A DNA stretch of 58,683 nt, the filler included, from Sphacelaria rigidula (Eukaryota): NCBI GenBank assembly GCA_964200075.2. It is 10 parts of 10 records of this genome, joined end to end, with 100 filler letters (N's around TTAATTAATTAA, not from the genome) between each part and the next. Parts side by side here need not be neighbours in the genome. Positions count along the whole stretch, not along the records: positions 41,150 to 46,927 come from CAXNAA020024535.1; positions 47,028 to 52,805 come from CAXNAA020024536.1; 8 more parts are not named here. The stretch is one strand, 5' to 3'. The notes beneath the pieces are model-generated. The model was not told the DNA's origin. It did not search any database and saw only the letters and a list, made by a program, of their open reading frames with translations. Both the position numbers and the translations under genes were made by a program. How positions within the stretch are numbered: the first letter of the stretch is position 1; each line of letters begins with the position of its first letter. Of this stretch, positions 1-58,683 are shown piece after piece.

Positions 1-1675
1 ATTAGTGCCTGAAATAGTTTCAGTTCTGAAATGCCCCCAGGCGTAAAAATGCTTTATGCGGTATCTCACCGACCAGACCGCCGAATTCCTCGAATGGGGT
101 ACTGTACGGTAGCTGCATGCACAGAACGTGTGCTCAAGCAAAAAAAAAACGTTGCCTGTTAGGAACGCTAGAGCATCCACTCTGAATCTGAAACTACGTT
201 CTGAATCTCACGAATATAGTGTTGATAGTCAATAAAACAAAATGCCTGAAATATATTTTACATGGAAATAAGGATAAAAACTAATATTAGATAATTTTTA
301 TTTCACACCTAACGGATTATGATAACCATCTTTATGCAAAAAACCTAAATGAACAAAAAAACGAATCCAATAACATTTTTCATATCTTATCCCCGTCCTA
401 TTCAGCTGTCTCTGGCCACCATCTATCTCCTGGTACAGCCATCGTTTTCTCCCTACTCTATAATGCCCCAAACGATTTCATCCCACCTTTGTTCACGTCC
501 CGCATTTCCCGCTCTAGGGGGAGAGAGGGGGGGAAGTAAAAGAATCACATAAAAATGTAGACGAAGGAAAAAATGTTCGTTGCGCTTTTTGCCAAAAAAA
601 AGGGAGGGGGTTACCTTATCACGAAATCGCGGAATTCGTATAATGCACAACGAACACTCTTGTGTTGCGATTTTGTTTGGCTCATCAATCTGGGGTATTC
701 ATGTGTTGCATTCGTACTTACACGATACATGGACCAAAATGTATAAATAGTTGCGGGCTCATGTTGTGGCCCATGGACAGAAATTGCCGTGTCATTGGAT
801 ACCTCGATGTAAACGCGTCAAGTAGATTCGGATATTGTCTTGGATACAGGCAGACCATAGTCGATCCAAGTGAGTACTGGGTCTATACTACACACACACA
901 CAATTCGTATATAGGTACAGTACGCTGGACCCGATGTAATTTGAGTTTTATTTTTTGACGTCGAGTGATCTCGGCTACTGATGTCTTGGACAAAGATTGG
1001 TCATGCTGTGGCAAAATGATGACGACCGGAAATACTTGATCTCCGTGATTAGTCGGCCCATACGAAACTCGAGTAGTTTGCAGGCAGGGACGATAAATCC
1101 AAGTGGTTTGGTCTTCTTCGGTCTAACGTCATGTAGTTTCGGCTTTTTTCTTGGATAAAGGCTGACCATACTGGTGATCCATGTAGTTAGTTTGCCCAAA
1201 AGCAAATCAAGTAAGAGGTACGCCAAAATCTCGTGATTCGGTCTTCTGCAGTCTAAACTCCACTCATTTTGGCCCTAGATTGTGAATTTTGGCCAACAAT
1301 TGAGCATACCTAAATGCACTCAGGGGTACACGGTATTCCCTCGGTACTACCCCTGACCCCCCCCCCCCCCCAAACCGACCAAGTTTCCATTTTCGAGGTC
1401 ATGACATCTTGATTCCAATTCATGGCGGGCCCTGGGAGTTTTGTCTCCAATTAAATACGCCAATGCATACAGGTTGTTAATTATGTCATTAGTCGGTGGC
1501 TCTGCGGTGCCCACTGCTGTATGTGTGTATCTACTCTGCTGCTCTGAATCCCCTTGGCCTTTTCCTTTTGTTGATCATTTAATTTAACTTTTTCTGCTCT
1601 TTTCTCTCCTCTTCTTTTTTTCTTTTGTTTCAAGTCGACCATTTCTCTCTGTGCTTTGCTTTTGTCGACTTTATA

Positions 1676-1685
1676 ATTATTGTTA

Positions 1686-1746
<61 letters not shown>

Positions 1747-1806
1747 GAGCAGTAGTAGTAGTAGTAGTCGTCGTCGTAGTAGTAGTAGTAGTATCATTAT
1801 TATTAT
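1676..1806. repeat. Compound microsatellite (ATT)n-(AGT/CGT)n
   Basis: Directly visible trinucleotide tracts; they produce the spurious poly-Ile/poly-Ser ORFs. Confidence 0.95.
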
Positions 1807-1992
1807 TTTACATCTTAGTCTACTATGTCGCTCTGTACGACTCTTTTTCTGTTTCTTCTCATCTTCAGCGAGTACTTCAATTTTGCTTTTGTTGCGTACG
1901 TCTATCATCCGACCACGACTGGACCCCTGGGGGGTCAGTTAAAGCGCGATAATCAATCAACCAACCAACCAACCAACCAATGCACGCGTCTC

Positions 1993-2029
<37 letters not shown>

Positions 2030-2201
2030 CCAACACCCCACAAAAAAACCCCACACCCCAACAAAAACAACCAAGCACNNNNNNNNNNGGGGGGGCACGT
2101 AAAACCCGCAAATCAACCCACCAACCAACCAACCCACAAATGCCCGCGTCCCCCCCCCCCCCCCCCCCCTCCCCAAAACTGTATTATTAACTACTAAACA
2201 G

Positions 2202-2369
2202 GGCGGGACGACCAACACGGACAATCTGTTCAGCGGTGCGGCGGGGGAAAGTGACACCGTGGTGCTTACGGGAAGGACGGACGGAAATTGGGAAGGAACA
2301 AACGCCGGTGATTTCGATTTTTTGGTGGTCAAGCTCGGTGCTGATGGCGACGAAATATGGCGGTGGCAG
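2202..2369 (+). CDS. Internal exon encoding one beta-propeller (SBBP-like) repeat: GGTTNTDNLFSGAAGESDTVVLTGRTDGNWEGTNAGDFDFLVVKLGADGDEIWRWQ
   Basis: Acceptor ctaaacAG at 2200-2201, donor CAG|gttcgt at 2370; 168 nt, phase 0/0; VVLTGxTxG...DFxVVKLxxDGxExWRWQ blade motif. Confidence 0.75.
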
Positions 2370-2566
2370 GTTCGTCGGTGTTCCGTGTCCACCTACAGTT
2401 GCGGATTGGCGGTTCAATTTAGAGCACTCTGTGATCATGGCAGTCAACATCGAAATCTCGTGCGCCCAAAAATGGACGCGAGCTGTAATTAGGATTCCGC
2501 ATGGCCACCACAACACAGATAATTGTCTGTGGGATCTTGCAGTCTCGTGCAACATTCACCATAAAT

Positions 2567-3020
2567 ACGGATATCCATGGGGGATATCCTTTGGGGATAC
2601 CCATCTTCTAAGGGGGGGGATAGGGTTGGGATATGCATGTTCTTATGGATGTCCCAAATTGATGTCCATATCCATGATGGATATCCGTAATGGTTGTTCA
2701 TATCCTAGATGGATATCCCGATGGAAACCGATCATGGACATCGTCAGAGACGACCCAACACACTCGCGTTGCGCTTGTATTTGGGTAAAAGCGATGTCAA
2801 ACAATATGAATGAGAGTTATAACTCGGGAGCAAGCGCGTTCAAACTACCGCTGCTGCTATCAACGACGGTTGCAAGTAGAATTTCGTGGAAGAAAGCGGC
2901 CCGAAATACCCCCCTCCCCCCTATCGTATAGTAGCATGACTCCCGGGATGGATATTCATCATGGATCTGATATATCGTAGATGAATTCCCTGGATGGATG
3001 GCCATATCCATGATGGATAT
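2567..3020. repeat. Degenerate repeat built of GGATATCC/CCATGATGG palindromes, in two blocks (about 2567-2740 and 2945-3020)
   Basis: Repeated ggatatcc and catatccatgatggatat motifs. Confidence 0.6.
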
Positions 3021-3184
3021 TGCGCGATGATGAAAGCCTCCCAACACCACGATATGGCTATGTGCTGCGAGCTGTATTGCTTCGATCCTCCAAATTATCT
3101 TGAACCCTTCCAGTACCCTGCCGTCATCGGTACGTCAATTGGACGCCGGTTGGCCGAGCCGTTTTCCTTCCGAGGGAAGGGGAC

Positions 3185-3445
3185 GGAGGGGGGTGTACTC
3201 ATGATCTTGCATGGCATAGTCATATGGCCGTTGACCTCGTATTCCTACAAACCCGGGACGGAGCGCGTCGGGTCTTCGCCGGACCATGCCCGAAGACCAT
3301 TGACGGGGAGGGGGAGGCGTACTCATCTCGTGCTTGCCTTAGTCGTGTGACCATTGACCACGCATCCCTTTCGAGACGGAGCAACGGGGGGGGGGGGAGG
3401 GGACTCATTTTTTGCTTGCCTTAGTTGTTTGACCATTGACCATGG
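3185..3445 (+). repeat. Dispersed modular repeat family B (G-run-GTACTCAT...GACCATTGACC); other copies about 6768-6845, 11597-11658, 18060-18136, 34495-34950, 35105-35171, 35272-35510(-), 38400-38760(-), 40976-41049
   Basis: Shared core, e.g. gtactcatgatcatgcatgccatagtc...accattgacctcgcatccctac, in five contigs and both orientations. Confidence 0.85.
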
Positions 3446-4890
3446 GGGCGGGGGGGGGGGGGGGGGGAGGGGATAGTTGTTTTTTTTTAGAGACTTGAGG
3501 CCACTGTTTTTTTATTTTTTAGGTTGCCCCGGGCCANNNNNNNNNNGGGGTGGGTGTTGGGTTGTTTTTTGGGTGGGGGGGGTTGTGGGGGTGGGGGGGG
3601 GGGGGGGGGGGGGGGGGGGGGAGGTGGATGTGATAGTTGTTCTATTATAGAGACCTGATGCCACTGTTTTTTTACTCTTTAGGCTGCCCCGGGCCAATCG
3701 TACCGATAGTCCGATCTTTTCAAGGGTCGGACGAGTGAATGATTAATCTTTTCAAGGGTCGGACGAGTGAATGATTCGTCGGGAAATTACTTGATTGTAG
3801 TGTGATTGGTTCGTACGGATTCGCACCGTACGAATCAATCCTCAGGCTTTGTTTTACTCGTTGCATACCAGGTACGCGCAGGCCAGGCACGTGGAATGGC
3901 GCAAAACATTGCGCGGGGACCTTTTCGACCAGGGGTCAATTTTTTCTCTATTTCGAGCAATCAGGCCCGAAAAATCGTAGATTTGGTGATTCGAACCGGC
4001 GATGATTCGTCCGAACCGTAAATCTTTTTAAAGGTCACGCTGGCTTTGGGAGATGGCAAAAAGGGCTGGGCCTGGGTGGCCTTCGCGTGGTCGTCGGGCG
4101 CATCCTGGCTGTTGGCATGACGACTGCAGCTGTACCGTGTAAATCTAGTTGCCATCCTGATACGGTAGCTCATCACTGACCGTGGCTTTCGCAAGAAACA
4201 TGCTATCGCCGCGCCCCGATGCTGATGCTGATCTGACTGATAAGTTTAGTACCCGTTAGTACGGAGGACTGAGGGTTCGAATATCTGCATGTATATGCGC
4301 TTTTTGTTTTTTTTCTTTCCGATAAAGTATATGATTCCCGCCGTTGAAAAACGTGAGGACTCGAGTAACAAAGAACAGCGAAATTCTGATCCGCGATACG
4401 AACATGTGAGGCGTGCACAGGGGGAGAGATGGGATGGTTGATCCCTGGTTTCAACGGGTTCGTGCAGGGGAAGGAAGGGGGTTGAAAGTGAGAAGAGAAG
4501 ATAAGGAAAAGCATGAGGGGTCGAATATACGAAGCAACGGTAGTTTCTACGCCGGCGTTGCTTTTCTGCCTCTATACTAGGAGCAAAGTAAAAAGTTGCC
4601 GTAGGAAGAAGTCCAACGACCAGGTCGTGAGAGTTGGCACAATTATACCCCTACGAAAAAATACATTCTCTCGAATTTGAAAGGCGGTGCGGGAGTCTGC
4701 TCGAACGTTTGTACTTTCATGTTATTTTTATTTTATTTTATTTTTTCCTCGGCATATTTTTGACCCCCATAGTGTCGGCGGATGAAGTCATACAGTACAA
4801 CAGTATCTCTCTCCCGGTGCATGCCCTGCAATTCGATGTCACGGATCGCATCATGCAGCACTCGGTTGACGTCAGGGTACGGTAGAGGTG

Positions 4891-5232
4891 GCAAAATAGC
4901 GATCGCCCCGGTGGGTCAGTTGGTAACCTCGAAACCTTCTGACGGTCGGGTCGTGGGTTCGAATCTCGGAGCGATCTAGGATTTTTTTCACACCATTCCC
5001 AACAGTGGAGAGCGACTATGTCGTGGGTACACTAAATTCGACTCAATGGTCGACGAGGGAAAAGGACTGCTGAACCCCTCTCGCGATAAAAAATAAATGG
5101 CAAGCACCTCAGACGGAAGTTGAAGTACTACGACGAAAAAAGCTCCTGTGCTGGCCTTCCTGTGTGACCCCGGCTGGTGCGCCCACATATACCGAAAGGT
5201 GTAGACTGGCGCCCAGAATAGATGGGACGACA
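4891..5232 (+). mobile_element. Full-length tRNA-derived SINE (342 bp)
   Basis: Perfect 12-bp TSD ACGGTAGAGGTG at 4879-4890 and 5233-5244; A-box-like TGGGTCAGTTGG and B-box GGTTCGAATC in a tRNA-like head (about 4901-4976); 3' part recurs at about 30530-30660. Confidence 0.85.
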
Positions 5233-5455
5233 ACGGTAGAGGTGCACTTTTTGGGCCAACACTTGTCTGAGGCTGCATACTAAGGCCAAGATATTTGTGA
5301 TTGAGAGGTTTCTACACCGAAGAGCCTCAGCAAAAAAAAAAAAAGCAAGGGTCTACAAAATAAACTCGTTAAGTCGNNNNNNNNNNAAGGCAAAAAAATT
5401 TTTGATGGAAAGGTTTCAACACCAAAAAACCAAAAAAAAAAAAAAAAAAAGCAAG

Positions 5456-5688
5456 GGTCTACACGTTACACTCGTTAAGTTGTTTCACGTCGTGTCGCGT
5501 ATCACGTCAAACGTTAAGCCAGACTAGTACTACGGTAGGGGACGGGGACCATGTGGGGAGCCCCTTTACAAAGTCAAGTCAAATCAGGGCTCCTCACGAG
5601 CGTGTCCCCCCACCGTAGTACTAGCCTGGCTTGACTTTTGACGATTTCTGACGTGAAACGTGAAGGTAACGAGTGTAACGTGTAGACC
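5456..5688. mobile_element. MITE with long TIRs (GGTCTACACGTTACACTCGTTA ... TAACGAGTGTAACGTGTAGACC)
   Basis: Perfect 22-bp terminal inverted repeat plus an inner inverted pair ctagtactacggt/accgtagtactag. Confidence 0.75.
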
Positions 5689-5779
5689 GTTTACGGTTAG
5701 GACAAATCATCACGACTCAAGATCACCAAATTCACGATTTCTTCGGCCTGATTGCCCGAAAGAGGGGAAAAATTTGATC

Positions 5780-5879
5780 NNNNNNNNNNNNNNNNNNNNN
5801 NNNNNNNNNNNNNNNNNNNNNNNTTAATTAATTAANNNNNNNNNNNNNNNNNNNNNNNNNNNNNNNNNNNNNNNNNNNN
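5780..5879. other. Artificial contig linker (N44 + TTAATTAATTAA + N44); same linker at 11659-11758, 17538-17637, 23416-23515, 29294-29393, 35172-35271, 41050-41149, 46928-47027, 52806-52905
   Basis: Nine 100-bp spacers with stops in all six frames separate contigs of 5779/5778 bp in descending length order. Confidence 0.98.
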
Positions 5880-6268
5880 GGAAAGACACAACCCGCCATC
5901 CTAAGTTGAGGATATGCTGATACACGAGCATCACAATGACCCACTGCGGTGGCAATGTACCACTCGCTGTCTGCTTGTCTGCTTGCAGTTCCATTTCTCT
6001 GCTGCTGTTCTATCCATCCCGGCGTATACTACAGGTGTGACTCGAGTCTGTGAGCCAATCAAAAGCAGTTTTCACTACGTAAGTCACTACGAAGGTCGCA
6101 TTCCATTGGCGCTCATTTCAGCCGATTCCTCACTGAAGGGTCTCTGATTGGTTAAATTTCACATGTCACTGCAAAACTTCATCCCCATGTATCGGCGTTG
6201 TGCAGAATATTCCTCGATATGTCGGCGGCATATTTCTGGTCCCTATCCCACGATATATTCCTCAGTTC

Positions 6269-8415
6269 TTATGCACTTCCAATGTCCATCCTGACGATAG
6301 ACCCAGCCACAATGATCACGGCCCGTTTCTCCTCCTCCGAACCGGCAGCTATGACCTGTTGGAGTGCGGGTTCAACAGGCTGACTACTCTCGATCTGGGC
6401 GGTGAGACAGGAGACGCAACGCTCCAGTTCTCGTACCCTGGCACGCATATTGCGAAGTTCAACGTAGGCCGCGATGCCTACCTCGGGCGCAACCACGAAA
6501 GGAACAAGATAGAAGAACTTGCGCTGTCCATCGCATGCAGCCCTCTCGACCCCGCTTATCTTCTCAAGCTTGGCGCCGACTGCGCCGTCCGCCGCCACCG
6601 CCACCGCATCGAAAATTCCCAGCGCTTGCTCCCCGGTGCGCTTGGTGTTTGCTATGGTTCTGGTTTCGCTCATCCAGGATTGAACATTCTCCAGCCCCAC
6701 TACGCGCTCCGCCTCAACGTCCGCAATTACTTTATGGTGTGCTTCTGCAATAGAGTCCGGCTCGGGAGGGATAGGGGGGGGCGTACTCATTTGTTCCTTG
6801 CCTTAGTCGTTCGACCATTGACCAACGGGAGGGATGGGGGGGGAAGTTAACTCAACAGTCGTGGGTGTGCAGCAAACCGGAGGGAGGGACTTTGTCTTAC
6901 GTCTATCACTCGCAATCCTCAGTCGCTCGAGTAAGCGCAACAAAGAATTATTCCAGTTGCATAAGCAATCTGAACTCGATTGATAGTTTTGCACAAGCGC
7001 AGCCGGGCGTATGCCATCACCACCCGCACACGACTCCAGGAATAGCCGAGCCTCTGGAATCTGTGCCGCGCCAAGATGACGCCAGGCATTGCCTTCGCCG
7101 GGTCCTGGTCGATGGTAGGCGAAGCACAGTCGCGATACCGGATCGTGCATCCGACCGCAAGAGGAGCATGTGTTGCATGCGTCGTCGACGACGGGGAACT
7201 GGATGCCACACACATCGCGACAAACCCCCTTATGTATTTTACCCCCCTCATTCTACTCACCGCGGTAGACCCTGCCGGTGCAGAATACACCCTGCAGCTA
7301 TCACGATTGCCAAGGGGACCTTGAGAGCTACTGCATCGCGTCGACGTCCTCCCTTTTTCACCGCGCGCGCGATATTCACCACGATCAGTGTCGGGGGGTG
7401 GTGTCCGGCGGTCGGGATGCCTCATGAGCTCGCTGGCAATCCCGTTCGTAGGCGCCGGCGCTACTTGCTCTTGTTCCGCAGTCGCTAAAGATGAACTGCC
7501 GACACCTTCAACTCGACACCGGTCGACCACAGGGGCGGTAACATATGTAGCCTTCTCCTTTTTCTGCTTCGATTTTGACGGCGACGCGCGTCCAGGAGTT
7601 GGTTGCGAGGTGCATGGTCAGCTTGATCGTGGAAAACTCCCCCGGTGACCCCCGAGTAGGACCCCGTCTTGCGTTGTATGGGGATGCGGATATCGGCGCT
7701 TCCTCTGGAAAGTGTATTGCCAGCAGCTGAACTTCCTTCACCCCGTTTCTGTGCTGCAACACAGCCTTTTGGCTGTTCATGCCATGCTTCCCATGCGCTG
7801 TCAACCTCCGGGTGATTCGTCGCGGTCCTCTTCCATCTCGATGTACGTGTTAGAGCATGCGGGGGTGTACCTTCGCCGGAGTTGGGGGGGGTACGTCTTT
7901 TCTTGGCCTTGATTGACGGAGTTGAAGTCTGCATCTTAACGACTCTACCACCGGCAGCTCCCCCGCTCTTGCGGGGAGTGTTACCCACTTCCTTGAGAGG
8001 CACTGTCGGCGGATTCCATGGTGCCACCTCCCGTATATTGTTTTCCGACGCCGAGGTAGTGGAGATTTTACAAGTCGCGCCTTCCCCGCCCGATCGAAAT
8101 TTGAAGTTGTTACGCTCTGCGCTCGGAAGGTCGTTGCATCTCTCCAACCCCTGTTTTCGTACAGATGCGCCATCAGTGGACGCCATGGACGCATCCGACG
8201 CACTGAAGAGTACAGTCGCCGCATCTTTTCCGTACAAAGGGGAGCTCAACCACTTTTGCGGTTTGACCTCTTCGCCAGCGTGATCCTCGGCGATTTCCCT
8301 CAGATTTTCCACCGGCGCTGTACGTTCGGCGTGCATGATGGAGATCTGCTTTCAACCGCGGATGTGGCATGTGTCGGACGGGATGGCGGCGACAGTGGTG
8401 CAGGCACTTCACCAC
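6269..8415 (-). pseudogene. Probable decayed coding region of unknown family: low-complexity N-part, Cys/His cluster (CNTCSSCGRMHDPVSRLC), coiled-coil-like C-part
   Basis: Chain of overlapping minus-strand ORFs (7485-8336, 6919-7530, 6803-7213, 6269-6790) apparently linked by frameshifts; candidate acceptor ccggacAG at 8416; interrupted by a family-B repeat near 6770-6845. Confidence 0.3.
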
Positions 8416-9274
8416 CTGTCCGGGAGAGACGGAAAACGATGAATGGGCACAACGTGTCCGCCATGTGGTCTAGTTTTTTAGATTGTGAAGGATCGGGGGT
8501 TCGTGTGGAAGGACCATATCCCGAAATGTAGGCATCCTCAATTTCGTTTAAAAGTCACACTCATCAGCGGGAACAAGGGGAAAGCAGTCGACTGCGCTGG
8601 ATCTTCAGCATTCCTACTTCGCGCGGTATTAGTGCATGAGGGATGTTGTGATGCTCATACCTCGAGACCGATTGCGGTGCCGTATCTCACGTTCGGTCTG
8701 CTACGGCCGGCGTCTCAGAAGTGCTCCAGACGTTGCACTCCAACTGTGAGTCTTGGTGTTCTTCTACATGTACGGTTAGCGAATGTGCCGGGGAGTGGAT
8801 GCGAGTAGGTTTGTTCGTCAATACTTTTGATCACAGGTGTCTTCAATCGTGCGGTTATCATGCTGTGCCGTCCAACGATACCGGGGTTTTGGATGCCGCT
8901 CCATCTAATCTCATGGTCACTGCATGCGATCGTCGTACTGTTGTATCTTTCAACTTCACAACTCGAAATCTATGTCGACGTTCGCTCGAACTATCTCGCT
9001 CCACGTAGGGGGGTCGTTGAAACCCGGGTGCATGTTCCCAATATGCGATCGTTGCGAAAAAAAAGGCACCAGGTGGGATTAATACCTTCCTTCATGGAGT
9101 ACATAACCCGCAGAATTACACATAACCCACGGCCGCATGTTGCGCACCGTGAATCCTGATGGCTTCGCCATGACCGTCGTATACACACTACAGTAGGACT
9201 GTACAGTATACAGTATTGTTTCTTCTTGCAGTTGGCGCTGTTCATACCCGAGCACTGCACTTCACAGACTGTAC

Positions 9275-9375
9275 AACACTCTGTACTGCACTGCACTGCA
9301 CTGCACTGCACGAAGTTGTGCAGTTCTGTGCTACACTAGGATGCACGGGACTGTGCTGCACGGGCCTGTACTGTA
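9275..9375. repeat. (CTGCA)n pentanucleotide microsatellite, degenerate at the edges
   Basis: ctgca repeated directly. Confidence 0.8.
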
Positions 9376-10495
9376 CTGGGGTGAACAGCTTGTAGAGCAG
9401 GAAGGGCGCTTCCCACTGCACCCATGTGCTGGTGCGGAGTAAAACTTAAACTTTTTCAAACTTCAGCCACGTCGTTGATTTTGCGGCACTGATGGATTTC
9501 AGTGAATCCTTTTGAAACAGAATTTTTACTTTGTCTGCATAGTGAACAATCCCTCTGTATCTCTACTAGCGGTGTAGGCCGAGCGCCGCGCTCTCCCATA
9601 ACACCGGAGGTCAGGTTGCACGAGGGGGGGGTGGTGGTCACCCTGGGCCGCACAAATTCTGCTCTAACTCGTTGTATACAGCACTGTTGCCGGTGCAACC
9701 TGCGGCACGAACTTTCTGTCTATATATTCACATACCTACTCGTCCACACGTGAGCTCCTTCCGCCTGGGCGATGCTATCTGGGCCGCTGCTGCATGCACA
9801 GCTGATGCGGACCGTCCTTGTGAAATCAGGATATTTGCCATCATCCACCGTTTTTTACCGTTCTTGGGGAGGCGCAACACTGCACACCAGTCGCAGAGTC
9901 AGCCAGACTGTTGCCAGGGTGCATAATCCTCCTCAACACTGGGGAGACCCCAAAACCCCTCGATGATGAAGTGCTCACGCGCAGGTGATCCCTGGGTGGT
10001 CACGGTGTTACTCAATCGTGTGTACTGGTTCAAAAAGGGGGAAAGTAGGATTTCGCCTCAAAACCAACCTGTCACTTCCCGAACCAAAAAATGCGATCTT
10101 GGTTCGGAGATTGAATATAAAAGTTTGGTTCTACCGCTGCCACCCTTAGTTCTCACGCTGCACATTGAGTTTATCCGTCATCTCCCGTGCCTCCAGTCAG
10201 TTCTGGCACGGATGAGGCTGGGCGGTGCTTAGCAGTAAGATAGGTATACCTGTAACGGACTGCACAACTATATCGAAGATAAAGTGATGAGGTGAAAGGC
10301 GTGGAGGGTGCATACGCGGTCTCCTCTTGACCCAACTCAGAAACAGGTACTACTCGTATTTTACTGCAAAGGTACAACGGCATTTGGGATTTGGGTACAA
10401 CAGCCAGTATAATTCAGATTATACTGTAATTGTTCCGCAGCTGTACTTGTACTGACTCTACTGTTGGAGACTGCTAGGGACTTCACATCGAACAG

Positions 10496-10989
10496 ATGTT
10501 CTTCGGCGCTAGGCACCGTGCACTGGCACACCCCGCCGCCGCCATCGCGACAAGCACCACGGGCACATCAAGTCCAGAAGGCCCTACAACGCCAACTTTT
10601 ATTTCTCTACAACCAACCGCCGACATTACCATCACTCATGAAATTGACAATGACGGCGGTGCCCATCTATCGGCCCGCACAAGTGACGAGGACAAGACCC
10701 ACAAACCGTTACCGCGGCGGTTGCGCATGCGGGCGCTAGCGACTCGCGCGGCTGCCTGCGGCGCACGCGCAGCGTTGTTCGTGGGGGTATGCTGTGGATT
10801 TTTTTCGTGGGCTCGACTGCACGCCATGCGGAGCGTGGTTTCACTGGCGAGTAGTACCAGTCGAACGATGGCGTTGGTCAGCGGCATGGACCGGGAACCA
10901 AAGATGGAGAAATTTACTGTGTTGGTGAACACGTTCAAGCGCCCGGTGCAGCTGGAGGGCGCGATTAGGCACTATGCTACTTGCAACGG
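10496..10989 (+). CDS. First exon of a glycosyltransferase family 64 (EXTL2/EPC1-like) type II membrane protein; start codon uncertain
   Basis: Hydrophobic anchor AALFVGVCCGFFSW, then EKFTVLVNTFKRPVQLEGAIRHYATC (GT64 N-terminal motif); donor GG|gtatgt at 10990. Confidence 0.75.
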
Positions 10990-11758
10990 GTATGTAAGCC
11001 ACAGACTATATGTATTACCAACCAACCACGCACCAGGCAGTAATTTGTAATTTGTGACATCCGATGAAGGAACGCACAACGAACTTTCAAGATATATGCA
11101 ACATGACGTATGCGGCAATCATTGAATGTTATCAACTGATACTCTTCCGCACTCCGGTCGGCGACCGTCTGTGGGACTACTGGTCTGAGGGGACGGCTCG
11201 CTGCAACCTCCAGTCCTCCTGTAGACCTGAAGCTTTAGTCGTATATCTATAGCTGTTAGTTTGCTCGAAAATATCAACCATATATATACGACCAAAACTT
11301 CAGATCACCTCACAGCCCGATCAAAACTTTAGGTCGCTTTACGGGCCGTCCCCCTAAAAGTGTCTCTGGCTCACGTAGGACGAACAACAGCAAAAGTGAC
11401 GCAACAAGTAGGTTCTCTGGAACCGTGCAGCCAACCTGTAGTCCGCCTTGTAGTGTGATCGGTCATCCAGGCTTTTTTTTACATTTACACTACCCTGGCA
11501 AAACAAATGCGGCATGGCGACAATATCCGTTAACCCTTGGACCCCGAGCGTCGCTTCGGAACAGTTTCACAGGCTTCCGGGGGTTTCCAGAGGGTGCAGG
11601 GGTGTACTCAGGATCATGCATGCCATAGTCGTAAGACCATTGACCTCGCATCCCTACANNNNNNNNNNNNNNNNNNNNNNNNNNNNNNNNNNNNNNNNNN
11701 NNTTAATTAATTAANNNNNNNNNNNNNNNNNNNNNNNNNNNNNNNNNNNNNNNNNNNN

Positions 11759-12114
11759 GGGGGAGGAACGCAGTCCCCACATCTCTGAAGAAACACGCAA
11801 ACGACATATCGATGAAAACCTTGGAATATGACCGATGGAGCTCTCGAAAGCGTCTTGAAATTTTGAAAACGCGCATGAGATATGCCCAACTGAAGAAGTG
11901 GGATCTCCAGATCACAGCGTGCCCCACAGCTATGCCCCGCAAGAGAGGTGAGAAAACAGCAGCGCCTCCTGGCAATGCTCCAAAAGTGGCGAGAAGAGAC
12001 AAACCATACGTGTACATGAAGGGAAAGGAGGTAGAAAGACGTGTAGAAGCCGTGGCTGCACAGGAGGAAGTTGTTGCTACAGACCAGGCAGCCGCTGTTT
12101 CTCAACAGGCGTAG
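11759..12114 (+). CDS. 3' end of an unidentified basic ORF truncated by the contig start
   Basis: Open frame from the contig edge to a TAG stop at 12112-12114; no recognised motif. Confidence 0.25.
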
Positions 12115-12944
12115 ATATGGCATGCCATACCCCTGATCCATGATCGGCGGGGCGCCCACAAGGAAAATTCACGAAATGGACCTTACCTTCCCGCGTACAT
12201 TTTGTTTTTGCTTTTGTGTTGCTGCGTGTTGATCTCGTGGATCTTGCGGTTCATCCGAGCTATCGTTTGTTGAAATCGACTAAAAAATGCTCGAGTTACG
12301 TCTATTCATGTATCCATCCCTACTAACAATGTTCCCCCCTAATACTTTGTTTTTGCGCCTGTGTCGGGTGTTTTTATTATTATCCCTATTATATCCGTCA
12401 TATTAGCCCGATCTCTCGAACCCGTGGTCACAGAGTGCAAAGTACCGAGAAGAAAATATATTATCCTGTACTTCCACCAATTGTATGTGCTGGCATCCTA
12501 TGATCTGCTTTCTTATGTAGTACAGGGCGTACCTCCCGCTTTTGTTTTAAAATATGTTTTTTTCAGTGTTCGTTTACAAAGCGAAGATTCTCTCTGCTTT
12601 TTGTCAGCAGAATCAGCGTTATCTCTGAGAGGTTGTCCACACTCTGATTCTGCGTTCAGCTTCAACAACGGCTTGTCTATACACCACTGTCCTATGCAAT
12701 ATACGGTTGATTGCATTATGCACAAGGATGACTGACTCCAGGCTGCCTTGTGGCACAATATTTAGTGTATGCTGAGTTGAGCAAGGGCGAACAGTGTCAA
12801 ACTTGACAAGTTCAGCCGCGTGAAAGGCTCGCGTGATGAATCTCGGCAGTGGTCGGAGGGCGCAAATCTGACTAAAATGCCCCGATTCTGGCCTCATCTC
12901 TACGTGGCGAGTGTCCCTTGTATTTCCCTTCTGTATTCATATCC

Positions 12945-13008
12945 TGTAACCACGGCTAGATTCGTAGCAGATTTGTGACTGACAATCAACCAATCAATCA
13001 ATCAATCA
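12945..13008 (+). mobile_element. Non-LTR retroelement 3' tail (CCACGGCT.GA...(CAAT)n); related tails at about 1910-1980(+) and 16848-16915(-)
   Basis: Shared ccacg(g/a)ctgga-like motif followed by CAAT/CAAC tetranucleotide tails. Confidence 0.55.
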
Positions 13009-13350
13009 AGTTCTACAAGAGTTTCGATCGGATCTGCTGTTCCGTGACGGCGTGAAGTTAGCAGCAATATCGTTTGCCGACGGAACGATACTGGTGCGTT
13101 TTTCTTGGCACCTGTGCCATGATATATGTAGACACGATCGTTTTTGCCCTACACGAGCAGCCCTGGTGCACAAGCCATCTCGAGGTCGCCCTACGTGCAC
13201 GAACGACGCTTTAGTGAAAATACACGGAATTTGTCTCTCGAGTGTAGAATGACTGAAAATGGATACGAAAATTGATACGGTGTTTCTTCATGGGCACCGA
13301 AACGGCCTCTCCGAGCGCGGTCATTCGGCAACCAATGACACAATTTTGTT

Positions 13351-14535
13351 ATGGACCACGAGCACTTTGGTTGTCTCTCCGCAGAGAGCCCCAACCCGTC
13401 GTCGGCGGAGATGATTTCAAAGACATGCAAGTCTCACAAGAACCGCTTGTCTCTGCACGTCCACCTCATTGAAGCTGTTTGCGTACTGTCCTCCGCTCGC
13501 GTTAACAACCTGGCAGGGGAAGCGGAAGACGGAGGCACGGCGCCGCGCACGCGCCACCAGACAGCCGTTCCTTACACCGTCGTTCTAGTGGGGAAGGCTG
13601 GTGCTGGTAAGTCCACCCTGGGGAATCACCTGCTCAACATGGGAGTCGAGGCTGATGACTACGAGGACTTTTTTAAAGAAGCAGGTGGTCCTGAAGCGTG
13701 TACGGCGCAGATCAAATATGTCGTGTCAGCCGACGGGAGGTTGGCGGTCGTCGACACCCCCGGGATGCCCGACACGACACCTTCCAAGACTCTTGAACAC
13801 TTTGACAACATCGTCGAGAAAGTACGTGGCCTGGAGCGCATCAATCTTTTGCTGTTCGTTGCCGTCGAGGGTAGGACGAACCCAAGGCAGTACGCCGAGT
13901 ACCGCACGCTGCTCAAGCAGTTCAACTTGCTGCCTTGTGACAAGCTCCTGGTGTGCCGCCAGCACGACTACGCTCGTAGACCTCCCTCCACCAAAGCGCG
14001 GGACGAGAAACGTGCTGGCGGCAAGAAGTTCGCGACAGGCATCCTGGAACACAGTGAGATGGACATGCCATACATACTGCACATGGGCGGCTCCAGCCCC
14101 GAAGCACAAGAGAGCTTGGAAGGGATATCCAAGGTAGCTCGCAGTTCCATGCCTGTTCCTGTGGGCCGGTTGCTACGCACGTACGCCGAGCGCCAAGCGC
14201 ACGTGAGGAGGCTTGCATCCAGGGAAAATCGACTTGGGGCTCTGAGGGAAGACATGAAGGCGTTGAAAGCCGCCGTGAGAGATGCGCAAATTTGGAGAGG
14301 GGTCCACTGTGCATGGAGCCTTGCAGGGGAGTTGGCGTCAATTGCCACTGCGGGGGTATCCGGGGTTGCGGCCTGCGTAGGAGTGCCCCTGATTAACTTT
14401 TACAGCAACACCATCCGCAGGAGCAGCAGAAAAATTGAAAACGTACAGAGAGAAATCGACACGAGCTGTGTGGATGAGGGTGAGCTGCAGAAGGCCCGAG
14501 AGGAGCTTGCCGAGCTCGAGGCCTTGGGACGTTAG
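13351..14535 (+). CDS. AIG1/GIMAP (septin-Toc34-like TRAFAC) GTPase with C-terminal coiled coils and a hydrophobic Gly/Ala segment; true start or 5' exon uncertain
   Basis: 394-aa open frame; G1 VVLVGKAGAGKSTLGN, G2 ACT, G3 LAVVDTPG, INLLLFV strand; LASIATAGVSGVAACVGVPLI lies between heptad-like helices. Confidence 0.85.
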   Translation: MDHEHFGCLSAESPNPSSAEMISKTCKSHKNRLSLHVHLIEAVCVLSSARVNNLAGEAEDGGTAPRTRHQTAVPYTVVLVGKAGAGKSTLGNHLLNMGVEADDYEDFFKEAGGPEACTAQIKYVVSADGRLAVVDTPGMPDTTPSKTLEHFDNIVEKVRGLERINLLLFVAVEGRTNPRQYAEYRTLLKQFNLLPCDKLLVCRQHDYARRPPSTKARDEKRAGGKKFATGILEHSEMDMPYILHMGGSSPEAQESLEGISKVARSSMPVPVGRLLRTYAERQAHVRRLASRENRLGALREDMKALKAAVRDAQIWRGVHCAWSLAGELASIATAGVSGVAACVGVPLINFYSNTIRRSSRKIENVQREIDTSCVDEGELQKAREELAELEALGR

Positions 14536-17500
14536 TCTTCAATGTTCACCATCTCCACCACATGCGTTCGGTTGGCAGTAATGTCTTGAACTATTTGTCG
14601 AAGCGGACGTAGTACCCGGAGTGTTGAAGGGAGTTAGCTTAGTTTCCGATCAAATATGGGTTCTCGGAGCTGTTGTCACTGCGTTGATTCTTGTCACTGT
14701 CATTCTTCATTCATAACAAGTTTACACGTAGTGCGGTAGGGAGGCTGTCGTGCCCCCTTCACGTTCCATGCATTTGCCATCCATTGAGCCAGTCCCTCAA
14801 TTATCAAGGTGCCCAAAGTCGTCGATAGCGTGAGATGCAATTGGTTTGTGTGTCTGGAACTTTGGAATGGTATCAGATACCAAAACGATACATGTAGGTA
14901 CCACGGTACTGCGAATGATGGTGCGCCTCTGTATGCCGTTTCAAAACTGTAAAAGGCGGTGTAGTCGATAGGTATTCTATAAGCGGTGCTCTGCTCTTTT
15001 CCTTTAGTCGTCATTGGCAGGTGTGCTCGATTTTTCATTACCGCTGGAGTCATCGACAGCCCCGAACGGAGTGGCGACATTGAATTGTGATAACGACGAA
15101 CGGCAGAAAGACCTGTGGATGTGGCTCTACGTCCATTGATCGGCACTGTCACACGTTTTGTCGGAGGTCGATGGCGTACAAGGTTTGTCCTTCGTGACGA
15201 TTTTCTTTAATTTTGTGGTTGGTTCTGCATGGCGTGCGATTTGCTTTGGCAAATGAGGGGCTTCGACAGTGTGCAGTTCTTGTATGTGCCTGTCCGCTAG
15301 GTCGTAGCATGACCCGATGACCAGACTGTATTCTAATAGTGGAGTAAACACATGTGCTTGACTGTGCGCGATACTAGGTACCTTCGTTTCTTATGGTCGA
15401 GGACTAGGCCGCTGATTGATGTGCAGTCGCAATCCTGTTATGGTATTTGGAGGCGATGGTTTGGATGCAATATGACGTGTACAATTGTCCCATACACCAG
15501 TGTACTCGTAGTTCCATCAAACGGATGTGGTATCGATATTCGTATTGAACAGCAACGGATTTTGAAAATGACACACAGTGCATGGCTTACATTAGACGTT
15601 TGGATATCAAAAGATCTGACTTGTGCATGATCGACAGGTGAACTACAAAGGGCATCCAGAGATGTAATATAATTTGGCACCGTTTCGCGGAGCATCAACC
15701 TGTGCTCGACAGATTGTTTGAGGCCGCTTGAGTGGCCAGGGGCTACACCGGACTTTCATGAGAGCACGTTGTTTTGGGTGTATTGCCGAATACCGCCCAG
15801 AATATGACTGATCAGTGGCTGGCTGAGCAGATTTTGCCGCGCATGTTTGTTCGGATTCTATTTTACCGTGCATGTCGGTTTGGCTCCATTTCTGGTTCTT
15901 GGTAGGGGTGGAAGAGAATATTACTTGTGAGATGTGTCTTTGTGAGATATGTTGCGACAAGCATCCTCCGTTGCCACTCTTGGTTTTGGACTTCACCAAC
16001 GACTTCAGACAACTTCTTTACTTCCACGGACCCCTCGAGTCCTTGGTGGTGAGTCTTATTTGGGGGTGAAGCTTTCTAGTTCGTGTTGTGTCCAAATTTG
16101 ATATCCACTTCTCGCGAGAGTGATTGATGCACTACACCCTGTAGACGTGGTAAAATGTAGCTCATGTAACAACCCAACGAGGTCCTATTCGTACGATACA
16201 GGGCAAAAGGGATTGCTGGGCCTCCTTCCATTCTCAGTAAATCCTCTATTTAAGGGAAAATGATGAGTGTTTTCTATGCGATGTTATCATGACTTGTGAA
16301 CGGCAAAGCTGCGCATGTGATAGTCAGACTACACACATAGGCCTTTCCTCTGTCTAGGATCCCATTTCCCCCTCCGAAATTCTAGAATATTCCCATATCA
16401 AATGCAACAATACTAAATTGCCTACCTATTGCCGGCTCATACTCGATAAAAGCTCTGATCGGCAATTCCGTAAAAGGGGCATCGTGTTATCTCTCTTGGC
16501 GAACGTAAGCTGCCATCTGAACTTCGAAACGCGGAACTTGACCTCCAGGGTCTCGCCTGCTGTCACAGAGCCGTTCCAAGGAGTTGATCTCTAAAATGGG
16601 GTTGATCTCTAAAATGGGGTTGAAGTGGCATTTGTCTCTTGCAGGAAAGACGCAAAACACTAGCGACCGAGCGAAGCCATCTCCCCCCCCAAATGACCGC
16701 AGCAGTTGAGCAGCTGTGGCTACAAATCCCATGCACACCGGCAGATTTGGAATTTGAACAGCAGGAGAAGCTTGAAATAAACCCTCACTTTGCAATAAGA
16801 CAAACCAAATGATTTTGAGAAAAAAAAAGCGGAGAAACACAACACAGTGATTGATTGACTGTCGTATTTTATAACTGCGACCCCCGCCCGCGCAGCAGGG
16901 GTCCAGCCGTGGTCTATAATCACAACAATAAACTGTATAATACCATGCAGAACAGTGCAATACCGCGTGCTTTTACGTCAGGTGCTATATACCAAAGAGT
17001 GAGCGCGGCATATGCACCACATATATGGCTATGCAACACGTGGATATATTCTGCAGCTTATATTTTGATCTACGGGGGTGGTATATACCGTCATGCAGGC
17101 GTCAAACAGGGTTCACATGTAGCACGCGCGCACGTACATACACATATATGCGCACACAAGTGCAGCACGCAGTGAGCAGGGCATGAACATGAAGCGGGGA
17201 AAGTACAGTACAGATAGCGCAGGACTAGATAATGTTGTCTGCTTACACTGCGACGTGAAAAGGACTTGGACAACGTGGAGCTTTCACACGTCGACAGATA
17301 GCACCCTGTGGGGCGCACTGTGCAGGGTCCGTACAGGGTCCTCCACAGTCTTTGTGAAAAAACCCTGACAGTGAAATGCAAAATCTGTACCCATGGCAGC
17401 GTTTTGATGAGGTTTTCCCCAGGGTTGGATTTGCAGCCCTGTGTAGGCACGTCGGCAAAGCCCTGCACAGTCATGTGGTAACAGCCGATTTTATATTTTG

Positions 17501-18195
17501 GGGTTCAAACAAAATTTGGGGCTGAAGTGGCATATCTNNNNNNNNNNNNNNNNNNNNNNNNNNNNNNNNNNNNNNNNNNNNTTAATTAATTAANNNNNNN
17601 NNNNNNNNNNNNNNNNNNNNNNNNNNNNNNNNNNNNNATACGGCAAGAATGAGTTGGTGCTTGTTCGATCCAAGGGGTCCTACATTAATACAAAACTGCA
17701 CCACACCCAAGATTTCATATGTACGCACGGATTTGGCGAACGGGGGGGGGGGAGGAGATGTTACCTCGGTTCGTAGTAGTTAGGCTGCTAGATGTATTGA
17801 GACATCTACAACTGACGTTGGGTCTTGTCCTGAGAGCAGCTAGTAGCCTCGGAGCAAGGATGTATACTGTTTTCGAGACATTTAGTACAAGTTGACCGCA
17901 AGTGTAGGAAAAGGTCAGTCCACCTACAGAATCTTTCATGTGTGTCTGATTACACCGGCAGCGAGTCTTGCTGCTTGCTTAGGGCATCATACTGCTGCCA
18001 TGGTGGTTTTCGGCCGACATGTTCATCATTCCTACGCGGCCAAAAACTTGGGGGGAGGGGATGGGGCGTGCTTACTTGTTACTTGCCTTGGTCATCTGAC
18101 CATTGACCACGCATTCCTTTCGAGACGGGGGGGGGGTGCTGAGATGTGCGCTACCCATACTTTTCAAATGCGATGTGTGTTGCCACAATTCATTA

Positions 18196-19414
18196 CAGAC
18201 TGGGCCAGCCCACAAGCGGATTTGTACTTCGTAGGCGAATTCGCAATTTCTTTTTCGTAGTTGGAAAATGAAATTTGGTATGGGCAATCAAGAGGGCATG
18301 AAGAAAAGCTGTCTGTGAGGTCCCGACGATTTATTTTTATTTTCGTGAGTTAAGGGCATTTTACGAAGACCTCAAAACCGACTATTGTCCTTAATTCACG
18401 AAAAAAAACAAGAATCGTTGGGACCTCACAGACAGCTCTCTTCATGCCCTGTTGATCGTCCATACCAAATTTCACGTTCCAACTCCAATAAAAAACAATT
18501 GCGAATTTACCTTTGAAAAACCGAGGCGGCGGAAAATCGGAACAGTATTTCGCAGGCCGTTTATCGGCCCACGTTTAGTGTTCGTGGGTTGGAACTTCGT
18601 GCGGGACCTTGCTAGGTCGTGATGAACCAAGAAAAATGGGTGAGGTTGGGTTTTATTTTATTTTTTCACTGAGGGCGTTCTAGTATGGTAACGACCATTT
18701 TTTGACCAGAACGCCCGAACCTCTCATGAAAAAAAGAAAAAGATGAAGGCCCCCCTTTTTTTATACTCAGTATACCTCTGTCGCTCTGCATGCCAAGTTT
18801 CAAATCACAATTCTACAAATTGAGCTAAAAAATTGAGATAATGCCCAGGTGCAATATTCATTTCTCCTGAAACCCCCCCTAAAAACACGAAAAAAGATGC
18901 GAAAAAACCGAAAAAAAACACGAAAAAGCTGTGTTTTTCATTTCGTTATGCACTAGCGATTCTCCATACCAAATTTCATAGCACAACTCTCAAAAACTGA
19001 GACGCGATATCCAGATTTGGGTCATCTAGTGCCTCTGCTCGTAATATACTGATTTTAGTGTGGAACATTATGTGCACCATATCTAGAGATAAATAGCAAA
19101 TTAGGTGAAAGTGAGAGTATCTATCGTCTCCCCGTGCTCCAGGGAAGGTCCACACCAAAAATCGTCATCATCCGCTTGATCGATCGTTCGGGGCTTCATG
19201 ATGATTTTAGTGTGGACGCTATCTCCACCAGGTGTAGGAATTACTATACATAGGGTTTACTCGACGAGGAAAAGTTGGCCCAGATTTTTGAGCAAATGGG
19301 CACCTTCCCCTTGATTAGACGATTAATACGATATGCGGATCACGGCCCAACTCGTCTGTGTCGTTAAGATATCGCTTTTAGAGCTCAAATCCGTTTTTAG
19401 GCTGGCCCAGCTCG
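18196..19414. mobile_element. Non-autonomous Tc1/mariner-type element, copy 1 (intronic)
   Basis: TA|CAGACTGGGCCAGCC...GGCTGGCCCAGCTCG|TA; about 28-bp imperfect TIRs, TA flanks; closely similar to 21715-22923. Confidence 0.85.
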
Positions 19415-19440
19415 TACTCATTTCGTTTTGCGGCCACCAG

Positions 19441-19633
19441 GCTGACGAAGTACCAATGCCGGAGGAACGTGCCGAGGCTGCACAAGATGCGGCGGGGTCA
19501 GGGAACGCCTCGCAGGGTGCATCGTCTGGTGGCGTGGTGCCGGACGAGGAACTTGTCGCGCAGCTTGTGGCAATGGGGTTCCAGGAAAACGGCTGCAAGA
19601 GGGCTGCCGTCGCGGTCAACAACTCTTCCGCAG
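19441..19633 (+). CDS. Ubiquitin C-terminal hydrolase USP5/13 (UBP14)-like, exon with UBA1 (PDEELVAQLVAMGFQENGCKRAAVAVNN)
   Basis: Acceptor caccAG at 19439-19440, donor G|gtgaat at 19634; UBA MGF motif; splices in frame to 20153. Confidence 0.85.
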
Positions 19634-20152
19634 GTGAATGTCTCTTCATTGTCTTGTGGATTGACCCCGGATACTCCGTTCTTTGCGGGATATATCCGTC
19701 TGCACTGTACCCAACAGGCAGGTGTGTATTTGTGAGTGGTCGCTTGGTCGTCTTTTACATTCTTGCCCGCTTGTATGGTGTTGTTGAGTTCTAAGATGTG
19801 TCGTGCTTCATGTCCACGTGTATGGCTTTGTTCCGCGGGACACAGCACTCAAGCACTCAGCCCCGTGGTGCTGGAGCAAGGGGCGACAAAGTGCAACACT
19901 CTGCGGATACAGGAGCATTCATCTCTGACTGTTGTAAGAAATGCCGCGTTTCCGTCATACCGACCCAGCGACACGTGACGCTCGCGACGAGAGATGGTCA
20001 TGGCGTGGGTGCTGAGCACGCGCATAATTCTTAGAGCATCGGTACGACATACGATATCATGTCTGCCTGACACTCGCTGATTGTTGACTGCATGTTGATG
20101 ATGTGATGATGCATGCACCATCCTCTCCTCCGCTTCCACTGCCGATGGTCAG

Positions 20153-20418
20153 AGATGGCGATGAACTGGGTGTTGGAGCACATGGGCGACGCCGACTTCA
20201 ACGACCCGCTACCGTCACCCGCCGCCGCCAGCACTTCTTCGGGTGGACCAGCGGCAGCAGCAATAGCGGTAGACCCTGCAGCGCTGGTGATGCTGACTAG
20301 TCTGGGTTTCACGGAGAAACAGGCGGAGGCGGCGTTGAAAGCCACAGGGGGTGATGCTACGCGCGGCGCGGATTGGCTCTTTAGCCACACCGACGACCTG
20401 GATGCTGCGGTGGCCGAG
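20153..20418 (+). CDS. USP5/13-like exon (EMAMNWVLEHMGDADFNDP...LTSLGFTEKQAEAALKATGGDATRGADWLFSH, UBA2)
   Basis: Hallmark isopeptidase-T double-UBA motifs; acceptor gtcAG at 20151-20152, donor GAG|gtaggg at 20419. Confidence 0.9.
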
Positions 20419-21335
20419 GTAGGGGGTAGGGGTGCTGGGATACTGTCAACAGTGTAGAAGAAGGACACCGAGGAAGTCGTGAAGGTGTCTTACGTGTTGC
20501 AGAGTTTTCAGGTTATTTTCCAACTGTTGTGCCTGGGCCGCTTACTATACTCCATCATTCGTTGTACAGAGGGACGGGTCATCAATTTGCATGCACGCTC
20601 ATCTTCATGATTTTCCAAGTACTTTTTCGCCTGTTGGGGTCAATAATGAAAGTCAAGCAAAGGAAGGCGATGCCGGCTTCTTGCAGCAATTGCACGCAGC
20701 CCTCGGAATGTTCTTTACAACTCTATACAGTACAGCTGTGTCCAAACGTTTCCTGCGCTGTCGTTGGAGCGCCCAGAGGGGGTGCTGCATCCTCATGTGT
20801 GGGTATCTCGATCGTGTGGTGAATAAATAGTACGTGGTATGTGTAGTGCTGTCCATTTTTTGGCGGCTTGTCTCAACTACAAAGCTTGGAGATGCCCGTG
20901 TGCGCTACATAATTGTAGTTCAGCGTTGGTTCGGAAATGTCTTTTCATCCTCGTGTGCGTTCTTGGCTGGTTTCATGAAGGCTCCATCTTCGTTTTCGTC
21001 GGTGGCAGTCTTCTCGCACGAACGGCGCAACATAATGACCCGTTCACTGCGCCCTAGCTGCAATATATTTGATACGTGCTGAATGAAGCATTCCGCCCAT
21101 TGCCCTCTAAAACCAATACATTTGATCCATGATCCGTTCTGTCGAACCCTAGAATTTCTTGTCATGAGTGTGCACACGAGGACAGATGCTAAGGGAGTAG
21201 GAGTAGGCGCGTTCAGATCAAGAGCGAAAGTGTGTGCCCCGAGACGCAGCAGCGAAGTCAAGTGCTTTCGGCAACAAGCGCGTCGTATTGTCGTTTTTTC
21301 AATCATGTTCGCCTCGGTCGGTTGTGTAAAACCAG

Positions 21336-21421
21336 CAATTGGAGCCGAAGACCGCTGCCGGTGGAGGTGGTGGAGACGGTGCGGCTGATGTGCAAGACAA
21401 GATGGACGACGGCCCTGGAAG
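21336..21421 (+). CDS. USP5/13-like exon (QLEPKTAAGGGGGDGAADVQDKMDDGPG)
   Basis: Phase-0 acceptor accAG, donor AG|gtgtgg; DGPG precedes the His-box region in USP5/UBP14. Confidence 0.7.
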
Positions 21422-21714
21422 GTGTGGAATGCGACTGACTTGTTACAACCGTGACCGCTGACGTACAAATTGCCGTTGCTTTTTGTCGACAATGGCGGCG
21501 TCCCGATAATCGAACTAATGCACACAAGCTATTGATGGTCTAAACGGAGAAGAGATGCGAACCCCCACGCGTCTCCTTCCAGGTGAAGGCACGGTAAGTT
21601 CAAGTTGGTGTGTTTGTGCGCGTGTGATGTCCCGAATATTCAGCGCTGGAGAATGACTTATTTGCTATCACGGGATATTCGGACAAAGAGCGAAGAAGAC
21701 GACCTAAATGCTTA

Positions 21715-22923
21715 CAGGCTGGGCCAGCCTACAAGCGGATTTGTACTTCGTAGTCGAGTTCGCAATTTCTTTCTTGGAGTTGGAAAGGGAAATTTGGTAT
21801 GGGCAATCAAGAGGGCATGAAGAAAAGCTGTCTGTGAGGTCCCGACGATTAATTTTTTCGTGAGTTGAGGGCATTTTACGAAGACCTCAAAACCGACTAT
21901 TGCCCTTGAGTCACGAAAAAAAACGTCGGGACCTCACAGACAGCTCTCTTCATGCATTGTTGATCGTCCATACCAAATTTCACGTTCAAACTCCAATGAA
22001 AACAAATGCGAAATTACCTTTGAAAACCAGGGCCGGCGAAAATTCGGAACAGTATTTTGCAGGCCGTTTATCGGCCCACGTTCAGTGTTTGTGGGTTGAA
22101 ACTTTGTGCGGGACCTGGCTAGGTCGTGATGAACCAAGAAAAATGGGTGAGGTTGGGTTTTATTTTATTTTTTCACTGAGGGCGTTCTAGTATGGTAACG
22201 ACCATTTTTTGACCAGAACGCCCGAACCTCTCATAAAATAAAATAAAAAGATGAAGGCCCATTTTTGTTTTTTTACTCAGCATACCTCTGTCGTTCTGCA
22301 TGCCAAGTTTCAAATCACAATTCTACAAATTGAGCTATAAAATTGAGATAATGCTCAAGAGCAATGTTCATTTCTCCTGAAAACCCCGCTAAAACCACGA
22401 AAAAAGATGCGAAAAAACCGAAAAAAAACACGAAAAAGCTGTGTTTTTTTTTCATTATGCACTAGCGGTTCTTCATACCAAATTTCATAGCACAACTCTC
22501 AAAAACTGAGACGCGATATCCAGATTTAGGTCATCTAGTGCCTCTGCTCGTAATATACTGATTTTAGTGTGGAAACTTATGTGCACCATATCTAGAGATA
22601 GATAACGAATTAGGTGAAAGTGAGAGTATCTATCGTCCCCCCGTGCTCCAGGGAAGGTCCACACCAAAAATCGTCATCATCCGCTTGATCGATCGTTCGG
22701 GGCTTCATGATGATTTTAGTGTGGACGCTATCTCCGCCAGGTATAGGGATTACTATACATAAGGTTCACTCGACGAGGAAAAGTTGGCCCAGATTTTTGA
22801 GCAGATGGGCACCTTCCCCTTGATTAGACGATTAATACGATATGCGGATCACGGCCCAACTCGTCCGTGTCGTTGAGATGTCGCTTTTAGAGCTCAAATC
22901 CGTTTTTAGGCTGGCCCAGCCTG
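21715..22923. mobile_element. Non-autonomous Tc1/mariner-type element, copy 2
   Basis: TA|CAGGCTGGGCCAGCCT...AGGCTGGCCCAGCCTG|TA; same orientation as copy 1. Confidence 0.88.
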
Positions 22924-24284
22924 TAGAAATATCTGTTTCGACACTACGCACCGTCGACTTCGCCTACAATTACAAGGGAAACAGCCCGAATACTGCACCG
23001 CTCCTCCATAGGCACGCTCACAAGTATCAGTATCCTAGTTACTCGGTTTCCGGGTAGAACCGTTTCTCGAAAGTACCGGATACTAGAAGAGCTTGAAAGA
23101 AACGACCGGGCACGATTTCCGAACCCAGAAATGATGGCCTAGTTAGTGTGAACCTCTGTTTTATGAGGGGTGGTAACGAAGTTCGTCGAATTATGTGAAA
23201 TTCCCTTGACAGCGCACAAATAATCATTTTCCAGTGTTGATGTTGCCCACCAAGAATCACGTGGTGTTGGAATTGGAATCTCAAGCGACTAAAACCTAAT
23301 GCGCTGCTTGATGACGCCTCGGTGCGACAAAATAGATAGTTTTAAGATAGAGCAATGGACTAGAAAAGGTATACCTTCTCGTTTATTGCCCAAGAAAGGT
23401 ACGAAAAATGGCCAGNNNNNNNNNNNNNNNNNNNNNNNNNNNNNNNNNNNNNNNNNNNNTTAATTAATTAANNNNNNNNNNNNNNNNNNNNNNNNNNNNN
23501 NNNNNNNNNNNNNNNGTGTCATCATTTGTGCTGAGCTAGTGGCTGAGGGGGGGGGGGGGGGGGAGGTACATGGGCTCTTGGAGGGTTTCTTTTCGGGCAC
23601 TCCGGTTTCAAGGAAGACTTTTAGCTCCTCAATGTGAGGGGTCACATTTTCTACAACGTTCCACATTTTTGAAGGAAAAACAAGCAAAATATCGCATTTT
23701 TTCTCGCCTCCGGCGGCGCTCCCGCGGGGCCCCCTCACCATCCGGGGAGGGGCGTTGGCGGCGAAGGGCTTCGCCGCTCGCCGCTGATTGTTTTCCAGTT
23801 AATTGGCTTTGCCGATTAACTGGAAAACAATCGATGTCATGGCCGCTGGCGCGGCCAGTTTAAACTCAGCTGGCCAGAGGAGCCAGTTCACAGCCCTAGA
23901 AATCGAAATGATGTACGTTGCTGTGATTGAGCTGCTGCCCAGGACTGCCCAGGACCGCAACAACTGCAAAGCCTTCTTTCGAGTCTCCGGGTCCTGTAAT
24001 CGGATGGTCCCAGCATATGCCTAAAATAGAACAGTAGAAAATCAGTGAAGCACATACTCATGTTGAGCTTTGTTTGCTCAATAATGTTTCAGCTCTCTTC
24101 TTCCCCGGGAAGAGTCTGTGATGTTATTCATAGGGATATATTGGACGATATTTTAACATGCGTTTAAATACAGCCGAGCAGGGCGATTTTAGAGTCGACA
24201 TATTCCCCTTAGGAATCGAAGCTGCATTTTTCCGACCTAGTGGTTTTTAGTAGCACGATGAGATTACCCGGTCGCGGCGGCATG

Positions 24285-24833
24285 TATATGTACATGTATC
24301 ATTTCACTTTTTTCACCACTTTTGTGGAGTTTTATCTGGCGGCAAGGCATCTCATCACGCGCTTTCTTTTGCAGTGCACGAAGGAGGTGGAGCGGCACAC
24401 TACTGTACAGGTTTGAGTGTCATCCGATAACTGTGGCGCGTGTTCTGGCCATCGAAAGTCGCCCGCACTGGCTCTTTTTCGTGGGGTGTCGATCCCGGGC
24501 CACAAAAGCCTTCCCAAGTTCATGAAACACTTCAAGCAGCAGGATGATGGTTGGCGGGGTATTTCCCCCCCGTGTTTATCTTCATAGGTTTTCCTTCATT
24601 TGGGAGCACGAGAACACCGCTTATGCCGCCAATGTCACGAGAACATGAGAACAGTGCAGTTGAAAACAATTGAACATTACGTTGGCCTTAGTCAGCAGCA
24701 AACACCAGGCCGTACGGTGAGCCTTTGACGAGTTGAACGAGGCACACATACGTGGGCAAACGTCCCCACTGTGGTCAATTGTGTAAAACCAGCAAAGCGG
24801 GGTGCCAAAATCCCTGTGATAATGCAACCCGTA
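24285..24833 (+). repeat. Dispersed repeat family A (about 550 bp); copies about 25420-25665, 44550-44975, 45912-46460, 54335-54820(-), 58420-58640
   Basis: Shared tatgtacatgtatcatttcac start, gtgtcgatcccgaaccac middle and gtgataatgcaacccg end. Confidence 0.85.
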
Positions 24834-26614
24834 GAATGCATCTGTCAAGTACTGGCGCAGGGATATCCTTGTGACAGGGTTGACAGGTTTGTCCTTGTGA
24901 CAGGGATGACAGGGATGACAGGGATAATTATACGAGTACGCACCTCATGTATCTTTCGACGACTTAGTACTGTTTTTTCAGTACAAGTCAAGCGTTACTT
25001 TGCTTGTGGATTTTTCCGCCGTGTCTGAACGAACAAGCCTGGAAATTGGCACAGAGGTAGACCACATCACAGACAGCATATTCCCGGATCGGGGGCACGT
25101 TTTTACGTGGTGCGCAAGACGCACGAAGTGAATACGAATTCTGGAAAATGCCATCGATATGCCCTCAAAACGGAGTCCCCTCGGCCCACACTGTGTGAGA
25201 CGTCAGTGGATGCATATATAGACACGCAGATGCGCTCACTTCCACATCATGACCTGCTGAGTGGCTCCTGCCCCGGCAAACGAACATCGACCCGTATTGG
25301 GTACACTCTGGATGATGTCATTCTACGCGGTACCTACCTTGGTACCGCCTGTTAAGGTTCCTCACTTTAGGAGGCACGGTCGTGCAAACGCTGTCAGTGC
25401 TTTTACGCGCAATGTAAATTATGTGCATGTATCATTCCACACTTTCACTGCTTTTGCCGAGTTGCCTCTGGCGGCAAGGCATTTTTTTCCACACGTCCTA
25501 ATGCAGCGCACCGAGAAGTCTCAGCGGTGCACTATCGCTCGGGTTTGAGCGCGATCTGATACTTGTGGCGCGTGTTCTGGCCGCCGGAAGTCGCTCAACC
25601 TGGCCCTTTTTCGCGCGGTGTCGATCCCGAACCACATAAGCCTCTTCAAGATCGTGGAAAACAAAATATATATCTTCGACTTGCGAAACCCCCATGAGGT
25701 CCGTACCAACCTCCCGAAGGGGAACCTTGTATCAACGTATCATATCAGGCCCGTTTCAAAGCCTGATACGTATCCCTGCTGCAAGTACATGGTTTTTCAA
25801 AGGTCTGTGGGAGAGATTTAATATACCATGTAGCATTCATCCCCCGTGCTGTCGACGTGAAACGACGATCAAGCCGTTGAGTGTATCTTTCTGCTCAGGG
25901 CGATGCAGCCACGTAAATAGGGCATACTAGCGAGCGTACTCCGGGGTAATGGTGAGTCGAGATATTGTGCGCAACACCCTCCTCAGCGCCGGAGATGTCA
26001 CGAAGTCCCTTGTTATTGGCTTTTTCTTAGCTGAGCCGCTGCGCCTCGGCGGTGTAAAATAAAATGACCAAACTGTTACCATTACGCTGGAGAAAACGTG
26101 GGTTCGATACCCGATCCGTTGAGTCCTGTCTTCGAAGTATCTGATTCCACCGTCGAAAGCGCGAGTTTTTCCGTTTTTTTTTTCTCCTGACGGAAGGACA
26201 AAATCTGACCCAACACTTACCCCGCACGCAGGTTCGTGTGCCGATTACCCGGAGGCTCGGCCAGACTGCCTCATGACAGTCATGTGAGATAGGTGCCTCG
26301 AGCGTTCGTAAGCTTTGCTGGAGGCATTGTGGGGGTCGCGCCCACCGGACCCGCCTATCAACTTGACGCAGTGAACGCGCCACCGTGCTCTGATGAGCTT
26401 TGGAAGCGTGAGTACGCAGGTAAACAATAAGCAGTTAACTGAGTTTCGTTTGGCGAGAGTTGACGCGGTGCGGGAGTGCTGACCCAATCCGCGAGACCGA
26501 AATGCAAGGCTTGCACCGGGGAGAGATGGGTCGACCCCTCAAGACCATGGACTCGTCTCCCGGGAAGGGGAGGGCTACAAAGCACGACAAAAAGAGAAGA
26601 GACAGCCGATCGTC

Positions 26615-26950
26615 GAAATTGAGGATACAGCTTTTCATTGATGATGATAACCCGGAGGGTTGAAATCTTCGTTTGCACACCAAATATGCGAAATGTGGTT
26701 CCATTCCTTCACCTACTGGTAGCTATTGACAAGTACTACAGGTCTCAAAAATTGGATTTCGATAACCGAAATGTTGGGGTCCTCGGTGAAAAACTAATTT
26801 CGGGGAATTTCGGCGATCCGATCGGATCATCTCAATTCACAGAAGGTTTTACTCATCTAGGACAACAAAATTTCGGGTATCGAAATCCGAATTTGTAGGA
26901 GGTGTAGCATTTATCAATGGCTACCAGTAGGTGAAGGAATGGAGTAACCA
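26615..26950. mobile_element. Partial copy of the foldback MITE family seen at 36084-36505
   Basis: Inverted arms ttcacctactggtagc/gctaccagtaggtgaa and ggatttcgata/tatcgaaatcc. Confidence 0.7.
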
Positions 26951-27494
26951 TATTTCTAAGATGTAAGTCGTGTAAATATCAGCCTGATGGACGAACCAGT
27001 AAATAGAACATCGGTATAGCAATCGCGGAATTCATGCATACAGTATTGGCTGGAACAAGCGAGACGATGATGTTGTTGTGTTTATCTTCACAATAAAATC
27101 GTTCCGATGTCTGCGCAGAACTCCGTGCTGGGTATTTGATGCGGATGCCTTCCGTGGTCACAGGCTAAATACCCGAAATACGGTACAAGGGGTAAAAAGC
27201 AACAAAATCAGACTCGGGAAAATCCACAAGGACGCAATACAAAATAAAAAGAAGAGGACCAAGACGGGTAAAAAATACTAGAGCGATCTCTCCTGCTTTC
27301 CCTGTTTCCAAGCGCCCGGGGATGAACAGTTGAAGGGAACATAGCTAGGCCTTCATCAAAGGATAAAGGATGGCCAGCTTCTTGTTTGGAGAGCATTATC
27401 ATGTTCCCAGCGAGTTAGGTGATCCAGTACCCGTATTGATCTTTCGAAATACAAGAGACTTTTTGTATCCTTCATTGAATGAAGACACCAGAGG

Positions 27495-29200
27495 TCATGG
27501 ACATGCGTTTCTACGCAACTACGATTTGGGCTAACACGTGCTTGCCCCTCGCTGATTTTCGTTTCTTCTCTAGCATCGGTCCCACTTTTTCGTTCAAAAT
27601 CGCACATATTGTTCTCCATATGGTGTTCAGTGGCATTATCCCTCTATATCTCCTTGGGTAAGCCTTGTCTTCTTTCTTGAAAAGATTTGCAACTACTCCT
27701 TGCTCCACCTCTTTGGTGTTTACTCGTTTCCCCATACCTGATTCTACATCGTAACCGTCATGGCAATCGTTCCCTCTCCACCGTACTTTAGGAAAACATT
27801 CACCTTTTCGTCTGCCGCTGCTGCCTTTCTGTTCTTGATTTTAGGTACACACTCCTTCACTTCATCCCTTGTGAAGTCTCTGCAATTCTTAGGAGCCACT
27901 ACTCTCCCGCTTTGATGCCCTTACGTTTACCTCTGCCCACACGTTGATGTTTTCGTCGAATTCCGTGCGGAACCTCTTGTTAGTTTTTGATGTTCCTGGT
28001 TTATGTTAGTGCTGCTAGTACTTCTCTCTTCCTCTTGGAACTATTAACCGTTTTACTGTTTTGTACCTGTGGTGGAGTAGTTTGGTAATAATTTAGTTGT
28101 TTGCGTTTGTTCTTGTAATGAGGCTGGAGTCTAAGAGAACATCATGGAGGACTCGTCTTGTAAGGAATAGCAGGGACGGTGTTGGAAAGACGAGCCTACA
28201 TCTGTGACCACGGGTTCGAGAGATCGGACAAATGTGCGGAAATGATAAGTATATTAAAGTTTGGCTGTCTCCTTGTCTATCTTTCTTTCCCGGTTTCCCG
28301 TTGTCCTTTCCATCCCTACCCACATTTGCTTCGTCCCGCCATCGATTTCGTTCATAAATACTTGTTTCACTACATCTTCTCATATTGCCTTATTTTTTTC
28401 CCTACTATCTCGTTTACTTTTCTTCATGCTTTGGCATACTTTTCTCATCATACCGCAGTTTTACTCGACATATACCTTGTGTGGGTATCTCTCCTTACTT
28501 ATGTAGCCTCTTTTACCTCCTCATCCATCATTGTACAGCTCTATTGCATACGATCAGTTCCTTCCCTTTGACCTTACTCGCTGTGATCTTGACCGATTGC
28601 TCCCATCCTTTTGTAATCCTCGCTCCCACCCTATCCCTTTCCCTTTTTGCTATCAACTGTATATACTTTTCCCAACAACTCGGAATCTTAACCACGGTTT
28701 TTGTCATTTCTTCTTGGAACTCTTGCTGTTTTTCTTGTATTTCTAATGTATCTGTTCTCCATTTATAGAACTTCCTACCCCGCCCATTGCTTATAGCTCT
28801 CGTCTGTTGGCTGTTTGTTCATATGAGGCAATGATCTGCAGTTTCTCCGTCTTCTGCGCACACATGTACCTCCATTCCCTTGCCTTTTCCGCATTCTACC
28901 AGTATATAGTCAAGAATGGAGCTTTATCTCGTTTTACCCTTGCATTGTCTAGTCCATGTATATTGCGTCCTTGGATTTTGTGCTTTATCGTTCAGCGTCT
29001 TCATTTCGTTACTCTCAAGGAACTTGAGCATTTCTACCCTATTCGTGTTCTTCTTCTCTTCCCGTGTATTACCCAATAATATCGTCCAGTTTACTCGCTG
29101 TTCTGATGCTTGCATAAATATCCCCCAATATCATTACTTCCCTTTGCCTTTTGTAAGTATATATATTTGGTGCTATTTCTCCAAGTCTCATCTGACATCG
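27495..29200 (-). mobile_element. Decayed LINE (non-LTR retrotransposon) ORF2: endonuclease remnant and start of the RT domain
   Basis: Minus-strand GVVANLFKKEDKAYPRRYRGIMPLNTIWRTICAILNEKVG and ISEGQARVSPNRSCVETHV match RT N-terminal motifs; upstream YTWTR is APE-like; many stops and frameshifts. Confidence 0.85.
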
Positions 29201-30529
29201 CCGCACTCTTCGATGCTGAGGCATCCTACGATAGGGGGGGGGGGGGGTGGCATATGATTTCAGGAAAAAAGAGACTCATAAGTGTGGCAGACGNNNNNNN
29301 NNNNNNNNNNNNNNNNNNNNNNNNNNNNNNNNNNNNNTTAATTAATTAANNNNNNNNNNNNNNNNNNNNNNNNNNNNNNNNNNNNNNNNNNNNCTACTGA
29401 TAAGTCAGCGCTGACTTGTCAGTAGTCTAGTTGGTTGTCTCTTAAACCGTGTATGCTTCGATCCTACCGCGTACGTATGCTTTGACCCTATCGCGTCTTC
29501 TTTCACAGGAGTATATTCGTAAATATGTTGCGGAAATGGAACCAGGCAAGTCAACAGAGAGTGCAAAGTGCATAATTTGTACGGATTTCACGGGTTCGAC
29601 TCCCGGCAGTACTACAGTTAACGTTCCAACGAAGGTTTGAACCACAGATAGATGGGGGGACTCCCGGCAGAATAAGGACACACAAAACTTCGAATATTTT
29701 TGTGGATGTGTCTTCTGCAGCCGCTCTATCTGCCGAATCATTTTGCGTTTGTCCACGAGTTTTCCTTTTTAGCCGAGTGATAAAAGGCCACAAGAACCCC
29801 TCGCCATTATCACAGCTGGCGCTGTACCCCTCCTCACTAATAAAACAATTCGGCTGCCACACAACACCGCTCATTGATGATATCTACACGGCATACATAC
29901 ATGGCAAAAGACGAGGACTGTGAACTACTGGGTGTGTGGTCACGGACGATGGACATCTGGGGGGTATGTACCCTATACCATGACTACTGATGGTAAGTGG
30001 GGGAATGGTGGCAAATAATGTATCAAACATAGAAAAACATGTTGGGTCAGAAATGCATTTTCTTGGCGTTAATATCCCCAAACGCACCTCCAGAAAAACA
30101 GCGATCAAAGCATACGATAGACGCCAACACCTGGAAATATGAGAAAATTGCACTACCGCCGAATCCCACACACGAGGACAGCGATTTCGATAAGAGCAGA
30201 CTATGCTACACTACACAGCCAGTTATGTCGATACGCACGGAAAGTCATAGAACATACTACAAAGTTGCATAGTCTCAACCGCGAAACTCATCCGATCTAC
30301 CTATCTATGGTGGACAACCGCTCTAAAACAAAATTATTTCGAGGAAAATTGATTAGATTTCCGCCCGTATCCTAGGGCCAAAGTGCAATAGGCCATGGAC
30401 TATTCGGCAACAGCACAACGATTATAAGCAAACGAAGGAGCACATTGTGGGACATCGAGGCGAGACAATTATGGGCTGGAGTATACACGCAAAACTTTTA
30501 GTTAAACCAGGGGGAGCTCAGAGCATGTG

Positions 30530-30660
30530 TAGTACTAAAAATAAGAACAAAAAAACTCCTGTGTTGATCTTCCTCCTGTGTGACCCCGGCTGGTGCGCCC
30601 ACATACACCGAAAGGTGTAGACCGGCGTCCAGAATAGATGGGACGACAACACACACACAT
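30530..30660 (+). mobile_element. 5'-truncated copy of the SINE 3' end, with (AC)n tail
   Basis: cctgtgtgaccccggctggtgcgcccacatacaccgaaaggtgtagac...gatgggacgacaac matches 5159-5234. Confidence 0.8.
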
Positions 30661-31142
30661 AGCGTGTAGGGTGGCGCTTTTATCTCGCTCAGTTTTTCGG
30701 AACATAATCGACGAATAAGTTCTACTGATGACGAGTGAGAGGAAACACTATGGTCACGAAAAACTACGTGACAGCTGTGACGTCTTTCCCCACTGAGGTT
30801 AAACGGAAAAACTTCAAGTACCCTCCTCTGTGCTTCTTTACTGCCCACGGTTAGCGTATTGTTATCGTACACTATCGCAATGGCTCTACTGTAGTACAAG
30901 AGGGTTGTCGATTTTTCTACGAAACCGTGAAGTTACGATAAAACGGGGAGCCGGAAGCAATAGTGGAGGCATAAAAAGGCAATGGAGTGGCCAAAAAATG
31001 TACTGCGTACAGTATCGAATATTTCGTCTGCTACTGCAAGAGACAATAGATTCGATGGTGTACAGAGTTCACTCCTCGCCAACGTCATCTATTGTCCAGG
31101 GTATGCAATAGAGCACATATAACGCTAACGCTAACAAGTGAT

Positions 31143-31385
31143 GCTACGGTAGGGGTGCACATTTTGTTTCTGGAGGTAGAACTCTTAGGAGCCCTTTATC
31201 TCGTGCAAAACACGCAGTTTGAAAATATGTGAGAGTACGCCAGGATTACTACTCCATTGTGCTGGGGATATCCCGAATAAATTTGTAAACGGGGATACCC
31301 TGGCCCATATTCTTGTGCATGTAGAATTCTTGGGAGCCCGTGAAGCAGACAAGATTTTGCGCATAAAGTGCACCCCTACCGTAGC
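31143..31385. mobile_element. MITE of about 240 bp (TIR GCTACGGTAGGGGTGCAC); second copy at 43256-43486
   Basis: Perfect 18-bp TIR; internal sequence shared with the contig-8 copy. Confidence 0.85.
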
Positions 31386-31683
31386 GTTGCTCTAATCCTA
31401 ACGCTGACGCTGACGCTGACGCTGACGCTAATCATAACCATAATCATAGCCATAATCATAACCATAACCACAGAGAGTTTTGTGGTATGATTTCCGACCG
31501 TCGACGTCAATCACGTGTAAATGTTCGTAAGCCATTCCAATCATTCCGAGAATCTCTTTTCGACGGTACTTACGACAACATTATCAACCTGTACCCCTGA
31601 CTGACGGTATGGACATAATATCAAGTACAAGACGAACAACATGAAGAAAAGGTGAGTGAAAATATTGATATAAGGACTATTAG

Positions 31684-31770
31684 ACGGTACTTACAGGTTA
31701 GCGGTTGCGGTACTCACAGGTCAGTGGTTACGGCACTTGCAGGTTACCGGCTACGGTACTTACAGATCAC
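31684..31770. repeat. 23-bp minisatellite, about 4 units (acggtacttacaggttagcggtt)
   Basis: Directly visible tandem units. Confidence 0.75.
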
Positions 31771-32189
31771 CTGGAATTTTTGTTAGTGTAATTTTAGACG
31801 GTAACCGAATGATGCTACTTTCTATTTCTTAAAATGGAAAAGGTAGCACTTTTAGAAAAGGCAAACGCTTTGCCCGCCAGAGGTGGGCAGGTGATGCTCT
31901 GCTCTTTTTCACCTAACAAGCGACATCTGCGAGCGATGGTATGACGCGCGACGGGATGCCTTTGGCAGGCACACCACGATTACTATCGACACACACCGCA
32001 ACAAGAGGAGAGAAATTCCGTCGACAACTTCTGACAAAGTTTTGCTGTTGCACAGACACAATTTATGGAAGCAAGAAACCCTGGGCGCATATCGTCTGCC
32101 CGCTGTTCTGCTGCACGGTTGATAGGCACAGTAGATACATGTACGTATACAGTATAATATATGTAACCGTATACGCGTGCGTCTCTCGC

Positions 32190-32339
32190 CTTCATGACAA
32201 CGTGCTTGAGGTAGACCATCTTGTTGGCGTCCATCTTAATCTCCAGTTTCGGCGGCGTCCCGTGCGGGTGATCCATGGCAAAGAATAAATCCCTGATGTT
32301 GTCCATGTACAGCTCCACGAAATAGCACGACACCTTCGC
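32190..32339 (-). CDS. Kinesin-14 (KCBP-like) motor exon AKVSCYFVELYMDNIRDLFF...KLEIKMDANKMVYLKHVVMK
   Basis: 150 nt, acceptor ttccAG, probable GC donor AAG|gcgaga; in frame with the upstream P-loop exon. Confidence 0.85.
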
Positions 32340-32415
32340 CTGGAATCACCAGTGGTGAGCGTAATTGTTGAGAACTTATCGGGGAGGGGGGGGGAGGGGG
32401 GTAAGGTTTGGTAGA

Positions 32416-32479
32416 TACTGGTTGAATGCTGAGCTTAACCAGCCAGCGCTGACTGATTAAGCTCAGCATTCAACCAGTA
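32416..32479. repeat. 64-bp near-perfect palindrome in the kinesin intron
   Basis: TACTGGTTGAATGCTGAGCTTAA...CAGC|GCTG...TTAAGCTCAGCATTCAACCAGTA. Confidence 0.9.
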
Positions 32480-32857
32480 GTATCTAACACGGTTGTGGGT
32501 ACATGAGGGCCTACTTCCCACACGTACGACCATACCCGCCGACGTCCATTTCAATTTTCATACATACGGAGAGACTTGGTTCGTGCATAGCATGTGTGAC
32601 AACAACTACCATGTGCATTATCGCGTTAATCTCCATAACCTACTACTTCCAGCTCAACAGCGTAACTGCTCCGCTTAATTTATGAGAGCACCCAGATTGC
32701 CGTCTTCTGTTACTCGTATGCGGGTGAGCATAGAGAAAACGCCGCGGTTTGGCTTGCAGTTTAGTATTTCTATGCTCGCTGAAGATGGCACCAAGTGCCT
32801 GCGATATGAACACGATGTCTCGAGGAAACACTGTGAACGCGATGGCTCGAGGGGAAG

Positions 32858-33529
32858 ATTTCAAGCGTAGGTCGAGTAGAGTATGTACTTTCGAGTACTC
32901 GAAAAAAATACTCAAGTATTTACTCTACAGATACTCGACGTTTGAGTAGGTCGAGTACGGCCTCAAATACTCCACTCAAATTTTGAGTAAGTCGAGTATG
33001 GCATCAAATACTCTACTCAAACTTTGTGTAGGTCGAGTACGACCTCATATATTCTACTCAAATATTGAGTAAGCATTCTCAGTAATACTTGAGTATAGAC
33101 TATCACCTGAGTATGACCTCAATACTCCACTCAAATTTTGTATAGGTCGAGTACGGCCTCACATACTCTGCTCAAATTTTGAGCACGTCGAGTATGGTCT
33201 CAAACACTTTTCTCAATTTTTGAGTAGGTCGAGTACGATCTCAAATACTCCTCTCAAATATTGGGTATGCACTTTCAGTAATAGTCGAGTACAGAGTATC
33301 ACTTGAGTATGAACTCAATACTCTACTCAACTTTTGACTAGGTTGAGTATGGTCTTAAATACTCTACTCAATTTTTGAGTGGGTTGAGTATGGTCCCAAA
33401 TACTCTACTCGAATTACTGAGTAGATTGAGTACGGCCTCAAATACTCTACTCAAACTTCGATTACTAAACGTATGACTCGTCAAAAATACTGCGTATTGA
33501 GTATACTCTACTCGACCTACCCTTGAAAT
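32858..33529. mobile_element. TIR-bounded element filled with a tandem array of 41-bp self-complementary units (intronic)
   Basis: TIR ATTTCAAG(C/G)GTAGGTCGAGTAGAGTAT at both ends; units like TTTGAGTAGGTCGAGTAcggcctcaaaTACTCTACTCAAA at 32941-33456. Confidence 0.85.
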
Positions 33530-33898
33530 TTGTGTTTTCACGCAACCTGAACGCTCGTTCGTTGTGCCCGAGTATCACCGTGGCAGCTCCTCGCACACAA
33601 ATTGTGTTTTTTTGGCTCCGTTCTAGTGATATGTGCGCAAGGAGCCGATCGAAGTCACGAGGTAGATTACTTCGCCATCGAAGAGTTGGCGAAGGCTGCT
33701 CAACTCCAACCAAGATTTTGTCTGGGTATGAGCGTAAAGTGCACAAAAACACACACATTTTTTCCAAGTAAGTGTCGATCCTACTGCATCCATCCCCCTT
33801 GAGCCAGCTGAGTCAATTCAGTGTTCCGTGCGTACTGTAGATTGATTGTAAAACGTCTCCCAGGTAGCTTGCTTATTATCGTCAATTATAGTGCAAAC

Positions 33899-34046
33899 CT
33901 CGATGTTGCCCTTCGACTTCTCGATGTTAGCGTAGACCTCCTCTATGGCCCTCGGGATCAGCCCTCTGTTGTCCCCATCACCACCAGTCATTGTCCACGT
34001 CTTTCCCGAACCCGTTTGTCCGTAGGCAAACACGCACACGTTGTAG
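33899..34046 (-). CDS. Kinesin-14 (KCBP-like) P-loop exon [21 protein letters not shown]...GLIPRAIEE
   Basis: Canonical kinesin P-loop; acceptor gcacAG, donor GAG|gtttgc. Confidence 0.92.
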
Positions 34047-35851
34047 CTGTGCGTATCGCGGAAATACAATCGTTTGAATCCAAACCGTGATAGGGTGAAG
34101 GGGTGCGACGGGGGGGGGTTAAGTGGTACTCCAATTGCTACGTATGGCTGAAACAAGGGGATATTTAGAGCACAATATACACAACATGGGAAGGGGCAGC
34201 TCTGGACTCGATCTTGCACCCCTTGAATTTTGCCCAGGATATCAGTTATTGTATGGCATGCGCTGTGAATTGCCAGCAACGTTTACGCGTGTTGCAAACC
34301 GTCGAACACCTCATCCCTTCAGGCGGACGGTGCATTAGTAGTCGTCGGCGACCACGGCGCGGGGCTCAATGTTTGGCATTTTTCCGGATTATAGGTGGCC
34401 GATGAGAATCAAGTCTACTCGACGAGGGGGCGCATAGTCGTATTTTACGTGCGTTGGCTGCTGGGGGCCGCGGGGGCGATCTCCGATTATCGATAGTACT
34501 CGTTTGTTGCGTGCCTTCGTTATTTGACCATTGACCACGCGTTGTTTTCGAGACTGAGCACCGTTCCTACTAAAAATAGAGACAACTCCAAAATTTGGGC
34601 GCTCATTATGTTTTTTCGATAAATTGCATAAATCTTTTCGCATATCATGCGGGAGGGGGCGTACTCATGGTCTTGCATGCTGTAGTCGTGAGACCATTGA
34701 CTTCGATCCCTACCAAGCCGGGACGGAGCACGACGGGATTTCGCCGGATCGGACTCGCAATCACCAAGCTCGAAGCGCCGTGATGTGCTCGGCGATCGAG
34801 TCGCATGAAAGGTGCGCTGCATTCTGCTAGAACTGTTCAACCCTAAGGGTGCTGATAGTCTTGCACGTGGATGACAGCCTACAATGAGTTGCTTTATCTT
34901 CTGGTATCGCCGCTTCCAGAGACAGCCACGGGTTACACGCGGCCTCATGGGGGTCTCACCATATAAACACTACGAAGCTGAACCACCATCACGTTTACCG
35001 CGAAAAAATGCAACCGTAAAAAAACGATCACCTGGTTGCCTCGTTTACGCAGTGCGTGGCGTGTTTCACCACGCCGTTGCCAACCGACGCCAACTTCCAA
35101 ACGGGGAGGAGGGGTGTACTCATGATCATGCATGCCATAGTCATAAGATCATTTACCTCGCATCCATACAANNNNNNNNNNNNNNNNNNNNNNNNNNNNN
35201 NNNNNNNNNNNNNNNTTAATTAATTAANNNNNNNNNNNNNNNNNNNNNNNNNNNNNNNNNNNNNNNNNNNNAACAAATGAGTACCCCCCCCACCCCCCCG
35301 GTATCGCATCGTGAGGCGATGTGGAACTCGTGGCTGTCTCTGAAGGTTGCAACACCAGAAAATGAGGCAATTCATTGCGGGCTGTCCTCCAAACGCAAAA
35401 TTATTAGTACGTCCCGGGTCAAACAATCTTCTCAGCAGGATGCACCTCACTCTTCATGCAACTCGGCAAGCACGTCACGGAGCTTCGCGCATCCACTGGT
35501 CCCCCAGGGATCCAGCCGTTGTCACATGATGTAGGTACCCGACACAAACCTACTCACTCGCTGAAGAAAAACGAAGATAACATGAAATGAATAATGAATG
35601 CAGGCAATTTCATACGAGAATTGCGGGAACAGCGTGATATACGGTGTAAGTTATTGTGGTACTTATACTAAAGGTTAGCGGGGGTGTCTGAAATGTGATA
35701 CTTTGCAAAGGGTCATTCCACATTACAAAAGTATGATAGTGAAAGTATGCCATAGATCCGATTGGGAAGCTGACGCTGTGGAACTGCCGCGGGTCCACGA
35801 GAGATACCCCGCGTGGTCACTATTTTTCTGACGTCCGTTGGGTTTACTCGC

Positions 35852-37778
35852 CTGTGATTTTTGACGCCCCTCTTCATTCGCCTTGCGTTCAGAAGGATGA
35901 GGGTGACTCGAGCGCGATACAAACGGAGCAGACGTATCGCTTCCGCCCTCTGTCGCTCCAGTAGCATCTTAGTGTACATGCACGGGGTGGGGTAGACGGT
36001 GAGGAGGGCAAGAGAACAATGTGGGACACAGCAACGATGGAGAGCCACCTTACTTTGCAAGTTCGTTTTGTGTCTGCAAGAAACACAGGATTACAAATTG
36101 GGGATGGATCTTTGATTGGTGATGAAACCCCGGAGAATTAAAATCTTCTTATCCATACCAAATTCTCGAAGTATGCCTACATTTCTTCACTCGCTGGAAG
36201 CTATTGACAACTACTACACGCGATACAAATTTGGATTTCGGTAATCGAAATGTCGGGGTCTTAGGTGAAATTTGTTTCGGGAGATTTAGGTGATCCAATC
36301 GGACGCCAAATTGGTTTTTCACCTAGGACCCCAACATTTCGGTTATCGAAATCCAAATTTATATGGCGTGTAGCAGTTGTCAATAGCTACCAGCAAGTGA
36401 AGAAAGGGAAGCATACTCTAAGGATTTGGTATGGACACGAAGATTTTAATTCTACGGGTTCTCATCCCCAATAAACAATCCATCCCCAATTTGTAAAATC
36501 CCGTGTTGAGACTTCTCGCGTGCAAGCTAATCTCTCGCAGCGAGACCAGATCACCGTCGAACAGGAGGGCAGACTTGAAAACATCCCTCGTTAGCACAGT
36601 TTGAAATGAACCCGGGCACAGCCGCCACATCGCGATCCCTCAAGCGGGAGGCAACATTGCAAGTCTCCCTTATCCATCTTCCGAACTGGTTCGGGAACGA
36701 GGACGCGCGAAACGGTCGCGTGTGATTCCGATCACGTGCAAAAGTCTCGACTCTATTCGCTCAATGATCCAACATACTTTCGGAAAAAAAAACAATATCA
36801 TTTTTGTTGCCGTGTGGGACAGCAAGGGAATGAACGCCTGATAACCTTCAAGTACTCCCATTCTCTATAAGCATCCACCGAAAATTTGGTTTCGTCAAGC
36901 ACTTTCGATGTTGATATAGTGGTGCTTACCTTCATGGAGGTCCAGGCCTTCGTTGTGTAGGTATACATTGGGTATTCGAGCCATCACTATAAAAATAGAT
37001 TATGTGGATGTTAACAGCCATATCACGTGGGACCATGGCAAATAGCACAGTATCACAGTATTTCCTGAGGTAGCTATTATCAAGCTCTCGCTAACCGAAA
37101 GTCATGTACACGTACATCCACAAGACTGCAGCCGAAAAATGGGCACATTATTTCAATCCTAGGTACCATTGCTGCAGCCGTTGTGTGGGTCGGCGTACGG
37201 ACTCCTTGAGTAGAAACAGTAGAGAAGCGAGGGGATGCAATGAGTTCTTCTCATCGTGAAAAATCAATGCGACTATTTTAGTCACCGTCTGAAACTGCAG
37301 TAAAAATACTTCGAGGGTAACCTGCAAGTAAAATCTAACCGGTTTCACGGCGGATTCTTACTCTCCTGTCTATTTATCGAGTCATCTATTCCGCATCTTG
37401 TGTGCATTCTGCTGGTCAGCGGTAGTATGCCCCTCGAAGCAAACAAGGACATTCTTCTCTTTTAAAGTTTTGATTCCCATGGGCGCTGAAAAGGCACTAG
37501 CCGTGTCTACATCCTCGCCGCAAACCCGTCCCAACCCTCGATGGAGCTCGTGCAAATTTCGTTGAGGGGAAGTTGATGAACTTGACTAACTATATACCAA
37601 CAACGGGACTGTTGCTTACCTCTGCTCGCTCCCCTTTGTTCCGCGAAAGCAACGTTGCTTCCTGCTTCCTCTGCTGCAACTGTATTTTCAGGCGAATCCT
37701 GCGTTGCATTACGATCTCGCTCTCGTCCTGGAATTCGTGTTCGCTGTTCGCCGCCGGAAAACGCGTGATAGAGCTCAC
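35852..37778 (-). CDS. Candidate exons of an unidentified gene (about 37620-37778, 37167-37321, 35852-35967)
   Basis: Donor GAG|gtaagc at 37619 is phase-compatible with acceptor ttgcAG at 37322; the third block has ctaAG and AG|gcgagt borders; helical-looking peptides, no family recognised. Confidence 0.35.
36084..36505. mobile_element. Foldback MITE of about 420 bp with CAC...GTG ends
   Basis: ttacaaattggggatggat / atccatccccaatttgtaa ends; the two halves are imperfect inverted repeats almost to the centre. Confidence 0.85.
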
Positions 37779-40439
37779 ACTACGTTGTCATCGTCAGTAC
37801 AAATACCGATATTATGATTACTCGTTTTGTTTGGATGGCTTAATATCAATAAATACGTATTTGTGGATATGCATATCCTCGACAGAAGGATGAAAAGAAT
37901 GAGAGTGGTGTGGCGAGTGGCTATCGTGATGCCCTGCACTTGGCTCCTTCTTCCCTCGTTGGATATCTGCATCATTTTGTGTTTTCCAACGTTTTGTTCG
38001 CGGTGGTTGTGTATGATTCAGGGCAGAGGTGATGCTACGATAGGGCGGGGGGGGGGGGGGGGGGGGGGGTGTGGGGTGCTTGTGTTTATAGATTAGCTAG
38101 CCGCTTAAGCGAGTGAANNNNNNNNNNGTGGGTGGAGAGGCGGGGGGGGATGGGCGCAGTCGGGACGGCGAGGGGTCATGGAAGGGTGGGGGTATTTTGG
38201 GCCGTTTTCTTCCATGAAATTTCACTTCAATCGCCGTTGAAAGCAGCCAACAGTTGTTCGAACGCGCTTGCTCCCGATATACCACGCTCTCCCATACTGC
38301 TTTACACCGCTTTTACTCAAATAGACGCGCACCGCGAGCGTTCTAGGTCGTTTGACGCATCTATGAGTACATTTTTCTCGTGGAATCGAACACTCCCCCT
38401 CCCCTATCGTGGCATGCTTTAATGGCTGGCTGTGATGCCCCCACCCGCAATAGTGAGACACCCATAAGGCACTGTGTAACCCATGGCTATCTCTGGAAGT
38501 GGCGATACCAGAAACTGAGACAACATTCGGAGCTATCATCCATATGCAATACGTTTCGTACGCTTCGGGTCGAACAATCTCAACGCGATGCAGCTCACCA
38601 TTCATGCGACTCGCTCGACACATCACTGTGCTTCGCGCTCGGTGACCGATTGCGAGCCTGGTCCGGTGAAACCCCGGCGTGCACCGTCCCGGCTTTGTAG
38701 GGATGCGAGGCCAATGGCCATATGGCTACGGCATGCAAGATCATGAGTACACTCGCTCCCTTCCCCGTGCTGTTATCTCCTCACTCTTCTCTTAGCGTTG
38801 CTAAAAAAACACAGGCCGGATATACACTAGAAACAACGGCGCTCATCATCTTTTTATTTACATTACCGGAACACAGAGAGGATACAGACGTGAAATAACG
38901 GAGCTCATATAACTTATTTGCACTAACCAGAGCACAGACCAGATGTAGGCATGAAGTAACGTAGTTGGACGTTTTCATTTCCCGATACTAAGACAAGGAA
39001 CAGTGGGGAGTCTTTCCCTTATGTCGTAACGAAGGTTATACCCGAAACAACACCAAAATCCACTCATGCAATTCATAACTTAAAGGTTGACAATGTTTAT
39101 TGAAAACCCAGAAAATTCTGAGCAATCACAGATAGGGTGAGGTCACCCCGACACGTTAACTCTCACAAAGGTTGGGTATCGTGGTGAAATACTGGGAATC
39201 TGTACCAAGTTCCATTGTGAGGGGGAAACATGGTCAGAAATTATCCTAAAACCCCCGACATTAGCGGCACAGGCGTCAAATGAGGGAAGGAGTGCATGAT
39301 GCATGACAATGACGTTGAGACCTACTGCAGTCATGAAACGAACACCGTGCCGATGACTGACCACATTGACAAAAAGAAGGAGCACCAAGCGGTACGTAGA
39401 TATTACTAGATCCTGAAGGATAGAAGCCGGGACAAAATGTGGGGGAATGGTTGGTCAAGCTTTCGGTAGCGAAGGTCTCCTCGAGAGCGCTAGTAGGGTA
39501 GCTACTCATGGTGAAACGTACATAAAATGGGAGAAGGTGATGTACGGAACACCCCGACGTGTGAGTAAGACGTTGTGTTACGCAAGTCGTCCTTAAATCC
39601 TGCACGGTGATAATAACCTCCCTGGGGGGAGGTAACCAGTACAGCAGTGGGGCAAGAAGACAGAAGACATGATCGATGATTGCCTTGGCAATCGCCTGGC
39701 ATAAGCGTGGGATACTTGAGTCCAGGGTATTGGATTTAACTTCAGGCGATGACCCCATGTTGGGGACCCTATTTAGTGTCGGTGAACCAGCAAAATATTT
39801 GAAAGATACCAGACCCCCAGACAAGTACCAGGATTGGGATATCCCAGTACATTGACTACGTCGCACTTCCAAATTCACACCGATCAAGCTGGAGATACTC
39901 TCGAAAGAGATCGAGAGAGAGAGATGATAAGAGAGGATTGATGGAGAAATAGGAAGTGGACGGGTAAAGTACTAGTAGTGCTGATATTTGGAGTCCCTAG
40001 CGATCTGACGAGAGTAGAATTAGAAAAGAGGAAGTGTAATGAAGTAGGACTGTGCTGTTTAGCAATAGGAAACGTGGAAACGGAGGGAGAACACTTGCGA
40101 GTCACGCTAAAACAGAGAACGAGGAGTGGGGAAGAGGGGAGACAAGACAAGCGTCTGCATGGATTAGAAGGGTACGGTGGAGAGTATCGTATAGCCAGTA
40201 CAAAAGTAAACCTACGACGTAGTCCTCGGGTAGACGGGCGGAAGAGGAGGCACGGACAGGTATATGCCGTGACGGGAAGGAGGGGGGGGGGGGGGGGGGG
40301 GAAAAACGGCCAAAAAAAAAAAAAAAGGGGGCCAAACTGGAAACGGAAAAAACAAAACAAGAAAAAAAAAAAANNNNNNNNNNGGAGGAGGGGGGGGGGG
40401 GGGGGAGGGAGGGGGCGAGGGAGGTTTAAAAAAAAAAAA

Positions 40440-40965
40440 CGGCCTAAAGCAGACAGAAAGGGGGCCAAACTGGAAACGGAAAAGACAAATCAAGCAAAAG
40501 ATAATACCGTAGAGAAGAAAAAGGAGATATGGAAATATACAGTTAATTAAACAAATGGAGACATTGAAGGCGGGACAAAGCAAATGTGGGTAGGGATAAA
40601 ATGGATGCTGGGCAAACAGGCCGGAGAGGCCGACAAGGGAATACCCACACTGAGAGCACAGAAGAGTGAAACGGATAGTAGTTCGAAGGGGAAGAGAGAA
40701 GTATTGGTAGAGCGCTACCAAACACGAGTAACACTAGTAACTAACACATAGTTCAACGCGAGATTCGAGAAAGAGGCCAATGTGTGGGCAGAGGCGAACG
40801 TGGAGACATCAAAACGGGAAGATAGTTTGTCCAAACGAATTGCGAAGAGAATTTACGAGAGAGGAACTGAAGGAGTGTGTAGCTACACTCAAAAATAGAA
40901 AGGCAGCAGGGACAGACAAAGAAGTGAATGGATTTCGTGAGTACGCGGAGAGGGAATGGTTACCG
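40440..40965 (+). mobile_element. Decayed LINE fragment, same family as 27495-29200
   Basis: LRREFTREELKECVATLKNRKAAGTD motif; ggcgggac.aagcaaatgtgggtagggat shared with the reverse complement of about 28310-28340. Confidence 0.8.
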
Positions 40966-41520
40966 TGGTGCCATCGTACGATAGGGTGTACTCATGATCA
41001 TGCATGCCATAGTCATCAGACCATTGACCTCGCATCCCTACGAAGCCGGNNNNNNNNNNNNNNNNNNNNNNNNNNNNNNNNNNNNNNNNNNNNTTAATTA
41101 ATTAANNNNNNNNNNNNNNNNNNNNNNNNNNNNNNNNNNNNNNNNNNNNTCATTCTCAGTCGTACTTTCAACGCTCGATTTCACGGAAACATTGTTAGGT
41201 TTGCCGGCAGGATTTTGCACCAATGTGCGAGGTAAGCGTTTTGTCCATTAATGATGCAGCCACACCCGGCCGCTAAAAGCCATGAAAAGGCTGCTCTCAA
41301 TCGTATCGTAGACTCTCAATCTCACGAAAACATTGTTAGATGGGGACTAAACACAACGCTCTGCGTATTTGGCGTAGGCTACGATGAGTTGCTGTTGGTA
41401 CTGTCGGTCCCAGATGCTGTAGATACATCGCGGCCTGCAGCTTTCGCGTGCCGATATATTGTATGTGTGCAATAAAGGCTGTACAGCATATTAACAACAA
41501 TGAACAGTACTTGGAGTGAC

Positions 41521-41690
41521 GAAACCCTGTGAAGCGTACTGTGCGGCGCGAAAAAACAACTACAGCCAAATCCCCGCGACAAACACTGCATGGTTCCCCT
41601 GAAACCCTGTGAAGCGTCTGTGTGGCGCGAAAAAACACCCTACCGCTAAATCCCCGCGACAAACACTGCACAGTTTCCCTGAACCCTGTT
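41521..41690. repeat. 80-bp tandem repeat, 2 units plus a partial
   Basis: gaaaccctgtgaagcgt...aaatccccgcgacaaacactgca at 41521 and 41601. Confidence 0.85.
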
Positions 41691-42476
41691 GACGTGCCCC
41701 CCAGGGTGCTATGTGTCCACGAGTGTTATAAACAGCCAAGCCCTGGTTCGTTATGTAGTGAGGAGTTTGGGAAGAAAAAGGTGGGTTACGGGTGGTGACG
41801 GTTAAGGGGACGGAAACACCATCAACTTTTTGTGATAGAGTTTCCGTGTTGCCGTTGTCAGGTCGATCGTGTTCTGCTCTTTCCGTTTCGTCATTATGAA
41901 CGGTATCTTGGTTGGAAGAGGGTGTATGTAGTAATGTGCCGTCGAACATAAAATGTTGGGCGTGGTTCATTCGAAGGAATGTTTTGAAGGGTGTGGAAAG
42001 GGTAACACAATCCGAGAAGAATGAATCGATTGCACATGTAGGAATGCGTACAACCTCAAGAAGGTGATGCGTTGAACATATATATCAAGAAGAAAAAAAA
42101 CAGTACGTAATCAAAGGAAAACAATCGGAATTGTAGATAGCTATACAGGAATGCCATGTCAAGCGTACATAGTCGCAATACGTGCCATCCTCGTACATCG
42201 AGTGAGAAGCGACAACCCACACATTTATACCCCCGAGTTTGGTAAATCACGCCCGCCGTTCACTTGTTGACATAAAAGTTATTGTCAACACGGGAAAGCA
42301 TCAATAGAGCACAAAGACCGACCAGAGAAAAGGGGAGTTCACTTGGACGTGAAAAATTCAAAACAAACAGACCGCTCTCAGATGCGATTCGACTCTATGG
42401 GTACGGCAAGACAACAAAGCGGACGCCTTCGAATGGAGAACAATCTCAGAAGCGCAATTTGGAACTTAAAAATTAA

Positions 42477-42637
42477 CCCTTTTGGGACCGGACTCCCAGA
42501 AACATGTGGTTTGCACGCAGGGACCTTTCAGTGAAAACACATCATTTTTCCTCTGAAACGACGTGAAAATTATGCTGATTCACAGAAAAGCCCGTGTGTG
42601 CAAACCACACGTTTCTGGGAATCCGGTCCGAAAAAAG
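42477..42637. mobile_element. piggyBac-type MITE (161 bp)
   Basis: TTAA on both sides, left end CCCTTTT, about 45-bp imperfect TIRs (ggaccgga.tcccagaaac.tgtggtttgcac). Confidence 0.75.
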
Positions 42638-42686
42638 TTAAGGGATAATCAGCTATCCAGCGAGGACAGGTACAAAATGAATACGG

Positions 42687-42930
42687 ACACTTTCTACGAT
42701 AGCCCCCCCCCAAACCATCCAAAAGTGTCACGAAAAAGTGCCCACACAGCGCCTGATGTTCGGGTTCAGGCTGCATGAACCCCTCATATTGGCGACAATG
42801 GCTGGAATGAACCCAAGCGTGGGAATTCCCAGCTTCTTGTTGTGCTCGGCTTTCCCCCTTTCGATTTACGTGAAGATTTTGCTTCCCAAAACCATGCCCT
42901 TTTTTTGTGGGGGGCTATCGTAAAACGTGT
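42687..42930. mobile_element. MITE with TIR ACAC.TT.TACGATAGCCCCCC
   Basis: 22-bp imperfect inverted termini. Confidence 0.65.
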
Positions 42931-45157
42931 TTACGACAACAGAATAACTGCAGGCAAGCAAGGCAAAAAGAGACAACAGCACGACAGCACATTATGAAGG
43001 AAAATAATCCGGGATTCTAGGAAAGCACTTGTAAAGAGAGAACATAACAGAATAGCATCGAAGGAACACAACACAATAGATAATTACATGCTCGGATGAG
43101 AGCGAATAATGAAAGCAAGCTGAAGATCAACCCTTAGACAGCGGTGCGGGTAGTCCATCTGAATCACGTATATTGTTTTCAAGTGAATATTGATGTCGAT
43201 GCAGCAGGTGACCTACCCTCGCGGTCGAAGGCTTAACAGGGAAGAATAAAAGCAACTACGGTAGGAATGCAAGAATATTTTCTGAGGTTAGAATTGTTAG
43301 GAGCCCTTTATCTCATCCAAAAGGCGACTTATGAAAATATGTGAGAGTACGCCCGGATTACTATTCCAAAATTCCGAATGAATTTGCAAACGGGGATGTC
43401 CTGATCCATATTCTTGTGCATCTAGAGTCGTCAAGAGACCCTGAACTAAATAAGGTTTCGCGCAAAAAGTGCACCCCTACCGAAGCATTGCTCGTCAGGA
43501 CTTTTCCACTTCTTCCGCGGGGACGCGCGGGCAGCATTTCAACAAATTGATCACATCTTGAGTGCGTATCGGTTCAGCTCATTTATATATTCAGCGCACA
43601 CCGAAATGATGAAGCGAGCGGTTCAGTTGTGTGGGTATTCTCACATTTTCCCGTTCGCGTTCCCGCCGACGTGAACCACCCCCGATGTTTTTGACGTGTG
43701 GTTCGATATACGACATCACCCGACGGGAAGCAAAGTGGATCTGCCGAGGTATTAGCTCACCTCAACACATTGCACCGCCAACGAAAAACACAAAGCGTGT
43801 TCTGCCCGGGTTTTTTACTGTACTCAGTGTTGTGTTGTGCAAATCATCACCGTGCGTGCCCTCGACTCACAGGGCCCGTCCCCTCACGCAGACCACCCGT
43901 TCTATGTCATCGTCCCCTCACGCCAGACAACCGCTCTATTTCATTGGTGACGAAGGCATACACGGTGTGAGAGCCGCGTTGTGATCATACAGACTTGAAC
44001 TGAAATTGGGGGGCGCCGGGGACCACATGAACTGACCACATGAAACCACATGAACTCCTTCCCCCGCGCCTCCAACATTTGTTCCGGGTCTATTTGATCA
44101 CAACGCGGCACTTACACCGTATGTCCCTTCATTCTCGATGAAATACGTGGGGGGACGGGCCCTGTGAGCCATGGATACGCACGTTCAAGGTTTGCGCAGG
44201 AAATCGAATGAGTTCATGTCTCGAGTGCAGCACTCGAGTACTCAAAGTCATAGAGTTTGCTCTCTGATCAAGAATTTCTACGGGCGTTCATCGTCAGCCT
44301 GCTTCACCCATGTGTTTTGTTGCCGCCGTAACCCATTGATATCGTCGGCGCACATCGAAGTGTCCGCGCGCCGGACCCCTAGCATTGGCGTTCGCCCGGA
44401 CGCCTGGACAGTCATCCCCCGACGCGGGCGCGGCGGGATCTGCACACTAATTTCAGCATATCATTACGTAGACGCCTCCTTACGATAATCGCTGCGCTCT
44501 CGTGCGTCCTAAAGATCTTATACATACGTATTATACATTATGTGTGATATATGTACATGTATCATTTCACATTTTTCACCACTTGTGCCGAGTTTTCTCT
44601 GGCAGCAAGGCATTTCATCCCGCGCTTTCTTTTTCACCCCACGAAGAAGGCGCAGCGGTATATTACCGTTTAGGTTTGGGTGTCATCTGATGCCTATGGC
44701 GCGTGTTCTGGCCGCCGAAAGTCGCCCAAACTGGCTTTTTTTCGCGGGATGTCGATCCCGAACCACGGAAGCCTTTTCAAGATCGTGGAAAACTTCAAAC
44801 AGGAACCCAAACCACAAAAGCCTGCTGAAGATCATCGTTCGAACAGGATAAATTTAGGCGAGGTATTTTTACACCGTGGCTTTCTTGGCGTTTTCGTTGA
44901 TGCAGCGAATGTCACGAGAACATGGGAGCAAAACAGTTAAAAACAGTCAAACGTTGCCTTGGCCGTAGTCAGCAGCATATACAAGTCGAATGATCTGAGA
45001 CCCCTTATTATTTAGTTTTGACGTGAAGCCTCTGATCCCTCAAATCTGCGTAATATGGGTCCCAATCACGCGAACCCAACAGTCGTTATCGTTCTATCGA
45101 GAACAAGACCCACGGGTCCTGTCCATAGGAAGCTTCTAACCATGAGGAAAGTTCCTC

Positions 45158-45383
45158 GAGTGTCGGCTAGACTGCTGCAGGAGATTTTGTTGAACTGTCT
45201 GTGTATCTTGGGAGCCACGGAGCTATGTTTACGCTCCAAGCTCAAAGCCAACGCACACGATGCCGTCAATCGGGTGTCGACTAGACTGCTCTAGGGGGTT
45301 TGTTGAAGTATCTGTGCCCCTTGGGAGTCACAGAGCTATGTTTTCTCCCAATCTCAACGCCAACGCACACGATGCCATCAAGC
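45158..45383. repeat. About 114-bp diverged tandem duplication
   Basis: gtgtcg.ctagactgct...gccaacgcacacgatgcc.tcaa occurs twice. Confidence 0.75.
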
Positions 45384-47066
45384 TCACAGTATGTGAGCTT
45401 GACTGTACACTACACCACACCACAAGCTGTAAACAGGTGCACTAGAGACATAGTTCTGTATGCAGGGCGACACCATCTGTGGATGCATTAGCAATATGAA
45501 CTGCTACGAGCTGGGCCAGCTGATCGTGATTTTTGAACAGAAAGTGGAGATGTCATTGGCAATTTGAAGAGCTAGGCGCCGAAACTTTGACACGACATTT
45601 TGACTATCAACTCGTCCAGCCCCATTGGAGATGTAGAGGAAAAACAAATACAAACAGGAAGTTAGAGCGAGTTGAAGTTTCAGCAAAAGCAGGGAAAATG
45701 CTATAACGTCTTTTCAAATTGATAAAAACGATAACAACGCTCCAACACGTACGGGCACTCGCGTGAACGACATCCTGGTAAAGTTTCGGCCAAAAGTACC
45801 TCAAATTGGGCGCGGCACCGCACAGCAACAGCCTCTCTTAACCATATATTTTTTACTTGATTCACCCCCGGGAGGCCCGTACCAACCCTCCCGAAGGGGA
45901 CCTTGTATTATATATGTACATGTATCATTTCACATTTTCACCACTTCTGCCGACTTTTCTCTGGCGGCAATGTATCTTATCACGCGCTTTTTTTGCAGTG
46001 CACGAAGAAGGCGCAGCGGTACATTACCTTCCAGGTTTGGGTGTCATCTGATACCTGTGGCGCGTGTTATGATCATCGAAAGTCGTCCACACTGGCTCTT
46101 TCTCGCGGGGTGTCGATCCCGAACCACAAAAGCTCTCCAAGATGATGGAAAACTTCAAGCAGGAGCCTGAACAACAAAAACCTGTTTATGGCAGGGTATC
46201 TCTTTGCGTTCTCGTTGATTTGGGAGCACGAAGACAGCGGTCATGCAGCGAATGTCACGAAAACATGAGAGCAAAGCAGTTGAAAACAATTGAACATCGC
46301 CTTCGCCTTAGTCAGCGGCAAAAGCAAGACCGTGCTATGAGCCGTTGGCGAGGTGAACAAGGCACACACGTGGGCACACGTCCCGACTGTGGGTCAGCTG
46401 TGAAAGACCAGAGCAGTGGGGTGACGAAATTCCTGTGATCATGCAACCCGTAACAGAGAGTTCCGTCTGTGATGAAGATGACTTTACCACTTGGTAGTTG
46501 ACAGATATTTCTGGGAAATATATGGTTTGTGCAGGTGCTGATGCATTTCGAATAACATAAACCCCAACGCTAACCCCAACCCTAATAGCACCGACCAAGG
46601 TATTCCGAGAACTCTCGGGCAACGGGGATGCAGAGTGTTCCTCAAGTAAAGCGTGCGTTGCGAGAGCTCATATCGTCGCCTTTCGAGAGCTCAAATCGAC
46701 GTCTTTGAGCCGATTTTGGACCAAAACACTTTCTGGACGAGCTAGGCCTACTGCTCACCACTGCTCACCTGCCCCAAATAATGAATTTTCTAAGAACTTT
46801 CTTCAGTCTGAAATGACGTAAGATCGAGTATCAGCTATTGTTTACGTACTATTCTTGGGTTGACCATGTTCATGTGAACAGGTACACTGGGTGAACATGC
46901 ACACGTACGGATATAATTATGCGGATGNNNNNNNNNNNNNNNNNNNNNNNNNNNNNNNNNNNNNNNNNNNNTTAATTAATTAANNNNNNNNNNNNNNNNN
47001 NNNNNNNNNNNNNNNNNNNNNNNNNNNCGCGGACATATCTTGAGGTGGTGACAGGTAGGGGAACAG

Positions 47067-48803
47067 GTGAGGCGGCGGCGGCGCCGAGGAGGGCGCCACG
47101 CGCTGGTGTCGGCGCCGACGGGGGGGGGTCCGGACGACTCCACCTTCGTCTCTCGCGGCGTCATCAGAGAGCGGAAGCGTGGATACAGCGGCGGCAGCAG
47201 AACCATATTCACCACGTGCGGGGGGGGGCACCGTGCAATTGGTGACTTGCAACCCCATCTGTTGTGGTGGCGTGATGGCAAGGGGCCTGACCAAAGCATC
47301 CATAGCGCAGTTGGACCCGGTATAGGTGAGGGGGAGATGTCCGCAGTGCACTTCATCATTCACTCGAGGACGTTATTTCAGAAGCATTTGAAGAAATGGC
47401 TCGTGACTTCCACTGATACTGATCAGTGGATACATGTCCTGTTGGCCATGTCCTGCGGACATATCGAGCCACAAGGCTCCAACGCGGTGCAGGTAACTGT
47501 CAGACGCATTGTGAACGCAGGCCCTCGGTACATACTGATGAACAGGGTGTACAGCGCCATCGTGACTCTGAGGGACGGGAGCGATAGTGCGTGGCCTCCC
47601 GACGGACCGTATGATTGGCTGACGCATCCTGTAAAGGTGGCGCTCTTCGTTTTCACCTGTCTATTGGCTGGCTGCAACTTCCTACCGCATGTATCCGGGA
47701 TTCCCTTCCCAAAGATGTGGGAATTCGTTCTGAACGCACTGAGAACGCCGAATCTGTTCATGAAAGCGATAGTGGTGATCGACGAGGGTAAGGCGAGGGT
47801 GGAGGTGGACGAGGGGGTCAAGCTACTGGCCACGATTGTTTTCTTCAGGTACGAAAAGGCATTTGCGCAAGTCGCCGCGGACCCTGAACATCTCTTCACC
47901 ACGACAGAGCAGAATCTGGAGTCTTTCGTGAACAAGATTCATCTATGCATCACCACAGTACATGGGCACATGCCTTCCCGGTGCTGCCCGGACTTGGACG
48001 CCTGCCAGAGGCACGTGGATAAGGCCGACGCAGTATTGGAAAACTGGGGGGGGGGCTTTGGGATGAGCATGCCCACAGTGAACTTCAACGGGCGCGGATG
48101 GGGCGTTGAACCAGAAAAAATAATTCACCACAAGGATGGGGTAAAGGCGGCGAGTAGAGGGGCGGTGGAGCTTACACGGGACAACAAAGTTGTACACTTG
48201 TCAAGCCACACGTATGTCGATACATCCGGGATTGTGCGAACCCTGAGATGCGCGTGCAAACTGGCAAGGGCGGCGCAAAGACATCACCGGTGCCGAGGTT
48301 GCAGATGTTTGGGGAATTGTACGTTGAGCTGCGGTTGCCAGGGCGGCTGCTTTTTGCCGCTATCCCCTGATCCAGCGACCGACACTACTGCTACAGGTGA
48401 TTCCGCCGGAGGATATGTCGATACGTCCCGCCGACGTCGTAAGGGTAGGGGCGGATCCACGGCGAACCGTGGAAGGGGCGGGTCAGCGGCGTTGCGTGGC
48501 GGGGGGCAGGCGAATGGAGCGAGGAAGGCCCCGGGGGCAGGTGTTGATAGTAGTCGTGATGAGGACTGCTGCCGACGAGATGGCGAAAGGATGGCGAGTG
48601 TAGCGGGAGGGAAATCGGATCCGGAACCAGATCCTACCAGTCGCAGTTGTTGCGACGGCGGTCTAGATGGTCCGCCAGAGGGCGGATCGAAGCATTCAGC
48701 CGGTATCTGGCTTGGAGATTCGGACTCCGAGTGTAGCGACTCAGAGGAAGACGATTCGGCATCGGAAGCGGGCAAGGACCACGACGACGAATTCGCCTTT
48801 TGA
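47067..48803 (+). CDS. C-terminal part of an AcademX-like transposon protein: PIN/XPG-XRN-type nuclease, Cys cluster and acidic tail; 5' end truncated by the contig edge
   Basis: GIGEGE, LVTSTDTD, RYILMN, LLAGCNFLP, PDLDACQRHVDKADAVLENW, GRGW, then CAC...CRGCRCLGNCTLSCGCQGGC; 578 aa without introns. Confidence 0.7.
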   Translation: MRRRRRRGGRHALVSAPTGGGPDDSTFVSRGVIRERKRGYSGGSRTIFTTCGGGHRAIGDLQPHLLWWRDGKGPDQSIHSAVGPGIGEGEMSAVHFIIHSRTLFQKHLKKWLVTSTDTDQWIHVLLAMSCGHIEPQGSNAVQVTVRRIVNAGPRYILMNRVYSAIVTLRDGSDSAWPPDGPYDWLTHPVKVALFVFTCLLAGCNFLPHVSGIPFPKMWEFVLNALRTPNLFMKAIVVIDEGKARVEVDEGVKLLATIVFFRYEKAFAQVAADPEHLFTTTEQNLESFVNKIHLCITTVHGHMPSRCCPDLDACQRHVDKADAVLENWGGGFGMSMPTVNFNGRGWGVEPEKIIHHKDGVKAASRGAVELTRDNKVVHLSSHTYVDTSGIVRTLRCACKLARAAQRHHRCRGCRCLGNCTLSCGCQGGCFLPLSPDPATDTTATGDSAGGYVDTSRRRRKGRGGSTANRGRGGSAALRGGGQANGARKAPGAGVDSSRDEDCCRRDGERMASVAGGKSDPEPDPTSRSCCDGGLDGPPEGGSKHSAGIWLGDSDSECSDSEEDDSASEAGKDHDDEFAF

Positions 48804-51800
48804 TTGCACCCGTAGCGAAAGTCGTAGACATGTTTCTTGCAAATGAGTTGCGTAGGTATATAAGTAACCGTGGGAGTTATCTTCGGCAGACGGAAACTAT
48901 AACCCGTGCGTACGGTTGATGGGGACGTTGTAGAGTGCCTGATGCAGTGCGCCCCTGTAGGTAGACGTCTACGGCGGGTCGTCCGGCGACACCCTTGGGC
49001 GAATCGCCGGTTGCATCTCAAGATAATGCGTGATATTAGTGGAATGAACGACTAATAAAGCGAAAATGATGATCAAGACGTGGTGTTGCAGAAAACCTTA
49101 TGGAATAGTGTGCAACACGACCACCACACGCGCGTGGACTCCAGTCGTGAGGCGGCCTTCATAGCGCTCTGCACGGCGGGCGAACCGCCACGAATATTCG
49201 GTGTGATAACAACCAATCGTGAAAATTGAGGACAACGGTTTTCATTGACGATGATAAGTCGGTTTATTATAATCTTCATATGTGTGGACTATTTTCCCAA
49301 AATATGCCTGCACTCCTTCGCGTACCGATAGCTATCACCAATTTCTGCATGCCATACAAGATTGAAATCCGATGACCAAATTTCGGGGGTCCGATGTGTA
49401 TGTGGTCTGTGGTCATGATGGGGGGGGGCGGGAAGGAGATGAAGATGGAACACGTAATAATCCATCCTCCATGTCGCAGAACAGAGGTTCCAAGTGCTGC
49501 ACGCTGGAGGAATATCAGATGATGTTTTCTGTCCCTAACCCTTCATTATTGCCCACCAAACTTTGATCCCCATCACACCGCACAGTCGATGTGACTACGT
49601 GTGCTTCGAAGCAAACCCTGAAGCAGTTTCCGTGGCACCTCTCTTTCGTTTCCGACAGCTTACAGTATCACTGACGGCACAAGGAACCGGCAGACCGTGA
49701 GTGTTTCTTTTCATTCATATTTTTCATGTTTCCCCTTGTTTTTCTCTGATCACGAGCTGGAGTGTTGCAGTCAACTACGTAATGCGCGATCATCATCTTT
49801 TTGTGTTGCTCGTGCTTGTGTTTGTGTTTGTGTATGTGTTCGTTTGTCGTTATTTTGTTGTTGTTCTTGTTGTTGCTTGGTGGTGGTGATGGTGGTGGTT
49901 GTGGTGGCGGTGGTGTTGTTTTTTGTTGATATCGTTGCCCCTTAATGTGAGATAATCAATCCATCAGTCGATCAAGTGTCGTTTACACCTTGCGCGGCGA
50001 TCCCGTAAGCAAGCTTCATGCGCCGCCCCAGCGACAATGACAAGCACATGTCTGGAATGTTTTTCCCACTGGCGGGCAATGTTAATTGTTGCATGTATGC
50101 TTGCGGGAGAAGATATTCCCCACGCTACAAACCAAGTGGACGCGGCGCAACTTCTACCTGCTCAATGTGGATATCACATGTGACCCGATGGGTTTTCCCG
50201 CCGCACCTCACATGTTATAACACCCGTAACCGAGATGATAATATCTCGACGCACACGGCAGCTATCGACACAAATCGAATTGCTCTGTGTAGATAGAACG
50301 CGTACCTACCAGTCCTCCACTTCTTAGCGGCCAACACCCTTGTCTAAAAATTGGAAGTCGGGGTGAAGTGAAGGTTATCTACTAAATATATTGCACTGTT
50401 TCGACACTCAATTGAAGTCTGCCAGGACTTGAACGACGGCTAGTGTGAAGGACGGGCATGTTGGAAAATGACGTTTTTGCTTGTACAAATTGTTACAACT
50501 TTTTTTAGGTGTATCCATCGCTGGTTTGTGAGCTGTACTGGGTGGAATTGAGTCAGGCTGCGATCAGAAGGTAGCTTTAGACATATACTACAGCTGTGTG
50601 TTGCTTTAATTGCTATATGACCTTCTGTACATTTACTAGACTCCGTCACGTCTTCATTTTGGGGGTGGTGGTAGAAAACGTGACACTAACCCCCGGCGTA
50701 ATACTGCTTGGTTTACTGTTTTGCTTTCTTGCACACGATGACCACCAGCAAGGGGGGCGTTTTTTGTCGGTTTGTGGACAAAACACTGATTTCTATTGAA
50801 ACAGCGGAAAATTGGGGTTTCCCCCAGATTGCAGGAAACTAATTGTTCATGTCAGAACTCCCACGCACCGTACTGTAATGAGTATTATCGACAACATCAG
50901 TAACCCTAACTCTATCGCCTGTCTTCTGTTCGGCCCGCAAGTGAAGGGGCAGTGTCAGCACCGTCATGCGATCATCCAGCGATAGGCCAATTCGACATTG
51001 TTGGACCGCGTCGCGTTAAAATTGATACTGGGTTTTTTATTGAGAGCTTGGTGATCACCTTCGTGAACATTTCCGTCATTGACACCACTACCACCCAGCC
51101 TTGGTTATTCTCTTTTGGGGATGGTAAACACCGTGACACTAACGTGCTGCTGTTGTGCCGCGCGGCTGGAGCTGTGGCGGTTACACGTGTATCGACCGGC
51201 ACACATGGAATATGACATCAACTATTGATGTAGCAAGAATCAAGTGTGCGCATTGAGTCAGCCCTGTCGAACAAGTTGCCTGCCGGCCACGAAGGTGTTT
51301 GGTGCCCGCTATCAACACGCACGTCCTGTCTCTCCTCAAACCGTTTCTCCTTGGTAGAAGGTACGTATGACGCACTCTGTTGGATGCCAGTTTTTGGGAG
51401 ATGTGCACTGTGTGGTATTGTCGCAAATCTTTCCGTTTCGGCTTTGGAGCTGTACCCAGTAGGGCATTTGTAAGTGCCAGGATGCTCTTTGGATGCGGAG
51501 CTTCACACCACCTGCTCGCAAGTTGGGAGCTATCTACCCTGGCTGAGTTTGTCGTGCATGTTATGCTATAATGATATAGCGACTGCAGCTTGACACGAAA
51601 TCTTTGTGCCATGTTGTTGTGGATATAAGCCTTGAACATGCACGACACCTCGTCATGCAGTGACAGCACCTTACAGTACAGGAGCGCTGCGGTGTACTGT
51701 ACCGTACCCTGCGCGCAGTACTACACTACAACAGGTGTCTGCCCATTTTTTTGTAACGGAAATCACGAGCGGGTGCATGCGATTAAGGTCGACCTCCAAA

Positions 51801-52905
51801 ATTCTACTGCCAACCTGAATCCGACCGTGATGACTGATTGCTGCACTTCTGTATCATTCTGTTCTTCAAGAGTTATATGGAATGCATGTTGTAGTCAAAC
51901 TTTCGACTATGAAAATTTCGACTGAGGGCGATTTTTCAGATTTTTCGGTCATCAGGCCAACCACACGGCATTATCATATACTGTACTGATGTAGCGTCCT
52001 GCGCTGTATTACCCTAGGGTACCAAGGTACGACACTGTACTGTACTCGAGGAATCGTTCACCTCCTGCCTGCTCTTCGGCTTCATGCACGAGTGTGCAGT
52101 ACAACCGTCATGCTGAAAATGACCGTCTGTGCACAGAACCGTTTCAAATCTGTGATTTTGTACTGTCTGTGCAACGTCTGTGTCATAAGACGATCCCCCC
52201 GATTTTGAGTCCACGAATTTGAGTCCCTCCGATTTTTTCAAAACCGGGGTCCTAAAATAAAAAATAATCGAGATTCGTTGTAGTAAGGTCAACTCTTATG
52301 GGAGCGTTTAGAATTTTATTATGCAATAATTTTGAACGACTTTTTTTTTTTCTTTGCCGTACTTGTGTATTTTGTGCGCGTTCACCATGATGACAGAGAA
52401 AGAAGAAATCCTCTGAAATTGTTGCAACATAAAATATCAAACGCTCCCATTAGAGTTGGCCTAATAGCGGGTCTGATGGGAGCCGTTCAAAATTCCTGTT
52501 TGAAGCTGCTTCCTGGGCCCTTCTCCGTCGATTTAAGCCCGAAAAGAGGGGTAAGCGGATGTGGACGCCTTGGGATGACTTGTTCTACTCGTTGAGACCG
52601 TTCGTTCTAGGGCAACCTCGCATTTCCCGCTGGCCGCACAAGTGTTTTTGGCCAAAGCAGGCCAAGTATGAATTTTGCAGTAAAAAACGGCCAGGTGATC
52701 AAAATTCCCCCCTGTTTTTTTTTTTTTACCCCTCGACCATTTTTTGTTGAAAATCCGCGTATGGCCAAAAGTGAAGGAGCGGCCAGCGGGGAATGCAAAG
52801 TTGCCNNNNNNNNNNNNNNNNNNNNNNNNNNNNNNNNNNNNNNNNNNNNTTAATTAATTAANNNNNNNNNNNNNNNNNNNNNNNNNNNNNNNNNNNNNNN
52901 NNNNN

Positions 52906-53600
52906 GACCAAGTCGCCGAATATGCAGACGACGCTGTTACAGCCATCGCAGCAGTAGAAGATGCACCAGACGCGGATCCTGCCTGGCCGAGGGGTTGCGA
53001 ACTATTTGCTTCACCACTCCCCACCGAAGTCCGACCCGCTACGGTCGAACCACAAGATCCAGAGTCACCACCTGATGACGTAGTGGAAGAAACAGCAGCG
53101 GGGTAACCACCATCCGCCGGCGATTGCTCGGTACCGCGGCCGCCGCCCCCGCGTCCCTGGTTGGCACGGCCCCGTCCACCGTGACGACCGCCGCGAGATC
53201 CTGATGAATCTCGCGCAATTCCTGGAGCAGCGCCTTGAGCGCGAGGCTTGAGGCAATCCTTGATCAGATGTCCGGTGTCATCGCGATTGTAACACGCGCG
53301 AGTGGACGACGCTCGCGAAGACGGCTGCTGTTGCACTTTGCGGCGCGCACTTCCTACACTTACCGCAGAATCGCGCCGGCCATGTGCCTCAATAAATTTC
53401 CACTGGTCGGCGGCATCAATTGTTTTGGGTTCTCTTTCCAGTCGTCAACGTGAGTACACTTCTAACATACGCCTTGAATTCCGGGGGCGAAATCCCGTCT
53501 ACCAAAGCTGTGGAAACCGACTCGATCGGGCCTGGCAACTGGAGTCTGTCCTCCGACAGTACATGGCTTGCGCCGTGAGGTTTTCTGCGAAAAACGTTTC
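52906..53600 (-). mobile_element. Decayed LTR-retrotransposon gag fragment with a degenerate CCHC zinc knuckle
   Basis: ALVDGISPPEFKAYVRSVL, then after a frameshift RACYNRDDTGHLIKDC (second Cys replaced by Arg) and an RGG-rich tract. Confidence 0.7.
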
Positions 53601-53631
53601 CATCCATGGATTGACCATCGTCGCTCCGTCT

Positions 53632-54180
53632 TACTGTACTGCACGGTCTTGTTTCGATGATGAATAGTATAGAAACCCCCGAGACCTTCAAATCCATGGT
53701 TGCGGACATACTGTACTGCACGGTCTTGTTTCGATGATGGGTAGTGTAATGCGTGAGAGGACCGCGGGCTTAGAGGACCGCATCTGAATTTGAATATCCG
53801 TATGGTTGGGGTTAGGGTTAGGGTTAGTGTCGGGGTTAGGGTCAGGGGCGTGGTACCTGCAGGGACTGGCCCGATTGGTGTAAAAAGATGTCGATCCTGG
53901 GGTGTTTTGGATTACGCCGCGGTCCTCAAGTGCAGTCCTCTCACGCATCACAGATAGTATAGAAACCCCCGAGACTTTCAAATCCATGGTTGCGGACATA
54001 CTGTACTGCACGGTCTTGTTTCGATGATGGGTAGTATAACCCCCCCCGAGACCTTCAAATCCATGATTGCGGACATACTGTACTGCACGGTCTTGTTTCG
54101 ATGATGAATAGTATAGAAACCCCCGAAGCCTTCAAACCCATGGTTGGGGACTCACTGAACTATACGGCCTCGTGTCGAAA
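53632..54180. repeat. 77-bp tandem repeat (units start at 53632, 53709, 53999, 54076, plus a diverged partial)
   Basis: tactgtactgcacggtcttgtttcgatgatg...ccatggttgcggaca; unit 2 is interrupted by an insertion. Confidence 0.92.
53745..53952. mobile_element. 208-bp TGT...ACA MITE (Ginger2/TDD-like ends) carrying TTAGGG-like repeats
   Basis: TIR TGT.ATGCGTGAGAGGAC; 5-bp TSD GGTAG/GATAG; the host unit is lengthened by exactly 213 = 208 + 5 bp. Confidence 0.8.
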
Positions 54181-55605
54181 ACAATTAATATAGTCTGTGG
54201 TGTTGCGAAATAATGTCGCCTAGCTAGCTATCAATAGCTACCTAGCCACATATTCTGCAGAGTGGTACTTCTTATCTAAAACGATTGCACATCACTATGG
54301 CTTCCACATCACCGAGCCTTTTTTCAAAGGTGGGTGCTTGGTTTTTGCGGCAAAACGTTCGTGTGCTGCCACGCTGCTGTGCCTTGTTCCACTCGCCAAC
54401 GGTCCATCGCACGGTCTTGTGTTTGGTGCTGACTAAGGCCGAGGCAATATTCAACTGTTTTCAACTGTCTTGCTCTCATGTCCTCGTGACATTGGCGGCA
54501 GAGCCGTGTGTTCGTGCTCCCAAATGAACGAGAACGCGACAAAGGGAAACACGGGGGAGAAATATCCCGCCAAAACTAGCTGTGGTTCGAGTTTTGCATG
54601 ATATTCCACAGGCTTTTGTGGTTCGAGACCCTGTTTCAAGTTTTCCACTCTCTTGAAAAGATTTTTGTGGTCAGGGTTCGACACCCCGCGAAAAGGGGCT
54701 CAGTTTGAGTGACTTTCGGTGGCCAGAACACGCGTCACACGTATCAGATGTACCGCTGAGCCTTCCTGATGCGCTGTAAAAGAAAGAGCGGGAACAATCA
54801 TGGGAAAAAATGTGAAATATACCTACTCGTTGGAAACACCTGCATGCTGCTGTGTCTTAGCTAGAGGTTATTCGATGGATATGGTCGAAGGCGAGCCCCA
54901 ACCAAGACAACCCCCTGCGGCGGTAAGCTTCGACAAAGTTGCAAAAAAAAAAACACAATTTACATCTAAGCTTGTGAAAATCGGTAATAGCGGGAGGGAC
55001 CCATGAGCCTACAACGAACAGTGGTGTACACATTGTTAAAAAAAATTCAGTATGAGTTCGGTTTTCGAAAGAAGATGTACAGGTTTTAGAATGGTATGCA
55101 GTGGACTATTTCTCGTGCAATCTTCTCCAGGTGGATGGCTTCTCACCGATGAGTACCAGGGTGATCAGATACCATCCAAGATTTACCGTGTTGAACGTCA
55201 CTTTCCTCAAGAAGGCATCTACCGAAGTGAGCCTGTTTTTGTTCTCAATATAAAAGTATATTTACCTCTTTGACGAAATATGTTTCATTCATCCTTGTTT
55301 TTCTAATTTAGTATCTTTTTTCAAAACTGCATTTTCATCTTATTACATTTGGTTAGTTCATCATTCAATTTATGTTTTGCAGGGCCGGTTGCCCCGGGGG
55401 CCCGGTTGGTACCCTCGAAACCTGCTGACGGTTGGGTCATGGGTCCGAATCTCGATGAAGTCACGAAGGGTACGTAAAGTGCGGGAGAAAAGCATTTTCG
55501 TGCACCCCAGATAAGCTGAGCTTTTTCGATAGAAGACATGCGGTCGAAAGGCACAAAGGGACCCTTGACTCCTATCTTGCGACTGCGGCAGATACCACCC
55601 GTCAG

Positions 55606-56442
55606 CACGGGATTTTACAAATTGGGAATGAAAAGACGGAGGATTAAAATCTTCGCATCCACAGCAAATATTCGAGGTATGCTTCCATTTCTTCACTCAA
55701 CAGTGGATTTCGAAAATGGGGTTGAAAAAAACATCGAGTTTCAACTCAAAAGCCGTACTTTCCCTGACCTAATATCATAAAAAATTACTTTCATACGGAC
55801 GACCTCATCCTTCCCGACCTCCCAAAAACCATTTCGGGGGGTTGCCAGCCTTCCGTTCCCCCAAAGGGTATCTGCGAAAGCACGATTTTTGGGCCAAAAA
55901 ACGTCCATTTTCCACCCCGAAATGGAGGCAAAAGTGTGCTCTCCCACATACCTTTCGGGGAAACGGAAGCCTAGGGACCCCCCGAAATAGTTTTTGGAAG
56001 GTCGGTCGGGAAGGATGAGGTCGTCCGTATGAAGGTCATTTCTTATGAAATCAGGTCAGGGAAAGCACGGCCTTTGAGTTGAACATCATGTTTTTTTCGA
56101 CCCCATTTTCGAAAATCTACTGTTACTTGCGGGTAGCCATCGACAACTACTACACGCCATACAAGTTTGGATTTCGATAACCGAAATGTCGGGGTCCTAG
56201 GTGAGGAACAGTTATGGGGATTCTAGGTGTCAGATCGAACGCCATAATTGGTTTTCCACCTAGGACCCCGACATTTTGGTCATCGAAATCCAAATTTGTA
56301 TGGGGTGTGGTACGTGTCGATAGCTACCAGCAAGTAAAGAAATAGAAGGATACTTCGAAGAGTTGGTGTGGATACGAAGATTTGAATTCTCCGGGTTTTC
56401 ATCCCCAAAAAAAGATCCATCCCCAATTTGTAAAATTCCGTG
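55606..56442. mobile_element. Foldback MITE (36084-36505 family) with a nested insertion
   Basis: CACGGGATTTTACAAATTGGG ... CCCAATTTGTAAAATTCCGTG. Confidence 0.85.
55699..56124. mobile_element. Nested 426-bp foldback MITE
   Basis: Arms of about 190 bp (e.g. catacggacgacctcatccttcccgacc / ggtcgggaaggatgaggtcgtccgtatg); flanks ACTC/ACTT suggest a 4-bp TSD. Confidence 0.85.
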
Positions 56443-57872
56443 TTCGTTCAGAGAATCATGCAAACTCCACACAACTCATTCTCAGCTACCACCGCAACCC
56501 TGCAGCATGAAGCACGAGTTGAGCTCAGGGATAAATACACGGCAGTAGTTGGGTATGTCTTGTGCAGTCTTTGTTGGCGGAGACCGAATCATCTTCCTTC
56601 ACGGAAGGGATCAGCGACGGAATTGCGTGGCAGGGCGGACAACCGACTTGCGTACATGCTCATGGTCAGTGCACGCAGTACGAAGCTACACGCTATCCCG
56701 ATCCTTTTCAAATTTCCACGTCGCCGCATTGTAAGGAGAGAGAATAGAGAGCAGTAATCCTGCGCTGTCCGTACTGCACGTTGCTAGCTTCTCTTTCACA
56801 TCCTACTCCTGAACGAAACACGCACGCAGACACACAGGCACACTACATGCAAACAGTACAGACAGTATATGACTGTAATGTAGGCGAGCGACCAAACACC
56901 GCTTCACGAATTTCACTGCCTTTTTTCGATCGAAAGTTCGAAAATTCTCTTGGATACAGCTCGAGAAAAATGAGCAAATCCGTTCAAATCAATTCTACCG
57001 CCCTCTTGTTTCGACAAAAAAAAAAGTGCGAAGACACGCCCTTACCGTAAAAGTACACGAGCGAGGGAGAAACCGGTAACCCTGGTTGCCAGCGTACGCA
57101 GTGGGTGGCGTGTCGTTATTGCCAACGGACACGAACCCTTCTGAAGGGTGGGCGGAGGCACATCACGAAAGCATGTTACGTCAGGTATTTCTCAGCTGGA
57201 GGAGTCATGGTCGCGGTGTGTACTTCCAGTAGATGAAGCGGCACTTTCATGAACACGCCACTGAAATGGGAGGAAGTAAGGAGAACGGTGCCCAGGAGAT
57301 CGAGCACGAGCAAACGCCATGGTGTTCGCTGGCGTGGGGTACTGTGATCTCACGTGGAACATCTATGCGGGGTGAAGAGCTTTCGCTGAGGCGTCGTCAT
57401 CCAAACAGTCGACTGGACTACAATAATGGTTCCGTTTGATATCTTTCCTCGTTTGGAGCAGCATACCTTCGAGAAAGCGGTATTGCGGAGGCACATGGCG
57501 ATATATATGTCGATTCTCAGTGGATGGAAGGAAACGATGGGTGATAGTTGAGCATCCGTAGCTTCCCATTAATTCAATATCCGGGATTAACAGAGGACGA
57601 GAATCTGGTGGGAGAACATTCATCTTTTGCCCGGGATGTATAGCGGAAAGGGAAGTAAACTCCCCATCCCGACGCCCCGATCTCTGTCCCGTCCCGTCCT
57701 GTTTTCAGGGGCGTACTTCCCCTCCTGTCCGGCCATTCCTTCATGAAACGGGAACGTTTCCCGTCCCCTTCCCACGTGAACAATTCTTATATATTCGACA
57801 CACTCGCCATGCTCGTGATGTTGATGCTTATATCCAAACCATCTCCCTCCCTCCCCGCCGCTATCGCGCCCA

Positions 57873-58045
57873 ATGCTATGGCGATTGCCCTCGAAAAAGT
57901 CGGTATTGTTAGGTGGAGCTGTTGTGGTGGTACTGTATCACGCGTTGGTGACGCTGTCGCGGTCTACATCTGCAACAGGTCGAGGAAACGGGATCAACCT
58001 GAAGGGGCGATGGGGGGGTGGCCCTGGGAATAATGCAGCGGAGAG
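57873..58045 (+). CDS. Possible first exon of a type II membrane protein (MLWRLPSKKSVLLGGAVVVVLYHALVTL...)
   Basis: ATG, basic N-terminus, hydrophobic anchor, candidate donor AG|gttcgt; no family motif. Confidence 0.3.
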
Positions 58046-58683
58046 GTTCGTTTCGTCTCTTCTCTTCTTATTTGAGATTGTGTGTCCCGGCTTGTGTCCG
58101 TCCGCCATACTGCGGTGCCTTCGTTGTTACGTAGCCGAGGATCGCCTGTAGTTCTTCACTGCAGTGGAGAACTCCCCGATACAGGAATGGCGTTTGTTCG
58201 CGTGAGTACCCAGGAATATTCACGTCCGGAAATTGGCACGATTGAAAAAGCTGAAGTGATGACTGAAACACATGGTACGGCATTGCGCGCAAATTTTCGT
58301 ATACAGCGACAGCCGACCGACAATTCCATTGCATGAAGTTGTACCCTAAAATGAGGTTCAAATCCAAAACATTGCTTTCTTCACACTTTTAGCGATGGTG
58401 CCCGACGACGTTTTCGTCGTGCTAGTGCCTCGATCGCTTGCATACCTTTTCAGCGCATTTTACTGACTCTGTGAGCTTAGTGCGATGAGCCGTTGGCGAG
58501 TTGAACGAGGCACACGTGGACAAACGTCCCCACTGTGCTGTGCTGTGTGTGTATGTATGTGTGTGTGCTGTGGGTCACGTGTATAGGGCCAGCAAACAGG
58601 GGTGCCAAAATCCCCGTGATAATGCAACCCGCAACAGAGTCATCCTACGATAGGGGGGGGGGTATTTGTTTGCACGAAAAAAG

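What the first reader, a model, noticed from the sequence alone, without database searches (positions are those of the whole stretch)
47028..48803. AcademX-like PIN-nuclease/Cys-cluster protein in a probable stramenopile, with XRN-like motifs
Seen: ordered motifs GEGE, STDTD, LAGCNFLP, PxxxAxxxHxxKAxxxxxxW, GW and a 9-Cys cluster; a likely G-run frameshift near 47120 extends the frame to the contig edge. Known: AcademX transposons encode a transposase, an XPG-like nuclease and a Cys8 finger, and to my recollection are reported from animals and red algae. GEGE and GxxFLP look closer to XRN 5'-3' exonucleases than to the EEAD/GCD pattern I recall for animal copies, and the conserved Asp is Asn here. 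Inference: a divergent, possibly undescribed Academ lineage or a domesticated derivative. This is the best novelty candidate in the window.
Basis: partly seen in the sequence, partly recalled or inferred. Interest (0 to 1): 0.7.

Follow-up and report, generated by a model that had tools for sequence, protein, structure and literature searches.

The report
Brown-algal Academ transposon with XRN-like nuclease
This is a broken piece of an abundant jumping gene in a seaweed genome, and full-length relatives join the cut-and-paste enzyme to a predicted nuclease shaped like the RNA-decay enzyme XRN, which likely trims DNA ends during jumping and extends this transposon group to brown algae.

Summary
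The 583-aa open frame and all its motifs are real. It is the 3' third (47028-50706) of a multi-copy DNA transposon of about 12.5 kb, not a domesticated gene. The genome gives 137 matches from 117 scored candidates. Copies end in a 12-bp inverted repeat (CAGTGTTACGCC) with 4-5-bp target duplications; a sister family has 3-4 bp. Longer copies carry a DUF6589-type DDE transposase upstream, joined in frame to the nuclease through a GT-AG intron. That intron is skipped in probable RNA runs and not in DNA-like runs. A model of a complete homologue matches XRN1/2 first by Foldseek, and ties with EXO1 by VIA Z-score. The Asn is decay of this copy: Asp in 38 of 51 copies. There are two G-run frameshifts, not one. 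Relatives occur in four brown-algal genera; I found no paper on Academ in brown algae, but Kojima 2020 and Repbase were not seen. The scan noted Academ elements before in animals and fungi, but no look-alike of this sequence. Verdict: a new brown-algal variant of AcademX. Whether the XRN-likeness is special to this lineage is untested.

The parts
47028..50706 (+). 3' fragment (3.7 kb) of a roughly 12.5-kb Academ-type DNA transposon, cut at the contig start
   Evidence: About 85-94% DNA identity to the closest copies, running to a sharp shared end at 50706; contig starts at 47028
47030..47228 (+). Low-complexity linker inside the nuclease, broken in this copy by two G-run indels (G9 at 47120-47128 and G9 at 47220-47228)
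   Evidence: DNA alignment with 10 same-subfamily copies
47229..48248 (+). C-terminal half of the FEN-like/XRN-like PIN nuclease (GEGE 47325-47336, DTD 47415-47423, GCNFLP with Asn codon 47676-47678, helix 47988-48047, GRGW 48090-48101)
   Evidence: fold of complete homologue P0003
48249..48350 (+). Nine-Cys CXC (tesmin/TSO1-like) cluster, likely Zn-binding and DNA-binding
   Evidence: 8 invariant and 1 near-invariant Cys in 13 rows; ESM Atlas neighbours named TCR/CXC
48351..48803 (+). Gly/Ser/Asp-rich tail, probably disordered, ending at the stop codon
   Evidence: Sequence; homologue tail pLDDT below 50
48804..50694 (+). Non-coding 3' subterminal region of the element
   Evidence: 44 matches from 40 scored of 102 candidates, 76-93% identity apart from the window's own copy
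50695..50706 (+). Right terminal inverted repeat (GGCGTAATACTG; one change from the family's GGCGTAACACTG)
6206..9882 (-). 5' part (left TIR at 9871-9882 and start of the transposase region) of a different, sister-subfamily copy on another contig
   Evidence: About 79-81% identity to L133/L127/L132; its flank does not match the 50706 flank

Best explanation
The window holds a frameshifted 3' fragment of a multi-copy Academ-type DNA transposon of brown algae, whose full-length copies are predicted to encode one spliced protein joining a DDE transposase, an XRN/EXO1-fold 5'-nuclease and a CXC finger, with the nuclease likely trimming DNA ends during transposition. Shown: copy number, 12-bp TIRs, 4-5-bp TSDs, domain order, the intron skipped in probable RNA contigs, purifying selection between subfamilies, and copy-specific decay here. 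Predicted: the nuclease fold and its full acidic active site with an XRN-style 5'-phosphate pocket. Inferred: the transposase excises the element and inserts it at staggered target nicks. The tethered nuclease then removes a few bases from a 5'-phosphorylated end or flap at the junction, giving short duplications that vary by one base (3/4 or 4/5 bp) instead of the 9-10 bp of helicase-bearing AcademH. About 0.9 for the identity and about 0.55 for the DNA-trimming role.
For: Copies: 137 matches from 117 scored of 488 candidates. TIR 186 hits vs 18 control; left-end motif 77 vs 1; right-end motif 100 vs 0. TSD in 13 two-ended elements: 5 exact 4-bp, 1 exact 5-bp, 5 with one mismatch, 2 none; mispaired control 0 of 206 exact. 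Sister family, 16 elements: 8 exact 4-bp, 3 exact 3-bp, 5 none; control 2 of 420 exact 4/5-bp. Transposase upstream of the nuclease in the same orientation in many loci; PF20231 DUF6589 in 6 of 9 rows, best E 1.6e-7; DNxD/GDEE/GxxH/LDExQE motifs; Atlas features 0.95 and TM 0.74-0.76 to animal and fungal clusters. Phase-1 G|GT..AG|G intron at the spot where L023/L137 read straight through. The 281-nt GT..AG skip is seen in one contig of run X9, with matching loose ends in X6-X8; it is absent from the listed joints of X1-X3, which cover the intron. Model pLDDT 70, pTM 0.73; all 18 Foldseek rows shown among ranks 1-23 are XRN1/XRN2 (best E 9.6e-7), EXO1 from rank 26. dN/dS 0.18 between subfamilies vs 0.61 within. 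PMC10045372 (passage): AcademX makes 3-4-bp and AcademH 9-10-bp TSDs, a difference that 'seems related' to nuclease vs helicase.
Against: No sequence-level link to named Academ or XRN proteins: no nuclease Pfam hit, no significant PDB sequence hit (yeast Xrn1 only at E 1.6), and the long-protein search found nothing. The window's family has 4-5-bp TSDs, not 3-4, and 7 of 29 two-ended elements show none. No single intact, full-length copy was seen. The splice evidence is one study whose runs are only guessed to be RNA, with one bridging contig of 27 bases on its short side. My transposase model failed (pLDDT 43). By VIA, EXO1 (Z 14.9, rmsd 4.0, 272 aligned) ties XRN2 (Z 14.4, rmsd 4.0, 346 aligned). 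No activity data.
Confidence: 0.8

Rival explanations
1. Same transposon, but the nuclease is a true XRN-type 5'-3' exoribonuclease that acts on RNA, for example clearing R-loops or silencing-related RNAs at the element, rather than trimming DNA.
For: XRN ranks first by Foldseek and aligns about 350 residues against about 270 for EXO1/FEN1. K-x3-Q-x2-R holds in 29 of 30 true N-terminal motifs, and D-x5-H in 6 of 6 rows of A2 that have this region. [quoted passage not shown]
Against: The position equal to Xrn1 R101 is Arg in only 7 of 30 (Thr in 17), and R101 matters more than R100 for RNA decay (PMC12972898). The domain is fused to a transposase and a CXC finger. The Xrn1 crystal 2Y35 itself holds a DNA substrate (PMC10590902). 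EXO1 ties by Z.
Confidence: 0.15
2. An ordinary AcademX family: all AcademX nucleases share this fold, and brown-algal members are already in Repbase or in the paper I could not read, so only the copy is new.
For: Domain order, TIRs and short TSDs fit AcademX. The Atlas places the nuclease-CXC part beside arthropod and mollusc clusters at 0.94. From recall, not from any call, animal copies share the C-terminal P..A...H..R....W..GW helix that drives the XRN-length alignment.
Against: The curated Ectocarpus catalogue has no Academ in its main text or readable supplements. A profile search of 1.84 billion proteins gave 362 hits; all 4 named members seen among the 10 clusters looked up were brown algae. 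GEGE and GxDFLP differ from the recalled animal motifs.
Confidence: 0.3
3. A domesticated host gene, or a nuclease from an inserted giant virus.
For: The viral structure library also gives giant-virus XRNs as best matches (E 3.6e-6); an EsV-1-7 motif sits in the family's transposase.
Against: Over 100 dispersed decaying copies with TIRs and TSDs; this copy is frameshifted with Asn for Asp. No confirmed relative in the IMG/VR scan (0 of 67 pattern hits). Viral matches are 7-17% identical.
Confidence: 0.03

Closest known systems
AcademX lineage of the Academ superfamily (Kapitonov and Jurka 2010; Kojima 2020; neither seen, known through the PMC10045372 passage and recall)
   Same: DDE transposase plus a nuclease and a Cys cluster in one element; TIRs; short TSDs that vary by one base (3-4 bp in the sister family).
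   Different: Brown-algal host; 4-5-bp TSDs in the window's family; about 12.5 kb against a mean of 5.6 kb for bivalve Academ (PMC10294476); intron between the domains; GEGE and GxDFLP motifs; only 12-17 bp of TIR; EsV-1-7 motif inserted in the transposase.
AcademH (helicase-bearing Academ)
   Same: DUF6589-type transposase; Atlas neighbours include fungal and cnidarian DUF6589 clusters. That DUF6589 marks Academ comes from recall and scan notes.
   Different: Nuclease instead of helicase; 0 exact 9-10-bp TSDs.
XRN1/XRN2 5'-3' exoribonucleases (PDB 9e70, 5fir, 2y35, 3pie)
   Same: Predicted fold over about 350 residues including the C-terminal helical part; split N and C halves; GEGE, DxD and GxDFLP; K..Q..R pocket and early His by motif spacing.
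   Different: 10-15% identity, rmsd 4-5 A; second pocket Arg mostly absent; fused to a transposase and CXC; no sequence-level match.
EXO1/FEN1/XPG structure-specific nucleases (PDB 5v09, 3q8k, 6tur)
   Same: FEN-like PIN core; VIA Z 14.9 (EXO1), 13.6 (FEN1), 12.0 (XPG); DNA substrates fit a role in transposition.
   Different: Align only about 230-275 residues, ending at model residue 484-498; XPG, the family's usual label, is the weakest of the three.

Membership tests
Academ superfamily | DDE transposase of the Academ type | tested here: met
   DUF6589 in 6 of 9 rows; DNxD, GDEE, GxxH and LDExQE motifs; Atlas TM 0.74-0.76. The DUF6589-Academ link is recalled.
Academ superfamily | Transposase groups with Repbase Academ entries in a tree | not testable with these tools
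   No Repbase or animal Academ sequence could be retrieved
Academ superfamily | Terminal inverted repeats and multi-copy dispersal | tested here: met
AcademX | XPG/FEN-like nuclease in the transposase protein | tested here: met
   Fold search; in-frame or spliced fusion
AcademX | C-terminal Cys cluster (recalled as Cys8) | tested here: met
   8 invariant Cys and 1 near-invariant
AcademX | 3- or 4-bp TSD (PMC10045372) | tested here: inconclusive
   Sister family: 8 exact 4-bp and 3 exact 3-bp of 16 (no control computed for 3 bp). Window's family: 4 bp in 8 and 5 bp in 3 of 13, counting one mismatch
AcademX | N-terminal PHD finger (recalled) | tested here: inconclusive
   Cys-rich N-terminal region present, only sub-threshold zinc-ribbon hits at E 0.1-0.85
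AcademH | 9-10-bp TSD and a helicase | tested here: not met
   0 exact or one-mismatch 9-10-bp TSDs; the partner domain is a nuclease
XRN family (PF03159) | Sequence match to XRN_N or solved XRNs | tested here: not met
   No Pfam hit at E up to 1 for 13 of 13 rows; Xrn1 only at E 1.6
XRN family (PF03159) | Basic pocket (Lys, Gln, Arg, Arg) and His/Trp stack | tested here: inconclusive
   K, Q and first R match by spacing in 29 of 30, second R in 7 of 30; His present by spacing; no residue-level superposition; Q97 and D35 numbering recalled
XRN family (PF03159) | Processive 5'-3' decay of monophosphorylated RNA | not testable with these tools
   Needs a biochemical assay
KDZ, EnSpm, Tc1/mariner of brown algae | 8-bp, 2-bp or TA target duplication (PMC12477816 supplement 1) | tested here: not met
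   Sagan-1 and TcMar-1 share CAGTG termini but duplicate TA

The most novel reading that the evidence does not exclude
Brown algae carry an undescribed, still transcribed Academ lineage whose transposase is fused to a nuclease descended from the XRN exoribonucleases. This would be an RNA-decay enzyme re-tooled to shape transposon insertion sites (or to clear RNA there), and it would mean the 'XPG' label of AcademX is wrong.
Probability: 0.3. Interest if true: 0.7.

Novelty: new variant of a known kind. Interest (0 to 1): 0.5.

Why it matters
It adds a transposon superfamily missing from the curated Ectocarpus catalogue, with relatives in four brown-algal genera, and extends Academ to stramenopiles as far as my searches show. 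Why some transposases carry a second nuclease, and how that sets TSD length, is open. A family with complete nuclease domains, a spliced fusion transcript and two TSD regimes (3/4 and 4/5 bp) makes this testable. If the XRN ancestry holds, it is an unusual reuse of an RNA-decay enzyme by a DNA transposon. The window's own copy is a dead fragment.

Tried and rejected
Pfam scans of the nuclease gave no relevant family. PDB sequence searches gave only chance-level hits. IMG/VR scan: 0 of 67 pattern hits confirmed. Metagenome scan: 0 of 202 confirmed. The search for long fused proteins (1244-3550 aa) found none among 5356 candidates, which is weak evidence. The AlphaFold model of the transposase P0179 had pLDDT 43 and was not searched. 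The missing 5' half of this copy was not found; the 5' half at 6206-9882 has a non-matching flank. Unequal-ends lead from earlier scan notes: the 6-mer AGACGC sits at modal position 44 of left ends and 54 of right ends, but 0.44 shared 6-mers are expected by chance, no 7-mer is shared, and the sister family shares no common 6-mer, so it is inconclusive. No listed sequencing run is on record as RNA; four are guessed RNA. Domestication, viral origin, AcademH, KDZ, EnSpm and Tc1 were considered and rejected as above. Kojima 2020 was not held.

Full report
Observation. The open frame 47052-48803 (+, 583 aa, stop to stop) and the six motifs are there. The window is a string of short contigs joined by N spacers; 47028 is base 1 of G000:C24536, so nothing upstream in the window belongs to this gene. 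Alignment with 10 copies of the same subfamily shows two G-run indels: G9 at 47120-47128 (7 bases in 7 of 10 copies, 6 in 3) and G9 at 47220-47228 (10 bases in 4 of 10; 9, 11 or 13 in the rest). In-frame copies read through both runs. The first ~57 residues of the ORF are therefore out of frame, and this copy is broken. The Asn of GCNFLP is AAC after TGC. Among 51 distinct genomic contexts from my fetched loci, 38 have Asp, 5 Glu, 2 Asn and 6 other (some misaligned at frameshifts). Among 161 stored proteins, 56 had the motif: 51 Asp, 3 Asn (one is the window's own), 2 Cys.

It is a transposon. The nuclease part has 137 matches from 117 scored of 488 candidates in the 244-Mb genome, most with stops or frameshifts. 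Homology with close copies runs through 1.9 kb of non-coding DNA and stops sharply at 50706. The terminal 12-mer occurs 186 times against 18 for the control; left-end and right-end motifs occur 77 and 100 times against 1 and 0. One search listed 15 pairings of ends. I dropped one false left end and one outer duplicate right end, leaving 13 elements: 5 exact 4-bp TSDs, 1 exact 5-bp, 3 four-base and 2 five-base with one mismatch, 2 none. Mispaired flanks gave 0 of 206 exact and 7.8% within one mismatch. A sister family with the same first 12 bases (137 hits vs 0), mostly 1.2-kb non-autonomous elements, gave 21 pairings. I dropped 5 with a false or non-matching end, leaving 8 exact 4-bp, 3 exact 3-bp and 5 without; the control gave 2 of 420 exact 4/5-bp, with no 3-bp control. 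Its link to coding copies (L219, L040) is inferred from position. From overlapping copies L133, L127 and the window, a full element is about 12.5 kb. The two-ended copies of the window's family that I saw are internal deletions of 3.7-10.5 kb.

The gene. Longer copies carry, upstream and in the same orientation, a transposase and then the N-terminal half of the nuclease. The transposase shows DNxD, GDEE, GxxH and LDExQE motifs and matches DUF6589 in 6 of 9 rows. An Ectocarpus homologue (P0179) lies at 0.95 by features and TM 0.74-0.76 from mollusc, fungal and cnidarian clusters, and more weakly near ISKra4/ISL3/IS256. In L130, L132, L128, L021 and L139 the two frames are separated by G|GT...AG|G at the spot where L023 and L137 read straight through. 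Laid on L127, one contig of run X9 skips the 281-nt intron (5716-5996), and X6-X8 show the matching loose ends. X9's depth drops from about 650-1700 to 27 in the intron, while X1-X3 cover it evenly and list no such joint. These are four runs of one study, only guessed to be RNA, and contig depth is a poor measure. Nuclease dN/dS is 0.18 between subfamilies (42 pairs), 0.61 within the window's subfamily (15 pairs) and 0.36 within the second (21 pairs). That is selection while transposing and decay afterwards.

The nuclease. No Pfam family and no significant PDB sequence hit was found. A model of the complete homologue P0003 (13-row alignment; pLDDT 70, pTM 0.73) matched XRN1/XRN2 in all 18 Foldseek rows shown among ranks 1-23 (best E 9.6e-7), EXO1 from rank 26 and FEN1 from rank 38. 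VIA tied EXO1 (Z 14.9, rmsd 4.0, 272 aligned) with XRN2 (Z 14.4, rmsd 4.0, 346 aligned, reaching residue 527); XPG scored 12.0. Viral matches were giant-virus XRNs at low identity. Complete homologues keep the acidic set D, D, E-x-E, D-x-D, D. By spacing they also have a His six residues after the first Asp (6 of 6 rows with that region), and K-x3-Q-x2-R in 29 of 30 true motifs after dropping 4 spurious regex matches; the next position is Arg in only 7. Xrn1 uses K93 (PMC5499597), R100/R101 and H41 (PMC12972898) and a basic pocket of Arg, Lys, Gln, Arg (PMC10590902); the Q97 and D35 numbering is recalled. It works like a 5'-nuclease of the FEN/XRN group but is not shown to be an XRN member. 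The Atlas puts the nuclease-CXC part beside arthropod and mollusc clusters at 0.94; I read these as animal AcademX, an inference.

Range. Homologues: 11 in the word-index search and 362 in the profile search, of which 150 were listed. Named members are from Ascophyllum, Ectocarpus sp. CCAP 1310/34 and Pylaiella (10 clusters looked up) and Sphacelaria rigidula. The last match ORFs of G000 closely (99%), so the window is most likely from that alga or a near relative.

Mechanism. Most likely the single protein excises the element at its TIRs and inserts it at staggered nicks, and the tethered nuclease trims a 5' end or flap, giving short duplications that vary by one base. This extends the remark in PMC10045372 that TSD length seems related to nuclease vs helicase; it is inferred, not shown. 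The rival is action on RNA.

Literature. Ten searches (eight on Academ/DUF6589) listed no paper on Academ in brown algae or on an XRN-like Academ nuclease. PMC12477816: I saw passages, part of section 5 and all of supplement 1, and searched five supplements, with no Academ. Its FASTA supplements could not be read, and its 51 unknown DNA and 94 unknown families could hide this element. I saw passages only of PMC10045372, PMC5751038, 10.1101/2021.09.26.461848, PMC4455052, PMC10799480, PMC9587614, PMC10294476, PMC5499597, PMC12972898 and PMC10590902. Kojima 2020 and Repbase were not seen, so the absence from print is not secure; the animal motifs, the PHD and Cys8 traits, and the DUF6589-Academ link are recalled. 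Scan notes hold 144 Academ findings in other genomes and no look-alike of this protein.

Verdict. Observation confirmed with two corrections. A dead fragment of a real, abundant and probably still transcribed AcademX-like lineage of brown algae: a new variant of a known kind, interest 0.5.

Noticed in passing
L130:3673-6123, L128:4336-6300, L132:1124-2932: The window's family has a long insertion inside the transposase that carries an EsV-1-7 cysteine motif (PF19114, 3 of 9 rows, best E 2.5e-4). PMC12477816 reports the same domain on an Ectocarpus Tc1/mariner transposase.
   Followed up: no
element ends, e.g. L024:1339-1400 and window 50640-50706: AGACGC lies at modal position 44 of left ends and 54 of right ends, one helical turn apart, as earlier scan notes describe for other Academ elements; not above chance here.
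   Followed up: partly
L172, L180, L181, L188, L203, L204, L210-L212, L214-L216: An abundant 1.2-kb non-autonomous family shares the 12-bp terminus and makes 3-4-bp TSDs.
   Followed up: partly
window 6206-9882 (-): 5' part of a sister-subfamily copy, with left TIR and a short internal deletion just inside it.
   Followed up: partly
window 26602-26956, 36071-36507, 55621-55697, 56125-56450: A 330-440-bp palindromic repeat, MITE-like, that also sits inside L106 and L023.
   Followed up: no
window 52854-53444 (-): Open frame with a CCHC zinc-knuckle-like motif, probably a retrotransposon gag fragment.
   Followed up: no
window 44540-44960 and 45905-46330: Two diverged direct copies of a stretch of about 400 bp (seen by eye).
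   Followed up: no
L127:3917-8445; window 46560-46590 and 53460-54130: A deletion derivative in three runs joins 3917 to 8445 through telomere-like CCCTAA filler; CCCTAA-like runs also occur inside window contigs.
   Followed up: no
whole window: The window is about ten contigs of roughly 5.8 kb joined by N44-TTAATTAATTAA-N44 spacers, so neighbourhood across spacers is artificial.
   Followed up: yes
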